This document shows, piece by piece, positions 1 to 64,000 of a stretch of DNA of 64,000 bases. Each line of letters starts with the position of its first letter. The first letter of the stretch is position 1. Source of the stretch: Nitrosopumilus sp. (GTDB taxonomy: Archaea; Thermoproteota; Nitrososphaeria; Nitrososphaerales; Nitrosopumilaceae); assembly GCA_965214775.1 (NCBI GenBank), contig OZ243974.1:224001-288000 (forward strand), in the 5' to 3' direction. The notes beneath the pieces are model-generated. The model was not told where the DNA came from. It saw only the letters and a program-made list of their open reading frames with translations, and made no database searches. The translations under genes and the position numbers were made by a program.

Positions 1-1107
1 GATGCCGAAAACTTCGAGCAATTCCTTCAGGGTCTGTACCGTACCGTTCTGCACGCTGTATTCCCTCTGGTCGCACTGCCACGTGTTGTATGTTACCATG
101 TGCCTCTTCTGGTCGTAGGTGTATCCGTCCCATCGCTTGTCGGAGATGCACTCGCTTGGCTTCTCGACCTCGGCCCTGACATTCCGTTCCGAGTCAAAGA
201 ACCTTATTTTCTCCGTTCCGATGTGCCCCGTCTTGCCGTCAAAGTGGACGTACAGCGGATAGTGGCCATAGAGTCCAATGTTTATCTGTAACTGATGTGC
301 ATTGACAAAATTGCGTCTGGGATGGATGGGCTCGTCGATCCTCAGCGTAAAGATTCCCCGGTTGTCCTCTATCTGGTTATATGGGTGGATGAGAAACCCA
401 TCAGCTAAAAGGCTGTGTGGCCGGTATCGATCTTGTCCAAAATAACCATCCGTGTATCCATCCGTCAGCAGATGCACCCTCTTGTCGGTTGCGATCTCTA
501 TGACAACCTGATCATAGTCGCGTCCGGTCGCTATCTGCCACCACGTGTTGCCGTCCTCGTCATCCCACGTGTCGTTCAGACCCCAGCCATACGCCCACGG
601 GTACCTCTCAAGGTTTGCCGGAGGGTACTCGTCGCCGTGCAGCTCGGAGAAGGTCTTGAGGAACGACCACGTGTAGTTCATGGTAAACGGCTGTCCCAGC
701 TCGAATGTCTCCGGATAGCTGAGGGAGGTCCACGGCTGCGTAAACATCCGGGGTTCCGCGGTATCTGCATGGCCCTCGTGCGAAGGCGGGCCGTAAAGCG
801 TCACCGTCTTTGTTTCTGATCTCCCGTAAGTGGCGTCGTCTGCAGTAGGATCAGTCCGTTCCTGTACATGGCCTGCGGCCACCTCCTGCCAGCCCATCCT
901 CTGTGCTGTCTCGGCATACACGCACGCAGGGGAGCCGTCGTCGCGTATAACAAGGATCCTGTCATGATTGCACTGGACATCCTCTGGAGAGACGCCGGCT
1001 GCAAGCTGCTTTAGCGGTGGGGGCAGTACCTCTGCGTACGCGGTGGCAGTAAGGGCCACTACAGCCAGAACAAGAAAGAGTCCTGCTGCGGAAAAGCGTC
1101 TAATCAT
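1..1107 (-). CDS. Secreted hypothetical protein (3' end runs off the window) with signal peptide and PLKQ-Cys leader domain
   Basis: Hand translation from ATG 1107: MIRRFSAAGLFLVLAVVALTATAYA-EVLPPPLKQLAAGVSPEDVQC...SPACVYAETAQRMGW..., open to base 1. Absent from the ORF track because it has no stop in the window. Confidence 0.85.
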   Translation of the reverse strand, partial: MIRRFSAAGLFLVLAVVALTATAYAEVLPPPLKQLAAGVSPEDVQCNHDRILVIRDDGSPACVYAETAQRMGWQEVAAGHVQERTDPTADDATYGRSETKTVTLYGPPSHEGHADTAEPRMFTQPWTSLSYPETFELGQPFTMNYTWSFLKTFSELHGDEYPPANLERYPWAYGWGLNDTWDDEDGNTWWQIATGRDYDQVVIEIATDKRVHLLTDGYTDGYFGQDRYRPHSLLADGFLIHPYNQIEDNRGIFTLRIDEPIHPRRNFVNAHQLQINIGLYGHYPLYVHFDGKTGHIGTEKIRFFDSERNVRAEVEKPSECISDKRWDGYTYDQKRHMVTYNTWQCDQREYSVQNGTVQTLKELLEVFGI

Positions 1108-1150
1108 GGCAGCTCTACAGGCATGTAGTTAAAAAGGCTGCTACCGCGTA
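975..1150 (-). repeat. Promoter + signal peptide + leader cassette, copy 1 (copy 2 at ~33270-33440)
   Basis: Near-identical nucleotide block, e.g. ggagagacgccggctgcaagctgctttagcgg...aagcgtctaatcatggcag...catgtagttaaaaaggctgc. Confidence 0.9.
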
Positions 1151-1153
1151 GTG

Positions 1154-2052
1154 TAGTCAACTCATAAAAAAACGGATGGTTCCGACAGCTGTTTTTGGGT
1201 CCAAAGATCTAGAATCAGGCAAACCACACGCACACGCATGAGAAAACATGTAGAATTCGCGGCATCACGTAGTGCACACAGTTGAAATCTGGACATTTTT
1301 TATCAGAATAGGCACAATATATCAAAACTGCAGTCCGTTTTTTTGATGTGCGCACTACGGAACAAATTCCTTCTAGGCAAAGTGCTCACCCTTCTGCAAG
1401 GCGTACTATGGTGACGACTAGAAATTTTTGGGAATGTATGGGTGTAAATTATGCAGAAATGCGTTTTTTGATGATCAAAGACTTTTAACCGTCACTATAA
1501 ACCCGGCAGCAAGGAATACAACAGATTGCTGCAGTAGCAGTCAGCACGTCAGCACGCCAGGTACTGGAACATCCTTATCGGAAGGATCTCGCGCCTGGCA
1601 AACAGATTCCGCACGGACTGCTCCATCTCATCAAGTGTCTCAAATATCCTGGCAGACAGCCTCCGCTTTATCTCCCTGTACGGTATCTCTACAGGATTGA
1701 GCTCCGGCGTGTACGGCAGTGTGTACTCCAGTATTATCTTGCCGTTATACTTTTCCAGCGTCTTCCTTACATCTGCGGACTTGTGGTATGACGCATTATC
1801 CAGGAATATCAGCACCTTTCCGTACTTTTCGTGCACCTTTTCCAAAAAGTCGCAAAAGCTGTCGGTGTTGGTCCTGTCATGGAACATAAAATAGAATATG
1901 CCGACTGCCAGCACGTCGAACATGTACCGGCGCTGCCGTGACAGCGTCAAGGGAGCCGTGACGCTCATGCCACGCCTGATCCACCCGTGTTTGGGGCTGT
2001 TGGAGGTCTTTTGGATGGATGACTCGTCCTCTGCCAGTATGGTATAACCTTG
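1154..2052 (-). mobile_element. Truncated IS630-family element (3' half of the transposase at 1549-2052), same family as 24827-26258
   Basis: EDES...FLDNASYH...PELNPVE DDE motifs. The end TAGTCAACTCATAAAAAAACG matches the end of the 24.8-kb element. The 5' part is lost at a MITE at 2053. Confidence 0.88.
1270..1357. mobile_element. MITE family C (TIR TAGTGCGCACA) inserted in the IS630 end
   Basis: TAGTGCACACA...TGTGCGCACTA with CG on both flanks; second copy at 53207-53297. Confidence 0.85.
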
Positions 2053-2145
2053 GTAACAGGTCGGGCTCTGGAAGCTCAGGCGTGAATCTTGCAACCCCGG
2101 AGGTTATCCGGGCAGCACCTCCAACCAGCAGGCTGATTTGGAAGT
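2053..2145. mobile_element. MITE family B, left part (GTAACAGGTCGGGCTCTGGAAG)
   Basis: Same terminus as the complete copy at 52394-52504. Confidence 0.75.
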
Positions 2146-2705
2146 TGTATAGTCCAAAAAATAGTTCACCCCTTCTCCGAGTGTGTAAAGTCAGTCAGGA
2201 GCAGATGTACAAGCCTGACCCACACTGGAAGTACAGGTGTGTGGGTCTGGCGACGAAAGCTCCGTAAATACGTGAGTCTTGAGCACCCAAACGGCATGAA
2301 GTTAAAGAAAAACCAGGTACAATGGATAGTGCAGGAAAAGAAAAAGGGCGAGCTTACCTGCGCCCATATAGCCGGAACCATGGACGTGACAGTACGGTGG
2401 GTCCAGAAGCTGTGGGCCAGAGCGATGATCCGAAATTAGAAGCCGTGCGAATTTTTCAAGTAATTTCACAGCTAACTTGTATTTTGGCGGTGTTTTGAGC
2501 CGTTTTATGCAAATTCATTCACAAATAATCAGAGTTTGCTAATTTCGAATCAACTCTCAGGTCGCCGGACTGGGACAGCCAGGAGACGCCCACACAGGCA
2601 TTTCTCAGAAAGATGCCCAAAGAGGGGGAAACCGTTATTGACGGGCAGACAGGAGAGGAGTATGATGTCAGATAAGGAGGAGCGAACTACTTTTTGGATC
2701 CCACA
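2146..2705 (+). mobile_element. Internally deleted IS481-family element
   Basis: TGT...ACA imperfect TIRs; N-terminal HTH MKLKKNQVQWIV...VTVRWVQKLWAR and C-terminal ETPTQAF, with the middle replaced by a MITE. Confidence 0.7.
2420..2558. mobile_element. MITE family A (~139 bp; TIR GAGAGGTGATCCGAAATTAG / CTAATTTCGAATCAACTCTC)
   Basis: Copies at 22742-22880, 52371-52624 and 60330-~60488. Confidence 0.85.
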
Positions 2706-2738
2706 GAATAAAAAATTTCTTGTTGTAATTTTTATTGT

Positions 2739-4327
2739 AGACCTTATGCGTAATCGACTGGATCGAAATATTACGTTTGCAAGCTGACCATACATGCAGA
2801 ACCGGCAGCGTCATACGGCATGTGCAAAGGCGGCAGAGGACACCGCACCGCATGTCATGAGCCCGTCTAGCTGACAAAAACTGTAGTATCGTGCGGCATC
2901 GTGTGGCGCCGCAATGCGCTCCGCGTCGTAATATCAGAACCCAAGCCTGAGCTTCTTGTCCCGCTTGTCCCACAGCGTCCTAAAGTTGGCAAGCCCGGCT
3001 GTCACCTGGAACTCCCGGTCAAACTCCTCGGCCGTCCCGTCGTACGGGTCGCGCATCCGCTTGTACTGTTTTACCAGCCATATGGCATGCTCGACTGTCA
3101 CCCTCTCGCTACTTGTCCTCCTGTTCTGTGCGCGCTGTTTCTTTGTAAGCTTGTCCCCCTTTGGTTTCTTGTGGGGCTGCATGGATATGACCCCTGGGTA
3201 CATTTTTTTGATTCCAAGGTACCCAAGATCCGATAACAGTTTTACCTTCTCGTCATCGGGATGCTTCCTGTTGCTGCGCATCCTGGCAGTCAGGATTCCC
3301 AGCTCCGGGGGGTTGTCCCTTATCATGGTGAGGTCGTGCGCGCTTCCCGGAGCCGACTTGCTTGCGTATATTATCAGCCTGTCCTTGTTGGTCATTACCT
3401 GGACGTTGCGCGTAAAGCTCTTCTTCTTGCCAGAGTACGCCTCCTTTCTTGGCTCCCTGTCTGTGGGGCGCTGTATGTCTATGTGCGTGCCGTCGACGGC
3501 TACGGTCAGGTCGGGGACGATCTTCATCAGATCCTCTATGGTGCATGTGTTTCGTATCTTCTGCGATATTTTATACGGCGTGGGCAGTATCTCAAGGAAT
3601 ATGATGTCAGAAAACTTGATGTACCTGCATACGGTGCTCTGGTCTATGCCAAAGAATGCCGCCAGCTGCTCCTGGATGAGGTTTCCGCGCTTGCGCATCA
3701 GGGCCAGCAGGAAGGCGTGTCTGTAGGACAGCTTGCACCGGTTTCCGGGCCCGTCGTCCTCGTCCTCAGAAAACAGGGGGCATTCTGTATGCTTTTTGGC
3801 CTTCTCCATATACAGGTTTAATATATATTCAAACTGACGCAGGTTCAGGGACGTGGTGGCCTGCAGGGATCGGCCGCCGATTATGTCATCAAGCACCTCG
3901 AGCCTGTGCATGAACGCGACGTTCTCTGTGGTACGCCTTTTGTCATTCCATGTTACAGGCCAGAACCCGCGCTCAAAGTCCAGCATCTGGTTTAACTGCC
4001 CTATCTTGTCCTGGGCCTGCTCGTACATTTGCCTGTACTGTGCATTCTCCCTCCCTTGCTGCCTGGCCTCCCTCTTGTACTGCATCTTCTCCTGCTCGTA
4101 CATTTGCCTGTACTGCTCATTCTCTTTGCTCAGTTGCCGTATAAGCACGGTCTCGGATTTTGCCATCACTCCTGTTCGAGGATGGATCCCGGATCTAAAT
4201 CAACCGACTGAAAATAGTCGCAGTTTTGATCAAATATTTTGGACAATGCGAGGCGCTGCCTGCCAGCCTGATGCATGATCAGCTTGCAAACAGGATATTT
4301 CGATCCGGGCGATTACGCATAAAGTCT
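2739..4327 (-). mobile_element. Complete IS5-family element (ISL2/PIF-Harbinger-like)
   Basis: ~50-bp imperfect TIRs AGAC(C/T)TTATGCGTAATCG...TTTGCAAGCTGA with a 3-bp TGT direct repeat on the flanks. Confidence 0.85.
2934..4169 (-). CDS. IS5-family DDE transposase (HTH_Tnp_4 + DDE_Tnp_4-like)
   Basis: LAAFFGIDQSTVCR HTH; VDGTH, YSGKKK, HD, SDLGYLG, RVTVEHAI motifs. Confidence 0.9.
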   Translation of the reverse strand: MMAKSETVLIRQLSKENEQYRQMYEQEKMQYKREARQQGRENAQYRQMYEQAQDKIGQLNQMLDFERGFWPVTWNDKRRTTENVAFMHRLEVLDDIIGGRSLQATTSLNLRQFEYILNLYMEKAKKHTECPLFSEDEDDGPGNRCKLSYRHAFLLALMRKRGNLIQEQLAAFFGIDQSTVCRYIKFSDIIFLEILPTPYKISQKIRNTCTIEDLMKIVPDLTVAVDGTHIDIQRPTDREPRKEAYSGKKKSFTRNVQVMTNKDRLIIYASKSAPGSAHDLTMIRDNPPELGILTARMRSNRKHPDDEKVKLLSDLGYLGIKKMYPGVISMQPHKKPKGDKLTKKQRAQNRRTSSERVTVEHAIWLVKQYKRMRDPYDGTAEEFDREFQVTAGLANFRTLWDKRDKKLRLGF

Positions 4328-4537
4328 TGTGTTTACAATTTATCTGCTTATGCCTACTATTGGCAATGCCTGTATGTAAAATAACCTAGGTCTTGACGAT
4401 TTGTGTCTGGAGATATGGCGTAATGGCCCTAACATCACTACTGATATTTGGAATGATGATAAAACAATGTGGCATGGAGACGATTAGATGTTGCTTGTTC
4501 ATCGAAGGCTCTGCGCGAAGATCCTTGCAAGCGAGCC

Positions 4538-5086
4538 TCAGAAAGTTAGACAGTCGTGTATCTGCTTGAGGATTCTTGCCGAAGCCCCCCAGACAATCTT
4601 CTTTTTGTATTCAAAAGTATGCATTTCTTGAATAATGTTGTGCAAAGGATCCGGATCAGCTGCCATAGTTCCTAAAAAGGATTCCAAGGGAATGTGAAAA
4701 ATTTTTTCGACCTCAGCATTTGCCAAAAGTGGAGGCACAGAATCAACAATCGAAACAAAGGGCAATATCAGAAAACCAGAATTCAAGGTGACTACAGGTT
4801 CTAGCTGGCCAATCACTTGATCCTTTGATATTGCCAGGCCTATCTCCTCACGAGTCTCTCTTAGTGCTGTTTCTAGCAAATCAGAATCAGACGAATCAAG
4901 CTTCCCACCTGGAAAGGAGATTTCTCCTGCATGAAATTTCATGCTTTTTGGCTTTTCGGTCATTATTATGACAGGGTCTCTGCCATAAATCACAACAAGA
5001 ACCGAAGCAAGCCTGTAATCTTTATGGTCAGTAATTTCCGGATCCAATGATGTTGACAGGACAGATTTTAAATTTTCAAGCAGCAT
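4538..5086 (-). CDS. NUDIX hydrolase, CoA pyrophosphatase-like
   Basis: HAGEISFPGG...ALRETREEIG Nudix box and VWGASA; start placed at MLLENL. Confidence 0.88.
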   Translation of the reverse strand: MLLENLKSVLSTSLDPEITDHKDYRLASVLVVIYGRDPVIIMTEKPKSMKFHAGEISFPGGKLDSSDSDLLETALRETREEIGLAISKDQVIGQLEPVVTLNSGFLILPFVSIVDSVPPLLANAEVEKIFHIPLESFLGTMAADPDPLHNIIQEMHTFEYKKKIVWGASARILKQIHDCLTF

Positions 5087-5159
5087 CAGAATTCCTTCCT
5101 TCCATTCAATACAAGTTTTGGTATTCAAAGGTTTTAACCAAGGATTAAAAAATGAGATC

Positions 5160-5894
5160 ATGACAATCAGATACGAGGCAAATCCTCCAAAAATTGCATC
5201 TGATGCGGATGCATCCAAGCTGATTGAAAAATTTGTAGACAGGATAAAAATAATTTCTAAAAAATGCGATGCAATTCATCTTACTGAAAATGTGTTGGGA
5301 TTTCAAAGGGTCTCGCCAATTGAGGCCGGAAAGATCATCAGAAAAGAGATTCCCGATCTGCCAATTACGGTCAGTCTCAGGGTTCGAGACAAAAAGGAAG
5401 ACGAGGTCATAGAATTTGTAGAAAGGTGTGTTTCGATAGGCTTTGAGGGAATTCTTGTTCTGATGGGAGACCCGTCCCAATCGGGAAAAGAGGACTCTGG
5501 GTTAATCCCCAGTCAAACTGTAAAAATGCTAAGGGGGAGGGGATTTGATGCAAAGGTTGATCTTTATCTTTCAATTTCAAACAAGCCCGATTTTAAGAAA
5601 ATCGGAAAGAAGATAGATGCAAAACCCAAGGGGTTCATGACGCAGGTGGTGCAGAATTTGCAACAGGTTCAAAGGCTAAGTGACAATCTAAAGGGGTTTG
5701 AGGTCATCCCCATCATCTTGTATCCGTCACAGAAAAACAAAAAATCCGCAAAATTTTTGAATCTGGACCTGCAAGAGTACTCGAAAGATTTCGAGGGCTT
5801 TGTCTCAAAAACCCATGAGGTTACATCCGATATATTGCTAACTTCTCCAAGTGATTTTGACGGATTAAATGAATTCCTAGACAATAAAATCTAG
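5160..5894 (+). CDS. Methylenetetrahydrofolate reductase-like protein
   Basis: YEANPP, ILVLMGDP, FMTQ motifs; adjacent to metH genes. Confidence 0.75.
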   Translation: MTIRYEANPPKIASDADASKLIEKFVDRIKIISKKCDAIHLTENVLGFQRVSPIEAGKIIRKEIPDLPITVSLRVRDKKEDEVIEFVERCVSIGFEGILVLMGDPSQSGKEDSGLIPSQTVKMLRGRGFDAKVDLYLSISNKPDFKKIGKKIDAKPKGFMTQVVQNLQQVQRLSDNLKGFEVIPIILYPSQKNKKSAKFLNLDLQEYSKDFEGFVSKTHEVTSDILLTSPSDFDGLNEFLDNKI

Positions 5895-8425
5895 AGATCA
5901 AAGTATCGTGCCCCGGGATGATGCACGACGATTGCGGCAGTGGATTGCTCTGGAATGATCTGTCCTGACTCAGTCAACGTCATGCCTGACTGCTCAGGAT
6001 GCAGTAATTTCCAGACAAGGTGGTGCTGTGAGACATCAGGGCAGCTCGAAAAGCCCCAGCTGTATCTAAGGCCGCCTTGCTGCAGACCCATCTCATTTTT
6101 GATTTTTTGGTTGACCCATTCAGCCAAGGCTTCTGCTACTTCAACTGCCAACCCGTGAAGATAGTATGCATCAGCGTACTTGTCTTCCTTGTTCCATTGC
6201 TCAATGATATCAACGACTCTGTTTCCTACGGTAACTGATTGGAATGCAACGATGTCGTCAGCTCCAAAATAATCAGCCAGACACAAATGCTCGGGCTTTG
6301 TTGAGCGAGGAAAGTCAAATTCGACGTTTCTGCCTTCAGGGTTTTCAACTGAAAGCTTCCCGTCCTTGTTTTGGCATCTGAAATACCCATAAACTATTTC
6401 AGGCTCAAAGAGTTTCTCGCGAGCTATCCGAGTCTTCCATTCACCTAGCAGTTGTTCGTGTTCTTCTCGGGATTCAGAGCCTGCCTTTCCCCTTAGGCCC
6501 CAGGAAAGCTTGAAGAGGGATCCTTTGTCAATCAGCTCCCAAACCTCGTCCATCTTGATTTGATCAGATTTGAGTCGAATCGGTTCTCCTATGTTCGAGA
6601 TTAAGGGAGGGGAAACCGGAACGACGTCGCTTTTTGGAAGGCTTGCGGGATCTACCGGAGCAGTTGCTGTCCTTTCCTTCCAGTTTTCAAGCTTTTCTTT
6701 CCAATCAGACAAAAGTTTTGGCTTTTCGTCCGAGATTAAAACATCCATTGTCTTTAGTCCTTCAAACATAGTGTTGCAGTAAAAGACGCCGGGTTCATAG
6801 ATGCCGCCCTGCTTTGCAATCCTGTTAATGTAGTTGCTGTTTATGGCAGCACCGCCGCACATTATTGGGATGTCCATGCTGTTTTTTCTTGCATGCTCTA
6901 CAAAGAGTTGCATCTGTTTTGACGTGGACACCAGCAATGCAGACAGGCCGACTGCATCAGGTTTGACCTCGTCAATCTTTTCCAGGAATTTTTGTAATGG
7001 TACTTGCTTGCCAAGATCATGTACCTCATAGCCGTTGTTTTGGAAGATTGTCTTTACGAGATTTTTTCCGATGTCATGGACATCGCCGTAAACTGTTCCC
7101 AGGACCAGCTTGCCCTTGCTGGTTCCCTCCTCTTTGAGCAGGTACTTTTCAAGTTCTCCAACTGCAGCCTTCATGCATTCAGCGGATTTCAGAACAAATG
7201 GCAGTATCAATTCCCCCGAACCAAACTTGTCGCCGACCTCCTTCATTGCCGGAAGCAGGTCGTCATTGAGGGTCTTGATTGCGCCATCGTGGGTTGTTTC
7301 TGGTGTCGCATCCAGAGTAAAATGGCCGTCAACCTCCTTTACGAGATCAGGTCTTCCCAAATTTTCGGCAATTGCGCAAAGGACGTCATTCTGAATGCCG
7401 TCCTTGAGCCTGTTTACAATTCTGAAATTGGCTCTTTTGCCTGCCGGCCACGAGGGATCAACGTCCGTATTCTTCCCAGCAGAACTGCCTTGAGGGCCTC
7501 CTCCTCTTCCTCCTCTTCCTCCCGCATTTTCAAAGTACGAAATCAAGTCAGAAAGAGCGCTTGGGTGAGAATTGTAGATCAAGTCTTCTGCAAGTCTTCT
7601 TTCCCTTTTGTCAATTTCCCCATAAGGAATAATCTCCTTGGCATTTACAATTACAGTGTCTAATCCGGCCTTGACTGCATGGTACAAAAATACAGAATTG
7701 AGAATTTTTCTTGCGTAAGGAACCAAACCAAAACTGATGTTGCTAAGGCCAAGAGTGGTAAATGATTGGGGGTATTTTTCCTTTACAAGCCTGATTCCTT
7801 CCAGAGTATTTTTTCCAGCGTCCAGAAACTCGTCTTCCCCTGTGGCTAGCGTAAAAGTCAAAACGTCAAAAATGAACTGTTCGATTTTCAACCCGTGTTT
7901 TTTTCCGGTTTCAAAAAGCAATTCAGCTGTTGCGACTTTTTGCTCGGGGGTTTTGGCCATTCCTTCAGGGCCAATGCACAATGCAATTGCAGGCAACCCG
8001 TATTTTGCCATAAGAGGCGCCAGCCTTTCAAATCTGCTTCCGTCGCCTTCCAGGTTTATCGAATTGATTATCGGCCTCCCGGGAATTTGCCGGACAGCAG
8101 AGTCAATTACGTCCGGATCAGTAGAGTCAATTACCAGCGGGGCGTCAATCTCCAAGCTCAGTCGCTTTACAAGATTTAGCATGAATTCTTTTTCGTCAGA
8201 ACGCTCAGTCGTTGCAACACAGACATCAAGACAATGTGCCCCGTCATCAACCTGAACTCTTCCAAGATCAACCAGACCGTCAAAATCATCCTCAAGTACC
8301 ATCTTTTTGGCTTTTCTAGAGCCCTGCGTGTTGATTCGTTCTCCAATGATTAATGGCGCAGGAGCCTGTTTTAGATCGACTGCTTTTAGTGCAGAACTGA
8401 CTCTAGGGGTGGTGGCTGTCAACAT
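5891..8425 (-). CDS. metH: B12-dependent methionine synthase: pterin-binding, cobalamin-binding and activation domains
   Basis: IIGERIN, GDVHDIGKNLV, RYSWGFSSCPD, PEQSTAA. Confidence 0.93.
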   Translation of the reverse strand: MLTATTPRVSSALKAVDLKQAPAPLIIGERINTQGSRKAKKMVLEDDFDGLVDLGRVQVDDGAHCLDVCVATTERSDEKEFMLNLVKRLSLEIDAPLVIDSTDPDVIDSAVRQIPGRPIINSINLEGDGSRFERLAPLMAKYGLPAIALCIGPEGMAKTPEQKVATAELLFETGKKHGLKIEQFIFDVLTFTLATGEDEFLDAGKNTLEGIRLVKEKYPQSFTTLGLSNISFGLVPYARKILNSVFLYHAVKAGLDTVIVNAKEIIPYGEIDKRERRLAEDLIYNSHPSALSDLISYFENAGGRGGRGGGPQGSSAGKNTDVDPSWPAGKRANFRIVNRLKDGIQNDVLCAIAENLGRPDLVKEVDGHFTLDATPETTHDGAIKTLNDDLLPAMKEVGDKFGSGELILPFVLKSAECMKAAVGELEKYLLKEEGTSKGKLVLGTVYGDVHDIGKNLVKTIFQNNGYEVHDLGKQVPLQKFLEKIDEVKPDAVGLSALLVSTSKQMQLFVEHARKNSMDIPIMCGGAAINSNYINRIAKQGGIYEPGVFYCNTMFEGLKTMDVLISDEKPKLLSDWKEKLENWKERTATAPVDPASLPKSDVVPVSPPLISNIGEPIRLKSDQIKMDEVWELIDKGSLFKLSWGLRGKAGSESREEHEQLLGEWKTRIAREKLFEPEIVYGYFRCQNKDGKLSVENPEGRNVEFDFPRSTKPEHLCLADYFGADDIVAFQSVTVGNRVVDIIEQWNKEDKYADAYYLHGLAVEVAEALAEWVNQKIKNEMGLQQGGLRYSWGFSSCPDVSQHHLVWKLLHPEQSGMTLTESGQIIPEQSTAAIVVHHPGARYFDL

Positions 8426-8454
8426 TGTAGAATCGCCAAGGTTTTTCTAAATAC

Positions 8455-9417
8455 CTAACCCTTGAGAGAGTTGTCTTTTTCGTCAATTACTTTTCTTAGC
8501 TCTTTGATATGTTCAGGGCCCGTTCCACAGCATCCTCCAATTATTCGAACCTGGTCAAATTGCCTGAGAAAATCACCCAATGCCCTGCCCATGTTTTCGG
8601 GAGTCATTTTGTAGACTGCCTGGCCTCCCTCGTTTTCAGGCATGCCGGCATTTGGAACAACTAGGATGTTGTGCTCTTTTTGCTCATCTAGCCACTGAAC
8701 GCTGGGAGTCATCTCAATTGGGCCAGTTGAGCAGTTCAAACCAAAGACATCAATACCCATATCAGAGACTGTAGTGTATGCTGCCTGGATGTTTGTGCCA
8801 AGCAGCATCTTTCCGTATTGATCTAGCGTAGTATTTGCAATGATTGGGACATTTTTCCCGGTCTTTTTTATTGCCTCATGACACGCCTCAATTGCCAGTT
8901 TTACTTCCAAAATGTCCTGGCTGGTCTCGATCAGTAACGCATCGGCCCGGCCAAGGATTAGTCCCTCGGCCTGAAGCTCAAATGCATCCTTAATTTCATC
9001 TAGTGGTTTTTGTCCCAAATCAGGATCATCGGAGCTGGGTAGGAAACCAGAGGGGCCCATTGCGCCAATCACATATCTTGGCCTGTCAGAATATTCCTGT
9101 GCCGCCTCAAAAGCTAACGCCGCAATTTTTTTATTAAAATCAGTCGTCTGATCACCAAAGCCGTATTCATCTAATTTGATCTTGTTTGAGCCAAAAGAAT
9201 TTGTTTCAATGCAATCAGAACCGGCATCCAAATAATTCCTATGGATTTGCTTTATCCATTCAGGATGAGTCAACACCAAACCGTCGTTGAATCCGTCCTG
9301 GTTGTTAGGAAAATCTTCAGGTTTTGGATCATACTTTTGAATTTCAGTACCCATTGCGCCATCAAACAGCAATACTCTTGATCGGAGTGCCTGCAGAAAC
9401 GGTTCTTTGTCAGTCAA
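8455..9417 (-). CDS. metH: Methionine synthase homocysteine-binding subunit (split MetH)
   Basis: DGAMGT, GLNCSTGP, PNAG, GGCCGT. Confidence 0.93.
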   Translation of the reverse strand: MTDKEPFLQALRSRVLLFDGAMGTEIQKYDPKPEDFPNNQDGFNDGLVLTHPEWIKQIHRNYLDAGSDCIETNSFGSNKIKLDEYGFGDQTTDFNKKIAALAFEAAQEYSDRPRYVIGAMGPSGFLPSSDDPDLGQKPLDEIKDAFELQAEGLILGRADALLIETSQDILEVKLAIEACHEAIKKTGKNVPIIANTTLDQYGKMLLGTNIQAAYTTVSDMGIDVFGLNCSTGPIEMTPSVQWLDEQKEHNILVVPNAGMPENEGGQAVYKMTPENMGRALGDFLRQFDQVRIIGGCCGTGPEHIKELRKVIDEKDNSLKG

Positions 9418-9701
9418 TTTGATTTGAAAACAAATTAGCACAGTTTAACTCTTTTCTGAAAAATCATCGTGAAAAGAGGAGGGCATGTGCATGTTGAAAC
9501 TAGGCAGAGATGGTTCGTCGTACGCTTGTACAACATGCCACGACGGCAGTTACCGGAGATTTGCGGAAATTTTTTTAGACTTGTGCCTGAATTCTTCACG
9601 AGTACAACACCAGATCCGGTAGATTGAAGTGTAACCCACCCATCTGCCTGCCTACCCACCCACGGGTAAATCCTTACCTAAAGGCCAGAAGGCAACATCA
9701 T

Positions 9702-10460
9702 TTACCGCAATCCCCATCTGGACATTACTTTGTTTTCAACGCGCTTGAAAAGCACTCCATCAACAACCAGGCCAATTACCATGATAACAAGCATTATTGC
9801 AATTACCTGAGAAACGTCTGTCAGTGAACGGGCAGCATACAGCAAGTGACCCAATCCCAGGTATGCAAATAGCAGTTCGGCGCCAATTACGCCTCTCCAG
9901 GCAAATGCCCAGCCTTGCTTAAAGCCCGAAATCATGTATGGGAATGCAGCAGGTAACAGCACAGAAGTCACCAACTGGCTGCCTTTGGCACCCATGTTTC
10001 TGGCAGCCTCAATAAAGTGGGGATCAATATTCTTTACTCCCGTGTAGGTGTTGATTGTTACTGCAAAGATTGCACCGATTGCAACTACAAAGATAATTCC
10101 AGCGTCATTTAGCCCGTACCAGAGTATTGCCAACGGAACCCAGGCAATTGACGGAATTGATTGCAAGCCAAGAACCAGCGAACCGGCAGTTTGGTTGACG
10201 GCCTCGACTCTTGCCATAAAGACGCCAAGAATTATTCCCCCACAAATTGCAATTGCAAGGCCCACAACGAGCCTCCACATGCTCATGGCGGCCCCGTAAA
10301 AGAGGCTTCCGTCCATTGCAGTGTATGCCAAGTCTTCAGCTACTTCATAGGGAGATGGAAAGACGTTGGATGGCCATATTCCAATCATTGCAATGATCTG
10401 CCAGACGGCAACCAGTCCGACATAAAATGCAATTCTGTGAGGCGTGAAATTTTTCCCCAT
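9702..10460 (-). CDS. ABC transporter permease (SsuC/TauC/NitT type)
   Basis: Hydrophobic helices and EAARNMGA loop. Confidence 0.9.
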   Translation of the reverse strand: MGKNFTPHRIAFYVGLVAVWQIIAMIGIWPSNVFPSPYEVAEDLAYTAMDGSLFYGAAMSMWRLVVGLAIAICGGIILGVFMARVEAVNQTAGSLVLGLQSIPSIAWVPLAILWYGLNDAGIIFVVAIGAIFAVTINTYTGVKNIDPHFIEAARNMGAKGSQLVTSVLLPAAFPYMISGFKQGWAFAWRGVIGAELLFAYLGLGHLLYAARSLTDVSQVIAIMLVIMVIGLVVDGVLFKRVENKVMSRWGLR

Positions 10461-10465
10461 TTTGA

Positions 10466-11230
10466 CTACTCCTTTGCCTTCTTTACCTCTGGTCTAAGTT
10501 CTAAAAGAATGTCTTGTTGGAGTTGTAGCAGGGATTCATCCTCTACAACTCTGGGTCTCGGAGAATCATTGCTGACTTCTTTTTTGATTGATGACGGTCT
10601 GTTGCTAAATATCGCAACTTTGGTTCCCAGCACAGCGGCTTCGGCCACATTATGTGTTACAAACAAAATTGTTTTCTTTGTCTTTTCCCAGATTAATTGC
10701 ATTTCAACTAAAAGCAGATCGCGAGTCTGCGCATCTAGTGCGGCAAACGGCTCATCCATCAACAACACGTCAGGATCCATTACGAGTGCACGGGCAATGG
10801 CCACACGCTGTTTCATTCCCGTAGACAGCTGATAGGTGTAAGAATCTGCAAATTTTGTCAATTGCATCATGTCAAGATACCTGTTTGAAATCTTTGCTCT
10901 CTCTTCTTTTGGAATTCCAGCCATCTTGAGGCCAAATTCCACGTTGTCTTGAACCTTAAGCCATGGAAACAATGCGCCCTCCTGAAATACCATAATTCTC
11001 TCAGGGCCAGTTTCAGTTACCGGACGCCCATCAAAGAGAATCTGTCCCTCGTCTGGCGTTTCAAGGCCCGCCACTATGCGTAAAAACGTGGATTTGCCAC
11101 AGCCAGAAGGACCCACCAAACATACAAAGTCTCCGGCCTCCACCTTGAGGTTTATTCCGCCCAGCGCCTTGAGCTCGTGAGACTTGTGAGAGAAATACTT
11201 GACGATGTTTTTTGCCTCAAGTTTTGTCAT
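10466..11230 (-). CDS. ABC transporter ATPase (SsuB/TauB type)
   Basis: GPSGCGKST, LSTGMKQR, LLMDEPF; start placed at MTKLEAK. Confidence 0.92.
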   Translation of the reverse strand: MTKLEAKNIVKYFSHKSHELKALGGINLKVEAGDFVCLVGPSGCGKSTFLRIVAGLETPDEGQILFDGRPVTETGPERIMVFQEGALFPWLKVQDNVEFGLKMAGIPKEERAKISNRYLDMMQLTKFADSYTYQLSTGMKQRVAIARALVMDPDVLLMDEPFAALDAQTRDLLLVEMQLIWEKTKKTILFVTHNVAEAAVLGTKVAIFSNRPSSIKKEVSNDSPRPRVVEDESLLQLQQDILLELRPEVKKAKE

Positions 11231-12281
11231 CTGTGTCAGCTCCTCTTCTTTCTTCCTCTTCTTCTTCGTCCTCCTCAACAGAATCTGGACCATGATAAAA
11301 GATTTCAGAAATGTCGTATCCGTTTCTTCCCAAATAGCCCAAAGAATCTGCCTGTTTTGCAAACGTATGGATCGAATCAGGCAAAGGGTCATCAGTTATC
11401 TGAAGATTGGACAATGCAGTATCGACGATTTCATCAGGGAGAGGCTGGCCCAAATATGACTTTAAGAATGCGTTGAAAACGTTTCTTGCCTCTATAGGAT
11501 TTTCATTAATCCATCGTACTGTACTGTGATGCGATTGCAAAAAGTTTGAAGCAGTTTCAGGGTTGTCTTTTACATAATCGGCATTCCCAATAACTAAGAC
11601 AGATGCAAATTGTCCATCAGGCCACAAGTCCTCCTCGTGGAACAGTCTTTTTCCGTTCAGCTCAGTTTCCAAAATGGTGGCCCAGGGCTCTGCAACCCAT
11701 GCCCCATCGACATCGCCTTTTACAAACAGGGTGTAAATGTCAGGATTGGGAATGTTGTACACGGTAACAGAGCCCCCTTTTTCCTTTGGCTGCAATCCGT
11801 TTTCAGAAAGGTAGTTTCTCAATGAAACGTCTTGCGTGTTTCCTATTTGAGGAGCGGCAATCCTCTTTCCTGCAAAGTCAGATGCGGCAGCAATATCAGA
11901 GTTTGGATGGACGATAAAACTTGCACCTCCGCTTGCAGCGCCTGCAAGAATTTTCACGTTTTTGTTTTGGGAGTTAAGATGGCCGTTAATTGCAGGTCCA
12001 GGACCAACATATGCAATATCTATGGAATTGGAAAATAACGATTCAATGGCTTGGGGCCCGCTGTCAAACACCCTAGTCTCAATCCTAACATCAGGGCCAA
12101 CCTCGCCGGCAAAGTGTCCTTGTTCTACTCCAACAACAGGCACCGCATGCCCAATATTTGGAAAATACGCAATTCGAAGCTTGCCTTCATGTGTGGTGTC
12201 ACTAGAATTTAGTACAACACCAAATGCAGATAGTGCTGCAATCCCTACAATTCCGGCAACAATTGCCGATCTGGCATTCAT
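11217..12281 (-). CDS. ABC substrate-binding protein (SsuA-like, sulfonate/nitrate family)
   Basis: N-terminal membrane anchor, YVGPGP, PQIGNTQD, EPW. Confidence 0.88.
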   Translation of the reverse strand: MNARSAIVAGIVGIAALSAFGVVLNSSDTTHEGKLRIAYFPNIGHAVPVVGVEQGHFAGEVGPDVRIETRVFDSGPQAIESLFSNSIDIAYVGPGPAINGHLNSQNKNVKILAGAASGGASFIVHPNSDIAAASDFAGKRIAAPQIGNTQDVSLRNYLSENGLQPKEKGGSVTVYNIPNPDIYTLFVKGDVDGAWVAEPWATILETELNGKRLFHEEDLWPDGQFASVLVIGNADYVKDNPETASNFLQSHHSTVRWINENPIEARNVFNAFLKSYLGQPLPDEIVDTALSNLQITDDPLPDSIHTFAKQADSLGYLGRNGYDISEIFYHGPDSVEEDEEEEEERRGADTDDKT

Positions 12282-12414
12282 AAAACAGCGTTATATTTGG
12301 CGGTTAAATAATCATCGAATTTTAGCTCAAGCTAGCCAGACAAATTTTCAAAACACGCATCAAAATCCAGCCTAGCACAAAAGATAAATTCCAAAGTACG
12401 ACGGAAAAGATGTT

Positions 12415-13617
12415 TTGACTCAAAAAGGAATTCTTGCATTTTCCGGAGGACTAGACACGTCAGTTGCTGTAAAGTATCTTCAGGACGAGTACGGCATGGA
12501 CGTAATTACAGTTACAGTCGACGTAGGCCAGGGCGATGACAGTAAAAAAATTGCAGCCAAGGCAAAAAAGCTAGGAGTAAGAAAGCACTACAGCATTGAT
12601 GCAAGAAAGGAATTTGTCAAAGACTATGTTTTTCCATCAATTAAGGCAAATGCGCTGTATCAGAAAAAATATTGCCTTGCAACAGCCCTTGCAAGACCGC
12701 TAATTGCTCAAAAAGTCTTAGAGATTGCTAAAAAAGAAAAGGCAACGGTGCTTGCACACGGATGTTCTGGAAAAGGAAACGACCAGGTACGGTTTGACAT
12801 CACGCTACGTTCAGGTTCCAACCTGCCAATCATTGCACCAATCAGAGACAGGAATCTGGACAGAGTGACAGAGCTGAAATTTGCAAAAAAGCACGGCATT
12901 GAAATTGAAGACGTTGCAAAGAAATTCAGCATTGATCAAAACCTGTGGGGACGTGCAATTGAAGGCGGAGTGTTAGAGGATCCTTACAATGAACCGCCAG
13001 ACAGCGCGTTTATTTGGGTTAAAACAGAAAGCCTTCCGGAAAAACCAACCTACATCGAAATCAAGTTTGAAAGAGGAATTCCTGTTGCAGTTGACGGCAA
13101 AACAATGGAACCAGTCAGACTGGTAGAGCATCTCAATAAAAAGGCAGGTGAGGCAGGTGTCGGAATCGTTGATCATATAGAGGACAGGGTTGTCGGAATC
13201 AAATCACGCGAAGTGTACGAAACGCCTGCTGCAGCCTGCCTCATTGAGGCACATGCAGACTTGGAGAAGATGGTTCATACAAAGCATGAAAACAAATTCA
13301 AATCCCTGATTGATGAGGAGTGGTCCTACCTGGTATATTCAGGACTCTGGCAGGATCCGCTAAAGGCAGATTTGGACGGGTTTATCGAGGCATCTCAAAA
13401 ACCAGTATCAGGCACAGTCAGACTCAGGCTATACAAGGGAGGTCTAAGGGTAGTCGGAAGAAAGTCAAAGAACCACTCTTTGTACAGCCGTGAAATTGCC
13501 ACTTATGGAACAGAATCAACGTTTGATCAGAGACTGGCCAAGGGATTCGTCGAACTGTGGGGAATGCAGTCAACAGAAGCTAATAAATTACAAAAGAAAA
13601 GGTCAACAAAAACATGA
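12415..13617 (+). CDS. argG: Argininosuccinate synthase
   Basis: AFSGGLDTS, GCSGKGNDQVRF, KSREVYE. Confidence 0.96.
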   Translation: MTQKGILAFSGGLDTSVAVKYLQDEYGMDVITVTVDVGQGDDSKKIAAKAKKLGVRKHYSIDARKEFVKDYVFPSIKANALYQKKYCLATALARPLIAQKVLEIAKKEKATVLAHGCSGKGNDQVRFDITLRSGSNLPIIAPIRDRNLDRVTELKFAKKHGIEIEDVAKKFSIDQNLWGRAIEGGVLEDPYNEPPDSAFIWVKTESLPEKPTYIEIKFERGIPVAVDGKTMEPVRLVEHLNKKAGEAGVGIVDHIEDRVVGIKSREVYETPAAACLIEAHADLEKMVHTKHENKFKSLIDEEWSYLVYSGLWQDPLKADLDGFIEASQKPVSGTVRLRLYKGGLRVVGRKSKNHSLYSREIATYGTESTFDQRLAKGFVELWGMQSTEANKLQKKRSTKT

Positions 13618-13781
13618 ACTGCCCAGAATGTGACGCAGCACTGAACATCCCAGAAGATGCCGCCGTAGGAGAGATCATCTCCTGTCCTGATTGTGGAGCT
13701 GACTATGAAATCGCAAAGAAAGAAGGATCAAATGTTGAGCTGAAACAAGCAGAAAGCGTAGGCGAAGACTGGGGAGAGTAA
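13614..13781 (+). CDS. lysW: LysW/ArgW amino-group carrier protein 1 (55 aa, ends EDWGE)
   Basis: MNCPECD...CPDCG...VGEDWGE*; too short for the ORF track; overlaps the argG stop and lysX start. Confidence 0.95.
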   Translation: MNCPECDAALNIPEDAAVGEIISCPDCGADYEIAKKEGSNVELKQAESVGEDWGE

Positions 13782-14641
13782 TGTCAAAAGTCTGTATTGT
13801 GTTTGACCGCCTAAGATCAGAAGAGAAGATGCTGCAAAAAGAGGCATCAGAGCTCGGACACGATGCAGTTATGCTGGATGCAAAGATCACCCAAGTAAAC
13901 ACAGACAGCAAGAAAGAGGATTACGATCTTGGGGATGTTGTTTTGGAACGATGTGTCAGTTATTTTAGAGGGTTGCACTTTACATCAAGCTTGGAGTTTA
14001 TGGACATTCCTGTTCTCAACAGGTTTGATGTTGCAAGCCTCTGCGGAAACAAGATGTTCATGACTTTGCTTTTGAAAAAGAACAACATTCCGACGCCCAA
14101 GACATACTTTTCGTTTTCAAGTGACAGCGCATCTGAGAATTTGGAAAAAGTCGGATACCCGCTTGTCATCAAGCCCGTAATTGGGAGCTGGGGCAGGGGA
14201 GTAATGCCAATTCAGGACAAGGATACAATGGAGGCAATAGTCGAAGTAAGGGAAATTACGGACAGCCCGCACGACAGAATCTACTATCTGCAAGAGATGA
14301 TCAGCAGGCCTCAAAGAGACATCAGGGTGATCACAGTAGGGGACGAGCCTGTTGCTGCAATGTACAGAAAGTCTTCAGGAGGATTCAAGACCAACATCGC
14401 ATCAGGTGCCGAGCCTGAGATCTGTGAGACTACAAAGGAGATGGAGGATCTGGCCTCAAAGGCCTCAAAGGCGATGGGCGGAGGAATTCTTGGAATCGAC
14501 ATGATGGAAGATGAGAAAAGAGGGGGACTGGTCGTTCACGAAGTAAACAATACGGTAGAATTCAAAGGACTGGCAAGAGTTGCCAAACGTAACATTCCAA
14601 AAGAAATGATAGAATTTGCCCTAAACTACGTTAGGAAATAA
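13781..14641 (+). CDS. lysX: LysX/ArgX RimK-family ATP-grasp ligase 1 (probably ArgX from context)
   Basis: KPVIGSWGR, HEVNNTVEF. Confidence 0.9.
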   Translation: MSKVCIVFDRLRSEEKMLQKEASELGHDAVMLDAKITQVNTDSKKEDYDLGDVVLERCVSYFRGLHFTSSLEFMDIPVLNRFDVASLCGNKMFMTLLLKKNNIPTPKTYFSFSSDSASENLEKVGYPLVIKPVIGSWGRGVMPIQDKDTMEAIVEVREITDSPHDRIYYLQEMISRPQRDIRVITVGDEPVAAMYRKSSGGFKTNIASGAEPEICETTKEMEDLASKASKAMGGGILGIDMMEDEKRGGLVVHEVNNTVEFKGLARVAKRNIPKEMIEFALNYVRK

Positions 14642-14669
14642 ATTACACTCATTTGTGAGGGGGTTTATC

Positions 14670-15716
14670 ATGAAAGTAGGTGTTGTCGGAGCTTCAGGAT
14701 ACGTAGGTGGGGAGACATTGCGTCTTCTAGTAAACCACCCAAAAGTCGAGATATCGATGGTGACATCAAGACAACACGTAGGAGAATACCTTCACAGGGT
14801 CCAGCCAAGTTTGAAGGGATTTACCGATCTTACATTCTCAGAATTGGATTATGACAAGCTGACTGACAGGTGTGATCTTGTTTTTACGGCAGTTCCACAC
14901 GGAACGGCAACTGAAATTGTAAAGGCACTGTACGACAGGGGGGTCAAAATCATTGATCTGAGTGCAGACTACAGACTGCACGATCAGGACGCATATGACA
15001 AATGGTACGGATGGAAACATCCACATCCGGATTATCTTAAAAAATCCGTCTTTGGGGTGCCAGAATTGCACAGAGACGAGATCAAAAAGGCACAACTAGT
15101 CTCATGTCCAGGATGCATGGCCGTAACCTCAATGCTGGCCCTTGCGCCACTAGTCAGAGACAGCATCATCGATACTGAACATATCGTTGTTGATTCTAAA
15201 ATCGGTTCGTCTGGCGCAGGTTCCGGCTCAGGTACTGCACATGCAATGAGGGCAGGCGTCATCAGGCCATACAAGCCAGCAAAGCACAGGCACACCGGAG
15301 AGATTGAACAGGAATTAAGCAAGATAGCCGGAAGAAGGATCAATGTTTCAATGAGCCCGCACGCAGTCGACGTGGTAAGAGGAATCCTGTGTACAAACCA
15401 TACGTTCATGGAAAAGGATGTTGATGAAAAAGAACTGTGGAGGCTGTACCGTCAAGCCTATGGCGAAGAAAAGTTTGTCAGGTTAATCAGGGACAAGAAA
15501 GGGCTGTACAAATTCCCAGACCCAAAATTCCTAGTCGGCTCTAATTTCTGCGACATTGGATTTGATTTAGATCATGACAATCAAAGATTAATTGCGTTAT
15601 CTGCATCAGACAACCTTATGAAGGGTGCTGCAGGATCGGCCGTTCAAAACATGAATGTAATGTGCGGCTTTGACGAGATGGACGGACTTAGATACACCCC
15701 GCTGACTCCTGTTTAG
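14670..15716 (+). CDS. lysY: LysW-aminoacyl-phosphate reductase
   Basis: GASGYVG, SCPGC, DNLMKGAAG (ArgC family). Confidence 0.93.
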   Translation: MKVGVVGASGYVGGETLRLLVNHPKVEISMVTSRQHVGEYLHRVQPSLKGFTDLTFSELDYDKLTDRCDLVFTAVPHGTATEIVKALYDRGVKIIDLSADYRLHDQDAYDKWYGWKHPHPDYLKKSVFGVPELHRDEIKKAQLVSCPGCMAVTSMLALAPLVRDSIIDTEHIVVDSKIGSSGAGSGSGTAHAMRAGVIRPYKPAKHRHTGEIEQELSKIAGRRINVSMSPHAVDVVRGILCTNHTFMEKDVDEKELWRLYRQAYGEEKFVRLIRDKKGLYKFPDPKFLVGSNFCDIGFDLDHDNQRLIALSASDNLMKGAAGSAVQNMNVMCGFDEMDGLRYTPLTPV

Positions 15717-15718
15717 AA

Positions 15719-16522
15719 ATGATTACTGTCAAAATAGGCGGAAGTGTGGTAGACGACTTGCATCCATCGACAATTGCAGACATCAAAAGGGTTGCGGGAT
15801 CCGAAGGAATGATTTTGGTTCATGGCGGCGGAAAGGAAGTCACCAAAGTCTGCAAACAGCTTGGAAAAGAGCCAAGGTTTGTCACATCGCCCAGCGGAAT
15901 CAAAAGCAGATACACGGACAAAGAGACTGCGGAAATCTTCACCATGGTAATGTCTGGAAGAATCAACAAGGCCATCGTTCAGATGCTTCAAAAAAACGGA
16001 ATCAATGCCGTAGGACTTTCAGGGATAGATGCCAAAGCAATCAAGGCAGACAGAAAAAAGAGGCTTCTCATCGTAAATGAAAAGGGCAGAAAGCAGGCAA
16101 TTGATGGAGGATATACTGGAAAGATCAAAGAGGTGAACTCTGCATTCATAAAGTCATTGCTTGATCAGGGCCTTACGCCGGTAATTTCACCCATAGCAAT
16201 CAGCGAGGAATCAGAGTTCCTCAACGTGGATGGGGACAGAGCTGCGGCATATGTCGCAGGCAGTGTTGGCAGTGACAAGGTGCTATTCATTACAAACGTA
16301 GACGGACTACTTATGGATGATCAGGTAGTTTCAAAACTGACATTGGCCCAAGCAAAAGAGATCAGGCCAAAAGTCGGCCCGGGAATGGAAAAAAAGATTC
16401 TTGCATCTGCCGAGGCGTTGGACATGGGCGTCAGGCAGGCGTTTATTGCAAGCGGACAGAGGGAAAACCCGGTCTCTTCGGCAATCTCAGGCAACAGGTG
16501 TACGGTGATAGAGCATGAGTGA
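15719..16522 (+). CDS. lysZ: LysW-aminoadipate/glutamate kinase
   Basis: KIGGS, VHGGG, LNVDGDRAA. Confidence 0.93.
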   Translation: MITVKIGGSVVDDLHPSTIADIKRVAGSEGMILVHGGGKEVTKVCKQLGKEPRFVTSPSGIKSRYTDKETAEIFTMVMSGRINKAIVQMLQKNGINAVGLSGIDAKAIKADRKKRLLIVNEKGRKQAIDGGYTGKIKEVNSAFIKSLLDQGLTPVISPIAISEESEFLNVDGDRAAAYVAGSVGSDKVLFITNVDGLLMDDQVVSKLTLAQAKEIRPKVGPGMEKKILASAEALDMGVRQAFIASGQRENPVSSAISGNRCTVIEHE

Positions 16523-17696
16523 AGATCAGCATATGGGAAACCTGTATCAGAGATTCCCAGTAACAATTGAAAGAGGAAAGGGCGCACATGTTTGGGATGT
16601 GGATGGCAAGGAGTACATCGATTGCATGGGCGGGTACGGCGTGGCCCTGGTCGGACATCAGAATAAAAGAGTAAATGATGCAATCAGGCAGCAGATAGAC
16701 AAAATCATCACGGTCCACAGCTCATTGTACAACAAAACAAGAGAGGAGTTTTTGCGGACTTTGATCGGCTTGGCGCCTGAAAAACTATCTCAGGTTCATT
16801 TGAACAACAGCGGTGCAGAGGCAATCGAGGCTGCAATCAAGTTTGCAAGAAAGTTTACCGGCAAAAAAGGAATGGTTGCAATGAAGGGATCATACCATGG
16901 AAAGTCGCTTGGCGCGCTGTCCTTGACGTTTAACCCGAAATACAGAAAGGCATTCCAGCCCCTAGTTGAGAAAGTGTCATTTGCGTCATTTGGGGACATC
17001 GAGTCGCTGCGCTCAGCAGTAGATGATGATACTGCCTTTGTCATATTGGAGCCAATTCAGGGTGAAAGCGGAATCAACGTGGCTCCTGAAGGGTTTTTGC
17101 AGGATGTCCGAAGACTTTGCGATGAGAAGAAAATCCTGCTAATTTTTGACGAGATTCAGGCCGGACTTGGCAGGACAGGGCGGTTATGGGCCCATGATCA
17201 CTGGGACACTGCACCGGACATTTTGTGTCTGGCAAAAGGAATTGCCGGCGGGATCCCAATGGGTGTAACGCTGGTCAGGCCAGACATTTTGGCCTCAATG
17301 AGCAAGGGGGAGCATTCCTCCACATTTGGAGGAAACCCGATCTCTTGTGCGGCAGGCACTGCTGCACTAAAGGCGTTAACAGAAGACAGACTGATTGAAA
17401 ATTCCGAAAGGATGGGGAAGATCTTCAGGGATGGATTAGAGAAACTAAAGGAAAAACACGCAATAATCAGGGAAATTCGGGGCAAGGGACTCATGATTGG
17501 CATAGAGATGAAATTCGAGGTCAGAGATATCCTGATGGGCCTTATCAGGGAGGGTGTCCTGATGCTTTATTCTGGAAGAAACATACTGCGAATTCTTCCC
17601 CCGCTAGTAATATCTGAAGAAGACATAACAAAAGTTTTACATTCCCTGGATATCATACTTACCAAAGAGGAAGAAAAACGAGATGTACAAGGATAG
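16515..17696 (+). CDS. lysJ: LysW-semialdehyde aminotransferase (class III)
   Basis: FDEIQAGLGRTG, AKGIAGG, HSSTFGGNP. Confidence 0.93.
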   Translation: MSEDQHMGNLYQRFPVTIERGKGAHVWDVDGKEYIDCMGGYGVALVGHQNKRVNDAIRQQIDKIITVHSSLYNKTREEFLRTLIGLAPEKLSQVHLNNSGAEAIEAAIKFARKFTGKKGMVAMKGSYHGKSLGALSLTFNPKYRKAFQPLVEKVSFASFGDIESLRSAVDDDTAFVILEPIQGESGINVAPEGFLQDVRRLCDEKKILLIFDEIQAGLGRTGRLWAHDHWDTAPDILCLAKGIAGGIPMGVTLVRPDILASMSKGEHSSTFGGNPISCAAGTAALKALTEDRLIENSERMGKIFRDGLEKLKEKHAIIREIRGKGLMIGIEMKFEVRDILMGLIREGVLMLYSGRNILRILPPLVISEEDITKVLHSLDIILTKEEEKRDVQG

Positions 17697-18102
17697 AACA
17701 GACGAAAAAATCATAGGCTATCTAAAAGAAGACTCTAGGGAGTCATTTGTAGATATTGGCAAAAAACTAAAGCTGTCCGAATCTGCGGTTCGAAGAAGGG
17801 TAAAAAATCTGGTCGACAACAGGACAATCAAAAAATTCACCGTGGAGTTAAGAGAAGAAAATGCAACCAGTGCCATTGTCCTGGTTTCTGTAGATTCGGC
17901 AACAGACACCTCCAAAGTTTCACTCAAGCTTGGAAAACTCAAAGGCGTAAAGACAGTATATGAGATTACAGGGCAATACGACATTACGACCATAATCAGC
18001 GCCCCAAGCATTGCAGAGATAAACAGCAGTATTGACGCATTAAGAAAGATTCAGGGCGTCGTAGACACCAATACCATAATAATCTTGAAGAAAGTAGTCT
18101 AA
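17683..18102 (+). CDS. lysM: Lrp/AsnC regulator, LysM-like
   Basis: LSESAVRRRV HTH and ITGQYD RAM domain inside the lys/arg cluster. Confidence 0.85.
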   Translation: MYKDRTDEKIIGYLKEDSRESFVDIGKKLKLSESAVRRRVKNLVDNRTIKKFTVELREENATSAIVLVSVDSATDTSKVSLKLGKLKGVKTVYEITGQYDITTIISAPSIAEINSSIDALRKIQGVVDTNTIIILKKVV

Positions 18103-18218
18103 AACGACTTTCGCTTCAAAACTTCTTTTCCAGTCTATTTTAGGATCAACTATGACCTTTTTCAACGAACATAGTACGAATATGTTTATAAGAAGAAATT
18201 CTGACAACGAAATCAGCA

Positions 18219-19385
18219 ATGAAAGATCCGAATCATTATGCAGACATATACAACGCATATGACAAAAACCCAAAGAGAATCAAGGTGCTAGACAGCACTT
18301 TGAGGGAAGGGGAGCAGCATCCCGGCGTCTCATTTACAAACAAACAAAGGATTCAGATTGCATGGATGCTGGATTATTTCGGAGTCGATCAGATTGAAAT
18401 CTCTCCGGTTGTTTCCGGTGATCACAAGGAGGCAACCAAGACAATAATCAAGCAGGGACTAAACGCAGACATTGTTTCGCACGGACGTGCACTAAAGCAA
18501 GACGTTGACGCATCGTTGGACTGTGATGCCAGATGGTGTGCGGCATACTTGGGGATTTCAGACATACATCTAAAAGACAAGCTGAGAATTACAAGGGAGG
18601 AGGCCATTACCAGGGCAGTTGAGACTGTAGAGTATGCAAAATCTCACGGATTGAAGATCAGGTTTACAGTGGAGGACGGCAGCAGGACAGAGCCGGGGTT
18701 CCTGCTAGAGGTCTGCAAGGCCATCGAAGAGGCAGGAGTGGACAGAATCAGTCTGCCTGACACGGTAGGGATTCTCAGGCCGATTGGCATGTATAATTTT
18801 GTAAAAAAGGTAAGGGATTCAACTGATCTGCCATTGGATGCCCACGTACACAACGACATGGGATTTGCAGTTGCCAATGCTTTTTCTGCGTGTGATGCAG
18901 GAGTTGATCAGATTCATACGACTATTGACGGCATCGGAGAAAGGACCGGGATTCCGCCTTTGGCAGAGGTCGCAGTCGCCCTGACCTATCTTTACAAGTC
19001 ACCAAACGACTTCAGACTGGACATGCTGCTAGATTTGTCTAGACTGATTGAGGACTATACGACAATCAAGCCGTATGATTCAAAACCAATCGTAGGCTCT
19101 TCGGCATACAAACACAAGGCAGGAACCCACTTGGCTGCAATTCTAAGAAATCCTGCAGCATACGAGCCCATTCCGCCACGCGCAGTAGGAAACAGGCGCA
19201 GAATCGTGTTTGGCGAGCTGGCCGGAAAGACGGGAGCCGCCTACCTGATGTCGCTGTTAGGACTGGAAAAAGATGACGAAAGGGCCAAGGCAGTCGCATC
19301 CGGACTAAAGGGCCTCAGAATGGGGGATCTGATCGAAATTCCACTAGAAGACAGGCTTGAAAAAAAGATAACCGATGATAAATAA
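18219..19385 (+). CDS. Homocitrate synthase (LeuA/DRE-TIM family)
   Basis: DSTLREGEQ, HVHND, GIGERTG, HKAGTH; located in the lysine cluster. Confidence 0.85.
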   Translation: MKDPNHYADIYNAYDKNPKRIKVLDSTLREGEQHPGVSFTNKQRIQIAWMLDYFGVDQIEISPVVSGDHKEATKTIIKQGLNADIVSHGRALKQDVDASLDCDARWCAAYLGISDIHLKDKLRITREEAITRAVETVEYAKSHGLKIRFTVEDGSRTEPGFLLEVCKAIEEAGVDRISLPDTVGILRPIGMYNFVKKVRDSTDLPLDAHVHNDMGFAVANAFSACDAGVDQIHTTIDGIGERTGIPPLAEVAVALTYLYKSPNDFRLDMLLDLSRLIEDYTTIKPYDSKPIVGSSAYKHKAGTHLAAILRNPAAYEPIPPRAVGNRRRIVFGELAGKTGAAYLMSLLGLEKDDERAKAVASGLKGLRMGDLIEIPLEDRLEKKITDDK

Positions 19386-19411
19386 ATAGAGGGGGCGTAA
19401 AGGGAGGTATG

Positions 19412-19579
19412 ATGTCCAAATGCGAAGAATGCGATGCAGAAATTTCAATTCCAAGGGATGCACTTGAGGGGGAAATTGTCACCTGTCCGGAATGCGGGGC
19501 AAGTTATGAGTTAGCAAAAGGTTCAGACGGCTTCGATCTAAAGCCTGCCCAAACGGTTGGCGAGGATTGGGGACAGTGA
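19412..19579 (+). CDS. lysW: LysW-like carrier protein 2 (55 aa, ends EDWGQ)
   Basis: MSKCEECD...CPECG...VGEDWGQ* (gag gat tgg gga cag tga); GGAGG upstream. Confidence 0.92.
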   Translation: MSKCEECDAEISIPRDALEGEIVTCPECGASYELAKGSDGFDLKPAQTVGEDWGQ

Positions 19580-20418
19580 GTCCTGACGTTACTGTTCTTT
19601 ATGATGCCATCCGGTGGGAGGAAAAGGCCCTTCTAGAAGCGGGTAAAAAAAACAACATCAGCATACAGATGGCAGATTGTAAGAAACTGGCCTTGGATTT
19701 GGAAAAGAAACCTGAAGATTACGGGGTTGTAATCCAAAGATGTGTGAGTTATTATCGAAACTTGCATTCTACTGCGGCACTTGAGGGACTTGGAGTCAGG
19801 GTGATTAACTGCCTGAACACAGGAGTGTTTGCAGGAAACAAGTTGTTCACACACATGCTGCTAAAAAAATTCGGGGTCCCGACTCCGGATGCCACGGTCG
19901 CATTTTCAAAGGATGCCGCACTAGACATGTTGGATGCCCAGGGGTTTCCCAGAGTCATCAAGCCGACAGTCGGGAGTTGGGGAAGGCTGGTTTCAAGACT
20001 AAATGACAGGGAGTCTGCCGAAGGGATTATCAGCAGCAGGGAAAGCATGTATCCGATATATCAGATTCATTATCTGGAAGAGTTTGTAAAAAGACCGCCC
20101 AGGGACATCCGGGCAATCATGGTAGGAGACAGGATTGTTGCGGCCATTTACAGGAACTCCAAACGTTGGAAGACAAACATGGCATTGGGAGGAATGGCAG
20201 AGCCGTGCAAAGTAACCTCAGAGATGGAGGAGATGTGCATCAAAGCAAAAAACGCCGTTCAAGGGGACATTGTAGGTGTAGACCTGATGGAAAGTGAGGA
20301 GAAAGGGCTAGTCGTGCACGAGGTCAACAACACCACAGAATACAAGAACACTGTCAGAGTCTGTGGCGTGGATATTCCATCGCTGATGCTAAAGCACGCC
20401 CTTGAAAAATACAGGTGA
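19576..20418 (+). CDS. lysX: LysX RimK-family ATP-grasp ligase 2
   Basis: KPTVGSWGR, HEVNNTTEY; GTG start overlaps the lysW2 stop. Confidence 0.9.
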   Translation: MSPDVTVLYDAIRWEEKALLEAGKKNNISIQMADCKKLALDLEKKPEDYGVVIQRCVSYYRNLHSTAALEGLGVRVINCLNTGVFAGNKLFTHMLLKKFGVPTPDATVAFSKDAALDMLDAQGFPRVIKPTVGSWGRLVSRLNDRESAEGIISSRESMYPIYQIHYLEEFVKRPPRDIRAIMVGDRIVAAIYRNSKRWKTNMALGGMAEPCKVTSEMEEMCIKAKNAVQGDIVGVDLMESEEKGLVVHEVNNTTEYKNTVRVCGVDIPSLMLKHALEKYR

Positions 20419-20424
20419 GAAGAA

Positions 20425-21552
20425 ATGGATGCAGATATCTCAGTTACGCCCCGGTTTACAGTAAAGATGCTTGAAAAGGCACTAAGACTCTACACGCCGT
20501 CACTTGACGAAAAACCGATGGCAGAGTTTCTAGCTGACAAGTGCGATGATTTGGGTTTTGAGGACATTCAGATTGACGAGGTTGGAAACCTGATTGCAAG
20601 AAAGGGCTCGGGATCCCCAACGATCATGCTGTGCGGCCACATGGATGTAGTGCCAGGAAAAGTAAGGGTGCGAAGGCAGGGAGACCTGCTGTATGGCAGG
20701 GGTGCATCTGATGCCAAAGCGCCACTCATGGCAATGCTGTTTGCAGCAGCATCAGTCCAGAACAACTGCGGAACGATAATTTTTGTCGGCGCAGTTGACG
20801 AGGAGGGAAACGCAACAGGCATCAAAAATTTGGTTAAAAAAGACATGGGTGTCGACTATGCAGTGTTTGGGGAGCCAAGCGGAATCAAGCAGGTCACCAT
20901 TGCTTACAAGGGACGGCTGGCAATCAATCTCAAAGTCAGCGTAGAGGACAGTTCCCATGCCAGTGCACCGTGGCTTTCCAAGAATGCCATTGAGGAATCG
21001 ATGGTGTTTGTAAATGAGCTGAAGAAAAAGCTGGAATCAGGCCAGGAAGACAAAACCAAGGGAATGCTGCTGACAGCAACAATGACTGAGATCAAGGGAG
21101 GGACAAGCCACAATGTAACTCCAAAGGAATGCGAGACGATTTTTGACATCAGGATTCCCGTTGATAAAAACTGCAAGGACGTCGAACGGCAAGTAGCAGC
21201 ATCAGTCAAGGAGATTGCCCAAGAACGCAGGGTGGAGGCGTTTTATTCCATTTTGGATGAGACTGAGCCGTTTGAGGCGCCGCACAAGTCACCGATCGTC
21301 AGGGCACTGACACTAGGAATCAGGGATGTTGTGCAGGCCCATCCAAAACTAATCAGAAAGACAGGCACCGGGGACATGAACGTGTTAGGCAACCAGTGGA
21401 GGATTCCAGTCGTCACGTATGGCCCGGGGGATCCTCATGAGGCACATACGATTGATGAAAAAGTTTCAATTGACGAATATCTAAGGGGGATAGAGATCCT
21501 CAAAAGATCATTAAATCATTTAAAAAGACTTCATGATAAAAAAACAAAGTAA
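20425..21552 (+). CDS. lysK: LysW-lysine/ornithine hydrolase (M20 family)
   Basis: GHMDVV, GRGASDAK, DEE, GEPS, GTGDMN, AHT. Confidence 0.92.
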   Translation: MDADISVTPRFTVKMLEKALRLYTPSLDEKPMAEFLADKCDDLGFEDIQIDEVGNLIARKGSGSPTIMLCGHMDVVPGKVRVRRQGDLLYGRGASDAKAPLMAMLFAAASVQNNCGTIIFVGAVDEEGNATGIKNLVKKDMGVDYAVFGEPSGIKQVTIAYKGRLAINLKVSVEDSSHASAPWLSKNAIEESMVFVNELKKKLESGQEDKTKGMLLTATMTEIKGGTSHNVTPKECETIFDIRIPVDKNCKDVERQVAASVKEIAQERRVEAFYSILDETEPFEAPHKSPIVRALTLGIRDVVQAHPKLIRKTGTGDMNVLGNQWRIPVVTYGPGDPHEAHTIDEKVSIDEYLRGIEILKRSLNHLKRLHDKKTK

Positions 21553-22592
21553 TGTTATGGTTTGTAGGATTGGGAATCTCGGGATTCAAGTCAATTCCCA
21601 ATGAGGCAATGGATGTGCTGTCAAGGGCAGACACGGTATACCTGGAGCAGTTTACAAGTCCGATTAGCAGATCAGATCTGAAAAAGATCAGGGATGCCTC
21701 CAAGGGGGAATTCAAGCTTGCAAGGAGGTGGCAGATAGAAGACGGAAACGAGATCCTGCAAAATGCAAAAAGAAACAAGGTTGTCGTTCTTTTGTCGTAT
21801 GGAGACCCCTACATTGCGACCACGCACATTGAATTGAGGGCAAGGGCCATCAAAGAAAAGATAGGGACACGTTCCATTCATGCCTCGTCGTCACTGACGG
21901 CAATGATCGGGGAATGCGGCCTGCATTTTTACAAAATCGGAAGGATTGCAACGGTAATGAACGACATGAGATCGCTGACCACGCCATACTATGTAATTTA
22001 CAGAAACATCACAGAGGGAAATCATTCGGTTCTTCTCTTAGAGTATGACCAGGACAAGGATTTCTTTTTGGATCCCAGGGATGCCATGAGAAAGTTGCTT
22101 GAAACAGAAAAAGGGCAGGGAAGAAATGTGGTTTCCGGCAGAACGTATGCCGTTGTTGCCTCGCGAATCGGATTCAGGGATCAATCCATAGTTGCCGGAA
22201 GAATTGCAAGTATGAGAAAACATGATTTTGGCAAGCCGCCTCATACCCTGATTATTCCGGGAAGAATGCATTTTACAGAATCAGACGCCCTGAGAATACT
22301 TGGAAAGTGCCTTGATGAGCCGTTTGACAACTCGGATAAAGCAAAAAAAATATCAAGACAGATGATGGAAAGATACGTTCCGATGGTCAGAGAGGCGTTA
22401 GAAGAGATTGGATCCCATTGCAAAGGCCAAAAGGAGTTCCAAATGATTTTGGAGAATGCAAAACTGTACATCCAGGATGCGGAGAAATTCCTTGAAGACG
22501 GCCAAGACGAGGTTGCAGTTTTGAGTATCGGGTATGCTGACGGTCTTGTTGACGCATTAAGGCTGGCAAAAGGCCTTGATCCTATAGTGTGA
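21552..22592 (+). CDS. dph5: Diphthine synthase with C-terminal DUF357-like domain
   Basis: GLG, YLEQFTS, GDPYIATTH, FGKPPH; C-terminal YIQDAEKF...YADGLVDALR. Confidence 0.9.
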   Translation: MLWFVGLGISGFKSIPNEAMDVLSRADTVYLEQFTSPISRSDLKKIRDASKGEFKLARRWQIEDGNEILQNAKRNKVVVLLSYGDPYIATTHIELRARAIKEKIGTRSIHASSSLTAMIGECGLHFYKIGRIATVMNDMRSLTTPYYVIYRNITEGNHSVLLLEYDQDKDFFLDPRDAMRKLLETEKGQGRNVVSGRTYAVVASRIGFRDQSIVAGRIASMRKHDFGKPPHTLIIPGRMHFTESDALRILGKCLDEPFDNSDKAKKISRQMMERYVPMVREALEEIGSHCKGQKEFQMILENAKLYIQDAEKFLEDGQDEVAVLSIGYADGLVDALRLAKGLDPIV

Positions 22593-22619
22593 AACAAAAG
22601 TTTATGAAAATCTTGATGT

Positions 22620-22741
22620 ATTCATGAGGTACTCCATGACGTCATGGTCGAAGCTGGCAGTCCTCATGTATTCGGACAGCGCATGCCTCATCTCCTCTAA
22701 CGTTTCATAGTACTCGGAGACGAGGATGGCCCGCTTTGCCT
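22620..22741 (-). pseudogene. IS630 transposase C-terminal remnant
   Basis: AKRAILVSEYYETLEEMRHALSEYMRT resembles the end of the 28937-29923 transposase. Confidence 0.65.
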
Positions 22742-22880
22742 GAGAGGTGATCCGAAATTAGAAGCCATACGAATCTTTCAAGTAATTTCACAGATAACTT
22801 GTATTTTGTTGGTGTTTTGAGCTGCTTTATGCAAATTTGTTCACAAATAATCAGAGTCTACTAATTTCGAATCAACTCTC
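22742..22880. mobile_element. MITE family A
   Basis: GAGAGGTGATCCGAAATTAG...CTAATTTCGAATCAACTCTC. Confidence 0.88.
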
Positions 22881-24907
22881 GGGGGCGGGCATCGGGGCCA
22901 TACGCCGGATCACTGACATATGGTGGCAAAGACCCTGGCAAACAGTGCCGCCGGGGCCATTATGCCGGCAATCACAAACTCCTGAATGTCACCGACCATT
23001 TGCAGGGGTGTCTGATCACGAAACACTTCGAGAATCTTTGCTGGCCAGTGCAATCTCTTGCCGCAGGCTTGGCTCACCGTGATCGCACAAGCTAGCCGAG
23101 GCCTGCGGCATGCAGCAGCCGCACCTGCCGGGCCGACAGCTCGGCGCCGTACACGCGAAGCTCGTCAAGCACCGAGTCGATCCTGTCGGGATCCCCCCAG
23201 CTGATGGTCCTCACCGTAAACGCATGGTCGTTTGTCGTGCTGCCTTCCAGTCCTAGGCCCCTGCGGTAGCCGTCATAGTCCCGGTGCTCGCCGTCGATAT
23301 ACGCGTTCAGTCCCCCCTTTGCGCCCGAGCCGTCGTACGTGAATGCGATATGGTGCCAGGCGCCGTCTGACATGTTCATGTGTTGCGGTGTATGCACGTT
23401 TATGAACGTGGAGTTGTCGTGTATCGAAAGCAGGACCCTGTTGGGCGCCCCTCCCCATATCCACACGTACGAGCCGGTATGACCGAACGACTCTGCCTTG
23501 GACATTATCATGGTGCTGTTGTTGACGGGCACGTCCTGCCTGAGCCAGAACGCAATGCTGAACGGGTCGGTCCGCCCAAAGTCAAAGTCGGCCTCCCCCG
23601 CGAGGGTGACGGTCGTAGAGCCGTCAAGCTGCAGCCCCCTGCCTATCCTGCCAGGCACGTATTCGACGTCCACTCCTGCAGCCGCCGTACCATTGTTGTC
23701 CCCCGTCACATCTGCGAGGTCGCCCTCAAAGGACAGGCCGGCCACGAGCTCCTCGTAGGGGGCCGTGACTGTCACAGGATCTGCGATCGTGACCCGTATG
23801 CCTCCCTTTGGGACGCCGTCCCCGTCCACCAGGCCGACCCAGAACGCGCCTCCCGCCTCCGCGTCGTCGGCCGTCCTCAACAGTATGGTATACTGGTATC
23901 CGAGCGCGTTGATCGTGTGGTACCTTACGTCGTATGCCGAGCCTGCGTGGTTGTCAAGCTCCATCGTGCGGCGGCGCTGCCCCGGGAAATCGGTGCATAC
24001 AGTCGTGTTACATCCGGAGCCCTCCGGGAATCCCCCAAAGTCGTCTACGGTAAGCGATCTGCTGTATACGGCAAGGGCGTCTTGCTGGTGCCTTGTGCCC
24101 TCAAGGTTTACGGCATACTCGAAGGTCTGCCCCGGAAACACCCTGTCGGGGCCCGTGATCCTCCAGGTGGCGTGCTCGCCAGTTATCGTCTTTGCGGACG
24201 GCGGCATCACCGTTACGGGTATGCCGCCCACCTGGTCGTTGTTACCGTCCATCATGCCGACTGTGGCCTGCGTGCCCGCCGGTGCGTCGGCTGCCGGCTG
24301 CAGCAGTACGGTGTGGCTGGATCTGGACTTTTTCATCTTGTTGTGCATGGCAGTATACGGCGAGTCCTCGTCGCTGGCTGTCCTGTACGTGTCGTGCTTT
24401 TGTTCGGGAAATCCAGCGCATATCACGGTCTGGCAGTCCGTATTGGAATCGTGCCATCCGAGATCCCGCTCCGGCGCCGTGCTGTACACGGCAAGCGACT
24501 CCAGCCGCGGCCTCGCCCCGTCCTCGAGTGTTACGGTATACTCGAAGGTCTGCCCCGCAAACACCCTGTCAGGACCCGTGACACTCCACGTGGACCTGCC
24601 AGTGCTTACTGTCTGAGAGACGTCCAGGATGGCGTCAGAGGCATCCACGTGTATGATAAACCAGTCCGCCTGCGAGTTTGCAGAGCCGTCTGTCGCCGTG
24701 CATGACACCTCGGTGAATCCGGGTGCAAACGTCGATCCAGACTCGTGCGTGCATGACACTGCCACGACCCCGTCCACGAGGTCGGTGGCAGTCGGCGCAT
24801 CGTAGCTGACTGCCGCCCCACGGCCGTAGTCAACATATAAAAAAAAGAACAATTTTGACAACTATTTTTGATCCAAACATTAAGATCAGGCAAGGAATAC
24901 GCATATG

Positions 24908-25964
24908 CATGGACAGACAGAGAAAGGAATTCGTAGCATCAGGAAGCAAATTCCTGCCAAATACGTCACGCTCCTACCTGCACGAGGCGTACAAAAAGGA
25001 GACAGACAAGAGAAAGCGCGACAGGCTGCTTGCATACATGCAGCGCAAGGACGACCTTGGTGTGGAACAGATAGCAAAGAACCTCGACCGGGCACATTCC
25101 ACCATATCCAAGTGGCTCATCCGCGCACAGGACGAGGGAATACGTGCAAGGCACGAGCGGCCAGGCAGGGGACGCAAGCACAAGCTGAGTGAGTCGCAGC
25201 TGAAACAGCTTGCGGCGGATCTCAAGTCAGGATCCGAGGAGTGCGGTTTTGAGAGCAGCCTGTGGGACTCGGGCCTGATGAGACGGCACATCAAAAAGAA
25301 GTTCGGCATAGAATACAGCAAGAGCGGCACGCGGCTGCTGGCACGCGAGCTTGGGTTCTCATGGAGGAAGCCGAGGCCAAAGAACCCAAAGGCCGTCTCA
25401 AAACAAAAGCAGAACGAGTTCAAGGAGGCATCCCAGGAGCTGATACGGGAAAAGGAGGCGCAAGGGTATACGGTACTGGCAGAAGACGAGTCATCCATAC
25501 AAAAGACCTCAAACAGCCCCAAACACGGGTGGCTCAGGCGCGGCATGAGCGTCACGGCGCCCGTATCGCTGTCACGGCAGCGCCGGTACATGTTCGGCGT
25601 GCTGGCAGTTAACATATTCTACTATATGTTCTATGACAAGACCAACACCGACAGCTTTTGCGACTTTTTGGAAAAGGTGCACGAAAAGTACGGAAAGGTG
25701 TTGATATTCCTGGATAATGCGTCATACCACAAGTCTGTCGGCGTAAGGGAGATGCTGGAAAAGTACAAGGGCGAGATAATACTGGAGTACCTGCCGCCGT
25801 ACGCGCCGGAGCTCAATCCTGTAGAGATACAGTGGAGGGAGATAAAGCGGAGGCTGTCTGCCAAGATGTTTGATACGCTTGATGAGATGGAGCAGTCCGT
25901 GCGGAAGATGTTTGCCAGTGGAGAGATCCTACCGGTAAAGATGTTCCGATATTTGATGGGCTGA
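24908..25964 (+). CDS. IS630 transposase (intact; start approximate)
   Basis: HTH, GFSWRKPR, EDES, DNASYH, PELNPVE. Confidence 0.9.
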
Positions 25965-26097
25965 CTACTGCAGCAGCAGCAACAACAACTGTCGTATTCC
26001 ATACTGTCGGGTCTTGTGTGGCAGTATGTCAAACCCCCCATGCACGAATTAACTACTGCAGCAACAACAACTGTCGTATTCCATACTGTCGGGTCTA
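25965..26097 (+). repeat. Two ~45-bp direct repeats in the IS630 3' region
   Basis: ctactgcagcagc...aacaacaactgtcgtattccatactgtcgggtct at ~25965-26013 and ~26053-26097. Confidence 0.85.
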
Positions 26098-28859
26098 GTA
26101 CGCCTTGCGAAGACGTGAGTGCTTTGCTTGCCCAGGAATTTGTCCCTTGATGCCACAAATTCTGCCTGTTTTCCCATGCATGTGCGATGGTTTGCCTGAT
26201 CTTAATGTTTGGATCAAAAGCAGTTGTCAAAATTGTTCGTTTTTTTATGAATTAACTACGGCCGGATCATCCACATTTATGTTACGCAGGCCGGAGATGG
26301 CAGGCGGCGTGGTGTCCCGTATCGTCACGGTCTGGGCGGCCGTGACAGCATTGCCAGAGGAATCGGCTGCAGTCCACGTTACCGTGGTGTTGCCGAGCGG
26401 GGACGATTCCGGTGCGTCGTTTGTTATTGTGGGGCTGGGATCGGCAATGTCGGTGACAATGGGAGTCCCATAGTCGCCGGCATTCAGGATTGTCATGATA
26501 CCGGTGGCCTCGACCGTATGATCGGCAGGTGCTGTGATACTCGGCGGCGTGGTGTCCTGTATCATCACGGTCTGGGCGGCCGTGACAGCATTACCAGAGA
26601 AATCGGTGGCAGTCCATGTGATTACCGTGTTGCCGAGCGGGAACGATTCCGGTGCGTCGTTTGTTATTGCCGGATCTGGATCTGCAATGTCGGATGCAGT
26701 GGCCTGTCCTATGGATACAACAGTCAGTACGCCGGCGGCCTCGGCCGTGACATCTGGCGGTGCAGTTATACCCGGCAGTGTCGTGTCCCGTATCGTAACA
26801 GTCTGGGTGTCAGTAGCCGCGTTGCCAGAGTCATCCATGGCAGTCCATGTTACAATGGTGTTGCCGAGCGGGAACGATTCCGGTGCGTCGTTTGTTATTG
26901 TGGGGCTGGGATCGACAATGTCGGTGGCAGTGGCCTGTCCTATTGACACAATAGTCAGTACGCCGGCGGCCTCTGCTGTACGGTCAGCAGGCGCCGTGAT
27001 CCGGGGCAGCGTCGTATCCTGAACCGTCACGGTCTGGACAGCTGTTGCCGCGTTGCCCGAGTCATCTGTGGCAGTCCACGTGATTACCGTGTCGCCTAGA
27101 GGAAACGATTCCGGGGCGTTGTGCGTGATGTCGGGATCTGGATCCCGGTTGTCGGTGGCAGTGGCCTGTCCTATGAATACGGCAGTCAGCACGCCGGCAG
27201 CCTCTGCCGTGACATCTGCAGGCGCCGTGATTACGGGGTCAGTCGTGTCAGGGGATCCGCCGCCACCGCCACCGCCACCGCCACCGCCACCGCCGTTGCT
27301 CCCTCCACTTGCCATTATTACAACATTGTCTATCTCGACATGCTCGCTTGAGGAGCTGGACTTTGCCACGAACCTGATTTCTGCGGTGTCCTCCGTAATA
27401 TCAAGTGACAGGGACTCGTTGCTCCACGAGTCGCTGTCCTCGTTGTTGTCGTGGGTATAACTTGCAAGACCTATCCAGTTGGTTCCATCTGCAGAGTACT
27501 CTACAAACAGGCCCTCCCCGGCATCGACACTGGAGTCGACGAACCTGTCAAAGGAGATGGTCAGCGCGTCCTGCGTGTCAAACGTCGAGGATATCGTGGC
27601 GATGCAGGCAGAGTCGCAGTTGCTTGATATGAGCGCCTGGTTTGTCCGGCTGTTCTCGCCGGGCACGTCCTCGCCGGGATTCCCCGTCTCCCAGTCAGAA
27701 TCGCCTGACATGTGCCATTCTGAAAGATCCGACTCAAAGTCGTCGGAGAACTCCGTGATCGGGACGACGAGGTCGTATGGGAACTTGTCTATCCCGTGGG
27801 TGCTTGCCAGGGTGTACGGCTCGCCTCTGACGGTCGTCAGCGTTCCGTCGGATCTCACGGTGATTGTATAGAATCCGGTCTCCGGCGCATCAAACACGAC
27901 AAACTCGTTGTTCTGGACGTCAGAGTCGCTTGTCTTTGTCACACCGTTGGGAAACGTCACCGCGAGGTCATAGTTGTGGTACTGGTTTGGAAGCTGGACA
28001 TGCGGGCTGTTGATCGGAAGGGTGGGCGACAGTACTGTGCCTCCCGGATGTATCAGCCAGGACAGCAGTACCTTTACCTGCTCGTTTGCATCTGCGTGGA
28101 TCCTGTACGAGTTTGCCGCAAAGTTCCTCAAGCTTTGGTCGTACAGGACGTTTGGGTGCTGATTGTCGTTGGCATAGTCAAGGGATCTCGTTACGTTGAG
28201 TATGCCAAAGCCGTACCGGTTCATGGTATCATATATCCCGGCCCTACGGTCATCATAGTCTGCTGCCGTAGCCGGCGTGTCTGCCTGCCAGTCTGCGCCA
28301 AGCAGCAGTGCAGACTTTATCTCCAGCTGCCGGTAGTCAGGCTGTTTTTCTAGGATCAGGGTACGGGCGCCTGCCACAAAGGCGTTGGCAAAGCTCGTAC
28401 CGCTGTCTATTAGGTAGTCACGGTTTTCCATATCTCTGCGATCTGCTGCCTGTGCAAGATCAAGATCTACGCCAATTGCGGTTATCTCGGGCTTTATTCT
28501 GGGTGCGTCGCCGCCTGGAGTGTTGAACAGGGCAGGGCCCGGAACACTATAACGCCATATGGTGCTGTCCTCGTCCACGGCACCCACGCTGATGTAGTTA
28601 AAGCCGCATGCTAGCTTCTGTATATGTGGTGGGGGAACCACCTCCGTGTTAACTACGCCGTTCCCAATGGCCATGGAAAAGCTCAAGCCTTCATGCACTG
28701 CCCTGTCGATGACAATGGTAAGGGCAGAGTAGTCATTACATCCAAAACTTTGACGATCTGCCCGTGATGAAAGCGCTACAGTAATATCGTTAGTCATTAT
28801 CTCATCAAGTGCCCTAGCAAAGGAATTTTTTGCAGCTGGACTCTCACCCACGCCATCTA

Positions 28860-29952
28860 TACTGACGATCATTGAAAATTTCGCCTGATTACACGTCTTG
28901 TGAAGGTTTATAGATCTCCGCCATGGCCCTTCTGACATGAACAAGACGAAAATCCTCACGGACGCCATGCATGTAGAAAAGGATAACAGGGTTTATACCA
29001 GAATCCTGGCGGTGCGCTCCGTACTGCTTGGCAACACCACTGCACAGACCGCAGAGATTGCCGACGTGACACAGCGTACCGTACAGATGTGGGTTGAGAG
29101 GTTTGAGCTTGACGGCGTTGACGGTCTCCGTGACTCCCCCAACAGGGGCAAAAAGCCAAAGGTTCCAATCAACAGGATAAAAAAGATCGCCATGAGGCTG
29201 CGCAGGATGGAAAAGCTCACCCCAAAGAAGATGCGCAACTGGGTGCGCCGCAAACTGCATGTAACATACAGCGTTGGAAGCATCAGAAGAATCCTGCGCA
29301 CGATGGGATTCTCGCTAAAGACGTCAACTACCAAGCTGGCAGATGCTGCCGACGCAAAGGAGGTAAGACGATGGCAAAGGGAGGCAAAAGACACGATTAG
29401 GCTTGCAAAAAGGCGCGGATTCAGGATAACCGTACAGGACGAGTCGATATTCGTCAGTACGGGAAGGGACGGCAAAAAGTTCTGGTCGCCAGTGGGGGAC
29501 AGAATCGAGGTGCAACGATCCGGCAGAAGGGAGCGCGTCGTGGTATACGGAACGGTTGCAGACGACGGAACCAGGCTGATGCGTACATACGACAAGTTCA
29601 ACAGCATAAACTTTGTGCGTTATCTCAAGCAGGCGCGCAAAAAGTGGGGAAAGGTTCTGATTGTGATGGACAACGCAGCACAGCATAGGACCGGAAGGGT
29701 CCGCATGTACCTGGAGAAAAATCCCGACGTTATCCTGCTGTACCTGCCGGTAGCCAGGCCGGAGCTGAGCGCCATAGAGCCAATTTGGAAGGATGCCAAG
29801 TACATACTGGTCACATCTGCCTTTTACGATTCGGCAGATCACCTCAAAAGGGATGTCTCGGAATACTTTAGGACGTGTTCCATCAAGGTTGACATCTACA
29901 AATATCTTGAGCGCCGTGTGTAATCAGGCGAAATTTTCAATGATCGTCAGTA
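28860..29952 (+). mobile_element. Second IS630-family element, perfect ~35-bp TIRs, CTAG target
   Basis: TACTGACGATCATTGAAAATTTCGCCTGATTACAC at both ends with TA duplicated. Confidence 0.95.
28937..29923 (+). CDS. IS630 transposase (intact)
   Basis: QDES, MDNAAQH, PELSAIEPIW. Confidence 0.92.
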   Translation: MNKTKILTDAMHVEKDNRVYTRILAVRSVLLGNTTAQTAEIADVTQRTVQMWVERFELDGVDGLRDSPNRGKKPKVPINRIKKIAMRLRRMEKLTPKKMRNWVRRKLHVTYSVGSIRRILRTMGFSLKTSTTKLADAADAKEVRRWQREAKDTIRLAKRRGFRITVQDESIFVSTGRDGKKFWSPVGDRIEVQRSGRRERVVVYGTVADDGTRLMRTYDKFNSINFVRYLKQARKKWGKVLIVMDNAAQHRTGRVRMYLEKNPDVILLYLPVARPELSAIEPIWKDAKYILVTSAFYDSADHLKRDVSEYFRTCSIKVDIYKYLERRV

Positions 29953-30831
29953 TAGGCCAGCTAGGCGAATGTCATGGATCATAGAGTCGGGTGCCATTCC
30001 CACCATTGTGGAGTTGGTGCTGTTGGATACTATAATTGCGGAAATTGAAGTGGCGTGGTCGTCACCAGTCAGTGTAGTTTCAGTGCATTGGAGTTGGCTA
30101 CATATGATCGAAGCAGCCTTCTTATTTTGGAGGTCAGGGTGTGTAAAATCTGTACCCGTATCAATTAGTCCAACAGTGATCCCCTTGCCTGTATACGGAT
30201 ATGCGTCGGAGCCTACATTGGTGGCGTTAATTACGGCCTTGGCTTGCTCCAGTGTAATCCCCGGCGGTAATCCTGACGGTGATGCTGACGATGTCAGTTC
30301 CCCATGTCCGTCTCCAAGCTTGTAGACGTGATCATAACCTGCCAGATCTGCTATCCTGTTCACCGGGACGTCCGCGATGAGAAAGTCCAGACTCCTTGAC
30401 TTGAATATGTCCCGTGAGCCCATCCCCTTTAGCGTTTGCTCCAATCTGTCTTCGTATCCGTCATCTGTAATTATTATTACAGAATGCATAGCCAGTGTGG
30501 CGTTGTCTGCACGGTCTGTTCCTTCATGCGATGTCATGTTCTGCATACGCTGGATCTTTTCATAAAAACCGTCATCGAATTTGTACAGGTTGTCTTGTAC
30601 TTCGCCTGACTCTGAAAATGACAAAGTCGGAATGGAGAGCAAGACTGGTAGCAGAATGGCAAGACATGCTGCTTGATTCATGATTGGAGGTTATCATGGC
30701 GCTTTATAAAAAACGTTTGTAACCATCTATGTTAAAACGCCCGGGCCCTTTAGCGGCGGCGGACTATGTCTCTCTAATCCATGCCTAGTTTAACATGGGC
30801 CGCTTTATAGCTTGCGCTGGGTACAGGGGGA

Positions 30832-31895
30832 TGTATTATATGAAAATTATGTCGCACCATCACCGGTGTCCTCCTCCATCCATTTTGGGTTGCTTTTCCT
30901 GATCGCTTCTGTGGCCTCCCTGTCGGAGAATGCCCGCAGAGGCGTCTCGTAATTGTCGATGTCAAGCGACCAGTGCAGCCTGTCCTCGTTGTAGTAGCCT
31001 ATGTACGCAGACAGGCTCTCGTGGTTCCATATCTCCTCCTCGATGCTCCGATGGAAGCGCTCCAGCTTGCCGTTGGTCTGCGGGTGGTACGGCCTGGAGT
31101 TTATCAGCTCGATTCCGAGGTTGAGCAGCTCCTCCTCAAAGGCAGTCGGCGTCCACCCTTTCTTGGGAGGGTTCTTCCTCTTCTTCGAGTCCGAGCGTGC
31201 CCCGACAAAGCACTTGCCATTGTCTGATAGAATAGTAGCAGGTGCGCCGAACTGGGCCACGGCCTGCCGCAGGACCTCCACGACGTTCTCCGAGGTGGCC
31301 TCCCTGAACAGGCCCGCACCAGTCACGCACCTGGACGAGTCGTCCAGAAACGTGACCAGATTGAGCCCTGCAAAGCGCGGATCCTTCATGGTATGCCAGT
31401 CCACGTGCCACATGGCATTGGAGTATTTGCGCTCAAAGCGGACGTATTTTCTTGGCATTGATTTTGCGGGCGACGGCGTCACCAGTCCGTTTTCTTTCAT
31501 TATCCTGTATACCTCATAGTAGCTTATATCGAGTTGCCTTCGCAGCCTCCTGGCCGTATGAGCCACCCCTGCTGCACTGTGCTTGTGCTCCTGCAAGACG
31601 GCGCGCACGGCCCCGTCGGGAACCGGAGCGCTCCTTTTCCTTCCCGGCCTGGGCGGCACGTGGTGCGTGCCGCCTGTCTTCCTGAACCGGGCGTACATCC
31701 GCTGGACGTGCCTTGTCGTGACGCCTACTCCGGGGCCACCTCCGAGGGCCTTCGTCCCCCTGCACACTGCGTCACTGCGTATCGGATCTGCTTTGCCTCG
31801 AGCCTTGCAACCATCGGTTTTCTTGATCGGTAAAGCCCAAAGCAATCCCTTGCAACCCTCTTCAAATTAGTGCGACCTAATTTTCGTACAATAGA
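30832..31895 (-). mobile_element. IS481-family element; transposase frameshifted near 31727
   Basis: TIRs (TGTATTATATGAAAATTATGTCGCAC and inverse); WHVDW, LSDNG, PQTNGKLERF. True N-terminus MVARLEAKQIRY...EVAPE* is in another frame. Confidence 0.88.
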
Positions 31896-31901
31896 CCCTC
31901 C

Positions 31902-31940
31902 CCTGAAATCAGAAACAGATTTCAGAACCCGATCAGTTAC
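31902..31940. mobile_element. MITE family B right-end fragment
   Basis: cctgaaatcagaaac...cagaacccgatcaGTTAC. Confidence 0.55.
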
Positions 31941-31996
31941 CGGAGGAGGGTGTTCGGGCAACATGCTGAGCAGCGTATGCCGGTTCGCCTGCCGCC

Positions 31997-33394
31997 CTAG
32001 GACGGGTCAGACAGCCTTCCGATAAACAGTATGTTGCCCGTCTCCGTGTCCTGTATGACAAAGACAAACGGGTGGTCTGCTATAAACGGCTGAGACCATG
32101 ATGCTGTAGCTACTATTGCAGTCGTAGCGCCTGCCTCCGTCCCCTTTTCGTTTACGTTTATGAATGCCTTGTGGATTGCTTTAGACACGTACATCTGCAC
32201 GTCCTCGCCGGCGATGCCAGAGAGGTTTGCTGTCCCTTCAAAGAGCGAGGTCACGCCCATCGCCGACAGATCCCTTTTTAGGTCGTACGAGACGTCAAGG
32301 TTGAATCTTGGGAAATAGACTCCCAGTTTTTTACCTACAAGATCCCCCCTCCACTCCTCGAGGTTCTCGGCGCTCAGCAGCCCCTCCAGCTCGCCTATCC
32401 CTCCCTTGTCGTTTGGCAACAGCACGAGCATGGAGATGCGGTCGCCCACGTACGGCATCTCGAGGACCTGGTGTGTGCCCACGTCTGCGTGCCTGTAATA
32501 TTCCTCTCCATACATCATCGGGACTGTCACCTTTTTGTCTGGGGTCACCCAGAACGGGTAGTCCTCGATGGTTGCAGACTCGTCAAACGTGTTCACCCAG
32601 TCGCCCTTAAAATATACCGCGTTTGTTATGACCAGCGCCGTTGTGCCGTCGACGGAGCCGGACGCCAGGATCTCTTTTATCTTGCCGCCGGTGTTATCTG
32701 ACACCCACCCGTTAATCGTCTTGACCGCATCGCCGAATCCAAAGTTTACCTTCTCCACGCCGCTGTCGTAGTACATCCTTGCGGTCTGCACGTACTCCTC
32801 TAGCGGCTCGAGCCACTCTGCCAGCCACAGCGCGTTTGCAACCGACAGCCTGTACTCTGCGTCGTGCCTGTTCAGATCCGCCATTGCCGAGCCAAACTGC
32901 GTGCGTTTTTCCTCCGGAAACCCGAACACGTCGGTGAGCTCGTCTCTCGTGTCTCCCCCCGCCCCCTCGTGTGCAAGCGCAAAGGCGCTGAAGATGCTCC
33001 ACGGCGAGAAGACGATGTTTTGGCCCTCCTGCCCGGCGGCGCGGGAGTAAAAGTCCATTGCAAAGCCATTGTTTGCTGTCACGATCCCAGAATAGTCCAA
33101 GATCTCGGCGGGTATCAGGCCGCCGGCCTGCAGCAACAGGCGCGTGGACTCGGCGGCGCCGGCATCTGGCACGGTTATAGTCCACCCCATCCTTTCGGCA
33201 GTATCCTCCTTCACACATATGGCGTCATCGGCGCCACGCACGACCAGTATGAGTCCCTCCCTGCACAGAACATCCTCCGGAGAGACGCCGGCTGCAAGCT
33301 GCTTTAGCGGGGGCGGCACCTCTGCGTACGCGGTGGCAGTAAGGGCCACTACAGCCAGAACAAGAAAGAGTCCTACGGACAAGCGTCTAATCAT
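31997..33394 (-). CDS. Secreted serpin with PLKQ-Cys leader domain
   Basis: NIVFSPWSI, NAVYFKGDW, hinge EKGTEAGATT, FIADHPFVF...ILFIGR. Confidence 0.95.
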   Translation of the reverse strand: MIRRLSVGLFLVLAVVALTATAYAEVPPPLKQLAAGVSPEDVLCREGLILVVRGADDAICVKEDTAERMGWTITVPDAGAAESTRLLLQAGGLIPAEILDYSGIVTANNGFAMDFYSRAAGQEGQNIVFSPWSIFSAFALAHEGAGGDTRDELTDVFGFPEEKRTQFGSAMADLNRHDAEYRLSVANALWLAEWLEPLEEYVQTARMYYDSGVEKVNFGFGDAVKTINGWVSDNTGGKIKEILASGSVDGTTALVITNAVYFKGDWVNTFDESATIEDYPFWVTPDKKVTVPMMYGEEYYRHADVGTHQVLEMPYVGDRISMLVLLPNDKGGIGELEGLLSAENLEEWRGDLVGKKLGVYFPRFNLDVSYDLKRDLSAMGVTSLFEGTANLSGIAGEDVQMYVSKAIHKAFINVNEKGTEAGATTAIVATASWSQPFIADHPFVFVIQDTETGNILFIGRLSDPS

Positions 33395-33440
33395 GGCAGA
33401 TCTACGGGCATGTAGTTAAAAAGGCTGCCGCCGCGTACAA
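33270..33440 (-). repeat. Promoter + signal peptide + leader cassette, copy 2
   Basis: Matches 975-1150; TATA-like CTTTTTAA ~22 nt upstream of the ATG in both copies. Confidence 0.9.
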
Positions 33441-33552
33441 TGTGTGAGGTTACGCTCTTGCTGGTCAGACATTGGGTTATATGAAAATCATGTTCGTTAG
33501 TAATCGATGGTATGGAGTCACCTACCCCTCCCCCACCTCTCAGGCGACGGCA

Positions 33553-33643
33553 GTAAGAGTTTACCCCCAAGGCGGCACTGCTGGCCGGAGCCTTCGTGAT
33601 CATGCCTGCTGTGCCGTATCTCATGGAAGGGGTAAACTCTTAC
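33553..33643. mobile_element. MITE family E (TIR GTAAGAGTTTACCCC), probably IS66-derived
   Basis: TSD cgacggca/cgacgaca; copies at 52640 and 59107. Confidence 0.85.
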
Positions 33644-33705
33644 CGACGACACTTGGCAGGACCTTTAGCAATTAATTAAAGAAGGGTCTAAAACAACTGA
33701 GATCA

Positions 33706-34332
33706 GTGAATACAAAAGAAAAGCTTGTTTTGTCATCATTGTATCTGAGCCAGATCAGCGGAAAAACAGCATTGGAGATCATCAGGGAAAAGAGTGCGCC
33801 ATATGAAGAAGATAATGAAGAATACGGCTCCATTATCGGGAAACTAGTCCGGGAAAACCTGCTTGAAAGTGATTCCAAAACCCTGACAAAAGCTGGCAGG
33901 GACAGTCTCAAGGTGGTCCTGGCAGGAGGAGTCTTTGACATTATTCATCCCGGACACATCCATACGCTAAACTCTGCAAAACAACTCGGGGATGTTCTGG
34001 TGGTGGTAGTCGCAACAGACAATACCGCTGTTAAGATGAAAAAAAGACAGCCCCTTCATTCACAGGATCAAAGAAAGGAACTAGTAGAATCTCTGAGAAT
34101 GGTTGACTTGTGCCTAATTGGCCAGGAAGACGACATATTCAAGACGGTAAACCGCGTTAGGCCCCAGATAATTGCATTGGGATATGACCAGGTACATCAG
34201 GAGAAATTCATCAACGAAGGATGCAGAAAGATTGATCTGGATGCAAAAGTTGCAAGACTCCAATCTCCCATTCCGGATAGTTCAAGCTCTAAAATTCAAA
34301 GAAAGTACGGCAAGTCCATTCACGGGATCTAA
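33706..34332 (+). CDS. ribL: FAD synthase-like cytidyltransferase
   Basis: GGVFDIIHPGH, ALGYDQ, SSSKI; convergent with ribK. Confidence 0.8.
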   Translation: MNTKEKLVLSSLYLSQISGKTALEIIREKSAPYEEDNEEYGSIIGKLVRENLLESDSKTLTKAGRDSLKVVLAGGVFDIIHPGHIHTLNSAKQLGDVLVVVVATDNTAVKMKKRQPLHSQDQRKELVESLRMVDLCLIGQEDDIFKTVNRVRPQIIALGYDQVHQEKFINEGCRKIDLDAKVARLQSPIPDSSSSKIQRKYGKSIHGI

Positions 34333-35021
34333 GAGGAAGAGGAAGAAATAGGAATTTTTACTGTCACTTTGGAGCCGTCCCTTAATTTTCCGGATTCTCT
34401 AATGCAGACTTTGGATATTAGCTCAATGATGGAGTCATCATGATGCGTTCTCTCCAAAATTATCAATTCGCATTTAATCGAGTTGTTTAACTCGGCTGGA
34501 AAGCATTTTACCCAGCCGTATGTTCGCCTGCCATCAGAAAAACTCTTGATTTTGGTACCTTCAAGAGCTTCAAACTGCTTTATTGATTCTTGGTGAATTT
34601 TTTTGTCCAATCGGACATTCAGAGTTCCAGGAAACGGCATATAGCCGATTTTTGACTTGAACTGCTTTGTGTATCCTTTCAGGCCCATATAGTATGCGCC
34701 CTCGCCCATTCCAGAAACCAGGGTTCCTTTTAGCTCGACAAAAGACGGCGACGAATCCAAGCTTTTTTGAAGAATGGCTGCAAGTTTTACTATTTCAGAG
34801 TATCCCTTTGGGGTGATTTTTACAGAGATGTTTCTTCCGTTAATTATTCTCTCTATGAATTGATTTTCTTCCAATTCAAGCAGGTGATTGGAGGCTGCCT
34901 GCTGTGACTTTTTGATGTTTTTTCCCAGAGACGAGGTGGTTATTGTAACAAAATTGTGCTTTGCCCCTTTTGATAAAAGATAGGAAAAGGTGGGAATGTG
35001 CTGAATCTTTAGTTCAGTCAT
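34329..35021 (-). CDS. ribK: CTP-dependent riboflavin kinase with N-terminal wHTH (RbkR type)
   Basis: SQQAAS HTH, SGMGEG, PFPGTLN, ERTHH. Confidence 0.92.
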   Translation of the reverse strand: MTELKIQHIPTFSYLLSKGAKHNFVTITTSSLGKNIKKSQQAASNHLLELEENQFIERIINGRNISVKITPKGYSEIVKLAAILQKSLDSSPSFVELKGTLVSGMGEGAYYMGLKGYTKQFKSKIGYMPFPGTLNVRLDKKIHQESIKQFEALEGTKIKSFSDGRRTYGWVKCFPAELNNSIKCELIILERTHHDDSIIELISKVCIRESGKLRDGSKVTVKIPISSSSS

Positions 35022-35031
35022 CTGAGTTCTT

Positions 35032-36174
35032 TTATGCTATGCCCAAATCACTAAATGTTTTGAGGTTCATGCCATCAGAGTTTGACAGTTTTGCTATTCT
35101 GTGGCCAACGACACACTCGATTCCGGCATTCTTTGCGCCCTCTAACAGTCTTTGAGTGATAATCCCATCAAGAAGAAGGTATTTGATTCCAGACTGAGTT
35201 GACAGTTTACTTACAACCTCACTGATTGGAACTTTGAATACCTCGTTTTGATCATTGTCTAGCGCAACAGCTTCTAGCGTCTCATTTAGATCTGGAAATA
35301 TTTTTGATGTCATGTCTGCCAGAGGCTTGTCCTCCTGGTTTTTTAGAGAGAGGGTCGGTTTTCCGTCTTTGATTTCATCAGATACCGGTTTGAGAATTTC
35401 GTCAATTCTTTGCGGGGTTAATTCCTCAACTTCAACGCCATTGTCTGCTCTTAGTTCATAATCAATCGGAACGATAGATTTGAGCTCCTTTAGAATGAAT
35501 CCGCCGGCTCTGTCTCCATCTAGAAATGCCACGATGATGTCTTTTGAATTGCATAGTTCCTTGATGGATTCGTCAATTTTTGCACCCTCAATTGCCAATG
35601 CGTTATCGTATCCGGCACGAAGAAGGTTGATTACGTCTGCGCGTCCTTCAACTAGGATTATCCAGTTCGAATCATGAACGCCGGAACTGCATGCGAGTTT
35701 TGATGGCCCATAACTAGACAGTTTCTTTGAATCTCCTTGATGAACGTCATTTAGCATGCTTTCTCCTTCGCTTACTGTTTTAGTTGCCCATTTTTGCTTG
35801 ATCTCTTTTGCTCGCTTGACAATATCATCTTTCTTTGCAGCCCTGACATCATCAATGGCATCTAATTTAAAGGAGCAATCAAACGGGCCTACCTTGTCTA
35901 TGCTTTCAATACTGGCTGCAATTAATGCACATGTGTCAATATCAGTGCTCATTGGAATTAACGCATTACCAGACGTAGTGTTTGCAGTGGACTTTGCATT
36001 AACCTCAATTCTGCCTACCTTGGAGACCCGTTGCAGCTCATTTAGATTCATCTCTGGGCCCAACAGTCCTTCTGTCTGCCCAAAGATGGCTCCGATTATG
36101 TCTGCTCTTTCAACGAGCCCATCAACTTCATAGGAAAGTTTAACATGATACTTGACGATTCCTGATTGAGGCAT
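35032..36174 (-). CDS. dnaG: Archaeal DnaG
   Basis: GAIFGQTEGLLG, VEGRADV, DGDRAG. Confidence 0.95.
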   Translation of the reverse strand: MPQSGIVKYHVKLSYEVDGLVERADIIGAIFGQTEGLLGPEMNLNELQRVSKVGRIEVNAKSTANTTSGNALIPMSTDIDTCALIAASIESIDKVGPFDCSFKLDAIDDVRAAKKDDIVKRAKEIKQKWATKTVSEGESMLNDVHQGDSKKLSSYGPSKLACSSGVHDSNWIILVEGRADVINLLRAGYDNALAIEGAKIDESIKELCNSKDIIVAFLDGDRAGGFILKELKSIVPIDYELRADNGVEVEELTPQRIDEILKPVSDEIKDGKPTLSLKNQEDKPLADMTSKIFPDLNETLEAVALDNDQNEVFKVPISEVVSKLSTQSGIKYLLLDGIITQRLLEGAKNAGIECVVGHRIAKLSNSDGMNLKTFSDLGIA

Positions 36175-36329
36175 AAACTATTCATCTCCTTAATTATCAT
36201 ATTTTGGGTCTTTGCTTTCGATATATGAGGGTATCGCAACAATTTGCGTTGAAAACAAGTTTTTTCAAAAAAATGCGCATATGATACTGGCTGGGAAACC
36301 TAAAAATGAAAAATTATGATGGTTGTTGC

Positions 36330-36680
36330 TTATTCAGTGCTAAAAGAGTGACCACATGAACAGGATTTTGTGACATTTGGGTTGTTGATTTTGAATCCTG
36401 ATCCCATTAGGCTTTCAATATAGTCGACGTTTGCACCTTGAAGGTGGTCAACACTGTAACTATCAACTAAAAGTTTTACTCCGTTTTCCTCCATGACGAG
36501 ATCGTCCTCTTCCGGCGCTTTTTCAAAGCCCATTCCATAAGACAGACCGGAACAACCGCCACCCTGGACATATACTCTAAGGTATTCTGGCTTCTCAGCC
36601 TCCTCGTTCATGAATTCTTTGATTTTCTCAGCTGCTTTTGCAGTAACTGTGATCATCTTTTGAGTTTGTTCAGTTGCCAT
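36330..36680 (-). CDS. A-type Fe-S carrier (IscA/ErpA/HesB)
   Basis: GGGCSG, CSCGHSF. Confidence 0.93.
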   Translation of the reverse strand: MATEQTQKMITVTAKAAEKIKEFMNEEAEKPEYLRVYVQGGGCSGLSYGMGFEKAPEEDDLVMEENGVKLLVDSYSVDHLQGANVDYIESLMGSGFKINNPNVTKSCSCGHSFSTE

Positions 36681-36789
36681 ACGAATAAAAAAGATGACTC
36701 AAATTATAATAAGCTTTCCCCGCCCTGTCCGCTAGTAATTCAGGAATTTGTGCGGTATTAGACAGATTTGATTCGACGGTATGCAACAT

Positions 36790-36870
36790 GTTTTACAATG
36801 TCACTAAAAGACATAATTCCAACCATTCTGTTGTCATCATCAATTACGGGGAGTTTTCTAATATTCTTGC
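36790..36870 (-). pseudogene. Possible CBS-domain gene fragment
   Basis: Minus-strand translation resembling NIRKLPVIDDNRMVGIMS. Confidence 0.4.
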
Positions 36871-37075
36871 AGACGACAGGATAAGATCAGAGACAACCCG
36901 CAAATCAGAATCAGGATCAATTAAAAATAACGGGGAAGGTGTTGTTCTTCTTCCAACAGGAGAGAAAAAGACAGAGAAAGTGTGTGTCAATCGTACAAGC
37001 GGGCAGTAATTTTGATTGCAAAAAGATCCATCAGTGATTATTCCAACAGAAACTTTGCTCTAAAACAACAACAAT

Positions 37076-37155
37076 AGACTTTATGCCTAATCGGTTCAGA
37101 TCTAGGATTGTTACAAACAGAGTCATCTCATTTAGGTCGATTACGCATAAAATCT
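37076..37155. mobile_element. 80-bp MITE derived from the IS5 element at 2739-4327
   Basis: AGACTTTATGCCTAATCG...CGATTACGCATAAAATCT with 3-bp AAT TSD. Confidence 0.85.
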
Positions 37156-37234
37156 AATAAGGAAAAAATATGATCAGGAGCATGACATTGTTTTCTCTTT
37201 TTTCTTTTTCATATCGCAAACCCTGCGTGAGTCA

Positions 37235-37618
37235 TTGCTAAGCTTGCCTGCAACTGTCACCACCCATGAAAAAATTGACCTTCTCAGATCAAGGTGCAAA
37301 GAAGCTCTGCTGGCAGAGGGATCAAAACGCACTGATCAAATAAAAAAACTAATCCTAGACAGCAAAACTGATGGCTATCTTGTGCTATATTGCAACTGCG
37401 GTGACGGATTTGTTTTTTCCTCAAACGAAAAAATAGTTGAAACGCTTTTGTGTGAAAAAGAAAGGGTGATTTTCAGAATATTTTCAGGAAGGCAGTTGCA
37501 ATTGCCCGAAATAGTGTTCTACCTTGTCCATAAGAAACTGGACATAAATGGAATAAGATCGTATAGTCGTCCTCCTGATTCAGATACTTTCCATTCCAAT
37601 ACCAGGTTCGTATTTTAG
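37235..37618 (+). CDS. Hypothetical protein
   Basis: 127-aa ORF with no recognised motif. Confidence 0.35.
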   Translation: MLSLPATVTTHEKIDLLRSRCKEALLAEGSKRTDQIKKLILDSKTDGYLVLYCNCGDGFVFSSNEKIVETLLCEKERVIFRIFSGRQLQLPEIVFYLVHKKLDINGIRSYSRPPDSDTFHSNTRFVF

Positions 37619-37972
37619 CGTCATCAGGGGCGAGTTGCCGCGGAATGTACCCCAGAGGGTCGATTTGGGATTAGCAGACTCGGATCATGCATAAACGAAC
37701 TTGCGTCAAACCGATTAAAATGCCTGCAAACGGCAACAAGTCATCTGTAAGTCACTTGGCAAGTGTACAGAAAAACCCGTGCATTTGCAGTTTCTAATAT
37801 AGGATCATCTCTCAGAAGGCAGACTTGAGCATGCATCAGCATTTGAAGGCAAAGAAAGCTGCAAGCATTTCTGCCCACTGCATCCATCCATTGAGCCGAA
37901 ATGATGGCAAGTGTCAGTAGCAAAACTCCAGGCCTTTTGTTTTGATAAAATAAGGGAAATTGGAAATAGCAT

Positions 37973-38758
<786 letters not shown>

Positions 38759-38769
38759 TTAAATGTTGT

Positions 38770-40929
<2,160 letters not shown>

Positions 40930-41029
40930 TCAAATGCAACCAAGTGAAATGTAAACGGGTTGTTACTTTTGTCTTGTTGGTTGGGTGTCACAAGTATTCA
41001 CTGCAACCGTTTGTTCATCTCTACTACAT

Positions 41030-41395
41030 TTATCCTGTCCCTGCACAGCATGACGCGTATGGATTTCTGCATGTTATCGACGGTCTTGTAAAGGCAGTTT
41101 GCAGTTGTCTTTTTTCATCCGTGCCACTGTCCCTCCGTATTGTTCAGCTCCGGCGTGTATGGCGGCAGGTACCGTATGACCATCACCATCACCATCGTGT
41201 CCCTGTTCCACTTGGCCATCCTTCTCTTGAGTTATGCTGATTTGTGGCACGATGCGCCGTCCACAAACAACAGCACCCTGCCGTACTTGCAGTGCGGTGC
41301 CTTGAGAGGCTTGAAGAACGTGCCCGTGTTGGCCTTTTCATAAAGGCAGTTGCAGTCAAATCCGTTCTTGGAAAGTGACCCTATGGTATAGAACC
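41030..41395 (-). pseudogene. Degraded IS630 transposase
   Basis: KYGRVLLFVDGASCHKSA and LPPYTPELN in broken frames. Confidence 0.75.
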
Positions 41396-41509
41396 GTAAC
41401 AGTTCGGACTCTGAAAGTCCAGGCATGAATTTTGCCACCAAAGTGGGGGCTGTTCAGACAGAATTTGTGCCTGAAATCAGAAACGTCTTCGGGTCTGAGC
41501 TGCTGCTAC
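41396..41509. mobile_element. Degenerate MITE family B
   Basis: GTAACAGTTCGGACTCTGAAAG start and gtgcctgaaatcagaaac core. Confidence 0.65.
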
Positions 41510-41620
41510 CAAGTGAAAGACAATTATTCAAAACGCTTCACCAAGCAAGAGTTTTGTTTAGGCATGAATTCCAATCCGGAGAAGATATGGTTTCATGTTC
41601 CGATAACTTCACAGAACCGG

Positions 41621-42316
41621 TCAAAAAATATGAAACGATGACTTGAAGTTATTGTAAAAAATTTTCATGTTTGATTTTACGATTGGAAGATACTCGTCTG
41701 CATCTGAACGGATTTTTTGAGGATCAACATATGGAATTTTTTTGAGTTTCTCCTCGGTGTTGTCAAGCCAGAGATTTACCATCTCCTCGTTTACTTCCAG
41801 ATGGAATTGAAGTCCAACTGCGCTTTTGTATCGAAATGCCTGGTTTTCATAGTGCTCAGAAGAGGCCAGTCTGACTGCCCCCTCAGGCAGATCAAAAGTG
41901 TCCCCATGCCAATGAAAAACCGTAAAGGGGTCATGAAAGCCCGAAAACAGCGGGGAGTTGCCGTCAATTTTCAGATCATCATAAAAGCCAATCTCCTTTT
42001 TGGGGCCACGGTATACGTTTGCGCCAAAAGTCTTTGCAATCAATTGGGAGCCCAAACAGATTCCAAGTACAGGAGTGTCGTGATCAACAAAAGTTTTGAT
42101 CAGTTTTTGTTCCTCTCTAAGATACGACAAATCATCATTTGCACTTTCAGGCGCGCCAAGAATGACTGCCATGGAAAAATCATCACCTGCGGGGATTTTT
42201 TCGTGTCTGGCATTGACAGATGTGATTTTAAACCCGTCGTCTTTTAGCAGGTCACCCAGATATCCGGATCCCTCGATGCGCGTGTTCTGAATCAGCAGTA
42301 TGTCAGACATTGCCAT
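41621..42316 (-). CDS. Class I glutamine amidotransferase
   Basis: LGICLGSQL, HWHGD, QFHLE. Confidence 0.9.
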   Translation of the reverse strand: MAMSDILLIQNTRIEGSGYLGDLLKDDGFKITSVNARHEKIPAGDDFSMAVILGAPESANDDLSYLREEQKLIKTFVDHDTPVLGICLGSQLIAKTFGANVYRGPKKEIGFYDDLKIDGNSPLFSGFHDPFTVFHWHGDTFDLPEGAVRLASSEHYENQAFRYKSAVGLQFHLEVNEEMVNLWLDNTEEKLKKIPYVDPQKIRSDADEYLPIVKSNMKIFYNNFKSSFHIF

Positions 42317-42353
42317 ATATGATATGCAAAAGATCTTAATATCTTAAAGTTAG

Positions 42354-42746
42354 TTGTCCAGTGGTATGCTTGCGATAACAGAACAGGAGATCTCCGAGAT
42401 CAGGAGATTCATCCTCCAACTAAATACAGATCAAAAGAATGTGGTGATAGTAGAAGGAAAAAAGGATTCGGCTGCCCTGAAAAAAGTGGGATATTCCGGA
42501 AAAATTCTAGAGTTTCACAAGTTTGGAGGGATGGCAAAGTTTGCCGATTCTGTTGCAAAGTACGAAAAGATCATCATTCTTTTTGACAGGGACAAAAAAG
42601 GAAGACACCTTACATGCAGGGCAGCCAAGTTGCTAGAAAGAAGGACAAAAATCGATCTGTCCTACAAAAGAAAACTCGCAGAGATTTCCAGAGGAAGGAT
42701 CAGGTTTATAGAGCAGCTGGCATGTTACGAGCCATGCCTGGCTTAA
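42354..42746 (+). CDS. Small TOPRIM-domain protein
   Basis: VEGKKD, LFDRDKKG. Confidence 0.85.
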   Translation: MSSGMLAITEQEISEIRRFILQLNTDQKNVVIVEGKKDSAALKKVGYSGKILEFHKFGGMAKFADSVAKYEKIIILFDRDKKGRHLTCRAAKLLERRTKIDLSYKRKLAEISRGRIRFIEQLACYEPCLA

Positions 42747-44017
42747 GGCCAGATTCCTTTCTGATTAAAGGCCTCAAGAACCCTCTCTACGGCCAAGACC
42801 ATGGTGGCTTTCCTCATGTCAATTTTGTGCTCCCTTGATAATGTATACGCATCTTTGAATCCTTTGGTGATGTTCTTTTCCATCTTGTTTGCAACCTCGT
42901 CAAATGTCCAATAGTAGCCCATGTTGTTTTGCACCCACTCCAAATAAGAGATGCAGACTCCGCCGGAGTTGGCCAGGATGTCTGGAATGACCAGAATCTT
43001 CTTTTGGTAAATTACAGGGTCTGCTTCAGGCAACGTAGGACCGTTTGCAGCTTCGGCAATAATTTTACATTTTAGGTTCTTTGCAATCTTTGCAGTAATT
43101 TGGTTTTCAAGTGCGCCTGGAATCAGAACGTCGCATTTGGTTGTAAGAAGTTCTTCAGTTGAGATTTTTTTGCTTCCGGGAAATCCAACAACAGATCCCT
43201 TCTTTTCCTTGTGCTCCAGAATTTTACTGACCGGGGCGCCTTTTGGAATTGATATGGAGCCTTTTGAATCACTTACGGCAATTACTTTGGCGCCCATCTT
43301 TTCCAGATACTTGCCAGCAAACGTTGATGCGTTTCCAAATCCCTGTAAGACGACCTTTGCGCCTTTGAGTTTTAGTTTCAAGGTTTTTGCCGCCTCCCTA
43401 ACTGTGTAAGCGGTACCAAGACCGGTTGCGACATTTCTTGCCAGTGAGCCTCCCATCGAGATTGGCTTGCCCGTAATTACGCCCGGAGAATGTCTGTTGC
43501 CGTTTAATTTGCTAAAGGTATCCATAATTTGTGTCATCTCTCTTCCCGTAGTGTAAACGTCAGGTGCAGGAATGTCTTTTTCCGGGCCGATTATTTCAGA
43601 AATTTTATAGGCAAATCCCCTGGTTAATCTTTCGAGTTCACCCTCACTGAGTTTTTCAGTTTTTGGATTTACATAGATGGCTCCCTTGCCGCCGCCAAGT
43701 GGCACATCAACAATTGCACACTTCCATGTCATCCATGACGAAAGCGCCATGACTTCGCGCTCCATGTATTCGACGCCCCCTTCTGGGTCAAAGTAGCGAA
43801 TGCCTCCCTTGTACGGGCCCCTGTCGTTGTTGTGCTGGCTTCTAAATCCTGTAAAGACCCTGATTTTTCCATTGTCCATTTTTACTGGAATTTTTACTCT
43901 CAAAACTTTGTTTGGCAATGCCAAGTAATTTCTTAGTTCTTTGTCTTTGATGCCCAGAACGTCGCATGCATCATTGACTTGTTTTGTTGCATTTGCAAAC
44001 GGGTCTGATCTTACCAA
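42743..44017 (-). CDS. gdhA: Glutamate dehydrogenase
   Basis: GPYKGGIR, GGGKG, PAPDV, QGFGN, EAANGP. Confidence 0.95.
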   Translation of the reverse strand: MVRSDPFANATKQVNDACDVLGIKDKELRNYLALPNKVLRVKIPVKMDNGKIRVFTGFRSQHNNDRGPYKGGIRYFDPEGGVEYMEREVMALSSWMTWKCAIVDVPLGGGKGAIYVNPKTEKLSEGELERLTRGFAYKISEIIGPEKDIPAPDVYTTGREMTQIMDTFSKLNGNRHSPGVITGKPISMGGSLARNVATGLGTAYTVREAAKTLKLKLKGAKVVLQGFGNASTFAGKYLEKMGAKVIAVSDSKGSISIPKGAPVSKILEHKEKKGSVVGFPGSKKISTEELLTTKCDVLIPGALENQITAKIAKNLKCKIIAEAANGPTLPEADPVIYQKKILVIPDILANSGGVCISYLEWVQNNMGYYWTFDEVANKMEKNITKGFKDAYTLSREHKIDMRKATMVLAVERVLEAFNQKGIWP

Positions 44018-44080
44018 GGTGATCGTGATGTGAGGTCTTGGAATATATAAATTTGGTTGGAAAGTCCTGATCGGACGGTA

Positions 44081-44464
44081 TCAGATGTAGACCTTTTTGT
44101 GGTTTAGTTTTCTATCCAGTTTCTCAGTTGCCTCATATAAAGCAGAGATGTTCATTTCTAGGAAGTTTGACAGATGAAAGACCGCCCCGTATTTTTCACC
44201 AATCTTTGATACCATGTTGTTTTTCTCAAGAACCCTCATGTGGTGCTGGACTGCCTTGTAGTCCAAGCCAAGTTCCTGAGCCAGTTGGTGTGTGTTGTAT
44301 GGCTGATCGAGCAGATGCATGATTACTCGTAGTCGGGTGAACCCGCCACGGGTACTTGTGAATAGATAAAGCAGTAGTTTTCTCGTTTGTCTGTCTACTT
44401 TACGCCCGTTATTTGACGGTCTTGATTTTAGGATCTCCTGGAATTCTAAGAGTTGGCTTGTCAT
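44081..44464 (-). CDS. ArsR-like wHTH regulator
   Basis: TRGGFTR, LDYKAVQHH. Confidence 0.85.
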   Translation of the reverse strand: MTSQLLEFQEILKSRPSNNGRKVDRQTRKLLLYLFTSTRGGFTRLRVIMHLLDQPYNTHQLAQELGLDYKAVQHHMRVLEKNNMVSKIGEKYGAVFHLSNFLEMNISALYEATEKLDRKLNHKKVYI

Positions 44465-44589
44465 GCTCTTTAATGGAATAGTGTTGTTTTTGCTTAAAAA
44501 ACTATTTCCATATTTGACCCGTGTTTGGGCAGATCTTCTTTAAGAAAGACAATTACCCTTAAATTGACTGGAAACAAACTCGTCATATC

Positions 44590-45312
44590 ATGATGGCATC
44601 AAAGGGTTACGACATGACACCTACCATGTATTCTCCAGACGGCAGAATCTACCAGGTAGAATACGCCATTGAAACCGTAAAAAGAGGGACTCTGGCAATT
44701 GGCATACTTGGCAAGCAAGGAGTCATCATGGCAGTCGAGGAAAAGCCTCGTACGCTACAAAGCACGGATGTCACACAGAAAATTTTCCAAGTCGATTACC
44801 ACATAGGGGTCGCAGCGGCAGGATACATTCCAGATGCGCGAGTTCAGGTTGACAATGCAAGATTCTTCTCACAGGGAAACAGAATAACATATGACGAGTC
44901 AGTCGAAGTTGCAACTGTTGCAAAACATCTAGCAGACCAAGCTCATCAATTTACCCAGTATGGAGGGGTCCGTCCAAACGGGGTTTCAATGATAATTGCA
45001 GGGATTGACCAAAAGGGAGAATCAATCTATGTTACTGATCCAAGTGGAACCTATGTCCAATTTACGGCAATTGCAATCGGGGCAGGTTCTGATGATGTAA
45101 ATGATTTCCTGGAGAAAAATTACAGGGACGATTTGAGCTTGGAGGATGCGGCATCTCTAGCAATTGCGGCAATTAATCTAAAAGCAGAGAGAAAAGACGG
45201 AATCAGCGACATCAAGATGGCAAAGATTTCAACCGAGTCAAAAATCTTTGAAAAAGTATCAGAGGCAGACTTGCAAAGGTACTCCCAAAACGCAGCCAAG
45301 TTTGCCACATGA
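44590..45312 (+). CDS. psmA: Proteasome alpha subunit
   Basis: YSPDGRIYQVEYA, DPSG. Confidence 0.95.
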   Translation: MMASKGYDMTPTMYSPDGRIYQVEYAIETVKRGTLAIGILGKQGVIMAVEEKPRTLQSTDVTQKIFQVDYHIGVAAAGYIPDARVQVDNARFFSQGNRITYDESVEVATVAKHLADQAHQFTQYGGVRPNGVSMIIAGIDQKGESIYVTDPSGTYVQFTAIAIGAGSDDVNDFLEKNYRDDLSLEDAASLAIAAINLKAERKDGISDIKMAKISTESKIFEKVSEADLQRYSQNAAKFAT

Positions 45313-45363
45313 CAGAATTTTAGATTTGAAAGGCATTCATTCCAGTATACGAGACGGCAGATC

Positions 45364-46056
45364 ATGGGTTTAGGAAGCAGTTATTGGCACGAAGTGATCA
45401 AAGTTCTGAGGGACATCATCCCAGTCTATGACAAAGTAAATTCAATTATCTCGTTGGGAAGGGATGCAGAGCACAGAAACAGAGGAATCTCCAACAGGGT
45501 CCATCCCGGAAACAAGGTTCTTGATGCAGGCTCGGGATTTGGGAACATGTCAAAAGCGGCTCTAAAATTAACAGATGGGAGGATCTTCATTGCGCTATAT
45601 GATCCCCTTGTACCCATGCTAAAGAGTACAGGCACACATTTTAAAAAAACGCCGGATATGGCAAACGGGGTTTTTGAACACATTCCGTTTAGGGACGGAG
45701 AGTTTGATGCAGTTCTTTGCGGATACTCCTTAAGAGACGCAATAAACTTGCGAATTGCAATCTCAGAGATTCACCGAGTTCTAAAAGACGGGGGACGGCT
45801 TGTAATCGTTGATTTGGGAAAACCTGATCAGAGATTCATCAGGGCAGGAGTCGCATTTTATCTCAGATGTATTTTGCCGATTCTGGCATTTTCGGCAGGA
45901 GGCAAGTTGGGCTTAAAGTTTGGAACTTTGTATGGTACCTTCAAAAGATGGCCACAAAACAAAAAACTAGAGGAGTTATTGCTTGAAAGATTCTCAAGGG
46001 TGGAATTTGAGAAGGATCTTATGGGCGGAGCAGTAATGGTTGCAGCATACAAATGA
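45364..46056 (+). CDS. UbiE/MenG-like SAM methyltransferase
   Basis: YDKVN, LDAGSGFG, HRVLKDGG. Confidence 0.85.
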   Translation: MGLGSSYWHEVIKVLRDIIPVYDKVNSIISLGRDAEHRNRGISNRVHPGNKVLDAGSGFGNMSKAALKLTDGRIFIALYDPLVPMLKSTGTHFKKTPDMANGVFEHIPFRDGEFDAVLCGYSLRDAINLRIAISEIHRVLKDGGRLVIVDLGKPDQRFIRAGVAFYLRCILPILAFSAGGKLGLKFGTLYGTFKRWPQNKKLEELLLERFSRVEFEKDLMGGAVMVAAYK

Positions 46057-47210
46057 ACAGGATTCTGATTCTAGTCAACATCACCGGGTTAATCATTGGG
46101 GTTTCATATGGACTTCATGGGCCAATCCTGCCGGTATTTGCAAAAAATGTCATTGGTGCGTCCTACTCGGAGTTGGGACTGATCGGATTGGCCAATTTTA
46201 TTCCATACATGTTCATTCCATTGTTTGTAGGAATTTTGCTTGACAGATTCAACAGTGGGCACCTATTGGCATTTGGAACGGCAGTTAATTCAGCATCAGT
46301 CTATCTTCTGTCAATTGCACAGTCGGTTCCAGAGATAATCGGGTTCAGGATTTTGACAGGGGTTGCACATGCATTCTTTTGGCCGCCATGCGAGGCCATA
46401 ATATCAAATGAGAGCACTGAGAAAAACCGAGTCAGGAATATCTCATGGTTTGCAATGTTTTTTGTAATCGGATTCATGGCAGGTCCGCTGCTTGGAACTG
46501 TATTTTTAGAAGAATTAGACATCACGTATAGGATTCTATTCCAAATCACAGCTTTCATTCTGGCTACGGCAATAATCGCGTCAGTCTTGGCCTCAAAGAG
46601 AGGCAAAAAGGACCACCGTCATGGAAAATTTTCGTTTTCCTCAATAAAAGAAATGGGGAGGTTTCCCGAAGTCATGATTTTGTTAATTTTTTGTACTTCA
46701 TCATTTGGGATAATTCTAACGATTTATCCTGCGTTTCTCAACGACAATGAAATGACAGATGCTGATATTTTGTATCTGTATTTTGTATTTGGGATCTCAA
46801 GAGTAATTTCGCTTGCGCTTGCTGGAAAGTTTGTACGAAAAACCAGCCAGACATTGATTGCTGCAACAGCTGCAGTTTCAATCGGTTTGGCAATGTCGGT
46901 GGTCGGGGATTCCATTTTTGTCTATGCAGCTGCGTTGATACTCATGGGGTTTGGATTTAGCATATTTTTCCCACTAACCCTGGAGATTGTTTTGAGCAAA
47001 ACCAGAAAAGGAATTTCAGGCAAGATTATTGGCGCATATGAGACAGTCTTTGGAATGGGATGGGCAATTGGTCCCACCATAGGAGGGCCCATAACACAGT
47101 CGCTTGGTGACCAATCGCCATACATCGTATTTTGCATGATTGGGGCCGGAGTTACCGTCTTGGCAATTGTTTGTAGAAAAAAATTAGAGCCGCAAAGAAT
47201 ACAAAATTAG
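46053..47210 (+). CDS. MFS transporter
   Basis: About 12 hydrophobic segments, GILLDRF. Confidence 0.88.
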   Translation: MNRILILVNITGLIIGVSYGLHGPILPVFAKNVIGASYSELGLIGLANFIPYMFIPLFVGILLDRFNSGHLLAFGTAVNSASVYLLSIAQSVPEIIGFRILTGVAHAFFWPPCEAIISNESTEKNRVRNISWFAMFFVIGFMAGPLLGTVFLEELDITYRILFQITAFILATAIIASVLASKRGKKDHRHGKFSFSSIKEMGRFPEVMILLIFCTSSFGIILTIYPAFLNDNEMTDADILYLYFVFGISRVISLALAGKFVRKTSQTLIAATAAVSIGLAMSVVGDSIFVYAAALILMGFGFSIFFPLTLEIVLSKTRKGISGKIIGAYETVFGMGWAIGPTIGGPITQSLGDQSPYIVFCMIGAGVTVLAIVCRKKLEPQRIQN

Positions 47211-47521
47211 ATGGATGTGGTTCCACGTTTTTTAGAACAAATGTCTAGTGCATCCTCGACAGGCATTACAAAGACCTTCCCATCACCTTTTGTTCCAGTA
47301 CAGGCTACATCTGCAATGGAATCCAATATGTCATCAAGTTTGGGATCATCTATAACACATGTTATCATCTCTCCACTAAAGTACTGACCTACAAGCGGAG
47401 GATCCTGGGCTCCTTGACCCTGAACATGATGAACAGTTACGCCACCAACGCCATGTTTCTTGATTGCAGCAACAACTGCATCCCTGGCTGAGGGTGGGAC
47501 AATTGCATCGATTCTTTTCAT
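47207..47521 (-). CDS. PII nitrogen regulatory protein
   Basis: GVGGVTV..VQGQG, GDGKVFV. Confidence 0.9.
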   Translation of the reverse strand: MKRIDAIVPPSARDAVVAAIKKHGVGGVTVHHVQGQGAQDPPLVGQYFSGEMITCVIDDPKLDDILDSIADVACTGTKGDGKVFVMPVEDALDICSKKRGTTSI

Positions 47522-47551
47522 AAAGTATTATGAATCATAATTTGTTTAAAT

Positions 47552-47669
47552 GTAGCTGATCGGGTCATGAAAGTCGTTTCCGGCGACGGTTTTGGGCACA
47601 GATTCCGTTTTGATCGGCATTCATTGGGGGCAAAATCCGTGCCTGAATTTCCAGAGCATGGCATGTTAC
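47552..47669. mobile_element. Degenerate MITE family B between the divergent PII and tatA genes
   Basis: GTAGC...TGTTAC ends; TSD gtttaaat/gtctaaat. Confidence 0.7.
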
Positions 47670-47774
47670 GTCTAAATCGACAGGCAGATTCCCGTGTGAC
47701 TTTTCAAAAACGGGGCCTGGTCAGGCGTGACATGCAACATTACGTTTAATTTCAAACCGGATCATTGATGATAC

Positions 47775-48119
47775 ATGATTGGGCATCCATTAAACGTGGC
47801 AGGCAGCGAATGGATAATCATAATTTTTGTTGCACTAGTCCTGATTTTGGGAACAGGAAGATTGCCAGGAGCTGCAAAAAAACTTGGAAAAGCTGTCAGC
47901 GAGTACAATAAAGCAAGAAGCGACATACAAGACCACATGAAAGAGGTTGCGGAAAAAACACCCAAAATATCAGGACCTGTTGAATCTGAAAGGGAAAAAT
48001 TGGAAATGATTGCAAAATCCATCGGAGTAAAAACTGAAGAAAGATCCAATGACGAGTTGCGGAAAATCATTGCCGATAAAATTGGTCAAAAGAGGATCGA
48101 TGAGCATGAAACAAAATGA
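47775..48119 (+). CDS. tatA: TatA/E translocase subunit
   Basis: EWIIII...LILGTGRLPGAAKKLGKA. Confidence 0.88.
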   Translation: MIGHPLNVAGSEWIIIIFVALVLILGTGRLPGAAKKLGKAVSEYNKARSDIQDHMKEVAEKTPKISGPVESEREKLEMIAKSIGVKTEERSNDELRKIIADKIGQKRIDEHETK

Positions 48120-48181
48120 ATCGTTTTGATTTTTTGGCAACCAGTTATGTCAGAACAACCCGTTCCCGTCCCGTCCAGTGC

Positions 48182-48928
48182 CTAGAGCAAAAACTCCGCT
48201 GCGTTTGTGCCGTCCTTTGTAATCCTTATCCACCTGTTCCTGCCGATCTTCTCGGTCTCGATGAACCCCCACGTCTCCTCCAGAGGCTGGATGATGTTCT
48301 TGTCAAGGCTTGCAAACCTTGCCATCGAGTGGTTGGCCTCTTTTGCGTTGACCGTTATGAGGCCCTTGTCCTCAGATACCTGCGCCATCTCCTTTTTTGT
48401 CAGCCTGCCCCCGCGCTCCCTTATGATCCCTAGTGCGGCAACCAGCTTTGGCTCCGGCGTCCGGATAGAGTACGGGGGAACGTCGTGGATCTCCCTGATT
48501 CCGGTGGAGACGGGCTGCTTTTGGTCAAATCCCGGATAGTGTTCTGCCTCTGCATAAAACGGATGGATGCTGGAACCGTCATTGAACATCATGCATGCCA
48601 TCATGGTTCCGATTGCCTGGATCTTGCTTCCCGATGCTAGGTTCACATAGACGTCGTTTCCCTCCTCTTGCCCCAGGATGGTCTTGACTGCGCGGATGAT
48701 CTTAAACAGATCCCGCCTGTCATGGGATTCGGTAACAACCTTGACTCCTGACTCTTCAAGCCGTCTTGTGATCTCTGAGACAAAGGGCACTGCCTTGTCA
48801 TCACTCTTGTTGTCGTGTACGAGCAGCCAGACCCTGTCGGCCTTTTCCTGCACGGCAGGCAGAACTATCCTGTCTATCTCGTATCCTACGGGCGCCACAT
48901 GTACGCGCATCTTTGCAATCCTGACCAT
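48182..48928 (-). CDS. CARF-like (DUF6293/Csa3-like) + wHTH transcriptional regulator
   Basis: RVHVAPVGYEIDR, ADRVWL, YVNLASGSK Rossmann motifs; C-terminal wHTH ...GRNRWIRITKDG. Confidence 0.8.
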   Translation of the reverse strand: MVRIAKMRVHVAPVGYEIDRIVLPAVQEKADRVWLLVHDNKSDDKAVPFVSEITRRLEESGVKVVTESHDRRDLFKIIRAVKTILGQEEGNDVYVNLASGSKIQAIGTMMACMMFNDGSSIHPFYAEAEHYPGFDQKQPVSTGIREIHDVPPYSIRTPEPKLVAALGIIRERGGRLTKKEMAQVSEDKGLITVNAKEANHSMARFASLDKNIIQPLEETWGFIETEKIGRNRWIRITKDGTNAAEFLL

Positions 48929-48980
48929 AATAATATCCCAAGTATGCATACTATTGACATGCTATATAATAATTTCCCAA
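48927..48980. promoter_or_regulatory. Divergent promoter/operator
   Basis: Palindrome AGTATGCATACT (48941-48952) between direct repeats ATAATAAT(A/T)TCCCAA (48927-48941, 48966-48980). Confidence 0.6.
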
Positions 48981-48993
48981 TCTGTGTTACCTC

Positions 48994-49419
48994 ATGAAAC
49001 AGGCACACACCCAGAAGATAGCGCTTGACTCGTGCGTGGTGATCGACCTGATCGAAAGGCCGGGCATAGCCCATGCGCTCAGGGCCCGTCTCAGGGGCAA
49101 GTCACTGGAGGTGGTTCTCTGCGATGTGGTACTGCGGGAGGTTCAAAAGGTCAGGGGGTTGTCCTCAAAAACGGTGATCGGGAGAATCTCCAAAATCCTC
49201 GGTAGGCGGATCGAACTGGCAAAGGCCGGTGAGCACAACAGGGCCGCCGCACACGAAATTACCGACCGGTTCCAGATCTGCCACAACGGGGACAATGAGA
49301 TTCTCAGCCTGTGCCGGACAAGGGACTTTGTACTGGTAACATTTGACAGGATGCTTCTCAAGACATGCCAGTTTCTCGGCGTTGCGGCATTTCATCCGTC
49401 AGAGGCAGGAGGTATCTGA
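48994..49419 (+). CDS. PIN-domain ribonuclease (VapC-like)
   Basis: ALDSCV, VLRE, GDNEIL, LVTFDRML acidic tetrad. Confidence 0.85.
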   Translation: MKQAHTQKIALDSCVVIDLIERPGIAHALRARLRGKSLEVVLCDVVLREVQKVRGLSSKTVIGRISKILGRRIELAKAGEHNRAAAHEITDRFQICHNGDNEILSLCRTRDFVLVTFDRMLLKTCQFLGVAAFHPSEAGGI

Positions 49420-49421
49420 AG

Positions 49422-49499
49422 ATGAGCCATGCGTATCCCAGGATTGTCAGGGAGTTTGATGACGAGGATGACGAGCCGATGGTGTACGGGGGCCGCTAA
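49422..49499 (+). CDS. Possible 25-aa acidic peptide
   Basis: MSHAYPRIVREFDDEDDEPMVYGGR*, starting 2 nt after the PIN stop with GGAGGT upstream. Confidence 0.35.
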   Translation: MSHAYPRIVREFDDEDDEPMVYGGR

Positions 49500-49974
49500 G
49501 TTGGAGGCCGCCAGAGACACCCATGCATCTTTTGCAAAGACGGTGGACTGCCGCAGTACGGGATCTAGGACAGAGGTGCAGCAGCAACAGCGGCTGCCAT
49601 CGGTGGGGAGCACCGGGTCTGCAACAGCCATCATCAACTACACAAAACAGACTGACTCCCACAAAAAAAGCCTGTCTGAGGCGCTTGTCAACTCGTTTGG
49701 AGGATATCCGATAGGGTACGGCCTGGGGATTGTGATCCTGCCCATGTCCATGGGATGGATTCGGGAGGATCCGCTGACGGCCAACCTGGCGATAACCTTC
49801 GTCTATGCCTCGGTCTCCTTTGCAAGGAGTTACTTTCTGAGGAGAATCTTTGAGCGGCTGGGAATTGATGACAACTTTATAAGAATGGGGATGAGGTTGG
49901 GCGCCAAAATAAAGTCCGGTCTGGGAGGTCGACGATACCCCTTTTATGGACATGTGACGGGTGTAAAGATATGA
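49429..49974 (+). CDS. Small membrane protein (true start probably downstream)
   Basis: DSHKKSLSEALVN..GYPIG...SFARSYFLRRIFE with two TM segments; stop overlaps the next ATG. Confidence 0.6.
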   Translation: MRIPGLSGSLMTRMTSRWCTGAAKLEAARDTHASFAKTVDCRSTGSRTEVQQQQRLPSVGSTGSATAIINYTKQTDSHKKSLSEALVNSFGGYPIGYGLGIVILPMSMGWIREDPLTANLAITFVYASVSFARSYFLRRIFERLGIDDNFIRMGMRLGAKIKSGLGGRRYPFYGHVTGVKI

Positions 49975-51483
49975 CAAGTATAACGTTTTACGGAGGAGTC
50001 AAGGACATTGGTGGAAACAAGTTCCTCGTAGAGTCCAAGGGTACGAAGATTTTCATGGATTTTGGGATGAGCTTTGGGGACGAAAACAAGTATTTTTCAG
50101 AGTATCTCAAGCCCCGTGGTGCAAACAGCCTTACTGACATGATCGAGCTTGGAATCCTGCCCAAGGTAAAAGGGCTCTACAGAACAGATTATGCCAAGCA
50201 CATGGGTTTTAGGGGAGACGAGGAGACCGAAATCGACGGCCTGCTGCTTACCCATGCACACGTCGATCACTGCGCATACATCAAGTACATAAGGCCCGAT
50301 ATTCCGATTTACTGCTCCGAAGAGTCGTATCTGATAATGAAGAATTTCGATGAGACGGGAAGCGGGGAGCAGTATCTGACACTGAAGAAAAATTTTGGGT
50401 TTCATAAGAGCACAAAGGGCTCAACGAAGGGAAAGATGGTCAAAGACACAAAGGATACGAAAATCCAGAGGACGATCAAGGTTTTTAAGAGCTACAAAAA
50501 GTTCAACATCGACTCGATAGGAGTCGAGCCGCTGCCGGTGGACCACTCGATATCAGGTGTTCACGGGTTTGTGTTGGATACCCCCGAGGGGATCATTGCA
50601 AACACCGCCGACCTGAGGTTTCACGGACGCAGGGCAAGGGACACCGAAAGGTTCGTTGAGAGATGCTCAGAGGCATCCCTGGATCTGTTGTTGTGTGAGG
50701 GGACGAGAATAAACAGCACGTCGTCGCCCACCGAATACGACGTAGAGAAGAGAATCACAGATATAGTCAACAGCACAGAAAACCTCGTAATCTGCGGATA
50801 CCCGATCAGGGATTTGGACAGGCTCCAGTCGTTTTATCTGGCTGCAAAAAAAAACCGGCAGGGACCTGGTCATCGAGCCAAAGCAGGCATACCTCTTGAA
50901 GCTCTTCAACGAGTCTGAAAACCTAAGGGGTCTCTACCCGAGCCCGACGGACAGTCACATCAAGATCTACATGCCAAAGGGTCAATGGGGACTGATTGAC
51001 AAGGACATTAAGGTACATACCAGAAAGCTTCTCGATGAGGACTATGGGATATGGGTACGGGAGTTTCTGGACTATGGCAACAAGATTGACTATCGTGACG
51101 TGTCCCTGAAACAAAAGGAGCTGATGTTATCGCTCAGTGACTTCAAGCTGCAGGAACTGATTGACATCAGGCCCAAGGAGGGGTCAAGCTATGTCAGGTC
51201 TCTGACCGAGCCGTTTGATACCGAGATGGAGCTTAAGCAGCAAAGGATCAAAAACTGGTTTGCAAGGTTCGGGCTGATCTCTGCAGAAAAAAAGTGGCAT
51301 CAGATCCATGTCTCGGGGCACGGGGATGGAGAGCAGATCAAAAAAATCATAGAGGGCGCCAATGCCAAAAAAATCATTCCGATTCATACCGAGCTTGGCA
51401 ACGAGGTATATCACAGGATGTGGCACCAAAACGTCGAATCGGTGAATCAGAACGACTCTGTAAAAATAGGGGGCGCATCCTGA
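49971..51483 (+). CDS. MBL-fold beta-CASP (RNase J-like) nuclease, frameshifted in an A9 run at 50846-50854
   Basis: GGVKDIGGN, DFG, THAHVDH, VDHS, ADLRFHG, CEGT, HVSGH, PIHTE. A8 gives ...AAKKTGRDLVIEPKQAYLL... and a 503-aa ORF. Confidence 0.85.
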
Positions 51484-51484
51484 C

Positions 51485-52027
51485 ATGAATCTGGTTCCAG
51501 ATATCAGGCAAAGACCGGGCCCGCAGCAGCAGGTATCTATACGAGACGCTGGAGACGAACAGAAATCCTTGCAGGAGAACGAGGATTCGCAGTATCAGGA
51601 GATCTTTTACTGGAAGGGCAGTATTGCAGACACCGCGCCAAGCAATCCTAACGGGTTCAAACCCATTGATCTGCCAAAGGCGCTGGATGAGACCATGAAT
51701 CTGGTAAATGGTGATCCGACTTACAAGGATCCGCATGATGCGCAGATCATGTTTTACAACCAGAAAAACTTTGACTCTCTGGGCATTATCCGGACGCGCG
51801 AGGATCTGTGGAGCCTTTCCACTCCCGTGTTTTGTGACGACGATCGCTGTCGCTTCAAGCACATAACCAACTGTAACACCAGAAGGCTTGTGGACATAAT
51901 CGAGGCGCTCTTTGTGGCAGATGACTGGCATGGAATGGCCGATTTTCGGTTTGCCCGTTGGGTATATGAGTTTGAGATGTCCTATTCTGGTCCTGACAAT
52001 CCGGACGCAATCAGAAAGGCCATATAG
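51485..52027 (+). CDS. Hypothetical protein
   Basis: 180-aa ORF starting 1 nt after the nuclease stop. Confidence 0.6.
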   Translation: MNLVPDIRQRPGPQQQVSIRDAGDEQKSLQENEDSQYQEIFYWKGSIADTAPSNPNGFKPIDLPKALDETMNLVNGDPTYKDPHDAQIMFYNQKNFDSLGIIRTREDLWSLSTPVFCDDDRCRFKHITNCNTRRLVDIIEALFVADDWHGMADFRFARWVYEFEMSYSGPDNPDAIRKAI

Positions 52028-52063
52028 GAGTTGGGTATATGAGTTTGAGATGTCCTATTCTGG
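51957..52063 (+). repeat. Two identical 34-bp direct repeats with a 39-bp spacer
   Basis: GTTGGGTATATGAGTTTGAGATGTCCTATTCTGG at 51957-51990 and 52030-52063. Confidence 0.9.
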
Positions 52064-52123
52064 CCCGGTTGGATGGTCATATCGAAGGGTTTCTGTGCGT
52101 AAAGATACCAATCGGTTGGAGGA

Positions 52124-52333
52124 TTGGAGATGATTAGGGCCCGCAGGCTGTTCCTAGTGCCGGTTCTGGCAATACTGTTCACCTCGTGGATACCTCTTGT
52201 CGGGATACCCGCGTGCATAATTCTGATTGTATGGTGGTATACGCGCAATCAGACAGACATACACGATTATTTCCGTGGAAGAAGTCATAGAAAGGGGGAG
52301 TTAAGCCGCGATGAGACAGAAAAATGGCGGTAA
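52124..52333 (+). CDS. Small membrane protein
   Basis: Hydrophobic hairpin LFLVPVLAILFTSWIPLVGIPACIILIVWW. Confidence 0.55.
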   Translation: MEMIRARRLFLVPVLAILFTSWIPLVGIPACIILIVWWYTRNQTDIHDYFRGRSHRKGELSRDETEKWR

Positions 52334-52370
52334 GGCCCCGCATGTCAGCCGGACTGCAGGCAGCAAGGCA

Positions 52371-52624
52371 GAGAGGTGATCTGAAATCAGAAGGTAACAG
52401 GTCGGGCTCTGGAAGCTGCTCCTGATTTTAGGCACGAATCTACACTGGAGGCCTCCCCGAGATGGCAAAACTCGCACCTGAACTTCCAGAGCCCTACCTG
52501 TTACATCAGAAGCCGTGGGAATTTTTCAAGTGGTTTTACAGATAATTTGTGTTTTGTTGATGTTTTGAGTTGTCTTATGTAATCATTTACAAGTAATCTG
52601 GCTCTGCTAATTGAGCCAACTCTC
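52371..52624. mobile_element. MITE family A carrying a nested MITE B
   Basis: GAGAGGTGATCTGAAATCAG...CAACTCTC interrupted at 52394-52504. Confidence 0.85.
52394..52504. mobile_element. Complete MITE family B (111 bp), IS66-like ends
   Basis: GTAACAGGTCGGGCTCTGGAAG...CTTCCAGAGCCCTACCTGTTAC with perfect 8-bp TSD ATCAGAAG. Confidence 0.9.
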
Positions 52625-52639
52625 AGCGGAGATATACAA

Positions 52640-52727
52640 GGAGTTTACCCCTCACCTGAGATACGGCGTGGCAGGCGTGATCATGAAGGCTCCAGGCAGC
52701 AGTGTCGCCTGAGGGGTAAACTCGTAC
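52640..52727. mobile_element. MITE family E
   Basis: GAGTTTACCCC...GGGGTAAACTCGTAC; TSD GATATACA. Confidence 0.8.
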
Positions 52728-52772
52728 GATATACAAAGCCATCAAGAGGCAGCGGCCTCTGCTCTTGTCTTT

Positions 52773-53046
52773 GGGGTTGTCGCCTGATTCATCAGAATTT
52801 CTGAAAACCATGCGATGTTATCCTGACTAGGCGTGCAAAAATGGCGGAGATTCAGAAAAGCGTGCGGATTGAGTCCGGCAGGTGGAATTAGGCGACAATC
52901 CCTTGTCTCTGTCGACGTGGAGGTTGTTGCCTAATTCGCCAGAATTCCTGAAAACCATGCGATGTTATTCGGATCAGGTGTGCAAGAGGGCGGAAATTCA
53001 AAAGAACGTCAGGTTGAGTCAAACAAATGAAGTTAGGAAACGGCCC
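52773..53046. mobile_element. Two tandem copies of MITE family D (52773-52902, ~52920-53046)
   Basis: TIR GGGGTTGTCGCCT/AGGCGACAATCCC, TSD ttgtcttt/ttgtctct, shared core ctgaaaaccatgcgatgttat. Confidence 0.75.
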
Positions 53047-53206
53047 ACCTCCTCTTCCTCTCTGCTGTCGATGATCTGACTGCAAACCTTGCAAAAAAAC
53101 CAGGGCCGTTTTCTGAGAAATGCAAGTGACTGCCGAGTCCTGTCCGAAACAATAATGGCCCGGGCTTTTGGCGTTCCTATGCCGCATCTGCACCACGAGC
53201 AAGACA

Positions 53207-53297
53207 TAGTGCGCACAGTTGAAATCTGAAAATTTTTTATCAAAATAGGCACGATATGTCAAAATTACGGTCCGTTTTTTTTTTGATGTGCGCACTA
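53207..53297. mobile_element. MITE family C
   Basis: TAGTGCGCACA...TGTGCGCACTA, matching 1270-1357. Confidence 0.85.
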
Positions 53298-53349
53298 TAG
53301 ACGGCATTCTGAAACAATAAATCACTAATCAATCCACGGCAAGTAGATC

Positions 53350-55866
53350 TTGAAATTTCCATGTCCCAAATGCAAGTCAAAAATTGAGATTCAAAAGACA
53401 TTCAACAAAAAAATGCACGTTTCTTGCAGCAAATGTGGCATATGGGATCTTTTGGAATTTGCAAAGAATCCTGATGAAGTGTTTCTGGAATTTTTGGAAA
53501 GATACGACAAGGGATTAGTTGGCAGGAAGGGAGGGTTAGAAGAGAGTCTCAATGCAGAAGAGATAATAAGATCAGAAGGCGAAATCAAGGGCTTGATCGG
53601 AGAGAAAAACCCCGACAGGATTACTGAGGAAATACTATATTCAAAAAAAGACTACATCTCAGAATACAGGGTTTTGAAGAATCCTGAGCCCGAAATGGGC
53701 AGCAAAATTGAGGATTTGGGACTGGAAGACGGAATCACAGATCACCTGTCAGATTTAGGAATAAGGCAGCTTTACAAGTTTCAAGAGGAGTCCATTTCTG
53801 AAATTCTTTATGGCCAGAACATCGTAATCGAGGCACCGACTGCTTCTGGAAAAACCGAGGCGTTCTTGATTCCCATAGTCCAGAAAATAAAAAAAGACGG
53901 AGTCAAAGGCAATGTTTTTGCGATTTTTGTATATCCCACAAAGGCCCTTGCACGAGATCAGCATCCCAAGATAAAGAATCTTGCAGACAAGGTTGGAATC
54001 AGAGTAGGGGTTTTTGACGGAGACACACGACTTGAAGAAAGAAGAGACATTATTGACAATCCTCCACACATACTTGTAACAAATTTCGATGTCTTGCACT
54101 ATCACATGTGGCATCAGACAAAATTTTCGTCAATTTTAACATCAACGCAGATGCTAGTCGCAGATGAAGCACATGTCTATTCAGGCATTTTTGGAACAAA
54201 CGTTCACTATATCATCAAGCGATTAAAGCGAATTTGCGCAAAAAAGATCCAGTTTATTGCGGCGTCTGCAACACTTGATGACGCCAAAGAATTTTGTCAG
54301 GAATTGTTTGGCGAGGAGGAAATGCAACTGATTCACGGTTCTGGAAAAAAAGGCCAAACGGACTTTGTCATGATGTTTCCGTCACTTCGAACGCAAAGGG
54401 CCTTGATGGTAGATTTGACAAAACGGCTAACGCAAAAAAAACACAAAACAATGGTTTTCAACAACTCCCATCTAAATTCAGAACTTTTAGCCATTCAAGC
54501 TAAAAAGCAAAAAGTCAACATCAAGGTTCACAGGGCAGGACTAATGGCCAAATACAGAACGTCAGTCGAAAAGCAATTCAAAGAGGATAGTCTGGATGCA
54601 ATATCCTGCACTCCCACGCTTGAACTAGGCATAGATGTAGGAGATGTTGACGGGGTAATCTCGTCCACAATTCCCGTCAACAGGCTTACTCAAAGGATAG
54701 GCCGCGCGGCAAGAAAAGGTCAAAGGGGATACGCATTTTTGGCATTGGGAAATGATCCGATTTCCCAGTATTACAAAAATCACCCGGATGATTATTTTGA
54801 GGACATAGAGAAGACATACATAGATCCTAAAAACCCATTTGTCGAAGAATTCCAAGTCTTGGCAATGGCTTGTGATAGGCCAATATCCAAGCACGAGTTA
54901 AAAGAGCATCAGGAGATAATCGGGCATCACCTGACCAACGGGAATCTAAAAGAACACGGAAACAGAATAATCCCCAATTTTGAGAAAGTTTCCCCAATGC
55001 TAGACGACTACAGCATCAGGGGCATTGGAAAGTCAATAGATATTTTTCTTAATGGGAAAAAAGTCGGAGATAGAGTTTTACCAATCGCACTTGAGGAACT
55101 GCATGAATCTGCGATATATTTTTTGGCAGGGACAAGATACCGTGTCAAAGAACTGGACTATCCTAGAAAAAATTATGCAAAGCTGGAAAGGATTCCAAGA
55201 GACTATCCATATTATACAAAGGCACTCACAGAAGAATGGCCCACAATAGAAACAGTCTATGAACGGCGAACTGCAAATGGAATGGAAGTTGCGTTTTGCA
55301 AATTACGCATTGAGAAAAAAGTTCACGGTTATGTAAACATGGAACTAGGTCAGGAAATTACGCAGGGTGAAAAGATGATGCTTGATGAGCCATTAGAATA
55401 CGGCTTTATTACAAAGGGAATTGTATTTCATGCTCCACGTCCAACGAAGACTATCAAAGAATCCGAAGATGAGGAATATGCCGAAGCCAGCGGATATCAT
55501 GCAACTGAACATGTCGTAATTGAAGGAAGCAACATGATCACAGGAGGGGTTTCCCAGGATTTGGGAGGCATTTCGTTGGGCACTTCAGGCCTGATTTTTG
55601 TGTATGACGCGGCCATCGGAGGCAGCGGGGCAAGCAAAGCCCTCTATGACAGACTTGAAAGAGCCCTTGAGAGAAGCATGCATATTGTAAGAGAATGTCC
55701 ATGTAAAAGCGAGGCAGGATGCCCGAGATGCACATTCTCATACAGATGCGGAAACAATAACGAATATCTCCACAAGCATTCTGCACTAGAAGTTCTTGAG
55801 AGGATCAACGGCGGTCAAAAGACCAGGCTGATTGATCCGGCAAAAGAAGACAGGCCTTTGGTCTGA
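53350..55866 (+). CDS. DEAH-box helicase with C-terminal DUF1998 zinc site (Hrq1/MrfA-like)
   Basis: PTASGKT, DEAH, SAT, QRIGRAAR, CPCKSEAGCPRC. Confidence 0.92.
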   Translation: MKFPCPKCKSKIEIQKTFNKKMHVSCSKCGIWDLLEFAKNPDEVFLEFLERYDKGLVGRKGGLEESLNAEEIIRSEGEIKGLIGEKNPDRITEEILYSKKDYISEYRVLKNPEPEMGSKIEDLGLEDGITDHLSDLGIRQLYKFQEESISEILYGQNIVIEAPTASGKTEAFLIPIVQKIKKDGVKGNVFAIFVYPTKALARDQHPKIKNLADKVGIRVGVFDGDTRLEERRDIIDNPPHILVTNFDVLHYHMWHQTKFSSILTSTQMLVADEAHVYSGIFGTNVHYIIKRLKRICAKKIQFIAASATLDDAKEFCQELFGEEEMQLIHGSGKKGQTDFVMMFPSLRTQRALMVDLTKRLTQKKHKTMVFNNSHLNSELLAIQAKKQKVNIKVHRAGLMAKYRTSVEKQFKEDSLDAISCTPTLELGIDVGDVDGVISSTIPVNRLTQRIGRAARKGQRGYAFLALGNDPISQYYKNHPDDYFEDIEKTYIDPKNPFVEEFQVLAMACDRPISKHELKEHQEIIGHHLTNGNLKEHGNRIIPNFEKVSPMLDDYSIRGIGKSIDIFLNGKKVGDRVLPIALEELHESAIYFLAGTRYRVKELDYPRKNYAKLERIPRDYPYYTKALTEEWPTIETVYERRTANGMEVAFCKLRIEKKVHGYVNMELGQEITQGEKMMLDEPLEYGFITKGIVFHAPRPTKTIKESEDEEYAEASGYHATEHVVIEGSNMITGGVSQDLGGISLGTSGLIFVYDAAIGGSGASKALYDRLERALERSMHIVRECPCKSEAGCPRCTFSYRCGNNNEYLHKHSALEVLERINGGQKTRLIDPAKEDRPLV

Positions 55867-55908
55867 AAATCAAAATAGGATAAATAAGACAAAAATGCTG
55901 GATCAACC

Positions 55909-56739
55909 ATGAAAGGGGTTGCTCTAGTTACAGGAAGCTCGTCAGGAATTGGATTGGAGACAGCATTGGCGCTGGCCAGGGACGGATATCATACATTTGC
56001 CAGCATGAGGGACACAGGAAAGTCAAAAAAATTAGAGGATGCCGCAAGAAAGGAAGGCCTCGACATAGAGATTACAGAATTGGATGTGGACAAGGAGGAG
56101 TCAATTGTTGCTGCAATCAAAAAAGTTGTGGATTCTAGGGGCAGGCTTGACGTACTGGTAAACAATGCAGGGTATGGGCAGTTCGGATGTACTGAAGATG
56201 TGTCTGTTGAAGATTTCAAGAAACAGTTTGAAACTAATTTCTTTGGCGTTGTGAGAATTATTCAAGAGGTTGCGCCAATTATGAGAAAGCAGGGTTCAGG
56301 TAGCATCATAAACATTAGTTCTGTCGTAGGAAGAATCGGACTGCCTGGCTCTCCGGCCTACATCAGTTCAAAATTTGCGTTGGAGGGACTAGCAGAGTGC
56401 CTGCGATACGAACTGGGCCAGTTTGGGATCAACACGACACTCATAGAACCAGGAGTCACCAAAACAAACTTTTTTGATTCTATGAGAATTCCAGAATCAA
56501 GGATAGACCCAAAGTACAAGCAGATGGCTGACAATATTTTGTCAGGCCTCAAGATGATGGTAGAGATGGGAACAGCGCCATCTCATGTTGCCAATGTGGT
56601 CGTGAAATCCCTTCACGATGAAGAAATGTTGCCAAGATACCTTGCAGGCTCAGATGCTGCAATGTTTTTGGAGGCTAAAAAAACAAAGACAGACATTGAG
56701 TTTGAGAAATATATGAGCAAAGAGCTCTTCTCTCACTAG
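55909..56739 (+). CDS. SDR oxidoreductase
   Basis: TGSSSGIG, NNAG, YISSK. Confidence 0.92.
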   Translation: MKGVALVTGSSSGIGLETALALARDGYHTFASMRDTGKSKKLEDAARKEGLDIEITELDVDKEESIVAAIKKVVDSRGRLDVLVNNAGYGQFGCTEDVSVEDFKKQFETNFFGVVRIIQEVAPIMRKQGSGSIINISSVVGRIGLPGSPAYISSKFALEGLAECLRYELGQFGINTTLIEPGVTKTNFFDSMRIPESRIDPKYKQMADNILSGLKMMVEMGTAPSHVANVVVKSLHDEEMLPRYLAGSDAAMFLEAKKTKTDIEFEKYMSKELFSH

Positions 56740-56804
56740 CATCGCATGCCTACGTTAACTTGATATACGCATGAAATGCAGTTTTTGTCAAAGTCTGCAA
56801 TTTT

Positions 56805-58499
56805 ATGGTGAAAAGAATGGCACAATGGGAGAAACTAGAGCACAATGGGATCCTTTTTCCACCTGACTTTGAATCTCAGGGGGTCAGGATAAGGATCAAG
56901 GGAGAAGATGTTGAGCTCAATCTAGAACAAGAAGAGATGGCATACCAGTGGGCAAAAAAGAAGGACACGCCTTATGTTCAGGACAAGATCTTCCAAAAGA
57001 ACTTTACAGTAGATTTTGCAGAGAAGCTGGGCCCCAAATTTAAGAAAATCTCATATGAGGATATCGATTTTTCTCAAGCCTACAAACTGGTGGACATGCA
57101 AAAAGATCGCAAAGAGATGATGAGCAAGGAGGAAAAGAAAGAGCAGGCAAAAAATAGAAAAAAAATACGGGAAGAGCTCAAAGCCAAATACGGAATTGCC
57201 AAAATGCAGTTAAAAAAAGGCGGAAAGATAGTCGAGGTAGAGGTTGGAAACTATATGGCCGAGCCGCCTGGAATTTTTATCGGCAGGGGAGAGCATCCGC
57301 TCAGAGGCAGGTGGAAACCCAGAGTTACGGAGAAGGATGTGATTTTAAATCTTGGAAAAGAGGCACCAAGACCAAAAGGCAGTTGGAAAGAGATCAGACA
57401 TGATCAGGATTCCACGTGGCTGGCAAGATGGACGGACTTTCTCACCAAAAAGACGAAATATGTTTGGCTTTCTGATGGCTCTGATCTAAAACAAGGCAGA
57501 GACAAGGAAAAATACGAAAAAGCGGTAAAACTTCAAAGAGAGATAGAGAAAATCAGAAAGGCAATGGCCAGAGACATGAAGGATGAAAAGAAAAGCAAGG
57601 TTGCCACCGCATGCTACCTGATTTACAGGACTGCAATGAGGGTGGGAGATGAAAAGAACGAGGACGAGGCAGACACAGTTGGTGCAACGACGCTCAGGAC
57701 AAAACACATAAAGATTACAGCTGATCAAATAGAGTTTGACTTTTTGGGAAAAGACAGCGTAAGATGGCAAGAAACCCTAAAAATTGAAGGAGACGATGAT
57801 GCACAGTTTCAGGAAAATCTCCAAAAACTAATCGGAAAGAAAAGGCCGGACGAGGATATTTTTGACGAAATCACATCCAGAGATGTTAACAAGTACTTTT
57901 CTGGAATTGTAAAGGGACTGAGTGCCAAAGTGTTCAGAACGTACCTGGCAACAACCAAGGTCAAGAACTATCTTGTCCAGCACGACAACATAAGAAAGGA
58001 GAGCCCAAGTGCAAAGATTTACCATGCAAAACTAGCCAACCTGGAGGCTGCGATCATGTGCAACCACAAAAGAACCATTCCTAAAACATTTGAGCAGTCA
58101 TTGCAGAAAAAACGTGATACTCTGAAAAATGTTGAACAAATCAGGACGTGGAACAAAACCCGGGAAGCGCTGAAAAAGGCCAAGGCATCTGAGCCAAAAA
58201 CAGAAACCCAAAAGGAAAAAAAGGCAAAGAAAATCAAGAGACTAAATGAGCGAATCGAAAAACAAAAGACAAGACACAAAGAGAGGGTTGAGAAATTAAA
58301 ACTGCAAATTGACTTGTCTGAGCAGACAAGAGATTACAACCTAGGCACGTCTCTTAGAAATTATATCGATCCAAGAGTCTTCAAAGCTTGGACAGACGAG
58401 GTCGGTGCCGAATGGGAAAAATTGTACACCTCAGCATTGCAGAAAAAATTCCTATGGGTCAAAAAAGAGAATCTTAGTTGGAAGGCCATCAAAAAATAG
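56805..58499 (+). CDS. DNA topoisomerase IB (eukaryote-like)
   Basis: GRGEHP, MRVGDEK, FLGKDS, KVFRTY, CNH, NYIDPR. Confidence 0.95.
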   Translation: MVKRMAQWEKLEHNGILFPPDFESQGVRIRIKGEDVELNLEQEEMAYQWAKKKDTPYVQDKIFQKNFTVDFAEKLGPKFKKISYEDIDFSQAYKLVDMQKDRKEMMSKEEKKEQAKNRKKIREELKAKYGIAKMQLKKGGKIVEVEVGNYMAEPPGIFIGRGEHPLRGRWKPRVTEKDVILNLGKEAPRPKGSWKEIRHDQDSTWLARWTDFLTKKTKYVWLSDGSDLKQGRDKEKYEKAVKLQREIEKIRKAMARDMKDEKKSKVATACYLIYRTAMRVGDEKNEDEADTVGATTLRTKHIKITADQIEFDFLGKDSVRWQETLKIEGDDDAQFQENLQKLIGKKRPDEDIFDEITSRDVNKYFSGIVKGLSAKVFRTYLATTKVKNYLVQHDNIRKESPSAKIYHAKLANLEAAIMCNHKRTIPKTFEQSLQKKRDTLKNVEQIRTWNKTREALKKAKASEPKTETQKEKKAKKIKRLNERIEKQKTRHKERVEKLKLQIDLSEQTRDYNLGTSLRNYIDPRVFKAWTDEVGAEWEKLYTSALQKKFLWVKKENLSWKAIKK

Positions 58500-58580
58500 G
58501 AAGAAGGCCCAAAGTTTCTGCCCCAAGATTCCAGAAAAATCACGGATGAGACCATGACGATCTATGTCAGGGATCCCAAG

Positions 58581-58606
58581 CCTTCCTTCCTTCCTTCCTT
58601 CCTTCC
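58581..58606 (+). repeat. (CCTT)6 microsatellite
   Basis: Read directly from the sequence. Confidence 0.9.
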
Positions 58607-58815
58607 TCCACGAGGCCAAGATCAGGGGTACTTTTCACTTGGCTGTGATTCAGTCTTCCCAGGTGTACACGACTCGTGTCGGTGGAGACGACGATGTGCG
58701 GATCTGCAGGAAGTCTAGTTTGAACTGTTTCAAGATTGGAGCCGCTTTTTGGGTTACTTTTGGGAAGACTGGTTGGTAGAACATTTAATTTCCCAGTTTT
58801 CGGGCATAATACTGT

Positions 58816-58930
58816 GCCGGGGTAGCTCAGCCTGGTTAGAGTGCCAGTTCACTTGGTAATCTCTAAAGGTTCTCCAACTAAGGCAATACTCATAATCTGG
58901 AGGTCGCGAGTTCGAAACTCGCCCCCGGCA
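58816..58930 (+). tRNA. tRNA-Met(CAT), elongator type, with a 40-nt non-canonical intron (58848-58887)
   Basis: GCCGGGG/CCCCGGC acceptor stem, TTCGAAA T-loop, CCAG^A-CTCATAA-TCTGG anticodon arm; BHB with TGCC/GGCA helix. Confidence 0.88.
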
Positions 58931-59106
58931 TTACAAGATCTGGTCAGTACGCCCAACGCCTCAAATATTATTTATCGAGCATAAAGGTAGCCAGGAAGAG
59001 ACAAGGCAGATCCCGACACAATGTTGAGTTGGCATCTCACACATCATCCAAGGCACAGATTCATCTTGATGACGGCATGGGTCTGCAAGAGCCCACAGAT
59101 CCGACT

Positions 59107-59197
59107 GTAAGAGTTTACATCCTCCCGAAAATACGACGTGGTAGGCACAATGATCAAGGCTCCGGCCAGCAGTGTCGTCTGAGGGGTAAACTCTTAC
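59107..59197. mobile_element. MITE family E
   Basis: GTAAGAGTTTAC...GTAAACTCTTAC with perfect TSD GATCCGACT. Confidence 0.9.
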
Positions 59198-59281
59198 GAT
59201 CCGACTACTCTGGATTAGGCCAAGTTGGAATAAAGACGGGTGGAGATAGGCATAGAAATTCATTTTAAATGCAAAATTTAG

Positions 59282-60097
59282 ATGAAATTCTTGACTAAAA
59301 AGAAAATTGCCATCAGCGCATTTGTTGGAATCGTTGCAGTATTGGCATTGGATACGTTTGCAATCAAACCCAACGTGATTGAAGTCAATCGGGTTGATAT
59401 CTCAGATACGGGAACAAAAATGAGCATTGGTTTTATTTCTGATTTTCAGAGGCAAAATTCTGATCCCGCATTTGTTCAGCGTGTCGTAGACATCCTAAAT
59501 GAAGAAGAACTCGACACGGTAGTTATCGGGGGCGACTTTGTAGACAAAAGTTTGGGTGAATTGCCCTCACTTGATCCATTGCAAAAGCTAGATACAAAAT
59601 ACGGAGTGTATGGAGTTTTAGGAAATCATGATTATGGCGTAGATTCACTTAATCCCAATAACGCCAATTTTGAGATGGGTGAATCAGTGTTAAGGCATCT
59701 TGAGAGCGGGGGCCCAGTTCAAATCCTTAGAAACGAGAACATTGTGATCAATGGCATCGTATTGGTTGGTCTTGACTCGTACTGGGCAGGCTTAAGAGAC
59801 ACAGACAAAGCTTTTGAAAACACTTCGGATGAATTCAAGATTTTACTTGCACACAATCAAAACGATTTAGAAATAAGCAAGGAAACTGCAGACGTGTATT
59901 TGTTTGGCCACACCCATTGTGGACAAGTCAGGCTTCCATATGTCGGCTCTGTACCAAAAATGATTGGGTTTGAGGGGGATTATGACCACAAACACTACGT
60001 TGTAAATGACGCTGATGTCTATACGACATGCGGGTTGGCTCCTGGGCCGAGATTTTTCAATCTGCCAGAAATCACAATTATAAATTTGTCAGAATAA
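59282..60097 (+). CDS. Membrane-anchored calcineurin-like metallophosphoesterase (YkuE-like)
   Basis: SDFQ, GGDFVD, GNHD, LAHN, GHTHCGQ. Confidence 0.9.
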   Translation: MKFLTKKKIAISAFVGIVAVLALDTFAIKPNVIEVNRVDISDTGTKMSIGFISDFQRQNSDPAFVQRVVDILNEEELDTVVIGGDFVDKSLGELPSLDPLQKLDTKYGVYGVLGNHDYGVDSLNPNNANFEMGESVLRHLESGGPVQILRNENIVINGIVLVGLDSYWAGLRDTDKAFENTSDEFKILLAHNQNDLEISKETADVYLFGHTHCGQVRLPYVGSVPKMIGFEGDYDHKHYVVNDADVYTTCGLAPGPRFFNLPEITIINLSE

Positions 60098-60106
60098 TCA
60101 GATTGT

Positions 60107-60329
60107 TGTTTCATATGAAAACTAGTTCCGCCCCTCATCAGTATCCCTCTCCATCCACAGCCAAGTGGGATGTAAACGGGAATTATTTTTTTTGCCTTGT
60201 TGCTGAGGTGCCATCCTCTTGCCCATTTTCTGTTTTTTACTCGATTTTTTGGTACATTTCTCGGCTGATCCGCTTTGGGCCGCTTTTCCTGATCGCTTCT
60301 GAGGCCTCCCGTCTCCGGAACGCCATCCT
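60107..60329 (-). mobile_element. IS481 end remnant
   Basis: TIR-like TGTTTCATATGAAAACTAGTTCCGC; cttttcctgatcgcttctg matches 30894-30912. Confidence 0.55.
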
Positions 60330-60488
60330 GAGAGTTGATTCGAAATCAGCAGATTCTGATCGTGTATGAACAAGTTTACATTAAATCGGTTAAATTGTCT
60401 GCAAACGACAAGTTATCTGTGAGTTACTTGACAGACTTGCAGAAAAATCCGGGCAGTAGTTGCACGAGTTCTAGTTGTGAATCATTTC
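60330..60488. mobile_element. Degenerate MITE family A (inverted)
   Basis: GAGAGTTGATTCGAAATCAGCAGATTCTGAT...ACAAGTTATCTGTGA. Confidence 0.7.
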
Positions 60489-60718
60489 AGAGGCGCCCTT
60501 TTCCCGTGCCGGACAACAGCAGGAGGCTGCCCGGAGATATCACAGTGTCTTGTTTCACGGATTGCTGTACAGGTCACGTGATCCAGATTCTTTAATCAAA
60601 AGTTCTCACAACAGTTGTGATCGGTTTTTGATCACGAACGCCGTATTGTTCTGTCATCTGCCTCAGCCATTCTTTCAATTGTTGTCATGCTACCTGGACT
60701 CAGAGAAGGATTCCCTGT

Positions 60719-60786
60719 GCGGCGGCGGTGCGGGCGGCGGTGCGGGTGGCGGTGCGGGTGGCGGTGCGGGTGGCGGTGCGGGTGGT
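60719..60786 (+). repeat. 12-bp tandem repeat (GCGGGTGGCGGT) about 5.5 copies
   Basis: Read directly from the sequence. Confidence 0.9.
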
Positions 60787-60985
60787 TGACAGATTCAATG
60801 TACAGACAGAGCTGCCAGAGACAGGTCAGCAGGACATCATTGCAATTTTTCCAGAAGAAGAAAAAGAAGAAGCAGAAGAACTTGCATCATACTATTATTA
60901 TGACAAGAGACGATTTGGAATCACTGGGAAAAATCAAAGCTATCTGAGTTGTTCCAAGTGACGGATTTCAAGGGATTAGAAAGGA

Positions 60986-61864
60986 TCAATCTGATGATTT
61001 TTTGCCAACAAGCAAGTCTGCCTTATAATTTAGGGCGGCCCTAGAATGCAATTGAAGGTTCCATGGGATTTCAGAGGGGGTTTCCGTTTCAGGCGTAATT
61101 TTAAACCCTAGCTGAGTCATGGATTTGCGCAAACCTTTCCCGTCTAGAGGATTTTTGATTGAATTTACGCCCCTGTCAAAATCATACGGGTCAGAAATTA
61201 TTGCCGTTCCATTCGAAATTTGGCCAGAGATTTTTTGGATAAGAGCCGATGGCTCCATAATTTCTAATACGTTTAGAGCGACAATCAATCCGAAATGCGC
61301 TTTTCCAAAGACGTTAGAAAAGGTGTCAGCAACGACATAATCCACGTTTTTTTTACCGGGTTTTTTTGCCTCCACCAACGCACTAAAAGAACGGTCTACC
61401 CCAAAAACATAATCGCATTTTTCAGACATCTTTCCGGCAATTATCCCAATTGAGCAGCCATATTCAAGACCAAGCTTGGAGGAGGGAAGAGAGCAAATGT
61501 GCCGGTTTATGACAGAGTAAAATTTTGATTTTCTGCTGTTTTGATAGATTTTTGTCCATCTATCCTCAAGATGGGTTCTGTCTTCCTTGTATTTTATATC
61601 AGAAAAAGAAGACTTTAGAAATTCCTTCATGATTTTTGTTCTAGCAAGACGGTACAGCCGTCCGCCCAAACTTTTTCTTGACGAAACATAATTTGAAAAA
61701 TCATCCCACAGAATTGCAAGTCTAGAGATGATGGGAAAGTCAAGACTGCATTTTTTGCAATGAAGAAAGCCTTCCTCTATTTCTGAGGACTCGGATAATT
61801 TTTCCAAAGCCAAGACAGATCCGCATCTAGCACACTTTAGGTATTCTAAGCTGGACTCGTACAC
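60986..61864 (-). CDS. SAM methyltransferase with N-terminal Trm112-like zinc ribbon
   Basis: CARC...CKKC...FPII; LEYGCSIG, GVDRS. Confidence 0.8.
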   Translation of the reverse strand: MYESSLEYLKCARCGSVLALEKLSESSEIEEGFLHCKKCSLDFPIISRLAILWDDFSNYVSSRKSLGGRLYRLARTKIMKEFLKSSFSDIKYKEDRTHLEDRWTKIYQNSRKSKFYSVINRHICSLPSSKLGLEYGCSIGIIAGKMSEKCDYVFGVDRSFSALVEAKKPGKKNVDYVVADTFSNVFGKAHFGLIVALNVLEIMEPSALIQKISGQISNGTAIISDPYDFDRGVNSIKNPLDGKGLRKSMTQLGFKITPETETPSEIPWNLQLHSRAALNYKADLLVGKKSSD

Positions 61865-61949
61865 AAAAACACGGTATTTTTTCTGAACTAATAATTTCTT
61901 TGCCGCACCAAGATAATGTTAAATGTAGTAATCACGAATTTTATGCAAG

Positions 61950-63146
61950 ATGGGGGAATTTGAAGAGTTTGCAGAGGCATTATTTGGCCAGCTGTCCGTA
62001 GAAATTAACGAAGAAAAAGAGATCACAGAACTGGCAGTCAAGGCCAAAGAAGATCTTCCTGACAATGTAAGTTTTAAAAAAATTGAGGAAATTGCCGAGG
62101 AGATACTGCCGGAATTCAAGTCCAAAGTCGAGGACTTTTTGGGAGTAAAATGTCCGGATGAAATCAGATTAGAGTTTCCAGAACTAGAGGCATTCAAGAA
62201 GCTCAAAGGAGACAAAGTTTTTGCCAAAAAGGATGCAAAAAAATTTGTCAAAGATTTGTTTGCAGCTGTTGCAAAAGAGGATTTGAAAAAAATTGCAGAG
62301 CTGATGCGGCAGGATACTGGAAAGTATCTAGTGTATTCCACATACGCAATACAATACATTTCAAAGATTACAACGACTTATGGGGATTATCTGGACGGGG
62401 TCATCTACCTAAACAGATTCGTTTTATCAAGATACCCGCAAATCATTTTGCAAAAACAGGGGGGGCCTCATGACGCAATATTTGAAAATGTAAATTCAGG
62501 ATACCTGGGGGCTGTAAAAATGACAGTGCTAGAGGAGCTGATTCATTCTGCACAAGAAAACCTGCAGCAAATCAACAAGCAGGCGGCAATGGAGGTAAAT
62601 GAGATCAACGAGGAACTTGCAAACATTGTCTTGTCTTTAGATACGGAAACGGCAAACAGGCTGTCCGAGCACTGCCAATTGCAGGCAGTTCCAGATGATT
62701 TTCCCTTTGCAAAAAAAGCAAACCTGTTTTTCTTTTTGAATCCTGATCATTTCCTGATCGAGCAGATTGGGCCAGACGTCATGACGTTTACCTGCGTTGA
62801 AATGGACCCAAAAATTGAAGAGTCCATGCCGGAATTGTCAGGCATTTATAAAAGATGGCTGGTTCCAATCCAACGGCATCACGCTGCGTTTACTGCCATG
62901 GAAGGAATGGCAGGATTTGCAATCGAGGGCATTCTCAAAGATGACAAAGACTTTCAAAACTATCTGACTGCATACATGGGAACCGACTTTTCATCATACC
63001 AGGTAAGAAAAAATTTGGGCAAAGATTTCACAAAGGCCGTCTATGAAAAACTAGGCAGGGATACGTTCAAAAAAATGATCGAGACGCCGCCAAATACACG
63101 AGAATTAAAAGATCCGCAGTCATACATTGACAGATTGGGCCAGTAA
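61950..63146 (+). CDS. Hypothetical protein with zincin-like fold
   Basis: LEELIHSAQ and AMEGMAGF resemble the HExxH...E zincin scaffold. Confidence 0.65.
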   Translation: MGEFEEFAEALFGQLSVEINEEKEITELAVKAKEDLPDNVSFKKIEEIAEEILPEFKSKVEDFLGVKCPDEIRLEFPELEAFKKLKGDKVFAKKDAKKFVKDLFAAVAKEDLKKIAELMRQDTGKYLVYSTYAIQYISKITTTYGDYLDGVIYLNRFVLSRYPQIILQKQGGPHDAIFENVNSGYLGAVKMTVLEELIHSAQENLQQINKQAAMEVNEINEELANIVLSLDTETANRLSEHCQLQAVPDDFPFAKKANLFFFLNPDHFLIEQIGPDVMTFTCVEMDPKIEESMPELSGIYKRWLVPIQRHHAAFTAMEGMAGFAIEGILKDDKDFQNYLTAYMGTDFSSYQVRKNLGKDFTKAVYEKLGRDTFKKMIETPPNTRELKDPQSYIDRLGQ

Positions 63147-63149
63147 TAA

Positions 63150-63968
63150 TTGAGCAAAAAATTTGATCCGTTTGTTGCCGAATGGTTTTCGTTTGTAAAA
63201 AGTCCAAACTTCAACCTGGTAGAAAAATGCCTGAAATTTTCTCAACTGTTGGAGTACCCCGATCTGAATGTGGAGAAATACATCAAGAAGATCAACAATA
63301 TCGGCACGTCGTTAAAGGAATCAGTGGGCGATGTGAAAAATCCCACATATTTGATCTCTATGCTAAATGAGCACCTTTTTGAAAATCTTGGATTTGCAGG
63401 AGACGCCGACGATTATTACAATCCAAAAAATAATTTTCTTAACGAGGTGATTGACAACAGAGCAGGACTGCCAATAACGTTATCTGTTTTGTATGCAGAA
63501 GTTGCAAAATTTGTCGGACTGGATCTAAAGATGGTCGGTTTTCCCAGCCATATCTTGGTAAAACATAACGAGGAAATGATTCTTGATCCGTTTTATGATG
63601 GAAGGCCGTTAGGCATTGATGACTTGCAGGAAATTCTTGACATCAATTTTGGCGGAGAGTTGGAATTTCAACCGGAATTTCTTGACGAGATACCGCCTGA
63701 ACAGATTCTAGTAAGACTGGCCAGAAACCTGAAGAATTCATATGTCCAGTCGTTTGTTTATGAGAAGGCATTGCGTTGTGTCAACATGGTTCTTGCAATT
63801 GAACCAGAATCACCAGACGACATCAGAGACAAGGGAATACTGGAAGAAAGGATGCTGAACTCAGATGTTGCATTGCAGTACCTCAACAAATATTTGGAAA
63901 TAAATCCCAACGCAGAAGATGTGGATTTTATTTTGGAATTTATCAGAGGCATAAAGACAAAAGACTAG
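63150..63968 (+). CDS. SirB1/transglutaminase-like protein with TPR
   Basis: YYNPKNNFL, GLPITLS, FPSH, LDPF, RNLK, C-terminal TPR. Confidence 0.88.
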   Translation: MSKKFDPFVAEWFSFVKSPNFNLVEKCLKFSQLLEYPDLNVEKYIKKINNIGTSLKESVGDVKNPTYLISMLNEHLFENLGFAGDADDYYNPKNNFLNEVIDNRAGLPITLSVLYAEVAKFVGLDLKMVGFPSHILVKHNEEMILDPFYDGRPLGIDDLQEILDINFGGELEFQPEFLDEIPPEQILVRLARNLKNSYVQSFVYEKALRCVNMVLAIEPESPDDIRDKGILEERMLNSDVALQYLNKYLEINPNAEDVDFILEFIRGIKTKD

Positions 63969-64000
63969 TCGATTATCGAATCGACATCGTTGCCTTTCTT

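Follow-up and report, generated by a model that had tools for sequence, protein, structure and literature searches.

A recurring accessory nuclease cassette with a CARF-wHTH regulator in Nitrosopumilus

The 64,000-nt stretch of Nitrosopumilus DNA analysed here (the window) holds a gene for a CARF-wHTH regulator, REG, which is divergent from a run of genes that includes two nuclease genes, and this raises the question of what such a regulator controls and which signal it reads. The original prediction proposed a cas-independent module for anti-viral defence or dormancy, controlled by a nucleotide signal. The answer that we prefer, with about an even chance of being right, is that of a mobile accessory cassette centred on REG, a sensor-type regulator that would control its own gene and gate a nuclease operon.

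The accessory island and its genes

The genes lie in an accessory island of 5172 nt (48136..53307) between two core genes, tatA (47775-48119) and the gene of an MrfA-type helicase. When compared by blastn with the locus of a relative (L125), homology ends at 48135 and resumes at 53308, and in the three relatives examined an N6_N4 DNA methylase gene occupies the site of the island. The GC content is 0.49-0.545 across 48-53 kb, compared with 0.42-0.44 in the flanks and 0.471 in the whole genome, and the island is closed by a pile of MITE-like inverted and direct repeats (52394..53300), with a contig depth of 10-48x that of the flanks over 52324-53328 in four runs. Borders, GC content and repeat depth are in agreement with the predicted accessory block between tatA and a MITE pile, and the ORF calls and Pfam matches place all the named genes where they had been predicted. 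The tight coupling of the divergent run is also borne out, with a 4-nt ATGA overlap between the DUF7220 and beta-CASP genes (retained in two relatives) and a 1-nt gap ahead of the 180-aa ORF.

REG (48182..48928, minus strand; 248 aa) belongs to the DUF6293/HFX_2341 family. Its longest ORF (48182-48949, minus strand) has 255 aa, but the likely true start is at 48928 and the seven additional codons are the operator palindrome (discussed below) read in frame. Both Pfam domains of the family are recognised (PF19810, 126 bits, and PF22665, 80 bits; E-values of 1.1e-36 for HFX_2341_N and 2.3e-22 for the wHTH domain DUF6293_C), and the PADLOC CARF3 model matches with 2.3e-77. In the AF2 model (pLDDT 88.6), the N-terminal domain is shown to adopt a predicted CARF fold, as had been anticipated, since residues 13-160 superimpose on the CARF domain of Thermus thermophilus Csm6 with a Z-score of 17.3 (rmsd 2.7 over 137 residues), and the structural matches of the full-length model are the CARF-wHTH proteins Sis0811, SSO1393 and Csa3 (Z 13-15). 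The loop motifs after strands 1 and 4 (PVGYE..R and N.ASGSK) vary little or not at all among 17 sequences, and they resemble the Csa3 motifs that were reportedly described by Lintner et al. in 2011.

The first gene of the divergent run encodes a PIN-domain nuclease of 141 aa (48994..49419, plus strand; Pfam PIN, 7.4e-06), whose acidic tetrad (D12, E49, D100 and D118) is conserved without exception in the 21 homologues aligned. It is followed by a DUF7220 protein of 181 aa (49429..49974, plus strand; PF23858, 9e-18; phrog_4276, 4.4e-12), of which the conserved core comprises approximately residues 73-150 in an alignment of 24 sequences, the N-terminal 70 residues being common only to the closest relative. 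This gene had been listed as a two-TM protein; the gene is present, but the TM label is weak, as the protein is moderately hydrophobic, with Kyte-Doolittle 19-residue peaks of 1.35 and 1.08. When compared with the closest relative, REG has a dN/dS of 0.14, PIN of 0.19 and the core of DUF7220 of 0.15 (0.66 for its N-terminal extension); by this measure purifying selection acts on all three.

The predicted RNase J-like nuclease is also present as an MBL/beta-CASP gene (49971-51483, plus strand), but it is split into a first ORF of 315 aa (49971..50918; Lactamase_B_2) and a second ORF of 195 aa in the +1 frame (50896..51483; RMMBL, PF07521, 1.2e-07). The frame is lost in an A9 run (50846-50854), and in relatives the two pieces are in the same frame in one ORF of 493-494 aa, reading AAK[NS]TNRDLVI across the frameshift site. 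The frameshift is real in the DNA, the A9 run being identical in contigs of four runs from three studies. An A8-to-A9 slip has inactivated the gene, or leaves it at best to be expressed via slippage. Of the three paralogues in the genome two are broken, this one and a second that is interrupted by stops. For the intact protein of a relative, the closest solved sequences are EF2904 (2az4, 1.7e-23) and RNase J (7pcr, 1.3e-10).

The last two ORFs are small. The acidic ORF of 180 aa (51485..52027, plus strand) is lineage specific and lies outside the conserved cassette: Pfam, NCBIfam, PADLOC and PHROGs give no match to it, a tblastn search of 14 + 80 related loci finds none, and only seven proteins match in 5.8 billion clusters, the query included. 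One of the seven, a paralogue (55%) in the same genome, adjoins transposases. Two 37-nt direct repeats (51957..52066), 97% identical and 73 nt apart, duplicate the 3' end of this ORF. The protein of 69 aa (52124..52333, plus strand) is, as predicted, a TM protein, with one clear segment (residues 17-35; Kyte-Doolittle score 2.3); a homologue (75%) directly follows DUF7220 in the closest relative, and there are weaker matches in two more loci.

Recurrence and mobility of the cassette

Of 24 genomes of the genus, 11 were found to carry REG, and none of the 16 other genera searched yielded it; the genes flanking the island are present in 88 to 97 of 100, which argues that the cassette genes are accessory and not scattered core genes. 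The gene combination recurs elsewhere. Among those of the best 80 of 274 related loci that have at least 2.5 kb upstream (64 loci, akin to one another, so that the counts are not independent events, with neighbourhood genes called by a simple longest-ORF rule), PIN or DUF7220 is divergent from REG in 39, DUF7220 is upstream of REG on the opposite strand in 27, beta-CASP is found anywhere in the locus in 19, and none of the three cargo genes is found in 23; all three occur together in five loci. In a quick tree, the window falls in a clade of 16 rows (SH-aLRT 99), and cargo is present in all 16. Combinations of REG with PIN, DUF7220, beta-CASP or more than one of these recur in a patchy fashion within Nitrosopumilaceae, at differing sites of the chromosome. 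Mobility is likewise shown by comparing loci: the island replaces the methylase gene, and in the closest relative the cassette is in another genomic context, where it adjoins the same family of MITE-like repeats.

It is possible, if unlikely, that the island is the remnant of an integrated mobile element without a defence role, in which REG is a phage CI-like repressor and the divergent genes are an early or maintenance operon. The atypical GC content, the MITEs at the edge and the differing chromosomal sites are compatible with this explanation, as are the integrase and transposases near some loci and the strings of 60-130-aa ORFs without Pfam match between REG and DUF7220 in four loci (L047, L052, L066 and L095), and DUF7220 matches phrog_4276 and four of 50,697 phage records. 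However, Pfam and PHROGs find no integrase, replication or structural gene in the island, no tRNA or att-like direct repeat is seen at its ends, and the five PHROG matches other than DUF7220 are absent or weak. The same regulator with its operator is also found in chromosomal contexts that are conserved.

A toxin-antitoxin-like pair is quite unlikely. PIN would be a VapC-type toxin, neutralised or tightly repressed by REG, with the other genes as passengers; yet PIN is divergent from REG and not co-transcribed with it, DUF7220 can replace PIN directly beside REG, and in 53 of 77 loci (from the best 80 of 274) REG occurs without PIN. In the other 24 of these 77 loci PIN is divergent within 300 nt, which makes REG-PIN the most constant pair, and the invariant tetrad and the purifying selection on both genes also fit such a pair. 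The toxin of VapBC pairs is likewise a small nuclease of the PIN type whose acidic tetrad is intact, but the window has no VapB partner ahead of PIN, whose divergent neighbour is the 248-aa CARF-wHTH gene, and longer proteins yield no REG-PIN fusion, though this counts as weak evidence.

The mobile, regulator-gated cassette that we prefer is plausibly related to defence or stress. The neighbours of REG homologues include UvrD-PD-(D/E)xK helicase-nucleases, Ubl-E1-JAB and multiubiquitin-E2-E1-TIR sets, McrBC, Mrr, GmrSD, a Cap4-nuclease fragment, type I and IIG restriction-modification genes, an integrase and transposases, and from these neighbourhoods an anti-viral role can be suggested. One REG clade has a conserved context with hemerythrin, a metallophosphatase and a binding protein, and other REG loci have Mre11/Rad50 neighbours in a conserved, housekeeping-type context; with two whole clades having such neighbours, the REG family is not purely defence-linked.

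The shared control region and the signal

The intergenic region between REG and PIN (48929..48993) is 65 bp long, as predicted, given the REG start at 48928. It contains a TATA-like box (48963-48972), centred approximately 26 nt ahead of the PIN ATG, and a candidate operator palindrome of 14 bp (48940-48953, AGTATGCATACT). These are the invariant blocks when 14 loci are aligned. The palindrome has a fixed position, 25 nt upstream of the REG start codon, in 76 of 79 homologous loci, and 72 of the 79 have the TATA box; among control pieces the motif occurs in 36 of 1500. Across diverged loci the spacing between the shared TATA box and the PIN start is promoter-like, and a putative operator architecture is shown by these alignments.

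We infer the binding of REG to the palindrome and the direction of regulation, as well as the ligand, the RNA target and the defence role. A REG dimer probably binds the palindrome, and since this site is between the TATA box and the REG start, beside the TATA box that serves PIN, REG would repress itself and gate the operon. The one TATA box would also serve a leaderless PIN transcript in the opposite direction, and the REG-gated divergent operon would provide the PIN RNase, the DUF7220 protein, the RNase J-like beta-CASP nuclease and the small membrane protein. On binding a small ligand or an RNA-derived signal, the CARF domain would alter the DNA binding of REG, after which the nucleases, perhaps with the hydrophobic proteins, would act on RNA, such that growth is arrested or an invader is blocked.

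It is improbable that REG is instead a general chromosomal regulator like HFX_2341, placed beside unrelated accessory genes that it does not control. HFX_2341 of Haloferax mediterranei, the founding member of DUF6293, also combines a Csa3-like CARF domain with a wHTH domain, and REG has both Pfam domains with scores above the cut-offs; some REG clades are also in conserved, non-accessory contexts. HFX_2341 is reported (PMC11434293) to be a transcriptional repressor, vertically inherited and globally acting, in a host with type I-B CRISPR-Cas and without a cOA cyclase, whereas REG is patchy and mobile, with nuclease cargo and a single candidate operator. The sequence AGTATGCATACT occurs once in the 2.83-Mb genome (expected 0.21), at REG's own locus, and the eight sites with one mismatch, the REG locus included, agree with chance expectation. 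The promoter-like spacing of the PIN start and the joint movement of REG and cargo to new sites also argue against this explanation. REG was rejected as an HFX_2341 orthologue by the NCBIfam equivalog NF051475 (22 bits, cut-off 500).

Known cyclases are absent from the complete genome (99.9% complete): searches for Cmr2 and GGDEF find none, and those for Csm1 (15 bits, cut-off 170) and SMODS (17 bits, cut-off 26.5) remain below the cut-offs. The sole CRISPR-Cas system is of type I-B and is located 2.15 Mb from the island. With no cyclic-nucleotide synthase found, a nucleotide signal would be without a known source, and the cyclic oligoadenylate (cOA) reading is unsupported. A module in which a Csa3-type sensor of cA4 or cA6 turns on the ribonucleases is therefore very improbable, even though CARF domains that bind cA4 or cA6, including Csa3-cA4, are the closest solved folds, and the two loops of REG are so well conserved, as the only cas locus is of type I-B and the Csa3 model TIGR01884 scores REG at 24 bits, under its cut-off of 60.2.

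Relation to known systems

PADLOC names no system for the combination, which the original prediction had not recognised as a named one either; it recognises only the regulator of the island, via CARF models. Csa3 regulates via a palindromic promoter-proximal site, a feature that REG would share. The two-domain architecture of Csa3/Csa3a of Sulfolobales is the same as that of REG (residues 14-255; Z 13.2-13.7 to 2wte, 6w11 and 6wxq), but REG is not beside cas genes and no cA4 source is found in its host. The domains of the type III CARF effectors (Csm6/Csx1, Can2, Card1, Cam1 and the CARF-PIN fusions, the latter described in PMC4012209) are the best structural matches of REG, and the logic of a CARF sensor with a nuclease or membrane effector is the same; in the cassette, however, distinct genes encode sensor and effectors, and the promoter connects them in place of a fusion. 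Longer proteins show no fused REG-effector form, although the evidence from this is weak, and no Cas10 is found. The MBL and RMMBL domains of RNase J and EF2904-type beta-CASP proteins also match the cassette nuclease, but its gene is accessory and multi-copy, and the RNase J family TIGR00649 scores it at 50 bits, under the cut-off of 400. In RtcR-RtcBA, as reported in PMC7790460, a CARF regulator from outside CRISPR systems responds to an RNA-derived signal, and not to cOA, and governs an operon whose products act on RNA; RtcR differs in being a bacterial sigma-54 AAA+ activator, and its cargo repairs RNA instead of cutting it. The nuclease cassette, which REG would gate, is recurring but undescribed.

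Content and limits of the island

The region is best read as a cassette that is mobile and regulates itself: a predicted CARF-wHTH sensor, the regulator encoded at 48182-48928(-), would gate the genes of nucleases and of small hydrophobic effectors. All the ORFs named in the original prediction are located in the window; divergent from the regulator gene are those for a PIN protein (48994-49419), a DUF7220 protein (49429-49974), an MBL/β-CASP protein (in two pieces, 49971-51483), a 180-aa ORF and a 69-aa ORF, with successive spacings of 10, -4, 1 and 96 nt.

These genes have tatA on their left and a pile of MITE-like repeats on their right, as predicted; this pile (52324-53328) consists of repeats that are present, in four runs, at 10-48 times the single-copy contig depth of the flanks. 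The flanking core genes encode an MFS-type transporter (present in 88/100 sampled genomes of the genus) and a DEAD/MrfA-Zn helicase (97/100), and the gap between these genes, 6143 nt here, measures ~1.3-1.7 kb in six relatives and 2.6 kb in one more. The homology to the relative that is closest at this locus ends at 48135, just past an oligo-T run behind tatA, and returns at 53308, so that the island is delimited as 48136-53307. An N6_N4 DNA methylase gene fills the tatA-helicase gap instead in all three relatives examined. The island has a GC content of 0.49-0.545; the flanks have 0.42-0.44 and the whole genome 0.471. A second GC-rich stretch of the window (23000-34000, 0.52-0.62) carries three DDE_3 transposase genes, an rve integrase-core gene and genes of secreted-type proteins with HYR, Laminin_G, subtilase and serpin matches.

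The closest copy of the cassette, among the best 80 of 274 relatives, lies in a different genome (locus L045) and in an unrelated context, where it is adjoined by the same MITE-like family (L045 6456-6585); its regulator is 88% identical to that of the window, and the DNA is 84% identical over 48180-49954. In this copy the 69-aa gene follows directly after the DUF7220 gene, which identifies the segment 49955-52124, with the β-CASP gene and the 180-aa ORF, as an extra piece here. For the 180-aa ORF the protein collection as a whole yields 7 matches, the query counted, one of them being a paralogue beside transposases in G000, the complete genome to which the window belongs. A 37-nt direct repeat (51957-51993 and 52030-52066, 97% identical, 73 nt apart) duplicates its last codons, near the right-hand boundary of the piece that is absent from the closest relative. 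A 44-nt fragment of the MITE-like repeat kind is also seen left of tatA (47629-47672). A contig joint 47636-53214, skipping 5577 nt, is rejected as a repeat artefact, its sides being only 28 nt long and lying in MITE-like sequence that recurs at 47629-47672 and 52464-52507.

When the seven island proteins are compared with PADLOC-DB 2.0, the regulator alone matches, with CARF models only, and no match is found for PIN, DUF7220, both β-CASP pieces or the 180-aa and 69-aa ORFs. PADLOC thus names no system for the cassette, in agreement with the earlier view that this combination is not a named defence system. The helicase gene (53350-55866(+)) matches the PADLOC BrxHI, SngC and DruE models but is set apart from the island, being the core gene mentioned above, with DEAD and MrfA Zn-binding domains; a PADLOC match of a helicase should not by itself be taken to mark a defence gene. 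No Rfam family is found in the island; elsewhere in the window, Rfam places a tRNA of 115 nt at 58816-58930(+) (48.2 bits), probably intron-bearing, and ARAGORN finds no tRNA in the whole window.

The MITE-like repeats beside both copies would also suit a regulator that is the repressor of a mobile element, standing with its operon. This reading is considered doubtful; the PHROG matches of the island are confined to DUF7220 and to weak hydrolase or PhoH-like ones.

The divergent genes

The PIN protein reaches 27 bits with the PIN profile versus a cut-off of 23.6, and its acidic residues D12, E49, D100 and D118 do not vary among 21 sequences. A VapB-like small antitoxin gene is absent upstream of the PIN gene, where the neighbour is the divergent regulator gene, with no ORF between the two. 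It is unlikely that the regulator and PIN form an addiction pair of the toxin-antitoxin kind; their adjacency would fit such a pair, and a PIN gene is found divergent within 300 nt of the regulator gene in 24 of 77 loci (from the best 80 of 274). When compared with the closest relative, the dN/dS values are 0.14 for the regulator, 0.19 for PIN and 0.15 for the DUF7220 core.

This DUF7220 core has ~100 residues and two stretches that are only moderately hydrophobic, and it is preceded by a 70-residue N-terminal extension, common only to the window and the closest relative, which is in near-free evolution (dN/dS 0.66). Homologues of DUF7220 occur in 4 of 50,697 phage records, next to hypothetical proteins, which are uninformative, and the plasmid collection searched with DUF7220 gives no match.

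The β-CASP protein is encoded in relatives by a single ORF of 469-498 aa. In the window the frame is lost at an A9 run (50846-50854), where A8 would keep it. In three studies, four sequencing runs gave contigs that cover this A9 stretch without differences or gaps, and because the four agree the shift is taken to be real in the DNA of this lineage, although the best-matching run may be the source sample. The annotation is therefore corrected to a frameshifted β-CASP nuclease gene. With TIGR00649 (RNase J) the protein scores 50.3 bits versus a cut-off of 400 and is not assigned to the RNase J family; it belongs to the general MBL/RMMBL fold family, and the solved sequences closest to an intact relative of it are EF2904 and RNase J.

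Elsewhere in G000 there are two β-CASP paralogues, one intact and one interrupted. The intact one (498 aa; G000:C1:1569137-1570636, L128 5141-6637) shares a GC-rich islet, ~2 kb from amoA, with the gene of a NucS_C-domain protein, and an 86% identical orthologue of it lies 3.3 kb from the regulator gene in the closest relative (L045). The interrupted one (G000:C1:1776979-1778565, L129 5980-7575) has a ~30-codon insertion that carries two in-frame stops; the flanks of the insertion repeat IKG(IYRRDY), as if by a small insertion with target duplication.

The control region and the regulator

The spacer between the regulator and PIN genes was aligned from 14 loci, whose regulator proteins are 56-88% identical to that of the window, and the most conserved part of this alignment is non-coding DNA. 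Conservation is concentrated in a TTATTATATA box and in a palindrome with the consensus ATAGTATGCATACTAT. With up to 2 mismatches allowed, the palindrome core (14 nt) precedes the downstream ATG by 25 nt in 76 of the 79 loci whose upstream sequence is long enough, and the TATA box is present in 72 of the 79; the same motif search matches 36 of 1500 pieces drawn at random from these loci. Since the placement of the motif is independent of PIN being the neighbour, the operator belongs to the regulator gene itself. The 'MHT...' start of the 255-aa regulator ORF is the palindrome read in frame; judged from the alignment, the likely true start is 48928, for a protein of 248 aa, and the annotated 255-aa start is corrected as an artefact of the regulator's own operator. 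Once the gene starts at 48928, the ~65-bp intergenic region described earlier fits.

In the window, the centre of the TATA box is ~26 nt from the PIN ATG, the distance expected for a leaderless archaeal transcript, and in the direction of the regulator gene the TATA box is followed by the palindrome and then by the start. In the genome of 2.83 Mb, AGTATGCATACT is present a single time, where 0.21 occurrences are expected, and sites with one mismatch to the palindrome number 8, the locus itself included, which is the chance level. From this layout we infer that the regulator would repress itself and gate the divergent promoter, as a local rather than a global regulator. With the palindrome sites at chance level across the genome, the role of a global regulator that is a bystander of these genes appears quite improbable.

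The regulator matches HFX_2341_N (PF19810; 1.1e-36, 126.3 bits versus a cut-off of 30) and the DUF6293_C wHTH domain (PF22665; 2.3e-22, 79.8 bits versus 27), with weaker matches to Csa3_N, Card1 CARF and Cas_APE2256; it matches the PADLOC CARF3 model at 2.3e-77, where 'CARF3' is a model name only. The NCBIfam equivalog NF051475 gives 22 bits versus a cut-off of 500; by its sequence the regulator is a member of the DUF6293 family and is not assigned as an HFX_2341 orthologue. By TIGR01884 (24 bits versus a cut-off of 60.2) it is not Csa3 either, and there is no linkage to cas genes. The family comprises 1782 proteins at E <= 1e-5, named in their sources only as DUF6293 or HFX_2341-family proteins, from Nitrosopumilus, Nitrosarchaeum and their relatives; fused forms of 435-2000 aa are not found, which is weak evidence.

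A direct sequence search of the PDB gives chance-level matches only (E 0.25 or worse). The AlphaFold2 model of the regulator (17-sequence alignment) has a pLDDT of 88.6, with only residues 1-10 below 50, and every top match listed by Foldseek for this model against the PDB is a CARF protein, with E down to 2.6e-08. In VIA-align comparisons, residues 13-162 superimpose on the CARF domain of T. thermophilus Csm6 with Z 17.3 and rmsd 2.7 over 137 residues, and residues 13-255 on the CARF-wHTH proteins Sis0811, SSO1393 and Csa3 with Z 13-15. The model thus shows the CARF fold that had been predicted for the N-terminal domain. In this domain, a putative binder of a cyclic oligoadenylate or other nucleotide, the loop residues R15, P20, G22, E24, R27, N103, G107 and K109 are conserved.

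In G000 (99.9% complete), Cmr2 and GGDEF have no match, and Csm1 and SMODS reach only 15.4 bits (cut-off 170) and 17.4 bits (cut-off 26.5). The proposed cyclic-oligonucleotide signal therefore lacks a known synthase (Cas10, CD-NTase) in this genome, a result that bears on the known synthase families, and a cOA-controlled module, which the CARF fold would suit, is the least probable of the readings. The sole CRISPR-Cas locus is a complete type I-B locus 2.15 Mb from the island (G000:C1:2420112-2433412), with Cas8b1, Cas7, Cas5, Cas3, Cas6, Cas1 (the only one of the genome, at 2.426 Mb), Cas2 and Cas4, and with an array of 65 repeats of 37 nt and 64 spacers. These spacers give only chance matches of 13-25 nt to the genome outside the array, none of them in the island, whereas the HFX_2341 locus is a self-targeting hotspot. 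HFX_2341, the published relative, presents the same puzzle of the signal source (PMC11434293).

Recurrence of the combination and its significance

In a presence search of 41 genomes (G000 included; 24 of the genus, and 16 other genera), the regulator is found in 11/24 genomes of the genus, in one as a fragment only, and DUF7220 in 9/24; each of them is found in 0/16 other genera. Among 185,579 species genomes scanned, 274 relatives were confirmed, and the best 80 loci were kept; 4 of these are the same places as loci of another comparison set used here, so that the sets overlap. The records with a lineage in the title are all from Nitrososphaerota, mostly Nitrosopumilaceae. Among these best 80 of 274, DUF7220 lies upstream of the regulator gene on the opposite strand in 27/64 loci and β-CASP lies upstream in 13/64 and anywhere in the locus in 19/64; PIN or DUF7220 is present in 39/64, PIN, DUF7220 and β-CASP occur together in 5 loci, and 23/64 lack all three. 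The combination recurs elsewhere, as the original prediction required.

In a quick maximum-likelihood tree of the regulator (75 rows, six rows with short or interrupted matches having been dropped), the window belongs to a clade of 16 rows (SH-aLRT 99), every one of which carries cargo, and two 7-row clades account for 12 of the 23 rows with none of the three genes, in conserved contexts. The neighbours of other regulator homologues include UvrD-PD-(D/E)xK helicase-nucleases, ubiquitin-like conjugation sets with JAB or TIR, McrBC, Mrr, GmrSD, restriction-modification genes, an integrase and transposases. It may be that this type of regulator serves other defence-like cargo too. At two loci (L038 7035-10639 and L029 7414-11177), regulator paralogues are divergent from ubiquitin-like conjugation sets, which comprise multiubiquitin, E2, E1 and a TIR protein at one locus and a YukD-like Ubl, JAB and E1 at the second.

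The gene kinds and the neighbours suggest a defence or stress role of the mobile, self-regulated cassette. A published description of it is not among the literature matches listed, and the main text of Krupovic et al. 2019 (PMC6563490) does not mention PIN, Csa3, RNase J or β-CASP.

It is tentatively proposed, as a possibility of rather low probability, that ammonia-oxidising archaea have a CRISPR-independent CARF module, in which a stand-alone CARF-wHTH sensor responds to a non-Cas10 signal and variable effectors are released via one shared promoter. Among the candidates for the signal are a product of RNA breakdown, by analogy with RtcR, and a nucleotide made by a virus. The effectors would be PIN, DUF7220 and β-CASP here, and helicase-nucleases or ubiquitin-like sets beside the paralogues. 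The regulator is Csa3-like and the cassette has no cas genes; unlike in CARF-effector fusions, the sensor is joined to its effectors by a promoter.

In prokaryotic immunity, no second-messenger sensors are better known than CARF domains, and here one is predicted in a genome without a known messenger synthase; its ligand, if found, would reveal to what CARF sensors respond where type III CRISPR is not involved. The ammonia oxidisers of sea and soil have a major part in the nitrogen cycle and face strong pressure from viruses, and to our knowledge little has been described of their defence and stress modules. If the CRISPR-independent reading is true, the DUF6293 regulator would play in archaea the part that shared regulators play in the defence islands of bacteria.
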